Under the pieces are notes generated by a model. It had not been told where the DNA came from and made no database searches. It was given only the letters and a program-made list of their open reading frames with translations. Both the position numbers and the translations under genes were made by a program. A DNA stretch of 64,000 nucleotides from Basidiobolus meristosporus CBS 931.73 (Eukaryota; Fungi; Basidiobolomycota): contig MCFE01000111.1 in NCBI GenBank assembly GCA_002104905.1, positions 104,004 to 168,003 on the forward strand, given 5' to 3'. This document shows, in pieces, positions 1 to 64,000 of the stretch. Position 1 is the first letter of the stretch; every line of letters begins with the position of its first letter.

Positions 1-750
1 CGGCGATACTTATAACTCACTATGTGAGCGTATTCAAAAGGTTATAGTACGGACCATCAGCAAAGAGTTTACTACGGCACTCCGTCCATACCGAAAGAAG
101 TAATTGTCACGACTTTGGTTGATTCTCCTTGGATGTACTGACAAACGGCGGTGTGAATTATAGGCGTACCTGGGCAGTCCTGGATCCTGCATTGATGTAT
201 TCCAATTCCGAGAGCGTTGGAATTGATGTGACCGAGATTCTGGAGATCTCGCCTGAGCTATGTTCACCTCTATCTCACTTGTCAATGGAAATCAACTACC
301 TGGGCCAGCATTTGCCGAGATCCCTCTTTGTCAGCCTTTTCAAGGAAGTGGCTGCCGAGGTGGACGACTTCTTCTGGAACAGGATTCTCATGGCATACCA
401 ATTCAGCGACTACGGCTGCAAGCAATTCGCTCTTGATATGAGAGTCGGAGTTTGGGGATCAGTTCAAAGATGGCTTCGTAAGCCTGAAAACTACTTCAAA
501 AGGTATATTTGAGAAACCTCTATGTTTGGTCAAACATTTAATAACACCACCACCATCCAGGGTCAAAGATGCATGCACCCTCTTCACACTTGACCATGCC
601 GTACTTGCTCGGCTATCTGTAGAATTGTATGATTATTCGGTTCCCAGTGAGGAACTGACTCAGTTCTTGGAGAAGTTGAACATATTTAACCTGAGCATCT
701 TGGAAGCTCGAGAATTGCTCTCTAGAAAGATCGATCCCTATGAAATGTAA
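1..750 (+). CDS. RINT1: RINT1/Tip20 family (Dsl1/NRZ tethering complex) 3' portion; 5' end is outside the window; introns 100-163 and 503-560
   Basis: The spliced translation reads ...FWNRILMAYQFSDYGCKQFALDM...RKPENYFKR|VKDACTLFTL, matching the RINT1 C-terminal PENYFKxxKEAC motif. Both GT..AG introns restore the frame. Stop TAA at 748-750. Confidence 0.8.
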
Positions 751-899
751 CTGTAATTAAACAATCCACCTGAAACGAACATTTATCCAGTAATCTTCTG
801 CCATAAGCCGATATCAACATTCTGACCACAGGCTGGCATCGCGGTGACTTATTTATTTATATGCGAATAAAGGTAGTTGGACCATAGTAAATAAAGGTT

Positions 900-2741
900 T
901 TAGGAGAATCCAAACAATCTCTTTTTGGTGTCTAAGATAGTTTTACCTATTCCAAGAATACCTCCTAATCCTTTTTTAGCTCCATTATAGATTGATCCGA
1001 AGAACCCTCCTCCTCCTCCTCCTCCTCCTCCATTACCATCACCACCACTACCGCCTTGACCACCGCCTTGACCGCCGCCACCGCCTTGACCACCACCACC
1101 ACCCTGACCTCCATTTATAATATAGTAGCCTTGGCCTCCCTGACCACCTTGTCCTTGCCAGCCTCCTTGTTGCCACCCGTATCCACCTTGCCCTCCTTGC
1201 CAAACTTGACCTCCTTGGCCTCCTTGACCTCCTTGACCTCCTTGACCTCCTTGGCCTCCTTGACCTCCTTGACTTCCTTGGCCTCCTTGTTGCCAGCCGT
1301 ATCCACCCTGTCCACCTTGGCCTCCCTGTTGCCAGCCGTATCCACCCTGTCCACCTTGGCCTCCCTGTTGCCAGCCGTATCCACCCTGCCCACCTTGGCC
1401 TCCCTGTTGCCAGCCGTATCCACCCTGCCCACCTTGACCTCCCTGTTGCCAGCCGTATCTACCCTGCCCACCTTGACCTCCCTGTTGCCAACCATATCCA
1501 CCCTGCCCACCGTTCCCTTTATATCCAGAAGGAACGTAATATTTGACCTTTCTCTTGGGCTGAGGAGGATATTTGGGTTTGGTCTTGTCCCCTGTCGGGT
1601 ATGTGGGCTGGCGCTTTTTGACAGCCTCCTTGAGTTTGTAGGATTTCTTGATCTTCCCCTTGTAGGAGTCGTCCTGATCTTCGCGTTGGCGTATGGTCTT
1701 GGCCTTCCCCTTGTAGGAGTCGTTGTGATCTTTGCGCCGGCGTATGGTCTTGACCTTTCTTACTTTCTTGACACGCTTCTTTTTATTCGAACCGGAACTG
1801 CGCTTCTCTCCATAACCTTGGTCAGTGCTAGAGGTGCTGGTACCTGAGCCGTATTTAGAGGTGGAACTGCTGTCCGAACCGTATTTAGAGGTGGAGCTGC
1901 TGTCCGAACCGTATTTAGAGGTGGAACTGCTGTCCGAGCCATATTTAGAGGTGGTGCTACTCCCTGAACCATAATTGCTCTTGGGACTCTCTTCTTTTGA
2001 CTTCGCTAAGTAATCCGATAGATAATCGAAGATCCTGGACTCGCCTTTAGAGGAATCGTCAACTTTCTTGGGCTTGTAGGAAATATTAATCTTGGGCTTC
2101 GGACTTGGCTTCGGGCTTGGTTTCGGGCTTGGTTTCGGTTTCGGCTTGGTTCCCGAACCATAGGAAGAGCCTGAGTGTGAGTGAGAGCTAGAGCCAGAAC
2201 CATAGGAGGAGCCGGACTGAGAACTGGAGCCAGAGGAGGAGCCAGATGAGGAACCGGAACCAGAGGAGGAGCCGGACTCGGAACTGGAGCCAGATGAGCC
2301 GGACTCCGAGCTAGACCCAGAGGAGGAACTGGATTCTGAGTAACTACCCCCAGTGGATGAAGTTTCGTAAGACCACTCTCCGGGATTCTGGATGATGCTG
2401 TAGGAACCGCTTGATCCAGAGCTTGATTCCGAGGAACCTGAGCCATAGCCAGATTCGGAATAGCTTCCACTTGTGGTTGAGGTTTCATACGAGTATTCTC
2501 CAGGACCAGCAACGGTTTCGTAGACATCAGGTGACTTGCCAGTTATGACATACTCTTCTGTGCCATCAGGATGCTTGATGGTTTCCGTGGTATAAACCAT
2601 ATTGTCTGGGGAGGTCTTTGTGCCGGCAGAATCATCCTTCGCGACGCCACTGCCATACCCACCCTCAGCATTGCTTTTATCCTCTAGTCCATAAGTGCCC
2701 AGTAGCACGGCAGATAGCACAAACAGTTGCTGAAGAAGCAT
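900..2741 (-). CDS. Secreted modular low-complexity protein (Ser-rich, PKPS, SKYGSDSSST, Lys/Arg-rich and GYGWQQGGQGGQG repeats), 613 aa, no recognisable family
   Basis: Intronless ORF. True ATG at 2741; the ORF-track start is a TTG. The N-terminus MLLQQLFVLSAVLLGTYG is a signal-peptide-like hydrophobic stretch. Repeats keep the frame throughout. Confidence 0.85.
   Translation of the reverse strand: MLLQQLFVLSAVLLGTYGLEDKSNAEGGYGSGVAKDDSAGTKTSPDNMVYTTETIKHPDGTEEYVITGKSPDVYETVAGPGEYSYETSTTSGSYSESGYGSGSSESSSGSSGSYSIIQNPGEWSYETSSTGGSYSESSSSSGSSSESGSSGSSSESGSSSGSGSSSGSSSGSSSQSGSSYGSGSSSHSHSGSSYGSGTKPKPKPSPKPSPKPSPKPKINISYKPKKVDDSSKGESRIFDYLSDYLAKSKEESPKSNYGSGSSTTSKYGSDSSSTSKYGSDSSSTSKYGSDSSSTSKYGSGTSTSSTDQGYGEKRSSGSNKKKRVKKVRKVKTIRRRKDHNDSYKGKAKTIRQREDQDDSYKGKIKKSYKLKEAVKKRQPTYPTGDKTKPKYPPQPKRKVKYYVPSGYKGNGGQGGYGWQQGGQGGQGRYGWQQGGQGGQGGYGWQQGGQGGQGGYGWQQGGQGGQGGYGWQQGGQGGQGGYGWQQGGQGSQGGQGGQGGQGGQGGQGGQGGQVWQGGQGGYGWQQGGWQGQGGQGGQGYYIINGGQGGGGGQGGGGGQGGGQGGSGGDGNGGGGGGGGGFFGSIYNGAKKGLGGILGIGKTILDTKKRLFGFS
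1277..1510 (-). repeat. Coding minisatellite, 6 x 39 bp (GYGWQQGGQGGQG), followed in the protein by about 8 x 9 bp (GGQ) at ~1206-1276
   Basis: Unit ccagccgtatccaccctg(t/c)ccaccttggcctccctgttg is repeated tandemly; a seventh degenerate YGWQQ unit lies near 1177. Confidence 0.9.
1848..1975 (-). repeat. Coding minisatellite, ~4 x 30 bp (SKYGSDSSST)
   Basis: Unit gtatttagaggtgga(a/g)ctgctgtccgaacc is repeated tandemly. Confidence 0.9.
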
Positions 2742-3355
2742 GGCAGTATCCAAAGTAGGGCGCGGGTTCTAGACTTCCACAGTAGCCCCACCAGGTGACA
2801 CAACCGTCTTTTATGTAAAAATGGACAGTTTCAGGAAGATGCTGGGATAAGCATCCATGCTGAAACCTTAGTAACAGCTGCAACTCGCAGTGCCAACAAT
2901 ATATGACGGGTCTGATGCAGATCTTCCTCGGCGACTTCAAACGGCGATCGGTTTCATCTTGGAACCGCACCTCTATTGGCGGCAGAGAAGCCAGGCTAGA
3001 AACGGGGATGGAACTCACTAGGTGGAGAGAAACGTTTAACCGCAGCCAGAGGATTGGTCACTGGATAGGAAATCCAAATAGCTGCTCTAGGCTAATCAGA
3101 TCCAAATCTAGGCGAGGGAGGGGAGCGAGAACCACAACAAATGGTTCTCGTAGCTTAATTTTGCTCCAATTTTCCAGCAAACCTTGGTTGAAGGGTTTCT
3201 ACAGGGAATTCCTGCGATCCAATTCATTTCCTTCCACTATATATGGATGGTGTATACTCCGTGCAGGTCGTGGTTCTTTTTTTTGCATCGAGTGGAGTCA
3301 TCGCTTCCACAGTAACCTCCTTTCCTTTTCTGCGCTCCCTTTCTTTCTTAATACC

Positions 3356-4556
3356 ATGTCCGAGAATTCCGTCCACAACCTGCCACACGCATTCACCTCG
3401 CAGTTCCCCTCGACACCCCTACCGTACCCTTTACAGAGCAACACCACACCAGCACCCAACCACACATACCCCCCGTTATCTACTCCGAATCACAGCAATG
3501 TCCAGCCTCCGGTTTCCCTCCCTTCGCTGAAGCCAGAGAAGTATAGATTGAGGTTGTCGGACTTTGTGATTTTGCGGACAATAGGAACCGGCTCTTTTGG
3601 ACGTGTCCATCTTGTACAACTAAAGGCCAACGGCCGCTTCTACGCCATGAAGGTGTTGAAGAAGACCGAGGTCGTTCGACTGAAGCAAGTGGAGCATGTC
3701 AATCACGAGCGAGCTGTTCTTGAGTTGTGTCACAACACGTTCCTTGTGAATATCATTGGGAGCTTCCAAGACACCACCAACCTCTATATGGTGATGGAGT
3801 ACGTGGCGGGTGGGGAGCTTTTCAGCTACCTTCGAAAGTTTCAGGTATGTACGACCAGCTCAACCCGTTCTATCTGGACTGGTTCTAAACAAACCCCTTC
3901 CCTAGCGATTCCCAGGCTACGTAGCCAAATTCTACGCAGCCGAGGTCACCTTGGCCTTCGAGTATCTTCACACCAAAAGCATCATCTACCGCGATCTGAA
4001 GCCCGAGAACGTGTTGTTAAATAGCCAGGGACACATCAAAATCACCGATTTCGGCTTCGCCAAGTACGTCCCCGACATTACCTGGACACTGTGTGGCACG
4101 CCAGATTATCTTGCGCCGGAGATCATCCAATCCAAAGGATATGGTAGCGCGGTTGACTGGTATTCGCTAGGAATCCTGATATTTGAGATGCTTGCTGGCT
4201 ATCCACCGTTCTACGATGATGATCACTTCAAGCTGTACGAGAAAATCATCGCCGGAAAGATCAGATGGCCACCGCACATCGATGCCGATGCCAGGGATTT
4301 GATCAAGAAATTAACCACCGCCGACCTTACTAAGCGCTACGGGAATCTCAAAGGGGGCGTCCAGGACATCAAGAACCACAAGTGGTTCGCGGAGATCGAC
4401 TGGAACCGGCTGGAGCGACTTGAGGTTCAGCCACCCATCGTCCCAATTGTGACCAGCGACGGGGACACCAGCAACTATGATATGTATCAAGAGACGAACG
4501 ATATTTATGGAATGCCAACCGAAGACCCGTTCCGGGAGAAGTTCCTCGATTTTTAG
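3356..4556 (+). CDS. pkaC: cAMP-dependent protein kinase A catalytic subunit; intron 3845-3905
   Basis: [41 protein letters not shown] and an AGC C-tail (DTSNYDMY...F..F). The intron GTATGT..CCTAG joins RKFQ|[14 protein letters not shown]. Confidence 0.95.
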
Positions 4557-4931
4557 GTTCGCAAAATCCACATGATTTGTAAAAATACGCTATAGATGTA
4601 TAATACTTAGTATACACGATTAATAAAGCACATGGACGCATACAACGCCACTCCGAATGTTAACCAGGGTGCACAACATGACTAAAGTGATGTCTCACGC
4701 CTGGCCGTTTACCCGAGACCTGGGTGATTGTGGGGATTGATTGGTGAGATGATATCAATATCAATCTTTTCTGTGCATGCACATCTACATCAGCGATATT
4801 TTTAGCAAAGATGAATATGTGCTACATCACCAGCTCCCTGCCTATTTAAACCTACCCCTATGGTGGCTAGCCTCCACTTGTGCTGAAATTTGAGTTACAA
4901 CTAGCCAGTGTTACCATTTATTTCTTCTATA

Positions 4932-6707
4932 ATGTATCGTTACCAAAGCTCTATCCCTAAACTTCCAGTTCCCAAACTGGAAGACACTTGCCAAAAGTAT
5001 CTTAAGAGTGTTAGACCTTTGTTAGATGACCAAGCCTACGCAAATACCGAGCTCGCCGTCAAGGACTTTTTGAAGCCCGGTGGCCAAGGAGAAGAGCTTC
5101 AGAAGCGTCTCTTGGCCAAGGCCAACGACCCCAAGGTCGTTAACTGGCTAGAAGACTGGTGGAATGACCTTGCTTACATGGGCTACAGAGACCCTGTAGT
5201 CCCCTACGTTTCCTACTTTTACACCTTCAAGGACGACCTTGTTAGAAAAACCCCCTCAAAGAGAGCCGCCAGCATCGTGACCGCAGCAATGGAATTCAGA
5301 GAGTTGGTTGTAAGTGAAAAGCTCACCCCAGATGGCAGCAGCAAGGCTCCCTTCTGTATGTCCTCGTACAAGTATATGTTCAACGCTTGCAGATACCCCA
5401 AGAAGCCTTCAGACTATGCTGAAACCTTCGACACCGCCACCAACACCCACATTGGTGTGGTCAGAAAGAACAAGTACTACATTGTTGAGATGTTCCCCAA
5501 CGGCCAGCAACTTTCCGCCGCCGAATTGGAGCAACAATTTGAGAGAATCATTGCTGACGCTGGCTCGGACAAAGCACCTGCCCTTGGTGCCGTGACCTGC
5601 GACAGCCGTGATGTCTGGGCCGATGTTCGTCCAATCATCCTTCAATCCGCCCCTGAGAACGAGGCACTTCTTAAGAAGCTTGAAAGCTCTATTTTGTTGG
5701 TTTGTTTGGACGACTCCGCGCCACAAAACCGTGACGAGCTTTCCTGGGGCTGCTGGGCTGGTGACGGCCGCAACAGATACTTTGACAAATCCCTCCAATT
5801 CATCGTTTTCGAGAACGGTAGAGCCGGTTTCTTGGGAGAGCACTCCTGCATGGACGGCACGCCCACCGCTCGCCTGTGCGACTATATTTTGAGCAATTTG
5901 GCCAAGGGCAAGGTCAACCTTGGCTCCAACGCGGTCAGATCCAACGTTCCCAATCCCGAGAAGTTGAACCTTCGCTTCAGCGAGCAAGCTCTGAAGGCAA
6001 TCGCTGTGTCCGAGAAGAACTTCGACGTGTTGATGAGCAAGCACGACCTGAACGCACTGGCCTACTACGGCTTCGGTAAGAACTTGATCAAGAAGTTCCG
6101 CACCAGCCCAGATGCTTTCGTCCAAATGATCATTCAGCTCGGATACTACAAGATGCACGGTATCTGCCATCCAACATACGAGGCTGCCACCACCCGTAAG
6201 TTTGCCCACGGTAGAACTGAAACCGGCCGTTCCGTCTCGAGCGAATCGGTCGCATTCGTCAAAGCCATGGAGGATCCCACTGTCTCCAAGGAGCAGAAGA
6301 TCGCCCTAGGCAGAGCCGCCTTCAACGCTCATGTCAAGTACATGGTCAACGCAGGTAATGCTCAAGGAGTTGACAGACACTTGTTAGGCCTACGTCTCCT
6401 ACTCCGCCCCAATGAGCCCAAGCCAGCCATCTTCCAAGATAAGGCATACTCCTACTCTAGCCATTGGAATCTCTCCACATCGCAACTCGCCAGCGAGTTC
6501 TTCGACAGCTGGGGTTACGGAGAGGTCGTCCCTGATGGCTTCGGTATCGCCTATATCATCAAGAACAACGCATTGCACTTCACAGTGACAAGCATGAACC
6601 TTGGAGCCAAGACCTTGACCTACTGCTTGGCTGAAGCGGCCGAGGAGATGAAGAAGCTGTTCGAATCGGAAGTTCCCACTGAGAAGAATGCCAAGGCCAA
6701 ATTATAA
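4932..6707 (+). CDS. CAT2: Carnitine O-acetyltransferase with C-terminal PTS1 (-AKL)
   Basis: LPVPKLEDT, NWLEDWW, catalytic EHSCMDG, TYEAATTRKFAHGRTE and LSTSQL motifs. First ATG at 4932; the ORF-track start is a GTG. Confidence 0.92.
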   Translation: MYRYQSSIPKLPVPKLEDTCQKYLKSVRPLLDDQAYANTELAVKDFLKPGGQGEELQKRLLAKANDPKVVNWLEDWWNDLAYMGYRDPVVPYVSYFYTFKDDLVRKTPSKRAASIVTAAMEFRELVVSEKLTPDGSSKAPFCMSSYKYMFNACRYPKKPSDYAETFDTATNTHIGVVRKNKYYIVEMFPNGQQLSAAELEQQFERIIADAGSDKAPALGAVTCDSRDVWADVRPIILQSAPENEALLKKLESSILLVCLDDSAPQNRDELSWGCWAGDGRNRYFDKSLQFIVFENGRAGFLGEHSCMDGTPTARLCDYILSNLAKGKVNLGSNAVRSNVPNPEKLNLRFSEQALKAIAVSEKNFDVLMSKHDLNALAYYGFGKNLIKKFRTSPDAFVQMIIQLGYYKMHGICHPTYEAATTRKFAHGRTETGRSVSSESVAFVKAMEDPTVSKEQKIALGRAAFNAHVKYMVNAGNAQGVDRHLLGLRLLLRPNEPKPAIFQDKAYSYSSHWNLSTSQLASEFFDSWGYGEVVPDGFGIAYIIKNNALHFTVTSMNLGAKTLTYCLAEAAEEMKKLFESEVPTEKNAKAKL

Positions 6708-6886
6708 GCCCAATCCATTGTAATATTCAAAACCATTGTTTAATACTACTAGCACTCATTAAATCGCATTCCTAATCATAACCATATGTACGTTAATTAG
6801 TTGGGCATTGCAGAAAGATTAGGGTTTATTTACAGTGTGGTGAATGATGCATTATGAATATTGGATTAGTCTAAGTGAATGTTTCT

Positions 6887-8410
6887 CTAGAAGCGGGATA
6901 GATCGCACTCGGTCAACTTCACGATCTTGGTCTTGTTGATGATTTTGTACCCGAAGTAGAGTACGGCAAAGATGATGATGGCAAGGTAACCACCAATACA
7001 CACGCCCCAGTCGAAATGACCATTGGTGTATGCTTCATACCCTTGCCCGCCAAGAACAACTGCGCACAGGACAAATGCGAGAATGGGGCCGAATGGGTAC
7101 AGGCGGGCTCTGTATGGCAATTCGTCCAAAGAATGCCCCTGAGCGAGGAATGCTTTACGGAAACGATAGTGGCTCACTGCAATTCCGATCCAGGCAATGA
7201 AGCCTGAGGTACTGGAGGCACGCAAAAGCCACATGTAGATGACACCGTTCCCGAAGAGGGATGTCAGAAACGCCAAGCACCCAACAACAGCGGTAAGGAT
7301 CAGAGCGTGCATGGGAACCCCGCGTGAGTTCACCCGACCGAAAATCTTGGGGGCCATGTTGGAGTTGGCCATCATCCATAGAGTGCGGGTGCATGCATAA
7401 AGAGCAGAGTTTCCAGCGGAGAGGACAGTGATGAGGATAATGGCGTTCATAACGTCCGACGCAGGGCCAAGGCCAGCAAGTTTGAAGACCAAGGTGAAGG
7501 GAGAAATGGCAACGTCCTGGACACTACCCGAACTCACCAGGTTGGGGTCTGTGTAGGGAATGAGGAAGCTGATGATCATAATGGCGCCAATATAGAAGAG
7601 CAGGATTCTCCAGAAAACCTGTTTGATGGCGGTTGGAACGTTCTTCTCCGGGTTTTCGCTCTCTCCGGCGGCCACTCCAACCAACTCGGTTCCCATGAAA
7701 GAGAAACCGGCAACCAAGAAAACGCCCAGCGTGCCGAGTGCGCCATCTACGAAGGGGGCATCACCCAAGGTGAAATTTCTGGTACCGTACTTCACACCAC
7801 CAAGGACACCGGTAGCAACAAATATACCAATGATAATGAAGATCACGACGGTTACTACCTTGATCAGAGCAAACCAGTATTCTGCTTCGCCGTATCCCTT
7901 CACGGAAATAGAGTTGATCCCCACGATGATCACCAGCAAGCAGGCACTCCATACCCAGTTCGGAACATGAGGGAGCCAGTATTGCATGATCAGACCTCCA
8001 GCAGAAAGCTCCACCGCAACGGTCAGAGCCCATGAATACCAGTAGTTCCAACTGAGAGCAAATCCGAAGGCTGGGTCAACAAAGCGAGCACCGTAAGCAT
8101 TGAAAGAGCCCGAGATTGGCATGTAGGTGGCCATCTCCCCCAGACTGGTCATCAGGAAGAACACCATGATGCCGATTAGTCCGTAGCCAAGTAGAGCACC
8201 ACCAGGTCCTCCGGTAGCGATAGAAGCACCGCTGGCAAGGAAAAGGCCCGTACCGATGGTACCTCCGATAGAAATCATCGATAGATGGCGCCCCTTTAGC
8301 GATCTTCTGAGTTCGGCTTTCTCGCCCTCGATGCTGCAGCTCTCCAGCTCGGCTAGCTTCTCGGGGTCTTTTAAGTGGGATTGTTGGGTAAACGATCGCT
8401 CGGCTTCCAT
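6887..8410 (-). CDS. APC-family amino acid permease, LysP-like, copy A (507 aa, intronless)
   Basis: RHLSMISIGGTIGTGLF, GEAEYWFALIKV, GTELVGVAAGESENP, VFWRILLFY and SHYRFR motifs. ATG at 8410 (MEAERSF). Confidence 0.92.
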   Translation of the reverse strand: MEAERSFTQQSHLKDPEKLAELESCSIEGEKAELRRSLKGRHLSMISIGGTIGTGLFLASGASIATGGPGGALLGYGLIGIMVFFLMTSLGEMATYMPISGSFNAYGARFVDPAFGFALSWNYWYSWALTVAVELSAGGLIMQYWLPHVPNWVWSACLLVIIVGINSISVKGYGEAEYWFALIKVVTVVIFIIIGIFVATGVLGGVKYGTRNFTLGDAPFVDGALGTLGVFLVAGFSFMGTELVGVAAGESENPEKNVPTAIKQVFWRILLFYIGAIMIISFLIPYTDPNLVSSGSVQDVAISPFTLVFKLAGLGPASDVMNAIILITVLSAGNSALYACTRTLWMMANSNMAPKIFGRVNSRGVPMHALILTAVVGCLAFLTSLFGNGVIYMWLLRASSTSGFIAWIGIAVSHYRFRKAFLAQGHSLDELPYRARLYPFGPILAFVLCAVVLGGQGYEAYTNGHFDWGVCIGGYLAIIIFAVLYFGYKIINKTKIVKLTECDLSRF

Positions 8411-8623
8411 GTTGTGTGTATTAAGGGGCACTGTACAGCAGAGCGTGTGAGTAATTCTAGTCTTGAGAATATGAAACTGCGAGGAGACTCTCACGGCATT
8501 TATAAGAAACCAGAGATTCCTCGACCGTAACCCTGGGGTTGGACAGAAAAAGAGAGGGAGATATGCCATAAACGGTACATGTCAGGCTACCATTTGTCCT
8601 CTGGATATTTTCTAGACCAAATG

Positions 8624-8670
8624 CAACCCAATTACCCTGTGGCTTCTGCTCTGAACAACCCAATTACCCT
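8624..8670. promoter_or_regulatory. 15-bp perfect direct repeat CAACCCAATTACCCT (8624-8638, 8656-8670) in the divergent permease promoter
   Basis: Two exact copies 32 bp apart, about 215-260 bp upstream of permease A. A regulatory role is inferred only. Confidence 0.35.
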
Positions 8671-9439
8671 TAACCATCTACGAGGAATACCAAAAAAAGC
8701 CATGTATCGACCAATATGGAAGTACCTTGGACGAAAAGTATAACATGTGAGGAATTTTCTGGCCAGGAAAGGAATTTTCAACTTTGGCCTGGATAGATCA
8801 GGATGACTCACGGAGCAGTTGTTACAAATCCATGGATTCATAATGGTTACCATAGGGGGCATTATTTATTGTCAATATGCTCGCACTTTTTATTTGCTGT
8901 ACGGCTCAGCAACGTTACGGGAAAGCGGCTTAATTAACTGATCGCTGATAAGCCTAATGCAAGGGTTGATGAGCATGTTTGGAAGGTTGCTTCGAAAACA
9001 TTCTCCATGTGATTGCTCGAAAGGGAATTCGTGACAATAGAACATTCCTCCCACACCGAAAAGTCACCCAACCCAACGAAAAGTCTACATGTGAGCGATG
9101 GAAGGTGATTAAAATGGACAAGTGAAATTTTCTTCGCTTATCTACAGAGGTTAATGGTGCTGGCCAATTGCTACTGTTACTACCGTTCACTCTGCTAATC
9201 CATGATCTCTCAGGCGAAGGATTTAAGTTAATATTGGTTCCCATATCAGGCATGGTGCTAGTCGACAAATCTAAAATAAGCTTTTGCCTTGTCATCCATC
9301 CACTTCATTAAAGTCAGTTGACTGGAATTAAACTTCCTGAAGTGAGACCCCTCCCTCCACCCATTCGGTTCCTATAAAAAAGCATCCGTCACCGTCTCAG
9401 AGACCCAACAACCCTTCTATTGATTATAACTAATTCACA

Positions 9440-10957
9440 ATGGGAGGAGATATAGAGCTACAAACTAATACCTATTTCACAGAACAGAAGAAGACCCTCG
9501 ATGTTGAAAGCAACTATCCTGAATCGACAGAGGGTGGGGGAGGGCTCAGAAGAACACTAAAGGCGCGTCACCTGTCCATGATTTCCATCGGCGGAACCAT
9601 CGGAACCGGGCTTTTCCTGGCCAGTGGTCTTTCCATCAGCAATGGTGGACCTGGTGGTGCTCTGCTCGCCTATTCTCTAATTGGTATGATGGTGTTCTTT
9701 ATGATGACCAGTCTGGGCGAGATGGCCACGTACATCCCCGTTTCTGGTTCATTCAACACATATGGTGCCCGCTTCGTCGACCCGGCCTTTGGATTCGCCC
9801 TCAGTTGGAACTACTGGTACTCATGGGCACTCACGGTGGCGGTGGAGCTTTCGGCGTCGGGCCTGATCATGAAATACTGGTTTCGGGATGTCCCCAGCTG
9901 GGTGTGGAGTGCCAGCGTTTTGGTGATCATCATAGCAATCAACTCATTCTCCGCGAGAGGATACGGCGAGGCGGAGTACTGGTTCGCCTTGATCAAAGTC
10001 ATCACCGTGGTCGTGTTTATCATAGTAGGCATATTTGTTGCTGCCGGTGTTCTCGGAGGCGTCAAGTACGGGTTCCAAAACTTCACCAAGGGAGAAGCCC
10101 CATTTGTGAACGGTGGGCTTGGTGTCCTCAGTGTCTTTCTGCTGGCCGGGTTCTCTTTCATGGGAACAGAGCTGGTAGGCGTGGCTGCCGGTGAAAGTGA
10201 AAACCCGGAGAAGAACATCCCCAAGGCTATCAAGCAAGTTTTCTGGCGTATTTTACTCTTCTACATTGGCGCAATCTTCATCATCGGCCTATTGATTCCA
10301 TATGACGATCCTTTGTTAACCAGCGAGGATGTCCAGACCTCTCCCTTCACCCTTGGCTTTAAGCTTGCTGGCCTTGGATTCGCCCCCGATGTCATGAATG
10401 CCATTATACTGATTACAGTTCTCTCGGCCGGAAATTCTGCCCTCTATGCATGCACTCGAACTCTATGGACCATGTCCCATTCAAACATGGCCCCCAAGAT
10501 CTTTGGCCGCATCAATTCTCGAGGTGTGCCCATGTACGCAATGCTACTTACTGCTGCGTTCGGGTGCCTTGCTTTCCTAACATCGTTATTCGGAGATGAA
10601 GTTGTATACGAATGGCTACTCAAGGCTTCCGGCACCTCCGGGTTTCTCGCCTGGGTTGGAATTGCTGTCAGCCACCTCCGATTCCGTAGAGCATTCATCG
10701 CACAAGGTCACACACTTGATGAGCTTCCTTACCGCGCCAAATTGTATCCGTTTGGCCCTATAGTCGCTCTGTTACTTTGCATAGTGGTGATAGCCGGACA
10801 GGGCATCAATGCCTACTCTAACGGCAAGTTCGATTTCCTTCAGGCTTTCGGAGAATACCTAGCCGTCATCTTGTTCGCGATCCTGTATCTTGGATTCAAG
10901 ATCATCAAGAAAACCAAAGTCGTTCCACTAACCCAGTGCGATTTTAGCCGAACCTAG
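9440..10957 (+). CDS. APC-family amino acid permease, LysP-like, copy B (505 aa, intronless)
   Basis: Close paralog of 6887-8410 with the same motifs, transcribed divergently. TATAAAA near 9373. Confidence 0.92.
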   Translation: MGGDIELQTNTYFTEQKKTLDVESNYPESTEGGGGLRRTLKARHLSMISIGGTIGTGLFLASGLSISNGGPGGALLAYSLIGMMVFFMMTSLGEMATYIPVSGSFNTYGARFVDPAFGFALSWNYWYSWALTVAVELSASGLIMKYWFRDVPSWVWSASVLVIIIAINSFSARGYGEAEYWFALIKVITVVVFIIVGIFVAAGVLGGVKYGFQNFTKGEAPFVNGGLGVLSVFLLAGFSFMGTELVGVAAGESENPEKNIPKAIKQVFWRILLFYIGAIFIIGLLIPYDDPLLTSEDVQTSPFTLGFKLAGLGFAPDVMNAIILITVLSAGNSALYACTRTLWTMSHSNMAPKIFGRINSRGVPMYAMLLTAAFGCLAFLTSLFGDEVVYEWLLKASGTSGFLAWVGIAVSHLRFRRAFIAQGHTLDELPYRAKLYPFGPIVALLLCIVVIAGQGINAYSNGKFDFLQAFGEYLAVILFAILYLGFKIIKKTKVVPLTQCDFSRT

Positions 10958-11138
10958 CTTCTGCAACCTGCATGCAACATTATATATTTAGTCAATTCTC
11001 ATCATGTAGATACACAATCTTTCACATACCTGAATAAATCTAAACTAGATACTACTTTCGATCAATCGATCAAATCTGCTTGAAAAGCCAAAGGAAAGTG
11101 GGTTCGATAGTGGGTTTCCTTTTTTCAAAGGAAGCAAC

Positions 11139-12952
11139 ATGTACACTCCCATCAATATCGATCCGAACACGTCTCTTCGGCGAATTTACGAAGATCGGTT
11201 ATCTTATCATTTGAGTCTATGTCTCGGCAGAAGAGATATTGTTCGGGCATGGAAAATCCTTCAAGTTCTGTTTCCTTTTCAGCGAGCACGTTTTGAAGTA
11301 TTGTGGAAGGTAAGGAAGCGTCCGTGGCGAATTCTCTAGAGTCACCAACCACTCAACCCGAATTTTCTTTCTTCCCCCAAACGTGCAGGGAGGAGTTACC
11401 GTAATGCAGACTCTGCCAAGTTGCCAAGTTGAATTAACCCGGTTTTTCCAGCTTCTCCTTACCAGACACAGCGAATATGTAAATCTCTGGCATATCTTGG
11501 CCTCTCGAATCTTCCAGTAATTTATTGTTTTGCATATAGCGCGAGGAATTGCTCTTGGAAATGACCTACCACCAGATTCAACAAGGAAGCGTTCAAGAGG
11601 CTTACGGAACAATCATGGGGTAAGCAAGCTCCTTACGATCCTCATACCTCTCAGTAGATAGAATTCTCTCAATGCTCTCCCAGTAGTGTACCAGACAGCC
11701 AATTTAACCCGTCTCAATGCTTAGTTATATATATCACTCCCCTTTCAGCGAGAATCCCCTTATACATGGGTATGCTGGAATGCTCTCCGCCTATCTAGCG
11801 GAAAAAGATAACACGAGACGGAGCCAAAGCTTTGTTCGAAGTAGTCAGAGCATGGACCCCTACGGAAATGCGGATGATGAGCCGAGTGATAGCCAAGGTA
11901 AATACGGGAGAATTTCATGTTGAAGACGGCTTGACTAACAAGACTAAAGCACCAATCCAAAGGAACGTATCGGAGGCAATCAAACATTTCGAGAAAGCCT
12001 GTGCGCTAGACAATTCCAATGACATGTTTACCAGGTGCATGGTGGAGGTAAATCCAATTTTTTATCGAGTGGAATGGACTAGCTCTTACACTAATGGCTT
12101 ACCACCAGCTGCTATTCAAAAGCGGGCAACGTGACGAGGCAATCACATTAATGGAGGAGTTTTGCAAGAAGAATCCAACCAACCCTACTATTCAACAGTA
12201 AGCATTGATTGGAAACATTCATGATGTTGAGGGATTTACCATCATTTAATCGTAGCATGCTTTTCTCAACCCTTTACGCCGAGTTCCCCAATGACCATAG
12301 CAAATGGATAGATCATGCTAAACAATGCGCACGACTGGACCCTGCTTGTGATTTAGAAAGCATCATTCAGCCAATTGTTCAGCACTACGAGATGGTCATC
12401 AGCAAGCAGGTGGCATCCGAAAGCGTGCCTACACGGCTCGAGATTCTACGGCTCTTGGCTACTCGGATCGACTATGGGGCCAGCGAGATGTGGGTTTGGG
12501 AGAAAACCGTCGAAACCCTTATGCATATCAAGTAATTCGCCATTTGTACACCTCAGATCACCGGACATGTATGCTGATCCAACTATTAGGAAGAAGCCAT
12601 CTGTATCAGACGCTGACGCCGAAATCTGGAAAGATCGGTTGAGCTGGTGGTCATCGTTTCTTTTCCTGCGCCTGCCGACTCCGTCAACACTGAACCTAAG
12701 CAACGAGGAGGACAAACTTTTGGGTGGGTGAACCATGTAGCAAGGCCGAGTTTCGAATCTTACTAACCATACGACCCAGTACTGAAGTTGATTTGCGCAC
12801 GCTACATCTACCCAGTCGACTATGTGAAGTTTCCCGCAAGCCAGATATTGTTCCGAAGCTCGAGCAAGAAGGAGCTGAAGGGCCTGCTAAAGCCACATGA
12901 ATTTTGGCTCAAGCGAATCGAGGAGGAAGCACTCAACTCGGATGACGCATAG
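11139..12952 (+). CDS. Multi-exon gene, probable RNA polymerase I initiation factor Rrn11/TAF1A-like
   Basis: Exonic fragments LSLCLGRRDIVRAWKIL, LLLEMTYHQIQQGSVQEAY, PFSENPLIHGYAGML and EIWKDRLSWW are separated by GT-AG introns. Family call from motif memory; exact exon structure not fully resolved. Confidence 0.5.
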
Positions 12953-13114
12953 AGGGTTTTTTTGTATTATTGTACAGTTGTTCACGAATAAAGTGATTCC
13001 ATAGAACGTTTATTTCGTGAGTATTAGGGATAAATTCCGAGGGTGGACAAAATTATACATGACTCGGGTAGGAAGTGATTACTATACTATGCTTCAAGGT
13101 ATGTAGAGCTGCGC

Positions 13115-16100
13115 TTATTTGCCAGCACCGGTGGACTTGACAGTTCTGACGGTGGGGTACATTTGTAGTCCGGCGATTTCTGGGTTCCAGTTGATTGGCT
13201 TCCTCTTTCGGATGATGATCCGGCGTACGGTAGAATAGAGTATGAGGAACGCACCAAACGCTAAGGGGATCAGCCAGTAGAGTGGGCTGAGACGGTGTGA
13301 AGTACCGAATGCAATATTGAATGGTGGGATATAGACGATCATCATAGCCAAGGCAGCGCCGCAAAACATTCCATAGAATGTCTTCTTGTTGCGGAACATG
13401 TACTTGCCGAATGGAAGACGGATAAGACATTTGCAGGCAAACAAGTTGAAGCACTGACAGATCATGATTGAGAGATAGAAGATGCTCTGGGCTTGTGCAA
13501 GTGCTTCCTTTTGATCTTCATTGGTCAGGACTCGGCCGCTTGGGAGGGTATATGATGGTGAATCATTCAGGAAATATTGGTTGCCTTCCTGCATGTGACG
13601 AGCCTGGGAGGGAGTGATACCGAATTCCCGATACAGAACCACAAAGTAGGCGGTCATGGCAGCAGCAAATTCGATGAGTCCTGCCTCGACATAAGCCCAA
13701 GATAATACACCAGCATCCACCAGAACCTCGTCGTCGGTCTCTTCAAAGAGCTCCCTCCAGTAGTAAGAGGTGAATTTTTCTGAAACACTGTGTTTGAAGA
13801 GAGTCATTTTAGATGGCCGGCTCTCCTCCCCAGACTCAACATCGACTGAAGCTACAGGGCGTCTGGCCATTTGGTTTCTGAGCCGAGTTACTGAACGAGC
13901 AGTTACAGGCTTACGAGGTGGAAGCTTCATCAATCCACCCTTGGTTTCAGGAAGTTCCCAGGCGTACGAGAGAGCGGCAAATATCTCGAAACCCAAGTCA
14001 ATGACCAGAATCAAGATGGCAGATAGGGGGAGTGGAAGAGGCACAATGATGTACAACAAGTTCGGCAGGATTTCAGGCGTGCTGTGGGTCACTGTGTACT
14101 GGATGGACTTCTTCAAATTGGCAAAGATAAGACGTCCTTCTTCAACTCCCTTGACGGTGGAGGCAAAGTTATCGTCCAGTAAGATCATGGCCGCTGCTTC
14201 CTTGGACACATCCGAGCCGGACTCGTTCATAGCTATACCCAGATCGGCTTTCTTCAGGGCGGGGGAGTCGTTCACACCATCCCCGGTAACACCCACAATG
14301 TGGCCCATGGCCTGCGCACGCTTCACAATCTCCAACTTATGCCGGGGGGAGGTACGGGCAAAGATTATCTCATTCTTGGAGAAAATGATGTCCCAATCGT
14401 CGTCAGACAGGGAGTCGATTTGCTCCCCGTGAATCACAATGGCCGAATATTCATGCTCTTGAACGCTCTCAACCGGGCGTCCAGTGCGCTTGGCTACTTG
14501 GATCTTGGTTTCCGAGAGCACAAGATTGATTTTCCGTCCGACCGCTTCGGCAGTTAATGGATGATCACCGGTAACCATCATGACTTGAATTCCAGCAGAA
14601 CGACAGCGACCAATGGCCTCACGGACTCCGTGTTTGGGAGGATCTTCAAGAGAAGCTAGACCAACGAAGCATAGATTGCTGGTGGGGTAGTTTTGGGCTT
14701 CCTTGGTAAACTGGAAATCTTCTGGGTACTGATCGCCGGGTAGCAACAGCTGAGCAAAGGCAAGCACGCGATGGCCCTTACTGGCCATGTACTCGTAGGT
14801 CTGATCATAGAGGGCCTGATGCTCCCCAGACAACGGAACGGCCTCGTTGTTGATCAGGATGGAACTGCATAGTCTCAACACGCGCTCAGGGGCTCCTTTA
14901 ATGTACAGAGTCAGGGGCCCGTTGGCGTGACGTTTCTGGTGGATGGTCAATGCCCATTTGTTATCGGAGTTGAAGGGGATTTCAAAGACCTTGGGGAAAT
15001 TGTTGGCCGCATTGTCGAAGTTGGGGAGGTTTTTGGCAGCAAATCGAACCAAACCCGATTCGGTAGCGTCTCCCAGGATTTGGCGCTCCTCCACAGGAAT
15101 ATCAACCCGATCGAATTTGGCCTTGGAGTTGAGGGTCGAAATATACATGATCTCATTGACGCCGGGTGCATCGGCAGTAAGTGGGACCTCTGGATTACCA
15201 GCGGATGGGAACGCGGTATACATTACAAGCCCGCTCCAAACGTTGGTCACTGTCATCTGGTTTCTGGTCAACGTACCAGTCTTGTCGGTAGCCAGAAGTG
15301 TGATGGCACCAAGAGTCTCCACACCCTTAAGATCCTTGACTAGCACTTTGGCATCAGCCATTCTCTTGGCGGCGATGGTTAGAAGCATGGTCACTGTGGC
15401 GGGAAGACCCTCTGGGACCCAAGCGACGAAGACGCCAATGGCAAAATTGAGAGTGAACTGGATTTTCCCGTAGATGACTTGTCCAACAATGAAGAAGATG
15501 ACGGCGGTCAAGAATGCAACCGAGGCGATGATTTTAACAAAATTATCGATTTCAGTGGTTAGAGGGCTCTTCCTCTTCTTTTCTCCTTGAGTGAGGCCAG
15601 CGATTTGGCCCAACACAGTATTGTCACCCGTTCGGATGACTATGCCATACCCCTCACCAGAAACAACCAGAGTACCATTGAATGCAATGTTACTGGCCTC
15701 CAGAGGGTTCTTATGGGTGTTGGCTTTGGTTCGCTCTTGTGGCTCCGATTCACCAGTAAGAGAAGAGTTGTCAACCTTCATGTCAGATGAGGCAAATATC
15801 AGCAGATCAGCAGGAATCTTGTCCCCCATTCTGGCCAAAACAATGTCTCCTGGAACAAGATCTGCAGCAGCCATCTGATTCAATCGTCCATCGCGGATAG
15901 CGAAGCACTTGGCGGGTATCATGTTAAGGAAAGAAGCAAGGATAGAGGCACTTTTCTGCAGCTGATAGAACTCGATGAATGCGTTCACCAAGGCAACTCC
16001 GATCAGGATGGCTCCAAGATAAATGTTGGCCTGGTTGTTCACCGGATCGATAGCTAAAAGCACGTATTGAAGAATACCCGCCACAACCAGCAGAACATTA

Positions 16101-16528
16101 AAAAGCCCCGCCAGACATTCAAGGTACAAGAAGAGAGGGGATTTCTTTTTCGGTGGAGTCAATATGTTGGGTCCATGCTCCTGGAGCCCTCTTGTGGCCT
16201 GGTCAGTGGTCAGTCCTTGGCTGTTTCCAGGTTTGGCAATATCGGCAGAGGTGTTGTACTTGTGGCAAACCTCCTCAAAGCCCATCAGATGCTCAATAAT
16301 ATCGACATTCTTCTTTTGTTTAGAGTGCGGGGTTTTCTCGTCAAATGCTTCGGCAGCGGGTTCGTTGGAGGAGGGGGGGACGTAGGATACGGGAGTGATA
16401 TCAGAAGGGCGGAGAGGTTTCTCAGAATCCTGAAACACGACTTTGCTATGATGGGTGGCGGTAGAGATCAGGTCGTCATCATTGGGGTTGCTACTCAAAT
16501 TATTGTTGTTACTATTATTGGCTGACAT
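13115..16528 (-). CDS. P-type ATPase, type IIC (Na,K/H,K-ATPase alpha-like), 1137 aa, intronless
   Basis: DNSSLTGESEP, VPEGLPATVT, DKTGTLTRNQMTV, KGAPERVL, MVTGDHPLTA, FARTSP, TGDGVNDSPALKKADLGIAM and a P2C-like TM5/TM6 (YTVTHSTPEILP, ILVIDLG). Confidence 0.9.
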   Translation of the reverse strand: MSANNSNNNNLSSNPNDDDLISTATHHSKVVFQDSEKPLRPSDITPVSYVPPSSNEPAAEAFDEKTPHSKQKKNVDIIEHLMGFEEVCHKYNTSADIAKPGNSQGLTTDQATRGLQEHGPNILTPPKKKSPLFLYLECLAGLFNVLLVVAGILQYVLLAIDPVNNQANIYLGAILIGVALVNAFIEFYQLQKSASILASFLNMIPAKCFAIRDGRLNQMAAADLVPGDIVLARMGDKIPADLLIFASSDMKVDNSSLTGESEPQERTKANTHKNPLEASNIAFNGTLVVSGEGYGIVIRTGDNTVLGQIAGLTQGEKKRKSPLTTEIDNFVKIIASVAFLTAVIFFIVGQVIYGKIQFTLNFAIGVFVAWVPEGLPATVTMLLTIAAKRMADAKVLVKDLKGVETLGAITLLATDKTGTLTRNQMTVTNVWSGLVMYTAFPSAGNPEVPLTADAPGVNEIMYISTLNSKAKFDRVDIPVEERQILGDATESGLVRFAAKNLPNFDNAANNFPKVFEIPFNSDNKWALTIHQKRHANGPLTLYIKGAPERVLRLCSSILINNEAVPLSGEHQALYDQTYEYMASKGHRVLAFAQLLLPGDQYPEDFQFTKEAQNYPTSNLCFVGLASLEDPPKHGVREAIGRCRSAGIQVMMVTGDHPLTAEAVGRKINLVLSETKIQVAKRTGRPVESVQEHEYSAIVIHGEQIDSLSDDDWDIIFSKNEIIFARTSPRHKLEIVKRAQAMGHIVGVTGDGVNDSPALKKADLGIAMNESGSDVSKEAAAMILLDDNFASTVKGVEEGRLIFANLKKSIQYTVTHSTPEILPNLLYIIVPLPLPLSAILILVIDLGFEIFAALSYAWELPETKGGLMKLPPRKPVTARSVTRLRNQMARRPVASVDVESGEESRPSKMTLFKHSVSEKFTSYYWRELFEETDDEVLVDAGVLSWAYVEAGLIEFAAAMTAYFVVLYREFGITPSQARHMQEGNQYFLNDSPSYTLPSGRVLTNEDQKEALAQAQSIFYLSIMICQCFNLFACKCLIRLPFGKYMFRNKKTFYGMFCGAALAMMIVYIPPFNIAFGTSHRLSPLYWLIPLAFGAFLILYSTVRRIIIRKRKPINWNPEIAGLQMYPTVRTVKSTGAGK

Positions 16529-18307
16529 TATTGGCTTTCTCTAAAAGAGAAATACGAAGACGACGTAGGTATTAGGCGGAAAAACGAAACGAACGGCTAT
16601 CAACGTCAACCAATTGTAAATGAGAGTAGAGGACAACTGTTCGCGGTAATGCTGAGTACGAGATGTTGAAGGGTGGAGGACATCCCTTATATATGGGTTG
16701 GAAAAGTATCCGATTATGACAATTCGCTTCTGACCCGTGACTCCACAGATAACTATACTACCCCATGTATCAGAACGCAAATAGGCTCTGTTGATTACCA
16801 AACAGAAACATCTAATCATTGATCATTTGCTTTCCAGCACAGTCATTGTTTTGCCAAGCTATTGAATGCTATTCAATCAACGACGCATTTATTACCGCAG
16901 AATATGATTTGAAGCGGCGCTGTTTTTGGTTAGCGACCTGTAGGTAGCACTGCAGGTGGACAATCGATTACCACTAAAAATACCAGGATTCGTGAAACTG
17001 CCATACAACAAACCAATGGTTCACCCCCCATCACATTTATTTTAATCCCCGAATCACTGAATGAGATCCTGCCCATCTAAGCTCTATTCACCTGCTTTAC
17101 ATTGAAATTGTTTCTGCCCACTTCACCACTATATTATACATACTGTACAGCAGCCTTGGATTGTGTGTGTAACATTGAACTCAGATAAGGAGTGATAAGA
17201 GTCGGTAGCCTAAAGTAAATGTTTCTAGAGGTCTGACTTACCAATGCCTGATGCAAATATGCAAACTTGGTGTCACCGAGGGAGACATAAATTTATGAAT
17301 TTCAAACAATACCGTTTTTTAACAAATCGCAAAGGATTCTTTATTTTCTGGATTCAGTTTTCTTCCACGACTTTATCCTCTCTGTCATGACGTCTTGCAC
17401 TCTGGTCTGACCCCTAACTCTGACCGACTGAGTCTTCGTAGGGAGAACGTTGGGTCAATTTCCAGATTAGTGCACCGATAACCACTGTACTGTATCGTCC
17501 GTAGGCTCGAAATTAAGAATGAGGGGTAGAACATGTTTTCCGATATCAACGGTTGTTTGTCAAGACTCCATTCTTTATCGCTGCCAATGAAACCCCGTCA
17601 CTTCGTGATACGTAACTCAAGCGGCTCTACTGGCCCTGGATCAGAAGACCGATATCTGAAGTAGCCGTGATTTTTTTTCCTGTTAAGGAACGTCCGTCAT
17701 TTTCCATTGGTTTCACAGCAGAATGAAAAGGTTGGACTCTGCGCTAAAGAGTTGCTCGGGAAGACCTATTGATAGAACCCGTAAAATATAAAACTCTTGT
17801 GGATACTCTATCTACTCTAACAATATTGACCATTTTATATATTTACTATACTATTTCTACGCTCTTGTACCAACCGACTGTAGTTTTAGGGTCTGCATAA
17901 AAAACCCGGGGTCACTTCGGTCACTTTGAATCAGTGGATGTGAACTCTAACCTAGGGGGGTTGAGGTTAATCCGGGGAAAGGGATGAACAAGTCATAGCC
18001 ATAGGCACCCAATCAATCGTGATTAATGACTAATCGGTTCTTTGCGATCATCTATTGATTCTCTGTGGTAGTTCGTGTTGCGTATTGCATGTTGCATGGT
18101 TTTTGTTGCACCCCACATCAGAGGTCTGGACCGGTCTTCAGAACAACAAGGTACTGCCCCAAAAGTCCATCAAATCACGTGATGGAGAACCAAGAGTTGA
18201 GGCCTCTTGAATACCCCATAATTTTTCAGTAGTTAATTCAAAATCATTTCTGCTCGATCGCGACCTCCTCGATACTCTCTCTTTCGCTACCTAAAGACAC
18301 GCTCAAT

Positions 18308-18554
18308 ATGGATTTTGTCAACCGCCCCAACCACATGTTGAACAAGCAGAAGTTGTTCCAAGTAAGCCAGCCATTCACAAAAAGGATAGAATTTTTGCTA
18401 ACTCTTTGTTTTTCAGTCCCAGGCCGCAAAGCCTGTGTGGCTCAAGGGTCCTAGAGACAAGGTCTTGGTTACCTCCTTCTTTGTCTTCCTTGGCGCTGGA
18501 CTTGTTGGCTCCTTGTACGGCACTGTTCAATTGATCCGCGGCAAGAAGGACTAA
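18308..18554 (+). CDS. COX7: Cytochrome c oxidase subunit VII-like (63 aa), absent from the ORF track; intron 18362-18416
   Basis: Spliced sequence MDFVNRPNHMLNKQKLFQ|SQAAKPVWLKGPRDKVLVTSFFVFLGAGLVGSLYGTVQLIRGKKD*. The intron has a GTAAGC donor, GCTAAC branch point and TTTCAG acceptor. The QKxFQ...PVWLKG motif plus one TM helix is typical of COX7/COX7A. Confidence 0.8.
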
Positions 18555-20035
18555 ACAGTTCTAACATTCCAACACGTTATGCATCTTAATCATCCCAACT
18601 TTACATCTCAAGAGTTCTAACGAAATAAAGTCCCTACCGATCATATCAGTCGAGCTATTTTGAACTGTCAAAAAATAGTTTCATATTAACATGAAACCTA
18701 GGGTTGGATTTTCGTTTGATTCCTTGGGATTCTAGAGATTACCTGCATATTGTATGCCATGCCCTACGATTACAACTAGTTTATCCTGGTGTGTTATGAC
18801 AGAGATCACGATATTATTCTGGCATGTACATTCTTCTACCGAGGAGGTAGAGTTTTAAGTGGCCATACTCCATAACAATGCTAAGTATCTCACTAAATTC
18901 TTACATAATTTAACCAAGAAGTCACGTGACCAGGGTTGATAATTCACTAACCCACAAATCCAACGAATCGATGTTGAATATGACGGAGGTTGATTAAAAC
19001 TTACGTTGGACCCCCTATTAATTTCAGCACCCCGAAGCACAAGTTTATCAAATCGTTCTATGTATAGAATATTCTTCCACTCTGGCAAAACACACTTGCT
19101 TGCACGCGCGTTTTGATCTCCCTAAACGAACACTCTTGGTGTTATTTATACCTAGACAAGACATATTGCATTGGAATAATATCCCAAACGAATCGCTTGA
19201 TTAGGTAAATATCATCTGCGTCGGATTCATACAGTACGTGTGAGTTGACCAATATGGCAGGTAGTGAAGCTTGATTTCTCACTTTGACACTTGTAAGCGT
19301 TACTCTCAGGGTTAGGACTAGGATCAAGTGACCGGTGCATGGTGACTCTCCACTATCTGGATCCATTATCAGGGAATCAGATGGATGAATAGGCAACGTT
19401 TGGTTCATAGATAGATTGTAAAGCGAGCAAATTCCTGTATTCAAGTGGAATTGGATTCAATTATTACTACCCGCTTGGTCCTAAGCATAGCCCTCGGTCA
19501 AGGGGTGGCCTTCCTTTATGCAATCAATCAAGCCTTGAAAGAGGATCTCTTTAGCCAAATAGTCGACTTGGCGTGCCATAGCAATGTTACCTGGATAAAT
19601 GATACTCTCTCCAAGCTATGATGTGTCCTATGGTACAGGCGAATGCAAATGCTCCATTTGTTTCTCTTGCAAGTCATGGGACAAGTTGAGGGTTGTGGAG
19701 GCCCGATGGTTGAAAATGGAGGGTATGCGGGAATTAATTCATCTATCTTAACAAATAAATTGGTACTTAAATTAGTCCTGGATCACATACCGAGTGAATC
19801 CCTAAAATATTCTTGTGTCTCCTTGCTTGTGCCTCCCCCCTTTTGACTATAGGTTCCCTGAAGCCGTGTGGCATTGATTGAGATAATTCGAGGGAGTGAT
19901 ATAAATAATCCAAGAACGTTTCATCTCCGTTCAGACCAGACGTGTGATTGTGAAGTCATTTTAACTATCCCCCGCTCTCCTATCCTTTGCCCATCTTTGT
20001 AACCGAATCCATCTAATCACCTCACTATTCCCGCC

Positions 20036-21751
20036 ATGCACCTTACCTACCCACTACACAGATATGTCTTTCAAAATGACGAAAAAGCGGTCGAGGCTGC
20101 TTTAGGGGGCCCGCTATACAACCAAATCAATGAAAGGGACCATCGTGGAAATACCCCCTTACAATTGGCCTTGATTCTTGGTCGGGTGAGGATCGCTAAT
20201 CTCTTACTCAACCGTGGGGCTGAGTGCCTTGGTTTGAAGAAGAATGGGAACGAGCCCCCTTCCTGGACATCACTAGACGAAGCTTGTGCCTTGGAGGACA
20301 GGGATCTTGTTCGAAAGGTTTTGCAGAAATCCATTGATCAACATGTTCGTGATTGGTGTGCACCACCATTCAACCCTTCACATGGTGCCAGGGCTGGGCC
20401 AATAGCCAATGAAACCACTGTCAATCCCAACATATCTCCAGAGGGTGGTCCTCTAGCAAGACTAAACAAGAAGTTCCACGAGAATGCCGACATCACACTG
20501 CACTGGAAGTTCACCAGTCGCATCTCTAACACACTGGCCCGCCATGCCTTGCCAAGAGACTCCATCCGCATCCGCAAGAAGTCCTCCTATTTCCGTCTGG
20601 ACTTTGGAGAAACTTCTCTTGGGATGTTCGGCGGCTTTGACAAGAAGGATGATCGAGGCGCTGACGTGATTAACAAGCGTCGCCAGTATCTCAAGAAGAA
20701 CGATATCCAAAGATTCAGCTTGGTTATCCGTGTTGACGATCCCAATGTTCCTCAAGCATTCCCAGCTCCACCTGCAGTGTTTCTACTTGACCATGAGCGT
20801 GAGTGGGTCCAGGAGCTCTACCCAGAGTTTTACCCCGAGTCCTTGCTCGAGAGTGCCGTGTCCACTTGTCTCCGTGCACCCATGGTGAAGTACTGGATTC
20901 CGCTGCGCGACATGGAAATCAAAGAGAAGCCCGAGAAAAAGAAGAAAGGGTTGGGCATGTTGATGAAGAAAAAGTCAGGTGCTACCACTTACAAGATCAA
21001 GAATGCCTCGATTTCTATTCTTGTGCGCGAACTCGAGGAGCGTGTTTGGGCCAATGGCAACGGTGGAGTTGCATCCAATGCGCTAATCAAGAAGTTAAAA
21101 GCCCTCGGGTTCAGTGGCTTGGATAGCATGCTAACCAACGGAAACGATGTTTCCAAATTGGGCAAAAGTGGAAACGGCTCGGACTCTGATTCAGACTCCG
21201 AGTCTGATGATGAAGCCAGCAGTAACTCTCCATCCGGCAATGGTAAAGGCAATGGCTGTAAAAATCACCAAGAGGACCCCAACATTCAGGCAGAGTTGGT
21301 CAAAATGTCGGTGACCGATAGTTACGAGGATTATTTTAGCGCGAACATCAAAAAGAACGTTTGCTTCAACAAGGCTGAAACCGTCACCCAGTATATCAAG
21401 TTTGAACTTAAAGAGCCTATCAAAGTCAAGTGGGCACCCACTATCCCAGGAAGCACGAAGAGCAAAAACTTAAGCAATGGCTCGTCTGGATTCCCATTAT
21501 CTTTCGATCAATTTTCCCCCATTTTCGAGCATCTTTTCAGCGGAGGGATTCTAGACTGGGCTGGATTCGCCAGTCTCTGGAATGAGTCCCGCAAGAAGGA
21601 CGCAACCCCCGGATTTCCAGTAAAGATTAACATCCCGCTACATCCAGTTATTGGGGTCAGAATTAGCTTCAAGGAATGCCATGTAGGTACCTCACTACCT
21701 GACGATCTCTTCCAGAATCAGGGATACAAGAAAAACGTCGTTATTCACTAA
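20036..21751 (+). CDS. Ankyrin-repeat protein, ANKRD13 family
   Basis: N-terminal YPLH...GNTPLQLALILG...WTSLDEA ankyrin repeats, ITLHWKFTS, and C-terminal PGFPVKINIP...ISF...PDDLF. Confidence 0.75.
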   Translation: MHLTYPLHRYVFQNDEKAVEAALGGPLYNQINERDHRGNTPLQLALILGRVRIANLLLNRGAECLGLKKNGNEPPSWTSLDEACALEDRDLVRKVLQKSIDQHVRDWCAPPFNPSHGARAGPIANETTVNPNISPEGGPLARLNKKFHENADITLHWKFTSRISNTLARHALPRDSIRIRKKSSYFRLDFGETSLGMFGGFDKKDDRGADVINKRRQYLKKNDIQRFSLVIRVDDPNVPQAFPAPPAVFLLDHEREWVQELYPEFYPESLLESAVSTCLRAPMVKYWIPLRDMEIKEKPEKKKKGLGMLMKKKSGATTYKIKNASISILVRELEERVWANGNGGVASNALIKKLKALGFSGLDSMLTNGNDVSKLGKSGNGSDSDSDSESDDEASSNSPSGNGKGNGCKNHQEDPNIQAELVKMSVTDSYEDYFSANIKKNVCFNKAETVTQYIKFELKEPIKVKWAPTIPGSTKSKNLSNGSSGFPLSFDQFSPIFEHLFSGGILDWAGFASLWNESRKKDATPGFPVKINIPLHPVIGVRISFKECHVGTSLPDDLFQNQGYKKNVVIH

Positions 21752-22001
21752 GAGTAAGGGATACAACAAGTGCGTCATTATCCCCTCAAAATCCAAACCC
21801 ATCATTCATGAAACTTTAATCATTCTACATTCCACTACCCTCGGATTAGTGAACTTTTAGATCTCTTACTCTCATACACCCCATTCATGTAATGATATTG
21901 TTTATTCCACATGATACTCGCCAGACACACTAACCATTAGGTATGCTAATAAACTCAACTTTATATGCCAATTGCATGACGCAGAACTAATAAACCCAAC
22001 T

Positions 22002-23919
22002 TCATATGTCAATTTTGACATAATGCAGAATCTCGTCCAAGTTATCTAAATACCCATTGTGCCCATTGACTAGTTCGGTTAGATCTATCGACTCTACTCC
22101 TGCAACGTTGACTGGCTCTAAGCCGGCTGCGTTCAAGTTAAGGTTGTGAAGGCGAAACAGAAACCCAAGAACCCAGTCCTTTGTCGAATAGCCATTGATA
22201 AATCGCCGTGAGACCACATCCGTAGCAGACGCCCAACGCTTTGCATCAATACTAATAGGTGCGCCCAGCAATATTACTAAAGTAGTGCGAGTAAGGGGTA
22301 AATGGCTTGGGAACAACACACACATTGGTAGAATCAACAGGTACCTTCATCAATTAGTCCATATTTCTTACGTTTTGATAATTCAAGTAAGCACTCAAAA
22401 ATGGCCAAGGCCCCAAGTGAGAAGCCCACCTAAAGAAGCAAAAGGTTAGCCGAAAGGGTGTCAATATTATTGGTTATGAAACTTACTAATGAAGCCGGCC
22501 TGTTTCCCTGAATTCTTTCGGTAAGCACGTCCGCTAAGACTAGTCCAGCCTTCTTTGCTCTGTCTATCCCAACTATCCAAGGATTATCTATCAAATCCCC
22601 AGCTTTTATCAGAGACATTGGTAGTGCCATTGATGCCATCAGCGTGGCCATCACTGTTCTTTTCAATGTCTCAGTAGCAGCAAATTTAGCTGCTTCGGTG
22701 GCAAGGAACATGTCAAATGCACTTCCAAGAGATAGGAGCTCGCCGGACTCAAATACCAAGCTAAATATATCTCGATGGGATTTAGCATTGGAAAAGGCTT
22801 GCTCCCAAGGAACCGTAATATCATCAAGGGTTCTAAGATAGCCAGATACTACGATGGTCGCATTCAGTGATGGAATAGCAGGTAGAGATGGGTCGGTCAT
22901 TGAAATAGGTTTGAAATAAAACTCTCTCAAGTTACGCATTCTCTTCGTAACCTTGAACCCTAAAGTAATGGAAATGGTAGGTACTTATCTCAACAATGGC
23001 TAATAGCAATATCGCATACCTGCCAAGCCTCCTCCAGCAATCCCAAACAATGAAGTGATCACAGCCACACCGGCGGTAGAGGCAAGAAACGCTGCGCTCC
23101 CAAGACCCAGAGCACTTATCCCAGCAGCGACAAAAGGTGCAGCTAATCCTCCTGTAAGACCGATTGCAGTTGCACCTACTACGGCGGAAACTCCAGTCGC
23201 AATCCACCTCCATTTCTTGTTCTTCTTAGAATGAGAAGCGATGGTAGATTTGGTGGTCTCATCCATGTTGTTCTCTATTTCTTGCTCGGATAGCTTGATG
23301 AAATACAGTTCTTGGGATACCCGCTTCTCAGTATAGTGAACCTCCTCCAAAGGTAATTGTAGTAATTTGGCAATAGCGAATATTGCACTACGTGACCGCG
23401 CATCATATTCTCCAACTTTGTTTTCTTGTTTACTATGCTCGCCTAGCGCACTTTTTTCCGCAGAATTCTTGGCTTGATGAGTGTCGAATAAACCAAGGCA
23501 GATCATAAGAAAATCCGATAATATCTCCTTTCGTATGTCTTTCTTGGAATCGTTGGGATTCTGGTAACTAGGGATCAGTGAACTAGCTATTGTTTCGAAA
23601 ACGAACTCATCATTCTCTTGTAACTCTCGAAAGACTACGTCTAGAATAGCCTCTTGCTCTATTAAAGCTGTTCAGTATAGATCTATAGGCTAGAAAGAGG
23701 TCGCTCGAATTGCTTGGGTATATTACCTGGTATCTTAGTTATGTCAAAGTGATGAAATACGCTCTCTCGAAAGCGCAATAGCCATTCCGAATCTTCTTTT
23801 CCGAGTTTCTCGATTGATATTAGCAACAATACAGCTACAGCAAAGCGATCTGCTTCCTCCCAGGTGTTTGCAAAATACACTGGCCATTCAGGTTCATCGG
23901 TGGAGGTTGCTTCGGACAT
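22002..23919 (-). CDS. DUF726/TMCO4-like protein, multi-exon
   Basis: YDARSR, AIGLTGGLAAPFVAAG, LFGIAGGGLAG, NPWIVGIDRAKKAGLVLADVL..GNRP, VVSRRFINGYSTKDWVLGFLFR and GHNGY motifs. Confidence 0.85.
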
Positions 23920-24197
23920 GGTAAATCAACACTTTCAAGTGAAAAATTGGTCCCTTGTGTTCAACATGCAACACAGTATTTCCCCCACGCCTATTAGTGA
24001 GGTCACAAATGACGTCAAAGCAACTGGTGATATCTATTAATAACATTAACACGTTTCATGAAGAATTCACGGAATGGCAAATAACAAATTTATTGAATTC
24101 GGATAACATACACTAACGAAACTACCGGACAACATACAGGAGCAAAAAGCGCTGGCTATGATACAAAAGATCCATATTTACACCAAAGAGAGATGAC

Positions 24198-24608
24198 TCA
24201 TCCGCGGTTCATCTTGGAGGCTCTGTCGACGAAATCCCGGATGGTACGTTCATCTTTCATGCCAATCAGCCGCTCTGTCACCTGATTTTTGCTCATCATA
24301 AGTATGGAAGGCAGGTTGTTGATGTCGTAAATGGCAGCGACTTCCTGCACCTCGTCTACATTTACTTTGATCAACACCAGATTTCCTGCTTCTTTCATTG
24401 CCTTCTTAAGAGCAGGGCCCACCATTCGGCATGGACCGCACCAGTCAGCATAGAAGTAGATCAAAACGGTGGAGTTTTTGCATTGCTGTAGTGTCTCGTG
24501 AAAGCTCTCTGCAGTAGCATCAATGATTTGCCCCTCCTTACTGGAGGCGAGGAATGCGCTACGAAGAGCGTTGAATGAGCGAGTGGCTGCGCGGGAAAGT
24601 GTTCTCAT
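24198..24608 (-). CDS. Thioredoxin, probably mitochondrial (136 aa)
   Basis: WCGPC active site. Arg/Ser/Ala-rich N-terminus MRTLSRAATRSFNALRSAFLAS. ATG at 24608. Confidence 0.88.
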   Translation of the reverse strand: MRTLSRAATRSFNALRSAFLASSKEGQIIDATAESFHETLQQCKNSTVLIYFYADWCGPCRMVGPALKKAMKEAGNLVLIKVNVDEVQEVAAIYDINNLPSILMMSKNQVTERLIGMKDERTIRDFVDRASKMNRG

Positions 24609-25085
24609 CGTTTTTTGGAAGTGCGGAGTATTGTTAGACTCGATCAATTATATACAGATTTTTGAGTAGTACAGACAGTATTAGCGCACATCTAGGCCCA
24701 CGTTTAGTATAACAACTGATGCCAAGTCACTGAGACATTATCGCGCATGGGATCTTGGATAAAGATTGCTTATGTGAGAAGAGACGAAGCCAGCCTGGCA
24801 ACCCAGAGAACTGGCAGTTGTGTCTGGGCCTTTAACAGTATTGAGTTATCTGGTCAGTCATCTCCGATATATCACTCAGATTTCAAAAACGACTTTGTGC
24901 TACACAAGCCTGTGGCAACCTTAGCCGAAAATTTGATGATTTGAAACAGATTGGTTGTTACAGCCTGGTAGCGCTATCTGGATTCTATTGGATGAGGCTA
25001 TGTTATTGATATATGCTAGTCTTAGTCTGCAGCCAAATGAATTTATTATGTATTATAGTTGTAGAACGTCAGTAGCTTAGACAAT

Positions 25086-26970
25086 ATGCAACAGTCAAAC
25101 GAAATAGAGAGACCTGTGATCCACGGTATGTCAGTTATCCTTACTGCGAAGACCAAATCCTATGGAACTCATTTTGCTTAGTGGAGTGCTGTTTGAAAAC
25201 GGAGAGTCCTCACCGATTCTCAGTCATAGAAGAAAAACTGAGGTTCTACCTTGAACAGAATAAGCGTTTCCTGGTCACGCAATCTCAGATTCAAGACTTT
25301 ACAGATGATCCATTCTTAAACGAGAACGTGGAGAGTATAAAGATCGGGGAAGCGTCCACAGGTTATTCGGTTCGTTAGGAGTTTCTAGTTTTAAGACTAA
25401 AAATATATTAGGCTTGGAATATCAAGTGTATGAGCTGGAAAAGGTCACTGTGGAGTTTCATATCTACCAGCTCAACGAAGAGGAGGCCGTTGAGGAAATG
25501 AATGAAGACGAAAATATACCTGTTTCCAATCATTGGGTGTTGCCTGCACGTTGCCTTGATGGCTTATGGGAAAGGTAACAGTAGTGTTCTACACCCGGTG
25601 GATAATGCTAAACTAGGTCAATTTTAGTTTAGTGTTTGACGACAACATTCAAAACAACCTCTTGAGATATATTCACACTACAATGCTGTTTTCTGATCGG
25701 AGTGTGGACGCCAATATAATATCGTGGAATCGGTAAGCGGATTATATGATGCGGCTGAGGATTGAAATTTGTGTTCAGCTTTCTCTGTAAGAATCATTTT
25801 ACTACACGGACCTCCCGGTACAGGCAAAACATCTCTATGTAAAGCTTTAGCTCAGAAACTATCGATTAGACTTGCACATAGGTATGCTCCCAGAATCCTT
25901 TGAGACGCTTCGAAGTTTTTATCTAAAGAGCTCTATGTTCAGATATTCTTATGGCCGGCTTATTGAGATCAATAGTCACAGCCTCTTTTCCAAATGGTTT
26001 TCCGAGTCGGGAAAACTAGTGATGAAAATGTTTCAGCAAATTGAAGAGTTGGTGGAGGATGAGGAGTCTTTTGTCTGTGTCCTCATAGGTAAGTGTGGAT
26101 TTCTCTTCCACAACAACAACATGCTCACACATCCCCTCTCGGTATAGATGAAGTGGAAAGTTTAACAGCCGCCCGAAAGGCCGCAATGTCGGGTTCTGAG
26201 CCATCCGATGCACTTAGGGTAAGTCGCGATACTTGATTTGCTACCAACTTGCATTCTCAGATAACAATTGTAGGTGGTAAATGCGGTATTAACTCAAATA
26301 GACAAACTGAAAAGAAGGAAAAATGTCATCATTTTGACCACAACAAATATAACTGAGGCCATCGGTAAGCCTTGAATATTCCACCGTAGTGACAGAGATT
26401 TATGTTGACCGTTTGTATAGACTTGGCATTTGTTGATCGTGCCGACATCAAGCAATATATAGGACATCCCTCGCACAAGGCCATTTACAATATCCTGCTC
26501 TCCTGCCTGAACGAGCTAATCAGAGCAAATATTATCTCATCGGCAGTTAGTAATCCTACGATTATAAGGGGTGCCCATTGTAAATATTAAGTCTATCTTT
26601 AGGAGCAACTGATGGATTGGCGAGGAATAGAGTTCTATTTATCGACTGGGAAAACGCCTGGTGCAAGTTACAAATTATACTGCGTGGCTCAACGGTGCAA
26701 GGTCGAGCTGGGATTCGAACAAACATTCAACTATGACTTTTATTCACAATTCATGTATAGGGGCTAAGTGGTCGATCATTAAGGAAGTTACCCTTCTTGG
26801 CACATGCATTGTTCCTTCAAGTAAGACCACAGCTTAGTACCCACATATTCACACTTCTCATTAACATGAACACTCCATTTAAGAGCGAATGCAGCGACCT
26901 GACAGAGTATCTTCGAGCTCTCGAGTTAGCCATCACAATGGAGCTATCTAGCCGTCAACTTCTAGAATAA
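25086..26970 (+). CDS. PCH2: Pachytene checkpoint AAA+ ATPase PCH2/TRIP13, multi-exon
   Basis: [89 protein letters not shown] and [15 protein letters not shown]. Confidence 0.95.
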
Positions 26971-27127
26971 ATAAACAATGGTGGTCGAGTTTTTCAAAAG
27001 TCTGTGGTTGCCTCCTTCTAATTTAGCTCAGATAGCAACTCTTCCCGAATTTATTCTTAATTCGATGCGAGCAGCGACACTTGCGTCTAATCCTAAAGTA
27101 AGTTGGGCTGGGGATCTATATCCGATT

Positions 27128-28560
27128 CTAAATATTCAAATCCTCATCGGGATCCTCGTCATCGAAATCATCTGCCTCGTCAGGCTCGTAATAAATCGCA
27201 CCGGACACCTCGTTTTCTGGAACGAAATGATTAGTGGGAGCTATTGGCACTGGTAGCAGATTGACCACATGTACCTTGAGTCTTTAGATATGGAAGAACG
27301 ACCTCATTCTTAGCCTTTCTCTGCTCTTCTGTCAGGTTGAGGTTAAATGATAGATTGGCCATGGGATCAACCTTTAGAGAGATGTGGGTAAGTGCTTTGC
27401 TTGATCCATAAATACATCTATCTACGAATTACCTCGGGTGTCTCAGACTCTGGCTCAGGAATGACTGGCTTATCAACAATGGTGGAAATAGATAAGCCAC
27501 CGGTCGGAGTAACCTCGAAAATGATCCTCTTTTGAATTGAAAAATCTGTATTAGCAATAAACTCACTCTGCCTCTTCTTCCATTTAATGACCTACCTCAC
27601 GAACCACTTTCCCTGATTTGCGTTTGTGCTCGATCTCGCATTTCCCAGTTGCAAGAGAGTTCGATGATTCAGTGATATACTCCTGAGGTCCCTCGAAATC
27701 CAGAGGGTCCTGCTCCAGAACATTCTTGACAACAACTCTAGTAGATGCTAGTTGTGAAAACGCACTGGAAATATGTGGAAGAGCAGAGTAGCCGGAGGAT
27801 CCGGTAGGATCCGGAACATCCGCGTGATAGGTGGCTATCACATTACTAGGCTCTAAAACGATCGAAATGGTGTTGGAACTTGAATCATGTACTCGCGCGC
27901 CAAAGCTTACCTTTGGTTTCGTCAACGATATTCTTGATAAACTTGAAGGTTTTGACGGGAGAATCGCGTATGAACGAACTTACAGAATCCAACACTAGCG
28001 TATATGGTACATTTGCTATGAGACCAAGTAAAATAAGAGTCAATCTAGCGAATGCAGGAAAAAGCTACGAATTTGGACGAAGATCAATACTCGACTGGGT
28101 CAATTTCTTAAGCAAAACCTCGGCCTCTTTAAGATCCGAGGCGTTTTTCAAAACATAAAGGCTAGGTGACTGCCTGGAATTATCATTCTTCTTGGCGTAC
28201 ACGTTAGTGTAGGCGTCAACATATACGATTCTAAGAAATATCATTTAATACAATCAGACCCAGGCACTGACTATTTGTGTGCTTGTGGCGTGACCAAGTA
28301 CCTAAGCTCTCCTGGTAAATCTTTTTCGAGAGAGGCAACAGAATTTTCGGTTGTTAGCCATATTACCCGACGGTTGCTGTATGGTCTCTTTAGTAATGAA
28401 TTCTGCTGGAGAATTTAGAGTAGCTAGGTTACCTTAGCCCAGCTCTAATAACAAATTCCTTGAGTAGGAGGAAGTTGCTTTGTTCCAAAGTGCTCTCTAC
28501 TACGATCAAAGGAGAGTATTCTCTTCCAGACAGAAGTTTCTCAAAGAAGGGGGTGGACAT
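27128..28560 (-). CDS. ELP5: Elongator complex subunit 5, multi-exon
   Basis: N-terminus MSTPFFEKLLSGREYSPLIVVESTLEQS. C-terminus DPMANLSFNLNLTEEQRKAKNEVVLPY...IYYEPDEADDFDDEDPDEDLNI*. Confidence 0.85.
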
Positions 28561-28849
28561 TTTCCCTTGTGACTTGAAAGCAACCAACCTAACTTTCGAG
28601 GCCAGCGCTAGTTGGTATTATTTTTTTCCAGGCTTGACAACCCGGGGAGATTCGACATATTAGATGAATAACTTATGTGATGGTTTAGCCCACTTTTAGT
28701 TCAGATTGGTTTGAATTACACCAAAGTGATCAGCGATTGACGCTGGACTTGGGTTGGCTCATAGCCATTGGTTTAATATTAGTGACAGCAGAATATCAAT
28801 TGCTCAGTAAACCACTTGAGGCATAGAGTGAAAGGTAACCTTCAAGGCC

Positions 28850-30145
28850 ATGTACTTTACAAAGTCGAGCAGCAAACTTTTATTGAGTTTGACGTTTGCG
28901 GTTTCTATAACACAATACTTTCACCTCTGCAAAGGCCTGACCAATATCAATGTTGATCTACTTGGGAATCCGCAATACGAGGTTGTGATTAAAACTCACT
29001 TAATATCACAAAGTAGTTTCGACCCGATATCGAATAAGGGAGAAGCAAATGTAAGTTATCCTTTCTACCATTGTTGTGCCTTTCCCGCAACCTCCCGCCT
29101 TTAACATATGCTCTTCTCAATGTCACTGTTACCAGTCTTTAGATAGACCTCGCGAAGCCTCTAATGTCGACTCGCAGAAAATCTTGATGCGGAATTCCCA
29201 TGGTGAGAGGTTCCTGTGCACGGTACCTACACCACCACCACCTCCTCCAGAGGTTACTACACCAGAGCAAGATTTATCCAAGGAAGACTTAGATAAAATT
29301 GCTGAGCGTGGGCTGGAATTGCTACAGCCACTAGAGAACAAATGCATTATATATGTAAGTGCGACTCTTCCGGTCTTATACCATTCGGACCTTTGGAAAT
29401 TCATGATATTTCTTAGCCGGAATCATGGTGGACCTACAAGTATTGCCACCAGAAGGATCTTCAGCAATACCATGTCAATATGGAGGGCGATAATACGGAA
29501 GGAACTATGATATTTTACCTTGGTAGATTTAAGGAGCCTAGCAGCAAAGAGCCTCTGGCAAGGGTGCAGTCCATAGCTGGCAAGAAATATCTCGTTCAGC
29601 ATTGGAGCGATGGTACTAATTGCGATCTGAACGGAAAACCGAGAACCACTGAGATTCAGGTAAGCGCCCTTGAAGACCGCACTTGGGATTCTAGCATGTA
29701 GCTGACACTCTTGCGAAAGTTCCACTGCAACCCAAATGTCGATTATCAGATTGCAGAAATCAAGGAGGTTTCCACATGCAATTACCTTATGGTCATCCTC
29801 ACGTCAGACCTTTGCAAGGATCCACTCTTTACTAACAAAGAAGCATCGCTACACCACACCATTCAATGTGAGCCGATGGATGCAGTGAATAGGCCGCTGG
29901 ACCAAGCGTCGACCAAAGTTCCGCCCAACTCTCTGGATAGCAAACTCCCACCTACCAAGAATCCGCACCCTCGCATTCACATCCTAAATGCCAAAGATGG
30001 TCGGCAATTAGCGGATCGACTGGTAGCTGAAATCATCCGGGCTGGCAAAGATAAACAGAAACCATCTGTCCCGCAAGCTGATAAATTGGCTCAGCACGAC
30101 GACAAGGAGAAGCAACAGGAAGAGGAGCCCAGAGCTGAGCTGTGA
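28850..30145 (+). CDS. YOS9: OS-9/Yos9 MRH-domain ER lectin, multi-exon, ends in -RAEL
   Basis: Signal peptide, GERFLC, WWTYKYCH, YLGRF, WSDGTNCDLNGKPRTTEIQ, FHC..EIKEVSTCNYLMVI..LC and an ER-retention-like C-terminus. Confidence 0.85.
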
Positions 30146-30316
30146 TACGCTTTGTAGCTTGCACCACCAACCAACGAATAAAGAATTAATGTACCATGTT
30201 GTCCTATTGAATATGTCGCTTTTAAAATCTTTATCTTTGGATATTTTTACACAAGCAAGTAAATTAAGGGGACAAGGGTGCAATCAAACATCGAACAATT
30301 AAGTACTATCCAAGTA

Positions 30317-30817
30317 TTAACAATGGCAGTTCTCCTTCCAGATTGCGGTACCATCAACGAAGATCTCCTTTTTCCAAATGGGGACTCGTGCCTTCAACTC
30401 GTCAATGAGGAAATGGCACGCCTCCAAGGAGGCCCGACGATGTTTGGAGGAGACTACGACTATGACACTGGTTTCGCCAACTGGGACCTCGCCGATCTTG
30501 TGGTGAATGGCACAATTGATAAGGCTCCATTTCTCCCGAGCCTCAGCAATGATCTGATATAGCATCTTCTCGGCCATAGGAACGTAGCCCTCGTAGGAGA
30601 GTGTCTTCACTTGCTTGTCTAGATGGGTTGCAGGAAAACAGGACAAAGATTAGCTAAAGGCCCAACGACAGCTGCGGCGGGACGCACCTTCAAACACATT
30701 ACGGGTAGTCCCAAGGAAGGTTGAAATGGCACCAGCGCCATCGTCCTTGACCAGGTCGATGAGTTCTTGGACCAAGAGGGGATCTTCGCTGACCTTGCAG
30801 TTGTCGATGCCTGGCAT
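30317..30817 (-). CDS. MOCS2B: Molybdopterin synthase catalytic subunit (MoaE-like); one intron
   Basis: GAGAISTFLGTTRN, LSYEGYVPMA, HKIGEVPVGETSVIVVVSSKHR and IDELKARVPIWKKE. Confidence 0.92.
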
Positions 30818-31255
30818 TTTCCTGTGTGTACAGTTAGAGTAAACACGAGACCCTCTGCCCCTCAGTCAGCTTTTATGGGCCATTCCGTCTTCACAGATTA
30901 CCAAACAGGCGAATCTGATTTTCACAATTCCTAAAATGAGCGCCACACTCCCGATATCTTACCGTATTGAATCATATCACACGGTCTGAACAAAGTCTAC
31001 CCTTTAGAGGTAAAACGTGCCCAATGGTTTCGGAATACTCACTTCCGTATCATTGCTCTCGGGCGAGTATATATTGAGCGCTGGTACGAGTAATCAGAGC
31101 CAATTGCTTTCCTGGTTCAGAATAAATTCGTCCACTCAGAGCCATCACCACCAATGAAATCTCGACAACATTTATCTCTCTGAATAAAAAGTATGACTCC
31201 CATCTAACGCATAAAGTACTATTCTCGGCGCGTTTAGCTTCCAACTGTTATCGCT

Positions 31256-32187
31256 ATGTCTCTCCGTACTGGCCTTGGTTTCTACTTCTGTTTGTTTTTG
31301 GTACTCTTGTCGCCCTTCGCTGGTAAATACTTCACTGAGTCTCTTCCCTCTGCCATTATTTACCGACCTTTCTCTTGATAATGTAGCTTGGGCCCAAGAG
31401 AAACCCGAAGTCAAGGTTTCCGCTGACTTTTCTGGTGGTATGTATTTTGGATGTGTCTGCTACAAGCACCTTATGAACCCTTTCTAATCGTTATTTCAGT
31501 TGTTGTCAATGGGGAGATGAACAACATGGTCATCAGCTTCGCCAACAACGGCGAAACTGAACTTAGTGTTGCAACCGTGCAAGGCGCCTTCGTTCACCCC
31601 GACAACTTTGAACAAGTCTTGCGTAGCGTACGTACTAGTAAAGGAAATCCGACCCATCTGCTGTAATACTGACGTGTTTTCCACGCGATAGTTGACCCCA
31701 TTGAAGGTTAACAAGAAGGTTGCTGCTGGCGACATCATCGAGATTCCTTTCAAATTCTATGCCGATTTCAGCCCCACCGAACTTGGCCTCGTCGTCTCCG
31801 TCGATTTTGCCGACAAGGCTAAAACCACCTTCAACGAAGTTGCTCATAGCGCTGTCGTCATGCTCATCAGCACCGAAAGCATCTTCGATATTCAGCTGTA
31901 AGTAGAAACTCGACTTCAATCGTGCACAACAACGCGCTAACTCCCATGGAACATGTAGCCTCTCCGTGTACCTTCTGTTGATTGCCGGAGTTGTTGGCAT
32001 CGGCTACATGATCAAGAACACCTACTTCAAGCCTGCTCCCAAGAAGCGTGCTGCTCCTCAGCCCGTTGCCCCAGTCAAGGATACCGAAAAGAAGGTCGAC
32101 CAAAGCTGGGTTCCTGAGCATCACTTCAAATCCTCTCCTAAGCAATCACCCAAAACTTCCCCCAAGTTGAAGAAGCGTAGAGCTTAA
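31256..32187 (+). CDS. Translocon-associated protein alpha (SSR1/IRC22-like), multi-exon
   Basis: Signal peptide, VVNGEMNNMVISFANNGE, a luminal Ig-like region, SIFDIQL, one TM helix and the DQSWVPEHH C-terminal motif. Confidence 0.8.
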
Positions 32188-32545
32188 TCACTTTCGTATC
32201 GGATCTAGAGACACCTGTTCGTACAAGTAAAATTGTTGTATAACTACTTGTTGTTAGTTTGATTTTTTATGTGCCATTATTTTTACTAGTAATAAACCAG
32301 TATACTCGTCTCGCGAAACCAATTCCGTGTGCATAATTCACACCCCAAATGTGAGCACAAATCGTAGGCCAATGAAAATTCGGAGGGAGAAATGTAAACA
32401 AATCCACCTGAAATCAATTTTTAGTGTAAACAATAGGAATTGTAGTTCAGAAGGGCTCTCCGGTCCATCCATTCACAACTTAACCCTTGACTCCTCTTCC
32501 CCCTTCTAGGTTTTATCCCTCCAAGTCTCTTCTATTCCATTTGAA

Positions 32546-34341
32546 ATGATAGGAGAACCCGAGAATTATTTCAACGATTCCTCCGACGAGGCTCAAGGTA
32601 AGCTTCCTATCTCTGCTTCCCTTTGACGGCTGGCAAATATTTGTTTACAGTCTATTGCAATGAAAACCTCGTTGTATTTCGATCTAATCCCTCCCATCCC
32701 TTTCTAGACAATCCGTTTATCGCCCCTTCTCCTGGTGCACAACAGAAGTTCATGCAGAACGGCAACCTTCGAACTTCCTGGGACCAAGAGACTGGTTACG
32801 AGGAATCAAACAATTACTCCAAACGTGCAACCACTGCCGCGAAGTCAACCAAGAGGCTCACCGTACCCAAGTCACCGAATTTTTCGAAACGGTTCAAGTT
32901 TGACATGGGTAAATCGGCCAGAATGGAGAACAATGAGGATAACCAAAGAGTGGTCGTTAGGAAGAGAACTCGCACAAACCTATTCGATCTGACTGTCCCC
33001 AAGCCATTCAAGCTCTCGACTTCAGTCAGAGGGCGTCAAGCCTTGCCAAAGTCACCATTTGTATCCATGGCTTCGCGTGTCAACAACTTCTTCAACAAGA
33101 CCCCTGAACGGTTTAAGGTCAAGCCAACCAACAAGCCCTCAGCGAACTTATTCCAAAGCAGACTTACCGTACCCAAGTCACCCAAATTGAGAACCAAGGT
33201 CAGAGCGAAATACGGTGTGAATACCGATGCTGCAGCCGACGCGGAGAAATCCAGGCCTCAAAGAGCGCGTACATATCCCAAGGTCAACGGGCTGACCATT
33301 CCAAAGTCCCCCAACATCACCAAGGTTACTAAAAGAAAACTAGTCACCGAAGATACTGTCGCGGTCAGACCTACGGCCACCCAGACGAGGAAATGGACTG
33401 GAGCCACTATTCCCAAATCTCCGAACATCACGAAGCCTACTAAAAGACGCAGAATTGACTTCGAAGTGGCAGAACGCCCTCTCCCCAAAGCCGTCACCAA
33501 GATTAAAAAGGTGAATGGTCTTACCATCCCAAAATCGCCCAACATCACCAAACCAAGACCCAAGCCTGCAGCAGCCATGGAAGCGGCTCAACCCAGGGTG
33601 CGTCGCAAGAAGGAAGCCAACGTGCACATGCCGGGGATCACTGTCCCCGAACCGTTCAATTTCGTCGGGGACTCGATCAGAGAACGAAAACTTCAGCGAT
33701 TCAGAGAGAAGCTCCGCCGTGAGGAGGAAGAGGCCGCACGTCTCCGTCATTTCCAAGCCAATCCTATGCTTGACTTGGAGTACCCTGACCCCCTCCCACC
33801 AGTTGAACCTCGCCCGCTTACCAAGCCCATGCCATTTCGACTAGAAACAGATCTTCGGGGTGATGCTTATCAGCAATTTCTTCAAGAGAAGCTCAAGCGT
33901 GATGAACAGAACGCCAAGCAAATGGCCATCCCACGGGCCAACCCCATGCCCGACTTCAGTACTGTGTGGTTCCCTAGCCACTCGAACAAAGAATTCACCA
34001 TCCCTCAGGATGTCCACCTGAGCACTGAGGATCGTGTCCAAGAACGGAATGATTGGGAGGCTCTGGTAAATCATGAGAAGGAAAAGAACGCTGCCGTATG
34101 GGAAGAAAAACGCCAGGAACTGGAACGGGAGAACCAGAAGAAACTTCGGCAGTATCGCCGAACCCTCGTTCCCAAACCAGTCCCTATCCCGGAGACCCTG
34201 TACCGGTCTGACCCATTACCCAAAGTGGCGCAAAAGAAGTTGACCATCCCAGCGTCGCCGGCGATTCACAAGAAATCCGTCAAGCCCCACAAACATTTGA
34301 CCCCCCGCAACAAAAGCAAGTCGAAGAAAATCAAAGTGTAG
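32546..34341 (+). CDS. TPX2-like microtubule-associated protein; intron 32598-32650; start uncertain
   Basis: Repeated LT(V/I)PKSPN and T(V)P(K/E)PF motifs, FQANPM, PLTKPMPFRLETDLR and RANPMP, plus coiled-coils and C-terminal LTIPASP. Confidence 0.65.
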
Positions 34342-34687
34342 TCTGGCTCACCGTGCTTCATTACTGGACTTGATGTAACCAGATATTGTATTAAGATTTC
34401 AACCTATTTTTCCAATACATTTGTATTTGTATAATATGTATATGCATGGACAACCACAACAATAAACCGAGTCAGCATTCCAATGAGCGAGTGGCGGGAA
34501 AGAATTCACCCCGAATGAACCATACATCCCGGGGTCTGGAATCCGTCGTGGACTACAAAGCTATCGTTCTGAGCTGGAATCGTGTATGCTCGAATAAATC
34601 TATTTATTCATGTACTCTGTATAAGTTTATTCATATTGGTAGATTAATCGACTTTATGTATGTACACTCAACAACGTCAGGTTGCGT

Positions 34688-37541
34688 CTATTTTTTGGAT
34701 TTCAAAGGATCGATGATGGTACCAGCCTTGGTGGTGACTCTGGGCAGAATCATCTTCTGGAACGACGATGTCGCATTCCATTCCTTGCCGATTGGTGCTC
34801 TCATGCTCTTCTCGTATTGCTCTCTGGTTTGGTATGGGAATGGTACTTGCGTTACAGTATATTTGGCATTCTTCTTGATCTTCTTCTCGTTGATGATCAC
34901 ATGCTTCAGCTTGGAATCCTTGCGTTTCTTGGCATCTATGCCATCGGCGGGATTGGCCTTCTTGATGAACTTGGGCTGCTTGGACTTAACGCCTTGTCCT
35001 ACCCAATGGCCCCAGCCGGGGAGTGTAACATCCTCGTCCTTGGGTGCATCTTCTTCAACCTCCCTGGCCTTCTCCTCCTCAAACTCCTCAACAACATTAT
35101 CGTTGGCAAATGCTCTTTGGACCAAGTCTCGCTGAGTGAAAGCATTGGGGTTCTTAACGTGAGTGATCGCAATCGACTCGCTCTCGTCGTTAGAGGCATC
35201 CGAATCATCTCCGTCAGCAGTGCTAAAGGTCAGCACATTGTTCAAGTCGATATCAACACTGTCATCCTCTTGGTCCTTGGTTTTCTTCTTGAGTTTAGAA
35301 ACCAGTTTCTCGGATTTGTTCTCGGTTTTTCCGACTGCCTTGTTGACCTTCTTGCTTTGCGTACTGACTTTGTTGTCATGCTGCAACCAAGGATTGCTTT
35401 CGTCATCCACAGGCCCTTGGGGCTGGGTGGCTTCGGGGGCGGTGGAGTTCAAGGACACTGGCCCACTGAGGCGCGTATTGTGAGCGGCTGAAACGGAAAC
35501 CTTGGAGATCTGACCACCTTCATTCATTGATAGCTTGGGCTTCTTGGGAGTGTTCTCAGCTGGGGGTTCGCTGGACTTGGCTCCACCACTGAACACAAGT
35601 CTTCCTGGATTGCCGCCCACCATGGTTGAAATCTCCTTCTCCTTGGGCTTCTTGCCGCTCGATTCATCCTCGCTCATGTACTCGAGATCCTCCTTGAAGC
35701 TTTCGATCATAGCCTTGTTCTCCTCTCTTTGACGATCCATGGCTTGTTGCATGAATTTCATGGCGAAGATTCCCTTCTTGGGCTTTTGGTCGTCCTCGTT
35801 GACCTCCAATTTCTCAATTTCATCGAAAGCACGTTTCTTGACCTCGTTAGGGTTGTCGTCTTCATCACTGGCGCCGCTGGCAAAGGAAGCATCTGAATCT
35901 TCATCGGAAGCCATGTCGTGGATCTTGCGTCGAAGGGCTTCCCCTTTTTGGAGCTGGTCAATAATGGCCTGACGGCTCTCATCATCGTTCCCGTGCTTAA
36001 GCATCTGCTTGGCCCACTTCCCGGTGTTCTTGTGCTTCAAGGTCATGCGCTCCTGGGCTCGGGCGATTTCGGCCTTATGTCTCTCATCGCCATCCAACTC
36101 AGGATCAGCGTCTCGCAACAGCTGCATTTCCTTCTCCTTCTCCTTCTTCTTCAACTTGCGGAAGGCCTTACTCTTGATCTTTGAGACTCGCTTTGCTTTC
36201 CTTTCCTCTCTGAACATCAATTCTCGCATCAATCTCAATTCACGTCGACGGGCTTGGACTTCCTCGACTGAGAGCTTATTGAGCTCCAACTCTTCATACT
36301 CCTTCAAGTTGCTTTCCTTGATGCCGCTTTCTTCCAAAACTGTCTGGACTTGCTTCTCCAACTCATTCGAGGCTTCAAATTTACTGGCCAAGGAGGCATT
36401 GGTGATGTTGTCTGGTGCATGCTCACTCGTGGGGAACGTCAAGTGGTCGGCCTCGCGATTTTTCTTCACAATCGGAACCCATTCGCTGACCTTCTTCTTC
36501 GCATCCTCGTAAGCAACCTCACGGGTGAACTTGTCTTGAACCCGCTTGGGCAGAGGGGCCGCTAGTGCATCCTTGTAGTCGCCTTTGTTGCCTCCACTCT
36601 CCAGTGATTGGATCTTTTTCTTGAGACTGCTAAAGCCCGATTTATCTTCCACAGCACCAAGCATATCGCTAATGCTAATCTTCTTGCGAGATTCCGAGCC
36701 TAAACAAATTGCCAGAGTGATTAACACAGGTCATCCCAAGTGAAAGAACCGAGATTTGGTGGTACCTTCTGCACTACGCACGGCCAGGTTGAACTCCGAT
36801 TCGGCATAGGCCTCGGTCTTTTCCTTAGCTACCTTGCGGCTCTTCTTCTTTCCAAGGGAGGTGATAAAGGAGTCCAATGTTTGGAGCTTCGATTCGGCCT
36901 CCTCATCTTCTTCACTCTCCTCACTTACGGAGATTTCATCTTCGTCAAGCACGCTTTCATCGCTTGATCCGCCCATGTGGTCCTCGAAGGAGACTTTCAT
37001 CTTGGGCTTCTCGTTCTCTTTGGCAGGCTCGGACGAAAGCATTTCGGAAATATCCATGTATTCTTCGTCATCATCTTCGTCCTCTTCCTCCTCCTCCTCC
37101 TCCTCTTCTTCATTCAAGTCCTGAACCTCTTGCTCACTCTCATCGTCCGAGTCTTTGTGAGTATCGGCCTTCTTATTCACCTGAAATGGAAAAGTCAGTA
37201 CAACCGTAGAAATATTAGAAAACCAGAGGTCCAAATACCTTATTCCTTCCCGAAAATTTGAAATGACTGTATTTCTCTTCGTCGGATTCGTCAAAGGCCT
37301 CATCGGAATCAAGCTCCTCATCGTCCTCTTCATCGATGTCCCCCACCTCGTATTCGTAATTCTCCACCTCATCCAGATGCTTTCCCCTAGCAATATCAAT
37401 GTCATCGTCGGCCTCAAACACGTCGGTGACCTTGGGCTTAGTGACCCAGCTATTTCCCTGGCCACTTTGGCGTCTGTTGCTTTTCGGAGTAGCGGAACGG
37501 GTTTTCTGAGAGCCCCTCCCTTGTCGTTTATTTGGTGCCAT
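34688..37541 (-). CDS. UTP14: U3 snoRNA-associated protein 14, multi-exon
   Basis: AYEDAKKKVSEWVPIVKKNREA, KIKSKAFRKL, RMTLKHKNTGKWAK, LPGWGHW, HVIINEK, VPFPYQTREQYEKSMRAPIGKEWN and acidic N-terminal exons. Confidence 0.93.
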
Positions 37542-38509
37542 GCTGTTTTTACCTAGACTACGCTACAAGGAAGTGGTAACAGAACAATAACACCGAGCAC
37601 CCTGTGGCATGAGGGGATTTTTTTTCTCGCGGCGAACTAAAATTTTTGGGAAAAAAAAAAGAAAAAATCCATTCGATTTTCATCAAGTTCGTTGAATTCC
37701 AAGTCACCCACCCATTGGTACCATGCCAACCATGGACCGATGTTTTTCACCAGAGCGCATGGCGATGGCACAGGAGATTAAGGTTGATCACCTGGAATAT
37801 GAACCTGGGTCATTCCTTCATTCAAGCTTACCGGCAATTCTGCTGGATTTGGTTTAAAATAAGCTAAAGTGATTAACTTTAAAATCGAAATAGCTGGTGT
37901 TGGCAAGGTCCACAATTGATGCCATATGAGCGATGAAGTCAAAGTCTAATAATGAAGGTGATATCAACCAAGATTGGATATCCTCTGCTCAGACCAAGCA
38001 GTGGGGGATGAACAACCATCCCTCAAGATTGCTCTAGCTGTGTAAACACTTTTGAACCCATAGGAATCCACTGTGTTGTGATATATCATCTAACCCAGTA
38101 ACCATGGTTTCGGATGGTGACGACCTAACCCAAATAATAAAAAAGCAACGGTACCAGTACATAGATTTAGAAAATGTGCTAACCTAATGTCTCTGAAGAG
38201 CACAGCATCTGGTCAGCCTACCAATGCTCAGAAGGAAGACCAACCAACCGGAAAAACCAATCTTGTAATTTCCTTTAAATGTTCGTTGCTGGGTAAATCT
38301 GCACGGTTTAATGCCAAATAAGTCCCAACCAATTAATCAATCAAGCATGGAATTCTGCGTGAACTGCGTTGTTGAGGAATGCCTGCGTTTGTTGTCACCA
38401 AGAGTTACAGCAGGGTAGAGTATAAAAACCAGGCTACCAGCACAGTGGTCTGCACCAAGTGTTCGGAATCTAATTCACCAAAGCAATTATTTTCTCCAGT
38501 AAAGAGAAC

Positions 38510-39661
38510 ATGAAGGGTTTTTTTGCTGAGCTGTCACACCCACGAGAAATCATTAGGAACTTCGTTCCTGGATGGTTCGGTATAACTATGGGTACTGGAA
38601 TCACCGGTATCGTCATCGCCAACTTCCCATTCCCATTCCGCGGAATGGTTGTCATCGGTACTATCTACTTCATCGCCAACATCTGCATGTTCTGCCTGTT
38701 CACGATGCTCTTTGTCGCCCGCCTTGTTATGTTCCCGGAGACCATTTTCCCGCTTCTGAAAAGTCATCAGCTGCTGGCGTTTGGTGCGATTCCTATGGGT
38801 CTGACTACACTGACTAACTACATAATCCTGGTGGTTCGACCTACACACTCCTGGGGATTGGAGTTGGCCTATGTGTTGTGGTGGATCGAATTCGTGTTCA
38901 CCTTAGTCAGTATATTTGGAGTGCCATACTGTATGATGAGATACCAGAAGCACTCCGCGGAGACTATGTCAGGGCTGTGGCTCTTCTCACTCGTCCCAGC
39001 AGTGGTTACTGGTGCCTCCGGATGCTACTTGTCCCGCTACTTAGAGCATGAAGGTCATAGAGCGCCTATGATATTGACCATCTCTGGAATTACCCTAGGA
39101 TGTGGTATTTCATTGGCACTCCCAGTGATCGGCATCTACTTCTACAGGCTGGTTGTCCACGATTTCGTCTCCAAGGATCTTATTGTCAGTAGTTTCTTGC
39201 CAGTCGGACCATTGGGTCAGGGTACCTACGGTGTCATTGAAATGGGATGGGCATTCAAGGAACTCATCGGAGACAAGTATGCTCCAGGATTTGGCGACAG
39301 CGTCTTTGCCTGTTGTGTCGTAGCAGCTTACTGCTTATGGGGTTATGGCTTGTACTACATGTTCTTTGCCTTCGTTTCGCTGATTGTCAGACTGAGAGAA
39401 GGAATTCCATACAACCTGGGTTGGTGGGGACTTACTTTCCCCATCGGGGTGTTCACAGCAGGAACCATGAACATTGCCGTCGCGACTGACTCGAGATTCT
39501 TTCGTGGAATCACGTCATTGTTCGTGTGTATTCTGGTGATCAACTGGTTTGTTGCAGCCATCAGCACCCTTGGCAGAATCTACACTGGATCGGTCTTCAA
39601 GGCACCATGCCTTCAACAGCCAGCCAAGAAAGCCGATCCTGAGATGCAAGCTATCCCTTAA
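38510..39661 (+). CDS. TDT/SLAC1 family anion efflux protein (SSU1/MAE1-like), copy 1, 383 aa
   Basis: NFVPGWF..TMGTG, FGAIPMGLTT, SSFLPVGPLGQG and GWWGLTFPIG motifs; about 10 TM segments; intronless. Confidence 0.9.
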   Translation: MKGFFAELSHPREIIRNFVPGWFGITMGTGITGIVIANFPFPFRGMVVIGTIYFIANICMFCLFTMLFVARLVMFPETIFPLLKSHQLLAFGAIPMGLTTLTNYIILVVRPTHSWGLELAYVLWWIEFVFTLVSIFGVPYCMMRYQKHSAETMSGLWLFSLVPAVVTGASGCYLSRYLEHEGHRAPMILTISGITLGCGISLALPVIGIYFYRLVVHDFVSKDLIVSSFLPVGPLGQGTYGVIEMGWAFKELIGDKYAPGFGDSVFACCVVAAYCLWGYGLYYMFFAFVSLIVRLREGIPYNLGWWGLTFPIGVFTAGTMNIAVATDSRFFRGITSLFVCILVINWFVAAISTLGRIYTGSVFKAPCLQQPAKKADPEMQAIP

Positions 39662-39842
39662 ATGGATTTGAAAGTTGGTTGTTTAGATCGTCCTAGAATT
39701 TATGTAACAATGGGTAAACTGTAGATCTGGTATCATTAATAAAAGTATCAACTATATTTTGTATGTGTCGGGGATTTAAAGCAATTTTGGTAATTGCTGG
39801 CCATTATAGGAAATATTCTGGGCCAGAAATTGCCCCCTAGTG

Positions 39843-39922
39843 ATACAATTAGCGTATTCGGATATCTAATTAATGCCTATAATTCTGTTCGCTCATACAA
39901 TTAGCGTATTTGGATATCTAAT
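39843..39922. repeat. 28-bp direct repeat ATACAATTAGCGTATT(C/T)GGATATCTAAT at 39843 and 39895
   Basis: Two copies with one mismatch, 52 bp apart. Confidence 0.8.
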
Positions 39923-39971
39923 CAATGTGAACAATGAATTTGCCCTGAATTCTATAAGGTTTGTAGATCTT

Positions 39972-40027
39972 GATCTAAGTGACCAAGTTAGGTGAGTAAT
40001 CAGGTGTTATTACGAAATTTACAACCA
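39972..40027 (-). mobile_element. Degenerate LTR terminal fragment, same family as the copia element
   Basis: gatctaagtgaccaagttaggtgag...aaatttacaac resembles the end of the LTR at 59680-59735. Confidence 0.55.
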
Positions 40028-40920
40028 GTTGGACTAAAGTATTCCTACTCTGTTCAAGTAATGATCAAAATCTATTGCACTTACAATTGATTTTCTTCAT
40101 ACCTGGGGACTACTTGCTAGCTTTTGTAAGTGATAATAGCACCGGAAGCTGCTATATTGCTCAAACTCACCTAAAGGACCTTAAATCATCCTCAGAACTT
40201 ATCACAGCCTCTCAGACAATTTGTTCTTGCATTGACCAAACCTACATAAAAGTATAAATACTTCATTCTATCTAAATAAAGTCATATATATCTGTGTGCT
40301 CTGAGTTGCTACCATGCTCCTAGCATTGACTTCAGACATTTCTGTGACACAATATTTCAGTAAATTCTCCTTGAGCCAATAAACATCATTACTCTAACTT
40401 AACTAACATGAGCATGCTATATGCATTCCATTTTCACCCAAGCTACTTATATACCTAAGATTCCATTCAGCTTATTGCTAGGCTGTGATATATTATATGA
40501 AGCTTTGCTAGTAATACACTGGATAATTCTCAGAATTTGTGAGGGCCCAGAAGTTATCAACATTTTTAAATCTAGCAAAAAGCCCCAAATGCCCCAAATC
40601 TCCAAATGATCTGCTTGAACCAAATAAGACAGCAAGTGACTATTATACATATTCTGAATATATTTAAGCCTTGTGTGACCATGTGCTGTCAGTTATATAT
40701 CTTGGTTTTGGCTGGTAAGATAATAACCAACACTCACAGTTATTAAAGGCCAGGAGTTCACAGGTCTTCAAGCTTACTCCATAGACTCAAGACTTAGTAT
40801 ACTACTCTCTGCAACATCCTTAAGGCACTCTCATCATTAGCTTTGTAGTCTTGTCCAGGGCTCCTTGCTAAAGGTACAAGACCTGAATTTCAAGTTTATC
40901 CCATTTTGTAAGTTATAACT

Positions 40921-41252
40921 TGTTGTAAGAGTCTTGGAGATATTGGAAGTGATTGGGAGAACAAGTAGATTTTGTGGTTTTCACTTAATGTTTTATTGAA
41001 TGTAAAAGTAGTATTTATACTTTTACATGGTCTTGGCATAACAAACACGTAGAATAGGTTAAGGAAGGTCCCAAGAACATGTATGCAAAGTTTGGGGCTG
41101 TTTGGACAACTTATCTAATTCTCATGTTCTGGGTAAATATTCTAAGTAAATCCTGACAAGGAATTTGGCCAGTATTCTCTAGGATATGAAGGTAATGATC
41201 TAAGTGACTAAGTTAGGTGAATATTTAGGTGGAAATACAAATTTTTACAACA
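40921..41252 (-). mobile_element. Solo LTR (332 bp) of the copia family, TSD TAACT
   Basis: TGTTGTAA...TTACAACA termini, high similarity to 59387-59735 but lacking a ~17-bp segment, and TAACT on both flanks (40916-40920, 41253-41257). Confidence 0.92.
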
Positions 41253-41381
41253 TAACTAACCTGTAGATATTCCACTTACATGATCACCTAGGTTGTGGCT
41301 TAAAGTCCTTGGCATTTAATGCAACAGCTCTCTGGTGAGACTTACTTGTAATGCTTTTCCACCAAGATGTCCTGCTATTAG

Positions 41382-41728
41382 TGTTGTAAGAGTTTTGGAG
41401 ATTTTCACAGTGTTTGGCAGGACAAGTAGATTACATTGTTTTCTTTTTATGATATATTGAATTTGAAAGTATTATTGGTACTCTAACATGGCCTTGGCCA
41501 AGCACACATGCAAAATACGTGCAAAAAGGTTTCAGGTACATGTGGGCAAAGTTTGGGACTGTGAGAGCAGCTAATTGCTTTTCATGCTCTAGGTACCTGA
41601 TTATTAGGTGAAAATGTTCTAGGTAAAGCCCAACAAGAAATTTAGCCAAAATTCTCCAAGACCTGTTGATAGTGCTCTAGGTGAATTTGGTAGGTAAATA
41701 TATAGGTGTAATTACAAAATTTACAGCA
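41382..41728 (-). mobile_element. Older diverged solo LTR of the same family
   Basis: TGTTGTAAGAGTTTTGGAG...TTTACAGCA is collinear with the LTR but heavily substituted; no intact TSD. Confidence 0.75.
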
Positions 41729-42118
41729 ATACTTGGTGTTTGATTGACTTCAAGCAAAGTTATTATACTTTTGAAGAACTTTGTATAGTTATAACTGAAA
41801 TGCTTTAAGAAAGACCCTGATAGGCTTTTGGATGGGTATGGGAATATTGGTAACTTCTGGGTCTTGACTAATTCTAGCAATTAGTTGTTATTTTATGCAC
41901 TCAAGTCTTTTGATAGCTACATGATTGAGGTAAAATCTAAATATTTACAATGTAAGCTCCTTGTTCTGTGAGTTACTTCCATGGTCTTTAAAACCAAACA
42001 GCATTTTATTAGCGCTGTACTGCTATTTTAGGCAATCTTTCAGGTGGTTGCATTATTGAAATCAGCAAGACAGCTGCTGCATTTGATATGAGTATTACTA
42101 TGGCACAGCACTATATAG

Positions 42119-42802
42119 TGTTGCAAATTTTGTAGTTGCACCTAGATATTAACCTAACTTAGTCACTTAGAGCATTACCTACAGATCTTAGAGAGTTCTT
42201 ACCAAGTTTCTTGTTGGGATTGACTTGGACTATTCTCACCAAAGTACCAGACACCCTGAATATGAGATTTTGATAAGCTGTCCAAACTGTTGTAAAAATT
42301 TGTGATTCCACCTAAATATTCACCTAACTTAGTCACTTAGATCAGTACCTCCAAATCCTAGAGAATACTGATTAAAATCCTTGTTGGGATTTACTTAGAA
42401 TATTTACTCAGAACATGAAATTTGATAAGTTGTTCAAACAGCCCCAAACTTTGCACACATGTTCTTAGGACCTTTCTAAGCCTATTCTATGTGTTTGTTA
42501 TGTCAAGTCCATGTAATACTATGAATACTACTTTTAAATTCAGTAAAACATTAAGTGAAAGCCACATAATCTACTTGTTCTCCCAATCACTTCCAATATA
42601 TCCAAGACTCTTACAACACAAACAGCCCCAAAACTTGCACATGTGCTTTTGGGACCTTCATAAGCATATTTTATGTGCTTGTTTGGCCAAGACTATGTAA
42701 AAGTATAAATACTACTTTTACATCCAATAAATCATCAAGTGACAACCACATAATCTACTGGTTCTCCCAATCACTTCCAATATCTCCAACACTCTTACAA
42801 CA
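42119..42802 (+). mobile_element. Solo LTR (~348 bp, TSD TATAG) interrupted by a nested solo LTR
   Basis: TGTTGCAAATTT...CTCTTACAACA termini and TATAG on both flanks (42114-42118, 42803-42807). Confidence 0.85.
42288..42618 (+). mobile_element. Nested solo LTR (331 bp, TSD CAAAC)
   Basis: TGTTGTAAAAATTTG...CTCTTACAACA termini and CAAAC on both flanks (42283-42287, 42619-42623). Confidence 0.9.
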
Positions 42803-44237
42803 TATAGGACATGTATTTACTTGCACACAAGAGGGATAAAACCTCAAATACTGAATACTGTAACTTTAAAGAAATTGTCACTTTCAGTACTCCCTAGAGT
42901 TTTGCAACACTTTAGACTTTCCAGTCTTTGAAGTAAAGCCTGTCTAAGGCTCATAGAAGTCTACAGGAGAAGGCTAATATTATCATAGAGCAGCTGAATC
43001 ATTGCTATCTAAGCTAGAGTGTTAAAGCCAACAAATGCTTAGACCCAGATTCAGCGTTAAATGTTATGATACCAGTCAAATGTGAGTCTGGATGAGAAAG
43101 AGAGCAATGAGAAGGATGCAGTCCCTGTATTTTGACTTAATAAATCAGTAGACAAAGTGTCAGTGTGTTTGAGCAAACTTAATTGATCTGTGTGCAAAGC
43201 TTGACGGTACTTGGGCATGCTTGAACCAGAAAGTAATGAGGAGTCAGCATGTCAGCTTGAAGTTGATACGCGATAGTTTCACAATGAAAAGGAGCCATCA
43301 ACAAATATACACATCACTTAGCAGCATCAGCAGACATCTTAAATCAGGGTATGTTTAGTATTGAGTATAGGTAGCAATAACTCATTAGAAATGAGCGCAC
43401 TAGCATGTATAGAAGCCAGAATGTATTGAGAAAGTGTTTAGATTGTTCCAGGATTTACACGGGTTGTTTAGAAAGTCCTGTATGAACAGTGAGTTAGTTG
43501 ACCATTAACTATGCTTTGTTTATCTGATTGTCAAAGCGGTTTCCTGTATTTGTGGGAGAGATTAGCCATTCCAAGCGATGATGGTTGTAGCAATGGATTT
43601 ACGCTAATCAAAACGATATCAATCTGAATGCTAGCTACCGCAGGAAATATTTTGAGCCAAATACTGGACCATTAGTCGCAAAAATGGACTAGCTATCATT
43701 GACTACGCTGTATGTACCTCGCCTGGGACAATATGATATCTCTTCTCACTGGAGAGCATCCATGATCTTTGCATTATTAGAAAAGTAAGTTCAAAATGGA
43801 ATGCTGGCCAGCTTAGGCTTATACTTGACTAAGCTCCGCAATGAGGAGTTTGCAGTCTAAATAACCAATAGTCAATGCCAATGATACCAATGAATATACA
43901 TAGTGCGCCATCATTGGCATATTCAGTCATTTGGGAGGAAGGATAAACCATTCCCAAATAATTACCACATCGGGACATCATCTCGGAAAGTAGATTCCTA
44001 TATTGGATGGGTCTGTGAATCATTTGAAGTGAGTCACGTTTGTAATTGCATTTTCCGAAGGTACAACCATATGACAACTAGGAATCAACGCCATCTCCAA
44101 GCGTTGAGTATATGTAACGCAATATGAATGCTTCTGAGTAATACGCAAAAGTATTAGTATAAATAGTAGGCTTCAGCAACACAACACGGCACAACCACCT
44201 CTAGCTGCTATAAGTTTATTCGTTCCATACAACTAGT

Positions 44238-45431
44238 ATGAGGCGACCTTTTTCTGAGTTATCCCATCCTCGGGAAATTATTAAGAATTTCGTTCCTGGA
44301 TGGTTTGCAGTCACTATGGGCACCGGAATCACCGGTGTCGTTATATCCAACTTTCCTTTTCCGTTCCGCGGAATGGTAGTTATTGGATCCATATTTTTCC
44401 TCGCGAATATCTGCTTGTTCAGTTTGTTTACCCTTTTATTTGTTGCCCGCCTAATCATGTTCCCAGAGACCATTGCCCCGCTTCTCAAGAGTCACCAGCT
44501 GCTGATGTTTGGCGCCATTCCTATGGGTCTGACCACGTTGACCAACTACACAATCCTGGTGATTCGCCCCACACACTCTTGGGGATTAGAGTTGGCCTAT
44601 GTGTTGTGGTGGATTGCTTTTGCTCTTACTTTAGTCAGCATCTTCGGTGTTCCGTTTTGTATGATGAGATACCAGACTCACACCATCGAGAATATGTCAG
44701 GACTGTGGCTCTTCCCACTTGTTCCGGCAGTGGTCACAGGTGCTTCTGGATGCTACTTGTCTCGCTTTCTCGAGCATGAAGGCCACAGAGCACCCATGAT
44801 ACTAACTGTCGCTGGGATTACCCTGTGCTGTGGCATTTCGTTGGCACTTCCAGTGATCGGAATCTACTTCTACCGGTTAATTGCTCATGATTTCGTCCCC
44901 AAGGATATCATTATCAGTAGTTTCTTGCCAGTCGGACCATTGGGTCAGGGTACCTATGGCATCATTCAAATGGGCTGGGCCTTCCAGGAAGTGATTGGAG
45001 ACAAATATGCCCCAGGATTTGGCAACAGTGCATTCTCAGTATGCCTAGTGATAGCATATTTTTTATGGGGCTACGGTCTCTACTACCTGGTCTTTGCATT
45101 TACCTCGGTATTTTTAAGGATGCCTGAGAAGATTCCGTATAATCTTGGCTGGTGGGGACTTACTTTTCCCATCGGAGTGTTCACCGCAGGCACCATGAAT
45201 ATTGCCGTCGCAACTGACTCGAGATTCTTCCGCGGATTGACGGCGTTCTTCGTATGTATTTTGGTGATCAACTGGTTCATTGCAGCCATCAATACACTCG
45301 CCAGAATATACACGGGATCGCTCTTTAAAGCACCGGAAATTCAAGCACAATTGCCCAAGAATCCGGGTCTTGAAATGCAAATTAGTAGCACATATACCGA
45401 TACAACGCATTGTGACACCCAAGCCGTCTAA
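44238..45431 (+). CDS. TDT/SLAC1 family protein, copy 2, 397 aa
   Basis: Paralog of copy 1 with the same motifs; TATAAAT near 44159. Confidence 0.9.
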   Translation: MRRPFSELSHPREIIKNFVPGWFAVTMGTGITGVVISNFPFPFRGMVVIGSIFFLANICLFSLFTLLFVARLIMFPETIAPLLKSHQLLMFGAIPMGLTTLTNYTILVIRPTHSWGLELAYVLWWIAFALTLVSIFGVPFCMMRYQTHTIENMSGLWLFPLVPAVVTGASGCYLSRFLEHEGHRAPMILTVAGITLCCGISLALPVIGIYFYRLIAHDFVPKDIIISSFLPVGPLGQGTYGIIQMGWAFQEVIGDKYAPGFGNSAFSVCLVIAYFLWGYGLYYLVFAFTSVFLRMPEKIPYNLGWWGLTFPIGVFTAGTMNIAVATDSRFFRGLTAFFVCILVINWFIAAINTLARIYTGSLFKAPEIQAQLPKNPGLEMQISSTYTDTTHCDTQAV

Positions 45432-46066
45432 ATATTTCTTCTACACACACAACTTAACGCTGTTGCTTCTTATAACCACTTGTAAAATAGTAATTTTAAA
45501 ATAAATATGTAAAGTATATCAACTTCAAACCGGAATGTATCAGGCAGCATTGTTCCGTGTTGACATGGAAATCGCCTGTTTACATGTAACTTACTCATAT
45601 TGTGATTATTACCATTAGATAAATAGCAGTCCGCGGTTAATTGACTTAGTGTCCAATGTTAAGTACAGTAATTTATCAACTGTTGGGTTAAAATAACATC
45701 ACACTAATGGGCAATCATGGCACAGATAATAAGGATTCTCGGATTACTAATTACCCAGAGTTGCTTTATATGATCGAGTAAATCCATCGTATATCAAGCA
45801 ACCTTTTACCGAGAAATACCAAATTAATCACTATGTTAAATTTGAGTTAAATGTCAGACAAACCGCTAAAGATCGCTGATCGAAAGAACATTTGAAATAA
45901 ACTTTATATTGTACTAAAACGTTTATGACCTAGTCCAATCAGCATTTACAAAGCATTCTCCCCATCAAGGTTCCATGAATAAACTAGTATAAATATAACT
46001 TCAAGAACTCCTCAAGTCTAGCAGGATCAATACCTATTTTACTAGCCTCCTAACCGCATTCACAAT

Positions 46067-47260
46067 ATGAAAGCTCCATTCGCCGATCTGTCCCACCCTC
46101 GGGAGATCATCAGAAACTTTGTTCCTGGGTGGTTCGCTGTAACCATGGGCACTGGAATCACTGGTATCGTCATCGCCAACTTCCCATTCCCATTCGACGG
46201 AATGGTTGTCATCGGGTCGATCTTCTTCTTGGCCAATATCTGCTTGTTTAGCTTGTTCACCCTTTTGTTTGTTGCCCGCCTAATCATGTTCCCGGAGACC
46301 ATTGCCCCGCTTCTCAAGAGTCACCAGCTGCTGATGTTTGGTGCCATTCCTATGGGTCTGACCACGCTGACCAACTACACAATCCTGGTGATTCGCCCCA
46401 CACACTCTTGGGGATTAGAGTTGGCCTATGTGCTGTGGTGGATAGAGTTTGCACTTACCATAATCAGTATATTTGGAGTGCCGTTCTGCATGATGAGATA
46501 CCATACTCACAACATCGAGAATATGTCAGGACTGTGGCTGTTCCCACTTGTTCCGGCAGTAGTCACAGGCGCTTCTGGATGCTTCCTGTCTCGTTTCTTG
46601 GAGCATGAAGGTCACAGAGCACCCATGATCTTGGCGGTTGCTGGGATCACGCTTTGCTGCGGTATTTCATTGGCACTACCAGTGATCGGTATCTACTTCT
46701 ACCGCTTGGTCGCTCACGACTTTGTCCCCAAGGACATCATTGTTAGTAGCTTCTTGCCAGTCGGACCATTGGGTCAAGGCACCTATGGCATCATCCAGAT
46801 GGGATGGGCATTCCAGGAGCTAATCGGAGACAAGTACGCCCCCGGATTCGGCAACAGCGCCTTTGCCTGCTGTCTGGTGATAGCCTACTTCCTGTGGGGC
46901 TACGGACTGTACTACATGATCTTTGCCTTTACCTCGCTGTTTGTCAGACTGAGAGAAGGAATTCCATACAACTTGGGCTGGTGGGGACTTACTTTCCCCA
47001 TCGGGGTGTTCACCGCAGGCACCATGAACATTGCTGTCGCGACTGACTCGAGATTCTTCCGTGGATTGACCGCATTGTTCGTGTGCATTCTGGTGATCAA
47101 CTGGTTTGTTGCAGCTATTAGTACCATTGCTAGAATGTACACCGGATCAATCTTTAAAGCACCATGCCTTCAAGAAAAGCAACCGAAGCTTTCAGATCCT
47201 GAAATGCAAATATGTGACCCCGAAAGTAATACTGAACTATCCGATGATTTAATTATTTGA
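46067..47260 (+). CDS. TDT/SLAC1 family protein, copy 3, 397 aa
   Basis: Differs from copy 4 at only 7 residues, all in the last 30 aa. Confidence 0.9.
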   Translation: MKAPFADLSHPREIIRNFVPGWFAVTMGTGITGIVIANFPFPFDGMVVIGSIFFLANICLFSLFTLLFVARLIMFPETIAPLLKSHQLLMFGAIPMGLTTLTNYTILVIRPTHSWGLELAYVLWWIEFALTIISIFGVPFCMMRYHTHNIENMSGLWLFPLVPAVVTGASGCFLSRFLEHEGHRAPMILAVAGITLCCGISLALPVIGIYFYRLVAHDFVPKDIIVSSFLPVGPLGQGTYGIIQMGWAFQELIGDKYAPGFGNSAFACCLVIAYFLWGYGLYYMIFAFTSLFVRLREGIPYNLGWWGLTFPIGVFTAGTMNIAVATDSRFFRGLTALFVCILVINWFVAAISTIARMYTGSIFKAPCLQEKQPKLSDPEMQICDPESNTELSDDLII

Positions 47261-47987
47261 TTATCAGGATATAGACAATGCAGCGTGTAAATTTTGACCA
47301 TAATTACAGTTATTAACCATAATAAACAAATATAAGATTTAAAGAATCTGATGTTCTCCACGGTCACCTAAGTGACACCAAAATCTTATCGTAATTTCAG
47401 CCTACGCAGTAACGACAGCATTATTTTTGCTGTATTTGAGTTTTGGTAAAATATACCTCGAGGATCATATATTGTCTACCAAGCTATTCCTACCTTTTGT
47501 TTTTTTCAAGCAGTGATAGCCGCATCCGTAAAAGTATAAATTATAAAAATATGCTGAACATAAAGTACAAAACTTGTTATATCTTGCTCCAAATTAGGTA
47601 ACTTGCTCATGATATCATATTCCAACTGAGGGTGACATGTTGACAGAGTAGAACTTCCCTTTTTGAGGCAACCGGAATATAAACCATGCGAAATTACCAT
47701 AATCGAACTGCTGATCCTGTGGATATAATGTTGTTCCGTACTGAATTACTGGGAGGTTGCAATTTTCTAAACGAAAGATGCCTTGATATGGAAATTCATA
47801 TAAACCTTGATTTCTATGTTCTTCTACCCAATCGCTGGGGGATACCATTTCCTGAAACATTTAGAAGTCCACGATGGATCATGAGTATTCGATGGGGAGG
47901 GCCTCATCCATATAAATACTGTTGAAAGTCCCTCGAGTCCAGTAGAATCAATAGATACTTCGATAGTCTATACATCGCATTCACAGT

Positions 47988-49181
47988 ATGAAAGCTCCAT
48001 TCGCCGATCTATCCCACCCTCGGGAGATCATCAGAAACTTTGTTCCTGGGTGGTTCGCTGTAACCATGGGCACTGGAATCACTGGTATCGTCATCGCCAA
48101 CTTCCCATTCCCATTCGACGGAATGGTTGTTATCGGGTCGATCTTCTTCTTGGCCAATATCTGCTTGTTTAGCTTGTTCACCCTTTTGTTTGTTGCCCGC
48201 CTAATCATGTTCCCGGAGACCATTGCCCCGCTTCTCAAGAGTCACCAGCTGCTGATGTTTGGCGCCATTCCTATGGGTCTGACCACGCTGACCAACTACA
48301 CAATCCTGGTGATTCGCCCCACACACTCTTGGGGATTAGAGTTGGCCTATGTGCTGTGGTGGATAGAGTTTGCACTTACCATAATCAGTATATTTGGAGT
48401 GCCGTTCTGCATGATGAGATACCATACTCACAACATCGAGAATATGTCAGGACTGTGGCTGTTCCCACTTGTTCCGGCAGTAGTCACAGGCGCTTCTGGA
48501 TGCTTCCTGTCTCGTTTCTTGGAGCATGAAGGTCACAGAGCACCCATGATCTTGGCGGTTGCTGGGATCACGCTTTGCTGCGGTATTTCATTGGCACTAC
48601 CAGTGATCGGCATCTACTTCTACCGCTTGGTCGCTCACGACTTTGTCCCCAAGGACATCATTGTCAGTAGCTTCTTGCCAGTCGGACCATTGGGCCAAGG
48701 CACCTATGGCATCATCCAGATGGGATGGGCATTCCAGGAGCTAATCGGAGACAAGTACGCCCCCGGATTCGGCAACAGCGCCTTTGCCTGCTGTCTGGTG
48801 ATAGCCTACTTCCTGTGGGGCTACGGACTGTACTACATGATCTTTGCCTTTACCTCGCTGTTTGTCAGACTGAGAGAAGGAATTCCATACAACTTGGGCT
48901 GGTGGGGACTTACTTTCCCCATCGGTGTGTTCACCGCAGGCACCATGAACATTGCTGTCGCGACTGACTCGAGATTCTTCCGTGGATTGACCGCATTGTT
49001 CGTGTGTATTCTGGTGATCAACTGGTTTGTCGCCGCTATCAGTACCATTGCTAGAATGTACACCGGATCAATCTTTAAAGCACCATGCCTTCAAGGAAAG
49101 CAACCGATGCTTTCGGATCCTGAAAAGCAAATGGGCAGCTCTGAAAGTAATACTGAACTATCCGATGATTTAATCATTTGA
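47988..49181 (+). CDS. TDT/SLAC1 family protein, copy 4, 397 aa
   Basis: Near-identical to copies 3 and 5. Confidence 0.9.
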   Translation: MKAPFADLSHPREIIRNFVPGWFAVTMGTGITGIVIANFPFPFDGMVVIGSIFFLANICLFSLFTLLFVARLIMFPETIAPLLKSHQLLMFGAIPMGLTTLTNYTILVIRPTHSWGLELAYVLWWIEFALTIISIFGVPFCMMRYHTHNIENMSGLWLFPLVPAVVTGASGCFLSRFLEHEGHRAPMILAVAGITLCCGISLALPVIGIYFYRLVAHDFVPKDIIVSSFLPVGPLGQGTYGIIQMGWAFQELIGDKYAPGFGNSAFACCLVIAYFLWGYGLYYMIFAFTSLFVRLREGIPYNLGWWGLTFPIGVFTAGTMNIAVATDSRFFRGLTALFVCILVINWFVAAISTIARMYTGSIFKAPCLQGKQPMLSDPEKQMGSSESNTELSDDLII

Positions 49182-49920
49182 ATATCCGGGCATAGACAAT
49201 TCAACTTGAGCATGTAAATTTTGAACATAATTACAGTTATTAGCTATAATAAATAAATATTAGATATCAAGAAGTAAAAATTTGTTCTGAACTGCCGTGT
49301 AACCAAAATCATTTTCTGATATACGTATACACACTAGCTATAGTAGGGTACTTGACATAATTTGTGTTTTGGTAAATCATGTAACTCGAAGATCATATGT
49401 TATTGACTAAAATTTTATTCGAGTAGTGTTAGCCACATCCGGTATATATTTGCAAATATGCTGAGTATAAAGTACAAAATTTGTTATATCTTGGTCCACA
49501 TTAGTCAATTTGTTCATAGCATCGTATACAAACTGACACAGTAGTCTATCCCTTTTTTAGATATTCGGAAGGACAAACCACAATAAATTCCCTTAATTAT
49601 AATGACAGAAAGATCCTTGGGATATACTGTTAATGGATATTCCTTACCGCATATTTCCGGACTAGATTAATATGTACATTATTGGGAGGATGCGGCTTTG
49701 AAAGCGATAGAGTGCCTGATATGGAAATTCATTTAAACCTTGATTTCTATGTTCTTCTACCCAATCGCTGGGGGATACCATTTCCTGAAACATTTAGAAG
49801 TCTACATTGGATCATGAGTATTCGATGGGGAGGGCCTCATCCATATAAATACTGTTGAAAGTCCCTCGAGTCCAGTAGAATCAATAGATACTTCGATAGT
49901 CTATACATCGCATTCACAGT

Positions 49921-51114
49921 ATGAAAGCTCCATTCGCCGATCTATCCCACCCTCGGGAGATCATCAGAAACTTTGTTCCTGGGTGGTTCGCTGTAACCAT
50001 GGGCACTGGAATCACTGGTATCGTCATCGCCAACTTCCCGTTCCCATTCGACGGAATGGTTGTCATCGGGTCGATCTTCTTCTTGGCCAATATCTGCTTG
50101 TTTAGCTTGTTCTCGCTTTTGTTTGTTGCCCGCCTAATCATGTTCCCGGAGACCATTGCCCCGCTTCTCAAGAGTCACCAGCTGCTGATGTTTGGCGCCA
50201 TTCCTATGGGTCTGACCACGTTGACCAACTACACAATCCTGGTGATTCGCCCCACACACTCTTGGGGATTAGAGTTGGCCTATGTGCTGTGGTGGATAGA
50301 GTTTGCACTTACCATAATCAGTATATTTGGAGTGCCGTTCTGCATGATGAGATACCATACTCACAACATCGAGAATATGTCAGGACTGTGGCTGTTCCCA
50401 CTTGTTCCGGCAGTAGTCACAGGCGCTTCTGGATGCTTCCTGTCTCGTTTCTTGGAGCATGAAGGCCACAGAGCACCCATGATCTTGGCGGTTGCTGGGA
50501 TCACGCTTTGCTGCGGTATTTCATTGGCACTACCAGTGATCGGCATCTACTTCTACCGCTTGGTCGCTCACGACTTTGTCCCCAAGGACATCATTGTTAG
50601 TAGCTTCTTGCCAGTCGGACCATTGGGTCAAGGCACCTATGGCATCATCCAGATGGGATGGGCATTCCAGGAGCTAATCGGAGACAAGTACGCCCCCGGA
50701 TTCGGCAACAGCGCCTTTGCCTGCTGTCTGGTGATAGCCTACTTCCTGTGGGGCTACGGACTGTACTACATGATCTTTGCCTTCACCTCGCTGTTTGTCA
50801 GACTGAGAGAAGGAATTCCATACAACTTGGGCTGGTGGGGACTTACTTTCCCCATCGGGGTGTTCACCGCAGGCACCATGAACATTGCTGTCGCGACTGA
50901 CTCGAGATTCTTCCGTGGATTGACCGCATTGTTCGTGTGCATTCTGGTGATCAACTGGTTTGTTGCAGCTATCAGTACCATTGCTAGAATGTACACCGGA
51001 TCAATCTTTAAAGCACCATGCCTTCAAGAAAAGCAACCGATGCTTTCGGATCCTGAAAAGCAAATGGGCAGCTCTGAAAGTAATACTGAACTATCCGATG
51101 ATTTAATCATTTGA
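49921..51114 (+). CDS. TDT/SLAC1 family protein, copy 5, 397 aa
   Basis: Two residue differences from copy 4 (FSLFT vs FSLFS; QGK vs QEK). Shares ~200 bp of near-identical promoter with copy 4. Confidence 0.9.
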   Translation: MKAPFADLSHPREIIRNFVPGWFAVTMGTGITGIVIANFPFPFDGMVVIGSIFFLANICLFSLFSLLFVARLIMFPETIAPLLKSHQLLMFGAIPMGLTTLTNYTILVIRPTHSWGLELAYVLWWIEFALTIISIFGVPFCMMRYHTHNIENMSGLWLFPLVPAVVTGASGCFLSRFLEHEGHRAPMILAVAGITLCCGISLALPVIGIYFYRLVAHDFVPKDIIVSSFLPVGPLGQGTYGIIQMGWAFQELIGDKYAPGFGNSAFACCLVIAYFLWGYGLYYMIFAFTSLFVRLREGIPYNLGWWGLTFPIGVFTAGTMNIAVATDSRFFRGLTALFVCILVINWFVAAISTIARMYTGSIFKAPCLQEKQPMLSDPEKQMGSSESNTELSDDLII

Positions 51115-52156
51115 ATATCCGACAATTCCTCTTACAACTATAGATAACCCTTGTAATATATGAGTAATAAAAATTTAATGGTTAATTCTTCATAACCCAT
51201 GACTTGACTATTCGTGCAACAACCGAAGCTAGACACAAATTGCTTATTGACAACGAGGGATTCGATGAAATAGAGATTGGTAATTGTATCCTGTTTGTGA
51301 GCAGTCTATTGGCTCCCGGAGTTTCAGTTTACATCAATTCCCGGCCAGCCCAATATGTTCAAGGTATTCTTCCAAAAGGAACCCTGAGGTAGCAGGAAAT
51401 AGTGAATGCCTTCAAAACTTTTTTCTATCTACCGAGATACAGGAAATGATGCGCACTTTAAGGCCGTAGTAACTTCTCACGGTGGTCCAGGGTTTGTTTT
51501 AGAAGATGCTTTCAAAAAATACCATTAACCGCTTATTAAATGGCTTCTAACAGCTGTAAGCTATCCAATAGATTACATACTTACGATATGCCCATTATGT
51601 GTGGTGTGAACACAAGGAGAGAATATCCAACCTATTACTCGATACAAAAACAGTGGATACTTTTAACACTGAGCCATAAATAACTAAGGCTAGCCTAGCA
51701 ACATAAATCTACTGGCGACCTCTCCACTGAAATAATCCCAATGGCATTTATCTGTGTGGTTTCCCAAACATCATGCCAGGGCTGTTTGGGTACGCATCAT
51801 TCTGTTGTATGTTATAGTGATCTCAAGCTACAAAACGGGTATCACAACGGAAGACCTGAGGGTGCTTCCATATCGAAGATACGTCACACCCAGATCAAAT
51901 GGTATTCAGAATCAGCCGGAGTAGGAGGAGGGTAAATGCCAGAGCTGCCACGAACCACCACACCCGGCGCGTATTCACGAGCACACCCCAGTTGATCGCT
52001 TAGAAACTCATTGGCTGGTAACTTCCGTATTCAGCGCCATCGTACTCTATTGACATTGCTGCTGTATATCGCACGAGTCCAATCGAGGATAGGTCCACAT
52101 TCATTCGCATCTTATCAAAGCAGTCGGATAAGGGTGGAAATAGCAGCAAAAATCCA

Positions 52157-52183
52157 TTATTATTATTATTCTTATTATTATTT
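52157..52183. repeat. (TAT)n microsatellite downstream of the ABC gene
   Basis: ttattattattattcttattattattt. Confidence 0.6.
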
Positions 52184-52321
52184 TGAAATGCTAGCCACTG
52201 CTAATTTATGAGAAATGTGAATGGGATGGCGGTATTCACGCTATTCACTTTTGAAGCAATAAATAAAATTGGCTTTATCATCATGCTACTATCAAGTCAT
52301 CTAGGAGGTTTGCCGTCAATA

Positions 52322-55300
52322 TCAGAGGGTTTCACTCTTTCTAGCCAGGCTGGAAAAGAAACCCTGGTCGTTCTTCAACAACACCTGAGGGCGGTCATAC
52401 TCGACGACATGGCCCTGGTCCAAGACCAGGATGCGGTCGCTGTCCATGATGGTGTTGATACGGTGGGCAATTGTCAGTACAGTACAGCCCTTGAACTCAC
52501 GTCTCAATGCTCGCTGGATCGCATTGTCCGTCTCGATGTCAATGGCCGCGGTCGCTTCGTCGAGACAGAGGATGTGGGATTGCCGCTTGGTCAGCATGGC
52601 CCGCGCAAGACTCATCAGCTGACGTTGGCCGAGGGACATGTTCTCGCCGCCGTTCTCAATCATCGTTGACAGGCCTTCGGGCAAACAAGAGATGTAGCTC
52701 TTGAGTGAAGCGGAATCCAACGCCTCCCAAAGCTCTGCATCGGTATATCTGCCCTCCGGATCGAGGTTATCCCGTACAGTGGCGGCGAGTAGGAAGGGGT
52801 CTTGAGGGATGATAGTCAATCTGGATCGGAGATCCCGCAGACCCAGAGTTGAGATGTCCACGCCATCGATGATGATCGATCCCTCGGCAGCTTCGATAAG
52901 GCGAAACAAGGCCAAGGTAACACTGGACTTGCCAGCTCCGGTGCGGCCCACGATACCAACACGCTCACCGGGCTTGACCGTGAAATTAACGTCCTTCAAA
53001 ACCAAGTCAAGTCCCTCACGGTAACGAGCTGAGTATTTGTTGAACGATATCTCCCCGTGTGGTGGCCAGGCCGGGTCGATTTTTGAATCAGGGATCACAT
53101 CACGAGCCTCGGGCTCGAGCTCCGAGTATTCTCTGATACGCTCTACGGAAACCACTGAGGTCTCCAGGTTGCAGCACAAGTTCAGAATCTGACCCATGAC
53201 AATGGTCAAGATTCCGATCTGAGATAACACGACCGCAAAAAAGGCCGAGTTGGAAGAGCCACGCTGCACGATGGCCAATAGAGCAACCAGACAGAGAACC
53301 AGTATACTCATATGGTCAAGCATGATCTGCAGCCAGCGTTTAGTGGAATTGATTAGATAGCTGGTTTGCAAAGATCGGTCGAGGAAGGTGGCAGCCTGGA
53401 TAGCGAAGCGGTCTGCATCACCGTAGGCACGGATAGTCGCTAGCCCTTCTAGGGTTTCTCCAAAATGTGCGTACATGGGCGAACGAACTGCTGAATCCAG
53501 TCGTTTCAATTCTCGGTTGGAGACCAGGAAGAATTCGCCGAGGATATAGTAGCCATAGGCCAGGGGAACAATGATCAGGACGAAGTACGGCGAGGCAATG
53601 ATACAGAATACAAAGATGTTGATGGCCATCATGAGAAAAAAGAGCAAGTTGAAGAACTGAAGTGGCAGGCTAATATCCACTGCAGTGATATCGTGCGCAA
53701 AGCGGTTCACAATCTTACCAGACGAGGTGACATCAAAGAAGCTCATGGGGGATCGGATCAAATGCCACAGCATGTCGCTATGCAGTTTCTGCGAGGCTTT
53801 TCGAGCCATAACAGCCATCGAGGCAAATATCGTGATGGTCAGAATGCTGGCGGTGCAAAGGATCCAGGCGAAATAAGTCAGAATCCAGTATTGCGTCGAG
53901 TGCAGTGGTGCGGTCTTTGATGTCTCGGCCGAGGCATTTTCATTACCCCAACGCTGTAGCCAGATCTGAGTCATGATCTGGACGGCCAGGTAGCAGAGCG
54001 CGACAACAACGAAGGAGAGCAAGACAAAGGTATTCATGGTGGAGAAATAAAACTTGTAAACTCCCCATCCGACACGGCCCTGCGTGACAGCTTCGTCGTC
54101 CACCTCATTCTTCTCATCCAGCTCGAAATCATCCCAATCAATGGAAGACTGGGTAGGCCCAGCTGGTTTCGCTTCAGAATAATCTGGGTCACTGCCACCC
54201 GATTCGTTACTGGGTATTCTACTCTCTTCCTTGGCCGGAGCAACGGCCTCGCTCTCCTGGATCATTCGGAACAGGTCGCCTTCAACGTCGGCGATCAATT
54301 GATCGTACGAACCATCCTGCGAAATCCTACCTCGCTTTATCACTACGATCTGGTCAACTTTCTGCAAATGCTTGATGCCGTGGGTGATCAAGATGCGCGT
54401 CTTCTCGGCCAGGATAGTCGAAAACGCGTGGTCAAAAATGTGCTGGTCAATATGGGCGTCGACAGCAGATAGGGGGTCGTCCAAAATGTAAACATCTGCA
54501 TCTGCATAGATGGCCCTGGCAAGAGAGATGCGCTGTTTTTGGCCACCAGACAAGTTGATGCCCTTGGAGTGATAAACGTGTGAGTACTATTGATCGCTGC
54601 TGACTTGTCGTTGCTGACTTGGCCTACCTTTTCTCCGACGACAGTCTTGTCGCCGTTTACCAACATCTTCAAGTCGGGGGCCAAAGCACAGGCTCGAATA
54701 GTGTCGCGATACCGTGCCTCATCATAAGGCTTACCAAATAGGATGTTGCTGCGCACTGTGTCATTCAAGATCCAGGCCGATTGAGCCACATATGCCAGAG
54801 ATCCAAACGCGTGAACTGAACCAGAGTATCGATGCATCTCTCCGAGCAGTGCTCCCACTAATGACGATTTCCCCTCACCGACTCGGCCGACAACCGCAGT
54901 CAGAGATCCACGTTTAATCCGCAAGTTGATATCATGCAACACTGGTCCCATTTTGTCGCTATCATGTTCAGCTTCAGTCGTGGCCAGTGGTGTATAGAGT
55001 GGTGTTTTCGAATCAATCATGCCATACATTTTTTCCTTGATCTCTGCGTATTGCTCGTCATCCTCCTTGGCCGTGGTGACTCGAATGTTTTCAGGAGTAT
55101 ACCATCCAAAGGTGCCATTCTGAATTTCGTAAGACAATTCGGACGCCGTCTTTTTGGGGTTCCTGATCACACTCTCCCTATCAATCTCTTCGGAGTTTAG
55201 GAAGTCTTTTAAACGGTTGTAGGCAACCTTTCCTGTAAAAATAACAGTCAGTGAGTTGCCGATAGCATCGACGGGGTCTTGCAGCATGTTTAACAGAGTA

Positions 55301-57163
55301 ATGGTAGTGAATATCCGTTGGATGTTGAGAGGCTCATATGCAGTGGTAATGGCTGCGTACACACAAAGAGTGGCGAAGGTGGAAAAGGGCACGACCGAGT
55401 TCATAAGCACACAAACGAAGGTGAACCAGTAGTAGGACAATCGCAGGTTGTTCAACTGCTCCATCCGAGCCTTCTCAATCTTCTCTACAAAGTAACGCTC
55501 CCAAGCATAGAGTTTGATGGATTTCACGAAGGTAACCAGCTCTGAAATGAGCTTCATGCGCTTGTCCGAGCTCTGCATCATGGCCCCTTGATGCTTTGAA
55601 AAGTAAGGTGTCGCAACGGCACAGGTGATCATCATGACAATCAGCACAACAATGCTGGCAAAGACAGCAAGACGGACTTGGGTGTACAAGAGCACAAGTA
55701 CCACGATAACCTCTACAGCGCAGCTCCAGGTAAGATGGATCAGCTGGAAGAGGTTTACGAGGTTGTCAGCATCGGTGCTCATATGGTTCACAATCGATCC
55801 CATGCCTTCCTGTTTGTTTGTGCAGCTGAGGCGTAAGGCTTTTCTGTAGATTAGCGTGATTAAGACACTGCGGACCTTTAGGCTAGACTTGTAGCAGATA
55901 TTTTGGTACTGGCCGTCGAACAAACTACTCAAGACCGCCGTAGTAAATATGGTAATCAACAGTCCATATCCGACCCAGGGCTCCTGTAGTCGAGTTTCAC
56001 TAAGCTTTTCCGCCGAGCTGTAACTTGTTACGAAAGCGATCAGGTTGGAGAATAAGGCGGGGCGTACGTAGAGTGCGCAAATATACAGCACTCTGGGGAC
56101 CACAGCGAACATAAAGTCATAACCAACCGCATGCAAGACTGTTCTGATTAGATTAATTTTTCCTCTCTCGACCTGAGGGGCAAAGCCTTTCTCTTCTGTA
56201 TCCTTGATCTGCTGGAATGCAATGGCCTCATCAGCATCCACCTTGGCCTTGGAGGCCAGGTACAGCGGATATGAGAGAAACTTTGGATGAACACTATAAA
56301 TATCCTCCATCTTTAACGTCTTTTTCCTACCCAGTTTCAACAATGGTAGCACCCAAAAGAATGTGACCTTGGTAAAATAGTTGGACGCCGGCTCAGGAGA
56401 TGGGTTTGTTTGGATTAAGAGATCGGTGTTGGGACGCTTGAGCACACTGCGGTTAGGCTTTGGGATATTCTCAAGCAGGAAGACTACAAACGCCAGGATA
56501 GTGAAGACGAGTTTGAGCAGGGGCTCTATGTCGTGGAGACCATTTGGCGAGGCCAAGGTCCAGGACCTGGTAGGGAAGATGGAGATCAACCAAGTGGCGA
56601 GCCAGTAGAGAATAAGACCATCAGAAGGATGGGTCATGTTGAAGAATTCAAAATAGTCCAAAATGGCCGCCCCGGTCTGTTTTCAGAAGATTGAAAGTGG
56701 TTTGAGTTGAGGGCGGTGCAAAATTGAACCGAAAACAATGCATATTACTTACAATGGATAGCAAGTAAAAGACGGTTGAGAGCACCGCGGACGTTTGGAA
56801 CCCTTCAATGCGCGTCACAATCACGATTAATAGAGCCAATTGGACCGAAAATGCCGCAAAGACTGCCAGAAATTTGGCATATAACACTGTGTTGGTTTGA
56901 ACACCTTCCAGATGGCCCTTGCCAATAATATAGCGAAGGCGTGGTAATAGGATAATAAGCAGAACCACGCTTGGAATTAACGTGATGATACTAAAGGTCG
57001 ATTCAAAAGGGAGTTAGAAATCCACTGAGAACACTCACCTTCGGAGAACTAGTAATGGACTGGTGTGCCATACGTACCAATCTTGAAAGCATATTGTAAA
57101 ATCCATCGGTCGCTTGGAACTAAAGACAGCCCATCCCTCTGAGTCACAGAAGGCGGTTGCCAT
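52322..57163 (-). CDS. ABCC/MRP (Ycf1-like) ABC transporter with TMD0; introns ~56992-57077, 56677-56752 and ~54564-54625
   Basis: N-terminus FCDSEGW..DFTICFQDC. NBD1 GRVGEGKSSL and GINLSGGQKQR. NBD2 GRTGAGKSS, NMSLGQRQL and LDEATAAID. Also TIAHRINTI. Confidence 0.93.
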
Positions 57164-57639
57164 GATACTGAATGAAGCGAGTATATGAAAGGTGTGTCAA
57201 ATTATACAATTTGGCCCTTTATTCTCCAAAAAATTCAAGGAGCGAGGACTACTATTGTATGTATATTGATAAGGGCGCTGTTCCGTCTGATCCTCTAAAT
57301 GAAGGCTAATTTCTGAGTGATTATGAACCATCTGCTCTATTCTGTCAGTGGGTGACGTTATTGAAAATCCGCTCCATTAGATTTTGGCAGGAGGAATGCA
57401 GTCCTATGCACCACAAAAGCTCCTACATACTGCAGTCTTGTCGCTCTTTACTGCATGTTATCTGCAGGTGATGATTCTCGATTAGGCTCTGGAATTTCTG
57501 ATCCGCTGGTTGTGAAACTCAGAAATGATATATATATTGTTGAATACTTATCATGCAACTTTCTCCTACAAATATCTCTAAAAAACTGCTCACTAAACCA
57601 ACAATATATTTCACGTTTTGTGATGGATCTTTGTTAGAT

Positions 57640-59386
57640 CCTATGAAGTATTTGACTGCTTATCAACATTGACATGATCCATAGAATAAGTCGCATGGGC
57701 AACTGCACAAGTGGAACAGCCGATGGCTTTACCTCCTTGAAAGCTCGGTTAAATATGAAAAATGCCTCATTGTTTCTTGTTCTTCCTTCGTTTGGATCAC
57801 TTCCGCACCATCATTCGGAGAATTTATGCTTATGCAAGTAGCATTGGCCCCTGAACTGATGCTATATTTGCCAGGCACATGATGTGGATTGCATTGATTA
57901 ATCGCCCAGATAGAAAAGCTTATTGAAAGCAAGGCTCTTCTCATTTCTTGATCAACATGGACTTCACAGATTATTTATGGTATAGAAGATTCAAGAATAT
58001 TCTGAAAATTCCCATTTTTGAAGTCCCTTCCCAAGAATATCAAGCAATCATTGTTCTCTATCAGATCAGATCAACTGTTGATGCCTTCAATGAATACTTG
58101 CTTAGAGAAGGGAGTGTGAGAGAAAAAGACATGCCACCATAATTCTTTGGTCAAAATTATTGGTCCAATTTTAGATGATGTTGTTGGAACTGAAGGTTTG
58201 GGGTAATTTGGTCAAGTTCAATTGCTTTATTAACTGTACCTTGGCCCATCCTTCAGTTAATAAATCATCATCTAGCAGTTATTAAAGTATAAACCAACAC
58301 CATATGATTAGATTTAGTACCAAGCTCATCAGTGTACATATAAGTTCCCTAATCAAAGAGCAACCAGCAAACATGTGAATATGAAACTGCTCCAATAATG
58401 ACCAACACAGGAGGCAGATAGGATATTATCTGCCAAATGCCACATAGCTGGCCTGGCATATACTTGCTTTTTCTTGAATAAGCTAATACAACACTAAGGC
58501 TTTAAACCAAAAATAATAGAGTACCAATTGATGTAATATGCTATATAAACTAGCAAGTTCAATGAGAAAACATAAATGACAGCATGATATTGCAATTTAT
58601 CATTAAACAATACCAGAGTTGGTGGATTCAGTGATTAGCCATATTGGAATCTAACTCAGAGTGATGTCAATGTCTACACCACCAAAGAACTGTGAGGGCT
58701 AACCCTATCAGAACAACTGCAGTCAGGTGCTTCTAGCCCAAGATATATAAGCATGCTTGTGGACTAGTACCTTAGGGTTAGGGGGAGACAGTCACCAACA
58801 GGTGAAATCTTTATTTCAGTTGAAACAAAGAAGCCAGCACTACTGTTGTAGCTTTGATACAAGAGTGTGTAGCTGAGGGGAACTTGTAGGTAAGTTAATA
58901 AGAAGTGATGATAGTTCTTCAGTGCTCAAGTCACTGTTCAGTGGGAAGGGGGGTAGCAGGAGAGGTAAGAATGAATTGTGAACAACATTATGAGGGGAAT
59001 GTGATAAGGATTGATATTCATCATAAAGGGAGTGTGCTGCTGCAGATATTGCTGCCAAAGATCTGTCAAGTACTTCAGGTTGGCCAGCTTGGGTTTTTCT
59101 GACTGCAGAATAAATTCAGCAAACTTCTTGACTTCAGGATCTCCAAGTATAGTTCTCCAGCAGGAGCCAGGTGTTGTGTGGTGTGTTCACTTCCAGGCCT
59201 TAATCAGTGGGTTGTTGCAGTTGTGAAGTCTGGGGTATAATCTGGTTCTAAGGTAGAGAAGTCTGATTTTATAGGGCATAAACCCAAAAGCACCAAGAAT
59301 AGCATGTCTGTAGGGGCATTCAGGCAAATGAGGCACCAAGGAGGTAATGCACCATACTGCAAACTTGTCAAGCTTAGTGCAGTCTC
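57640..59386 (-). mobile_element. CpG-free degenerate relic, unclassified, possibly a Mutator-like transposase remnant; target of the copia insertion
   Basis: No CG dinucleotide seen from 57905 to 59636. Frames are broken by many TGA/TAA stops. The minus-strand fragment RDFKNGNFQNILESSIP*IICEVHVDQEMRRAL loosely fits the MULE D..P..CxxH pattern. Confidence 0.35.
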
Positions 59387-59735
59387 TGTTGTAAGAGTCT
59401 TGGAGATATTGGAAGTGATTGGGAGAACAAGTAGATTATGTGGTTTTCACTTAATGATTTATTGAATGTAAAAGTGGTATTTATACTTATACCTGGTCTT
59501 GGCATTACAAACACATAGAATAGGTTAAGGAAGGTCCCAAGAACATGTATGCAAAGTTTGGGGCTGTTTGGACAACTTTGAGAATTTTCATGTTCTGGGT
59601 ACCTGGTATTTTGGTGAAAATATTCTAAGTAAATCCCGACAAGGAATTTGGTCAGTATTCTCTAGGATTGGAAGGTGATGATCTAAGTGACTAAGTTAGG
59701 TGAATATTTAGGTGGAAATACAAATTTTTACAACA
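59387..59735 (-). repeat. 3' LTR (349 bp), TGTTGTAA...TTACAACA
   Basis: 8-bp terminal inverted repeats. TATAAATA and AATAAA in element sense. Three differences from the other LTR over the 278 visible bp. Confidence 0.95.
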
Positions 59736-59744
59736 CTCCCACTC
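59736..59744 (-). other. Polypurine tract GAGTGGGAG
   Basis: Purine run abutting the 3' LTR on the element strand. Confidence 0.85.
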
Positions 59745-59746
59745 AG

Positions 59747-62700
59747 CTAAATGTTCATACTGACTAGTCCTAATTTTGACCTAAGATATTCAAACTTGTC
59801 TCTAGCTAATGGTTTGGTAAATATGTCTGCAATCATTTCATCTGTAGAACAGTAAACTAAGCTAACTAAGTTATTCTCTATAGCTTCACATATGAAATGA
59901 TGTCTAATATCTATGTGTTTGGTTCTATCATGAAAAGTTGGATTTCTACCTAATTGTATACATCCTTGATTATCTTGAAATAAAGTAATAGGCGTTTTTT
60001 GACATAGGCCTAAATCTGCAAAGAGCTTTCTTAACCACATTGCTTCTTTAGTAGCTTCACAGGCTGCCATATACTCTGCCTCTGTAGTAGAAAGTGCTAT
60101 GGTTGGTTGCTTTCTTGAATTCCGTGAAATTGCTCCTTTACAGTAAAGAGAGGTGTATCCTGTGGTGGATCTTCTGTCTTCCAAATTTCGTCCCCAATCA
60201 GCATCAGAGTATCCCACAAGATCCTGTTCTGAATCCTTATAAGTGTATCTTAAGCAGATATCAGCAGTTCCTTTTAGGTATCTAAAAATCCGCTTAACTG
60301 CTGCAATATGATCAGATCCATAATTCTGATTATGTTGGCTGACAACTCCCACTGAATATGAGATATCTGGACGTGTTCCAAGCATGATATACATCAAACT
60401 GCCGACCATAGATTGATAAGGAAAGTCAGGGCTTTCAGATGGCACCAAGCTCTCTTGATTTGGTTGAGTTTTGACCAAGTTAAGGTTTGTCTCCATTGGG
60501 GTAGCTGCCGGTTTACAGTCTTCCATTTTGTACTTCTTTAGTATATCTTGAATATACTTGGATTGGCTTAGGGTAATAGTCTGGGTACTTCTGTCTATGG
60601 AGAACTTAATCCCTAAGTAGTAACTGAGTTCTCCTAAATCAGACATCTTGAACTCCTTAGATAGGCTGGATTTAGTCTCTTCCAGTGTTTCTAGGTTATT
60701 GGCAGCTATAATAAGATCATCCACATATAGAGCTAATAGAACTGGATTTGCTCTATCTGGCTTATAGTATATACTATAGTCAGCATTACTTCTTTTGAAA
60801 CTCAAGGATTCCAAATAAGAATCTATCTTGCAATTCCAGGCTCTTGGTGATTGTTTGAGACCATATAGTGACTTTTTAAGCTTGCAGCCCAAATGGGGGT
60901 TATCTTGGTCAACAAGCCCATCAGGCTGGTCCATATACATGTCCTCATCAAGTTCTCCATTCAAAAATGCAGTTTTTACATCCATTTGATGAATAAAAAA
61001 CTTATATTTGGCTGCAATAGCAAATATTAATCTGATGGAATTAAACTTGGCTACCGGTGCAAAGGTCTCAGTATAGTCAAGTCCTTTTGTTTGAGAGTAT
61101 CCTTTGGCTACAAGTCTTGATTTGTATCTTTCAATTGTACCATCAGCCTTGTATTTTGTCTTGAAGACCCATCTGCATCCAATTGATTTTCGGTTGATTG
61201 GTAATTTGACTAAGTCCCAAGTTTGATTTTCCATTAGGGCCCAATATTCATCAGTCATTGCAGATCTCCAAAACTTTGTCTGAGGGCTATTTAGGGCCTC
61301 TTTTACAGTCTGAGGTTCATCAATATGGACTGAATAGGCATAGGCTAAGTTTGCACCCTCATTAATATAGTAATCTGGGCTATTTCTTGGCCGATTTGAT
61401 CTCCGGGCATTTGATACTGGAATGATCACTTCTGGGATACTCCTGGGCACTGATTCTGGCTGAACCACGGTTGTCGAGTCCTCTGGAGTGAAAAAATTCT
61501 CATTGTTTTGCTCTGATTCAATCCTGACAATTGGTGGACTTGATATCAAATTTTCGTCATCATCTGATGTCATTTTTTGTGAAAATTTTGAATTTTCATC
61601 AAACAACACATCCCTGGACTTGATAAGCTTCTTTGCTTTGGTATTGTAGAGTCTGTATGCCTTACTCTCATTGCAGTAGTCCAAAAATATGCATTTTACA
61701 CTTTTTGGCTCAAATTTTGACTGATTTCTGGCCAGTTTTTTGGCATATGCTGTACACCCAAATATTCTTAGATGTTCTGCACTTGGTCTGTATCCATACC
61801 ATGCTTCAAATGGAGTAGAATCACGAAGTATTCTGTTATAACTCCTATTTTTAAGGTATACAGCAGTGGCAACTGATTCTGCCCAAAAATCATAGGATAA
61901 TTTTTGATCATGGATCATAGATCTTGCCATATCAATTAGTGATCTGTTAGCTTGTTCTGCTACTCCATTTTGCTGTGGGGAGTATGGTACAGTAGTCTCT
62001 TGCTTTATCCCATGAATTTTGCAGAAGTGGATGAAGAGTTTTGAGGTATATTCTCCACCATTGTCAGAGCGTATTTTCTTGATTTTTTCACCAGTTTCTC
62101 TCTCCACCATGGCTTTAAACTCCCTGAACTTAGACAGAGCTTCTTCCTTTCTCTCCATGAAGTAGACCCATGTGTATCTTGTATAATCATCAATAAAAGT
62201 GATTAAATACTTCATCCCACCTAAGGATAAATTTTGCATAGGTCCACACAGATCTGAGTGAATTAGATCTAATTTTTTCTTAGTTTTGATTAACCCAGAG
62301 CTCTTGAACAGTTGTCTGGCTTGTTTCCCATATATGCAGGCTTCACAGTGCTCCAAATTAGCTGGGGGATCAATTTTCACTCCAGAAATTAGCTGAACTT
62401 TGATCATTTTACGCAAATAATCAAAATTGATGTGTCCAAATCTCCTGTGCCAAAGCATTGGTGTTTCTTCATTTAAGTTACTTATATTGGCTTCCAGATA
62501 TGATGGAATATAAGTCAACTTGTATAGATTCTGATCTCTGATGCCCGAAGCAATATAGGCACCATTTTGATCAGTGATCCTGCATCCAGAATTGTCAAAA
62601 CTGAAACTGAGTCCTTCTGCTGTGGCCTTGCTTACAGAGAGTAGGTTCTTGGCTATTTCTGGTACATAGAGTACTTCTTTAAAGGTGAGTGTATGGCTTC

Positions 62701-63718
62701 CTTCACTGCTTCTAAGGTTTACTTGGATAGTTCCTTCTCCCACTGCATCAAGTGTTCTATTGTCACCCACAAAAACCTTCTTAATTGGAATTTCTTGATA
62801 TTGGGTAAAAAGTTCTTTTTGGTGTGTAAAGTGTTGAGAAGCTCCAGAGTCAATATACCACGTCTGAGAATCCTTGTTTGTGGTCATATTTAGTGCAGAT
62901 ATGAATAGTCTGTCTTCAGTTGTTGCAGCATTTCCATATTCAGGCTTCTTTTGCTGATAATCTCTCTTTTTGAAACACCGGACTGATGTGTGTCCTTTCC
63001 TTTTGCAGTAGTTGCAAAATAGGTTGCTGTTGCCTTTGTAGGGTCTTGGGTACCTCCTTTGTTGGTTATCATCGCTTATTAAAGCATTTTCTTCTTCCTT
63101 CTTATTGACGCTTGATTTTCTTAATTCTTCATCCAGGAGCCTTCCATATACATAATTTAAGGTCAAATCTTCAGTTCTGGACTCTAGGGCTGATACAAGG
63201 CCCTGAAACTTGTCTGTCAGGCTATTCAGGATGGCAACTATCACATCCTCATCAGTAGTTGGTACGCCCACAGATTCCATCTCATCTACCAGCAGGGTAA
63301 TTCTGTTAATTAGATTTTTCATTTCTTCTCCTGGCAGCATCTTTGTAGTAAAGAATTTTCTTCTCAGATACATTTTCTTGGCAGCTGAACATGACTGGTA
63401 GGTGTCTTCTAATGCCTTCCAGGCATTCTTTGCCGTTTTTGCTCTTGAGCATTGAATTAGCAATTTGTCCTTGACATTAAAGCAAATGCAGTTAAAGGCA
63501 CTTTGTTCTTTCTTCTGGTACTTTAAGGCTTCCTCTCCCACGTTTCTAGGAGGGCATTCTTCTCCCATGACAATATCCCAAAGGCCTCTTTCTTGTAGCA
63601 GCATCTTCATCTTCACCTTCCACACTTGGTAGTTAGAGCCATCCAGCTTTTCAGCAGAGGGAAAAATTCCAGTAATAGCAGTAGTAGACATTGCAGAGAG
63701 TGACAGCTTGGGGCTCAT
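59747..63718 (-). CDS. Copia gag-pol polyprotein (Gag, zinc knuckle, protease, integrase, RT, RNase H)
   Basis: KLDGSNYQVW, CNYCKRKGHTSVRC, WYIDSGASQH, LWHRRFGH..CEAC, IHSDLCGP, IRSDNGGEY, MDVKTAFLNG, LYGLKQSPR, LYVDDL, YSDADW and KHIDIRHH. Uninterrupted frame; first internal ATG at 63718 and next at 63691. Confidence 0.95.
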   Translation of the reverse strand: MSPKLSLSAMSTTAITGIFPSAEKLDGSNYQVWKVKMKMLLQERGLWDIVMGEECPPRNVGEEALKYQKKEQSAFNCICFNVKDKLLIQCSRAKTAKNAWKALEDTYQSCSAAKKMYLRRKFFTTKMLPGEEMKNLINRITLLVDEMESVGVPTTDEDVIVAILNSLTDKFQGLVSALESRTEDLTLNYVYGRLLDEELRKSSVNKKEEENALISDDNQQRRYPRPYKGNSNLFCNYCKRKGHTSVRCFKKRDYQQKKPEYGNAATTEDRLFISALNMTTNKDSQTWYIDSGASQHFTHQKELFTQYQEIPIKKVFVGDNRTLDAVGEGTIQVNLRSSEGSHTLTFKEVLYVPEIAKNLLSVSKATAEGLSFSFDNSGCRITDQNGAYIASGIRDQNLYKLTYIPSYLEANISNLNEETPMLWHRRFGHINFDYLRKMIKVQLISGVKIDPPANLEHCEACIYGKQARQLFKSSGLIKTKKKLDLIHSDLCGPMQNLSLGGMKYLITFIDDYTRYTWVYFMERKEEALSKFREFKAMVERETGEKIKKIRSDNGGEYTSKLFIHFCKIHGIKQETTVPYSPQQNGVAEQANRSLIDMARSMIHDQKLSYDFWAESVATAVYLKNRSYNRILRDSTPFEAWYGYRPSAEHLRIFGCTAYAKKLARNQSKFEPKSVKCIFLDYCNESKAYRLYNTKAKKLIKSRDVLFDENSKFSQKMTSDDDENLISSPPIVRIESEQNNENFFTPEDSTTVVQPESVPRSIPEVIIPVSNARRSNRPRNSPDYYINEGANLAYAYSVHIDEPQTVKEALNSPQTKFWRSAMTDEYWALMENQTWDLVKLPINRKSIGCRWVFKTKYKADGTIERYKSRLVAKGYSQTKGLDYTETFAPVAKFNSIRLIFAIAAKYKFFIHQMDVKTAFLNGELDEDMYMDQPDGLVDQDNPHLGCKLKKSLYGLKQSPRAWNCKIDSYLESLSFKRSNADYSIYYKPDRANPVLLALYVDDLIIAANNLETLEETKSSLSKEFKMSDLGELSYYLGIKFSIDRSTQTITLSQSKYIQDILKKYKMEDCKPAATPMETNLNLVKTQPNQESLVPSESPDFPYQSMVGSLMYIMLGTRPDISYSVGVVSQHNQNYGSDHIAAVKRIFRYLKGTADICLRYTYKDSEQDLVGYSDADWGRNLEDRRSTTGYTSLYCKGAISRNSRKQPTIALSTTEAEYMAACEATKEAMWLRKLFADLGLCQKTPITLFQDNQGCIQLGRNPTFHDRTKHIDIRHHFICEAIENNLVSLVYCSTDEMIADIFTKPLARDKFEYLRSKLGLVSMNI

Positions 63719-63722
63719 AACC
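63711..63722 (-). other. Primer binding site GGTTATGAGCCC, half-tRNA(iMet) type
   Basis: Directly follows the 5' LTR (CAACA|GGTTATGAGCCC), the arrangement known from Ty5 and Drosophila copia. Confidence 0.8.
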
Positions 63723-64000
63723 TGTTGTAAGAGTCTTGGAGATATTGGAAGTGATTGGGAGAACAAGTAGATTATGTGGTTTTCACTTAATGATTTATTG
63801 AATGTAAAAGTGGTATTTATACTTTTACCTGGTCTTGGCATTACAAACATGTAGAATAGGTTAAGGAAGGTCCCAAGAACATGTATGCAAAGTTTGGGGC
63901 TGTTTGGACAACTTTGAGAATTTTCATGTTCTGGGTACCTGGTATTTTGGTGAAAATATTCTAAGTAAATCCCGACAAGGAATTTGGTCAGTATTCTCTA
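63723..64000 (-). repeat. 5' LTR, partial (runs off the window)
   Basis: Matches 59387-59664 with 3 differences. Confidence 0.95.

Follow-up and report, generated by a model that had tools for sequence, protein, structure and literature searches.

A Basidiobolus gene for a probably secreted, ten-block repeat protein that may form a self-associating matrix or adhesive material

Positions 900-2741 of the Basidiobolus meristosporus DNA analysed here (a stretch of 64 kb, hereafter the window) hold, on the minus strand, a single uninterrupted open frame of 613 codons plus a stop (ATG at 2741, stop at 902-900) that needs no intron. The encoded 613-residue protein, hereafter the block protein, is a chain of ten blocks without a single Cys; it is predicted to be almost wholly disordered, is probably exported and, going by the searches described below, is restricted to the genus Basidiobolus. 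We tentatively favour a reading as a secreted protein that associates with itself and serves as matrix, adhesive or wall coat, and the extracellular material that it may well form would be sticky or gel-like. Basidiobolus is a frog-gut fungus whose transmission depends on adhesive capilliconidia. To our knowledge, the materials with which early-diverging fungi attach their spores to carriers or make elastic and adhesive walls are molecularly unknown. Adhesive material is present at the tip of the capilliconidia of Basidiobolaceae (PMC13370150).

The frame looks like a real gene on account of its length relative to shuffled sequences, the mostly synonymous differences between its repeats and the likeness of its N-terminus to proteins of B. 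ranarum. Indeed, the longest stop-free run among 2000 same-base shuffles reached 243 codons (mean 101), so that the observed frame is 2.5 times as long, and the other two minus-strand frames contain 8 and 28 stops over the same interval. Codon usage is like that of neighbouring genes in this frame only, and the frame stays open across all ten blocks, which differ in composition and some of which are not repetitive. The three exact copies of the SKYGSDSSST decamer differ at synonymous sites only, and, when codon differences are added up over all pairs of YGWQQGG units, 48 are synonymous and 10 non-synonymous; for the two PGE repeats, synonymous divergence is saturated and dN is 0.245. Upstream, an intergenic region of 610 bp is common to this gene and a divergent PKA-like kinase gene. 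An antisense ORF of 263 residues at 1056-1847 of the plus strand was rejected as a gene and regarded as a by-product of low complexity.

The blocks and their coordinates are given in Table 1. The initial annotation had described ordered blocks over this interval, and this architecture stands, on the minus strand, apart from small corrections of the repeat counts. The seven YGWQQGG units and GGQ runs that it had listed lie at aa 411-545, and the signal peptide that it had placed at the start is signal-peptide-like by inspection and kept in the B. ranarum relatives. Of four announced SKYGSDSSST copies, three are exact and the fourth is a variant, SKYGSGTSTS; both announced GPGE(Y/W)SYETS repeats are present, but the second reads NPGEWSYETS. 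The signal-peptide-like segment ends in ..LLGTYG, positions -3 and -1 being small residues, and is conserved in four B. ranarum proteins; because of this conserved start, the protein is probably exported. The hairpin at aa 49-69 is the sole ordered element of the acidic domain in the AlphaFold (AF2) model, and most of the alignment columns that are invariant with the B. ranarum relatives fall within it. Further on, Tandem Repeats Finder (TRF) detects a 30-bp array at 2200-2327 in the Ser/Gly block, a probable O-mannosylation target judging from its sequence, and a 12-bp array at 2095-2138 in the Lys-Pro/Ser-Pro rod. The linker helix has the highest helical hydrophobic moment of the protein (0.52), and the SKYGS array is a 30-bp unit repeated 3.5 times at 1849-1954 (94% matches).

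Table 1. Features of the block-protein gene (positions in the window; aa, residues of the block protein)
Feature	Positions	Strand	Remarks
TATA-like TACATAAAAG	2808..2817	-	~70 nt upstream of ATG; inferred by reading only
Signal-peptide-like N-terminus, aa 1-18	2688..2741	-	read from sequence; AF2 helix 2-17
Acidic N-terminal domain, aa 19-135	2337..2687	-	pI 4.05, net -13; two PGE[YW]SYETS repeats
Beta-hairpin, aa 49-69	2535..2597	-	AF2 strands 49-56 and 62-69, pLDDT ~73-79 (two runs)
Ser/Gly block, aa 136-197	2151..2336	-	40 Ser and 14 Gly of 62; pLDDT <50
Lys-Pro/Ser-Pro ((K/S)P) rod, aa 198-225	2067..2150	-	net +9; N-I-S sequon
Non-repeat linker, aa 226-262	1956..2066	-	short amphipathic helix 237-246 (AF2)
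SKYGS decamer block, aa 263-312	1806..1955	-	decamers at 263-304; ends ..GYGE right before KR
Basic Lys/Arg block, aa 313-410	1512..1805	-	27 K, 10 R, net +29
Gly/Gln/Tyr/Trp block, aa 411-545	1107..1511	-	YGWQQGG x7 in 13-aa units, plus GGQ runs
Poly-Gly spacer, aa 546-577	1011..1106	-	25/32 Gly; pLDDT <50
Cationic amphipathic C-terminal tail, aa 578-613	903..1010	-	net +5; AF2 helix 581-610, pLDDT ~73-75
AATAAA-type motif	849..860	-	~40-50 nt past stop; inferred by reading only

The C-terminal half differs in charge and composition. Its basic block opens at KR 312-313, contains a duplicated DSYKGK unit (TRF, 51-bp unit repeated 2.2 times at 1646-1757, 86% matches) and has an end rich in Pro, Tyr and Lys. 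The Gly/Gln/Tyr/Trp block that follows is almost uncharged (net +1), with one Tyr-Gly-Trp in each 13-residue unit, and its array is a 39-bp unit repeated 6.1 times at 1276-1511 (96% matches). Taken with the poly-Gly spacer (aa 411-577), it comprises 96 Gly (57%), 44 Gln (26%), 9 Tyr, 9 Trp and only 2 charged residues. The tail has a hydrophobic moment of 0.46 and a small-xxx-small pattern of Gly. In the AF2 model, 479 of the 613 residues fall below a pLDDT of 50, and the ordered elements are limited to the signal helix, the hairpin, helix 237-246 and the C-terminal helix 581-610. The ESM Atlas model of the protein has a pLDDT of 0.39, and its structure matches were discarded as meaningless for this reason.

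Residues 1-100 are 57-66% identical to two B. ranarum proteins (P0003 and P0004), the conserved stretch covering 77-100 residues. We provisionally define a Basidiobolus N-terminal cassette family made of the block protein and B. ranarum K7432_001133 and K7432_018609, with 42 invariant columns over ~85 residues: a signal-peptide-like start MLLQ[QH]L.. is followed by GYGS, by TKTSPD and by MVYTTETIK..DG.EEY.ITG..D.YET, which is the hairpin. With the single sequence as query, these relatives reach E-values of 8.7e-22 and 3.7e-17, and a profile brings them to 3e-52 and 3e-40. One relative appears to be syntenic with the block-protein gene, its gene and the orthologue of the neighbouring ATPase both lying on 46,389-bp contigs with close locus tags. 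When 1.84 billion representatives were searched exhaustively with HMMER, only these N-terminal B. ranarum relatives and low-complexity noise came up; weaker matches (P0005-P0019, E 3e-7 and above) are GGQ or Ser runs in metagenome proteins and were set aside. Pfam and NCBIfam, queried with the whole protein and each block alone, gave only sub-threshold low-complexity matches (Trypan_PARP, ClfB), and PDB sequence searches with the N-domain, the Gly/Gln block, the tail and P0021 gave chance-level matches only; the tail matched nothing in PDB or Pfam. Likewise, a metagenome scan with the N-terminal profile yielded no relative, two parts of the protein had no feature matches in the ESM Atlas, and tblastn of each block against the window gave Ser-rich noise at 36.8-37.5 kb but did not reveal a paralogue. 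In a word-indexed protein search, neither the full-length protein nor residues 1-135 matched anything, the protein itself included. The ESM Atlas contains the protein letter for letter; an exact look-up in a 15-billion-protein collection did not find it, and public annotation therefore probably lacks a model for it. Furthermore, one of the N-terminal relatives is annotated at only 89 residues; the gene is one that annotation overlooks or shortens.

These searches agree with the initial annotation in that no described family can be recognised, Pfam, NCBIfam and PDB giving nothing meaningful. Its term orphan needs qualification: since the HMMER matches are limited to B. ranarum proteins that share the N-terminal ~100 residues, orphan here means genus-restricted. 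That the gene is fungal, as it had proposed, follows from the neighbouring ATPase, which clusters at at least 90% identity with a B. ranarum protein. On the other hand, it had spoken of a system; the neighbours are housekeeping genes and the 64-kb window encodes no oxidase or transglutaminase, so that this is a lone gene and no set of cross-linking enzymes surrounds it. The glue, fibre or amyloid role and the Gln-Lys or Tyr cross-links that it had suggested are conjectures drawn from composition.

In the reading that we favour, removal of the signal peptide would leave a Ser/Thr-rich acidic half (aa 19-312, net ~-9), which would be O-mannosylated in the secretory pathway and stay hydrated, followed by a C-terminal half (aa 313-613, net ~+34) that unites a polycationic Lys/Arg/Tyr/Pro block with a 167-residue uncharged Gly/Gln block. 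The Tyr-Gly-Trp of each 13-residue unit would act as a sticker, and self-association would be driven by the attraction of the oppositely charged halves and by the aromatics, which, at their regular spacing, would enter into cation-pi and pi-pi contacts. The outcome may be a dense gel or coacervate serving as coat or glue on the surface of spores, conidia or hyphal walls, while the amphipathic C-terminal helix and the basic block could tether the material to membranes or negatively charged surfaces. Nothing enzymatic or folded emerged from Pfam, NCBIfam, PDB or the AF2 model, which is consistent with such a role. Against it count the lack of any GPI signal, wall-linkage motif or Cys in the protein, the lack of an oxidase or transglutaminase nearby, the protein's absence from the 15-billion-protein collection and the presence of six [KR]R sites that are equally compatible with proteolytic processing; analogies drawn from composition are weak evidence for a matrix or adhesive function. 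Should the protein turn out to form glue or gel, it would be a material tractable in recombinant form and would mark the dispersal stage; otherwise it adds to the secreted repeat proteins that evolve fast and are specific to one lineage.

The main rival, which we consider unlikely, is a pro-protein whose acidic Ser-rich half (aa 19-313) would serve as a neutralising pro-region until a Kex2- or yapsin-type protease removed it at Lys-Arg, the freed cationic Gly-rich C-terminal polypeptide or the amphipathic tail acting as a membrane-directed defence peptide. KR 312-313 (..GYGE-KR, aa 309-313) lies exactly at the acidic-to-basic switch and is the first basic pair after ~50 Ser/Thr-rich residues; a like junction (..YGE-KK, ..EEQ-KK) precedes an unrelated module in B. 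ranarum proteins that share the signal peptide, and the tail is predicted to be a cationic amphipathic helix of 30 residues. However, this likeness is drawn from four short sequences, Lys-Lys is a poor Kex2 site, and chance dibasic pairs are expected in a block with 38% K/R. The six [KR]R sites map to aa 313, 322, 334, 376 and 396 in the basic block and aa 607 in the tail, with no dibasic site just ahead of the tail. Moreover, the Gly/Gln/Tyr/Trp block is near neutral, and a product of 300 residues would be much bigger than typical antimicrobial peptides. In fungal Kex2-processed repeat proteins (KEPs), including the Ustilago Rep1-type repellents, each repeat core is flanked by KR or RR (PMC7329392, PMC6339444). 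The block protein has in common with them tandem repeats and dibasic sites, and its conserved N-terminus is signal-peptide-like by inspection, but no KR or RR flanks were found around its YGWQQGG, SKYGS or PGE units. Since single repeats thus lack KR on either side, membership of the KEPs, strictly defined, was rejected.

Somewhat more doubtful is a passive, mucin-like mannoprotein of the wall or surface, that is, a hydrated glycosylated coat serving protection, lubrication or desiccation tolerance without specific self-assembly or adhesion, the repeats of which would merely drift as in many fungal surface proteins. Composition (18% Ser and 25% Gly in the whole protein, long Ser/Thr tracts, a Pro-Lys rod) and near-identical, recently expanded DNA repeats are in keeping with such a coat, as is fast evolution, the N-terminus being ~60% identical in B. 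ranarum versus at least 90% for the neighbouring ATPase. What it leaves unexplained is the strong charge segregation and the strictly periodic aromatic motifs, held at the protein level despite synonymous changes, and no GPI or Pir-type wall-attachment feature is present.

Less probable again is an effector that the fungus would secrete against host or prey cells and whose basic block, with runs such as KKKRVKKVRKVK, would serve for nuclear or nucleolar targeting or for nucleic-acid binding after uptake. By inspection, this block resembles classical nuclear localisation signals, and many effectors are likewise disordered, fast-evolving, lineage-specific and secreted; yet Basidiobolus lives mainly as a commensal of the gut and as a saprobe, the protein has neither uptake motif nor effector domain, and it consists mostly of repeat material without counterpart in known effectors. 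The least probable reading, a frame without function that low-complexity repeats keep open, or else a gene in decay, could draw on the protein's absence from the 15-billion-protein collection, the 89-residue annotation in B. ranarum and the ability of the same low-complexity DNA to yield the antisense ORF, but it conflicts with the frame's passage through ten differing blocks, the synonymous bias between repeats, the frame-specific codon usage and the signal peptide and hairpin kept across species.

Comparison with known surface proteins excluded several classes. A GPI-anchored adhesin of the Als, Flo or Mad1 type was rejected: aa 85-197 and 255-308 are Ser/Thr/Gly-rich, as the Ser/Thr-rich stalks of such adhesins are, but where a folded N-terminal ligand-binding domain would be expected the AF2 model has only the hairpin and Pfam no domain, and no C-terminal hydrophobic GPI signal is seen by inspection, the last 36 residues having 5 Lys and 1 Arg versus 1 Asp, with basic residues seven to nine positions from the end. 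The total lack of Cys led us to reject a hydrophobin or other Cys-rich surface protein (CFEM and the like), and no Pfam match to spidroin or silk fibroin terminal domains was obtained, the ends of the block protein being a hairpin and a single helix (AF2).

Prion-like, phase-separating low-complexity domains, a functional class and not a homology family, include the FUS-type [G/S]Y[G/S]Q repeats and the Gly/Trp/Gln octarepeat of PrP. Residues 411-577 form the long uncharged G/Q/S/N/Y stretch with evenly spaced aromatics that characterises this class, and they resemble its gel-forming members in being Gly/Gln-rich and almost devoid of charge, with Tyr and Trp as sole stickers. They differ from FUS- and PrP-type domains in their presumably extracellular location, a higher content of Trp and a far higher content of Gly; PDB and profile searches detected no homology to prion-like domains.

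Early-diverging fungi possess lineage-specific secreted repeat proteins that are intrinsically disordered and often missed by annotation (PMC8786786). Like the block protein, the arabinogalactan-protein-like proteins (AGLs) of Glomeromycotina are lineage-restricted tandem-repeat proteins and are often missing or broken in annotations; their ends are conserved and their repeats vary between species (PMC8786786), a pattern that the block protein may share. Unlike it, AGLs are small, often carry a GPI anchor and have a Pro/Gly- or Gly/Asn-rich composition, whereas the block protein has 613 residues, ten blocks and no GPI-type end. In hard ticks, a disordered Gly-rich cement protein phase-separates through periodic Arg and aromatic residues and then ages to an adhesive gel (PMC11794139). 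This protein, tick-GRP77, is secreted (PMC11794139), as the block protein probably is, and both are disordered and Gly-rich, with periodic aromatic and basic residues. No sequence homology was detected between the two; the block protein is ~8 times longer, has an acidic Ser-rich half, and carries its cations (mostly Lys) and aromatics in separate blocks, the aromatic one being Gln-rich.

The cement proteins of the sandcastle worm, poly-Ser on one side and Lys/Gly/Tyr on the other, exemplify a glue design in which opposite charges form a complex coacervate, and mussel foot protein contains Lys-Pro-Tyr decapeptides. The block protein shares with marine cements a poly-Ser acidic and a Lys/Tyr/Gly basic component, a likeness in composition only, and its Pro/Tyr/Lys stretch at aa 376-410 resembles the mussel decapeptides in composition. 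A more specific proposal, which we regard as improbable, though less so than an effector, is a self-contained complex-coacervate glue, whose polyanionic glycosylated half and polycationic, aromatic half would condense on secretion into the adhesive droplet of capilliconidia or another spore or wall cement. If this is true, a spore adhesive of entomophthoralean or basidiobolalean fungi would gain its first known molecular component, and fungi would have converged on the design of the cements of ticks, mussels and sandcastle worms. Unlike marine cements, the block protein has both charges in one chain, and it thereby unites elements known from the design of animal bioadhesives, namely poly-Ser, poly-Lys combined with Tyr, and Gly-rich blocks spaced by aromatics.

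The reading frame at 900-2741, which lies on the minus strand (a point missing from the initial annotation), is a genuine gene, as indicated by its length, its codon choice, the synonymous nature of most differences between its repeats and the occurrence of N-terminal relatives in another species. It runs uninterrupted for 613 codons (ATG at 2741, TAA at 902-900), 2.5 times the longest stop-free run (243 codons) that 2000 shuffles of its bases produced; the other two frames of this strand contain 8 and 28 stops. Only in this frame does synonymous codon choice fit that of five neighbouring genes (mean log relative usage +0.02 versus -0.12 and -0.25), and GC3 is below that of the neighbours (0.475 versus 0.57-0.65). 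Furthermore, codon differences summed over pairs of YGWQQGG units amount to 48 synonymous versus 10 non-synonymous, all those among the three exact SKYGSDSSST copies are synonymous, and the two PGE repeats are saturated in synonymous divergence, with a dN of 0.245. Since unit differences are mostly synonymous, the conserved level of the repeats is their amino-acid sequence. Tandem Repeats Finder detected DNA arrays matching the protein repeat blocks. An antisense ORF (1056-1847, plus strand, 263 aa, rich in Thr, Leu, Ala and Ser) overlaps these blocks and was rejected as a by-product of low-complexity DNA.

The protein contains no Cys and is composed of 25% Gly, 18% Ser, 9% Lys, 9% Gln and 7% Tyr. 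The blocks and their order proposed initially are read in the translation, with two corrections: the second of the two supposed GPGE repeats, both PGE[YW]SYETS copies, starts with NPGE, and of the four SKYGSDSSST decamers three are exact and one is a variant. The Ser/Thr-rich N-terminal half carries a charge of about -9 and the C-terminal half about +34, making the chain a strongly segregated polyampholyte; residues 411-577 form an uncharged block (57% Gly, 26% Gln) in which Tyr-Gly-Trp recurs once every 13 residues.

Features of the 613-aa protein (aa), its gene and the surrounding window (nt)
Feature	Position	Strand	Remarks
Signal-peptide-like start	aa 1-18
Acidic domain	aa 19-135		pI 4.05, net -13; two PGE[YW]SYETS repeats
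Ser/Gly block	aa 136-197
Lys-Pro/Ser-Pro rod	aa 198-225
Linker without repeats	aa 226-262
SKYGS decamers	aa 263-312
Lys/Arg block	aa 313-410		net +29; duplicated DSYKGK unit
YGWQQGG block	aa 411-545		seven motifs in 13-residue units, GGQ runs
Poly-Gly	aa 546-577
Cationic tail	aa 578-613		net +5
Signal helix	aa 2-17		AlphaFold2
Beta-hairpin	aa 49-56/62-69		AlphaFold2, pLDDT 75-79
Short helix	aa 237-246		AlphaFold2
C-terminal helix	aa 581-610		AlphaFold2, pLDDT ~73-75
TATA-like motif	~70 nt upstream of gene		weak support, consistent with a gene
AATAAA-type motif	~45 nt downstream of gene		weak support, consistent with a gene
RINT1/TIP1 gene end
PKA-like kinase			divergent from the 613-aa gene, 610 bp away
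Carnitine acyltransferase
Two amino-acid permease ORFs	6887-10957	head to head	560 and 505 aa, intron-less, both matching AA_permease over the full length
P-type ATPase	13118-16528	-	intron-less; present in NCBI and EukProt
ANKRD13-like, TPX2-like and Utp14 genes
Five tandem SLAC1/TDT-family transporter ORFs	38510-51114	+	two checked with Pfam; four exactly 397 aa, spacing ~1.8-1.9 kb
ABC transporter
Ty1/copia-type polyprotein	59747-63850	-	1367 aa uninterrupted; gag, Pol beta-barrel domain, integrase, RVT_2 (Pfam); possibly a young intact retrotransposon

Single-sequence AlphaFold2 prediction gave a mean pLDDT of 42.8, with 479 of the 613 residues below 50. Modelling of residues 1-135 with a three-sequence alignment returned the hairpin again and nothing more, and its position coincides with the best-conserved segment of the N-terminus. 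The helix predicted for the tail is cationic and, with a moment of 0.46, amphipathic. No block matched any family or solved structure, and the searches bore out the initial remark that no family was recognised for the protein.

A word-indexed search with the full length or residues 1-135 gave no match, and the exact sequence is absent from a collection of 15 billion proteins; the ESM Atlas contains it letter for letter. When 1.84 billion representatives were searched exhaustively with HMMER, 17 matches emerged, two of them real, both hypothetical proteins of Basidiobolus ranarum: P0003 (KAK9659719, K7432_018609; 143 aa, E 8.7e-22, 60% identity over aa 1-100) and P0004 (KAK9768337, K7432_001133; 89 aa, E 3.7e-17, 66% over aa 1-77). 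The other 15 (E 3e-7 and weaker), unnamed metagenome proteins, were rejected as Gly/Gln- or Ser-run matches, and a metagenome scan found no relative. The protein is thus an "orphan" only in the sense of being genus-restricted, with no homologue detectable outside Basidiobolus. The neighbouring ATPase clusters at at least 90% identity with B. ranarum KAK9768328 (K7432_001126); as this orthologue and P0004 both lie on contigs of 46,389 bp with locus tags seven numbers apart, matching the gene order of the window, we infer that P0004 is the syntenic orthologue with a shortened gene model. Annotation reduces both it and the paralogue P0003, encoded on a 1,024-bp contig, to short pieces of the N-terminus. 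In B. ranarum, assembly or gene calling apparently fails at repeat-rich genes like this one.

The N-terminal alignment has 42 invariant columns, mainly within the signal peptide, GYGS, TKTSPD and MVYTTETIK..DG.EEY.ITG..D.YET, and this cassette is fast-evolving (~60% identity versus at least 90% in the ATPase). A profile search added P0020, with its cluster mate P0021 (K7432_006097 and K7432_018262); their likeness to the 613-aa protein is confined to the signal peptide and the GYGS region, beyond which comes a different module also present in P0003. In all three, the common signal peptide precedes a module starting ..KK-TCSAPPTQAPFNNKAISYNQK.., and P0021 runs on into an apparently folded domain with no match in Pfam or PDB. 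P0003, P0020 and P0021 suggest a shuffled N-terminal cassette that may be joined via a dibasic junction to differing cargo. The main rival explanation, which we consider less likely than the reading favoured below, is that the 613-aa chain is a pro-protein. Its first dibasic pair, KR312-313 (..GYGE-KR), falls exactly at the charge switch, and the B. ranarum proteins with the common signal peptide have a comparable junction (..YGE-KK or ..EEQ-KK), followed by an unrelated module. However, the junctions offer little evidence, a block with 38% Lys/Arg should contain dibasic pairs anyway, and the repeats have no KR flanks, unlike those of true KEPs, the fungal Kex2-processed repeat proteins (PMC7329392, PMC6339444).

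We tentatively favour, at somewhat less than an even chance, a self-associating protein that is secreted to serve as matrix, adhesive or wall coat. The N-terminal half would be O-mannosylated during secretion; secreted Ser/Thr tracts in fungi normally are. Residues 411-577 would act as a gel-forming "sticker and spacer" low-complexity block. The same pattern is found in a tick cement glycine-rich protein, whose regularly spaced cationic and aromatic residues drive coacervation, after which it ages into an adhesive gel (PMC11794139), and it is this likeness, together with the charge segregation and the sticker/spacer block, that favours self-association. Basidiobolaceae make adhesive-tipped capilliconidia (PMC13370150), to which nothing links the gene.

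The initial proposal of a "system" did not survive: the gene stands alone among ordinary genes, with no oxidase, transglutaminase, protease or second structural gene within the 64-kb window. The Gln-Lys or Tyr cross-linking suggested initially would be compatible with the residue content (Gln blocks, Lys blocks and 41 Tyr), with no enzyme for it nearby. Searching the window by tblastn with each block revealed no paralogue; the only matches are low-complexity and fall in a 244-aa ORF (36731-37465, minus strand). This ORF has Ser-rich tracts and no Pfam match and lies immediately upstream of that of Utp14, whose acidic, Ser-rich N-terminus it probably represents, split off by an intron or frame change.

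Compared with known kinds, the protein does not qualify as a KEP, GPI-anchored adhesin, hydrophobin or silk, and resembles animal bioadhesive proteins in design. By kind, it belongs with those secreted tandem-repeat IDPs that are specific to particular fungal lineages, among them the AGLs (arabinogalactan-protein-like) of Glomeromycotina, whose ends are conserved, whose repeats are variable and which annotation often misses (PMC8786786). What is unusual is its ten-block architecture, the union of positive and negative blocks in a single chain and the presence of Trp in the Gly/Gln repeat.
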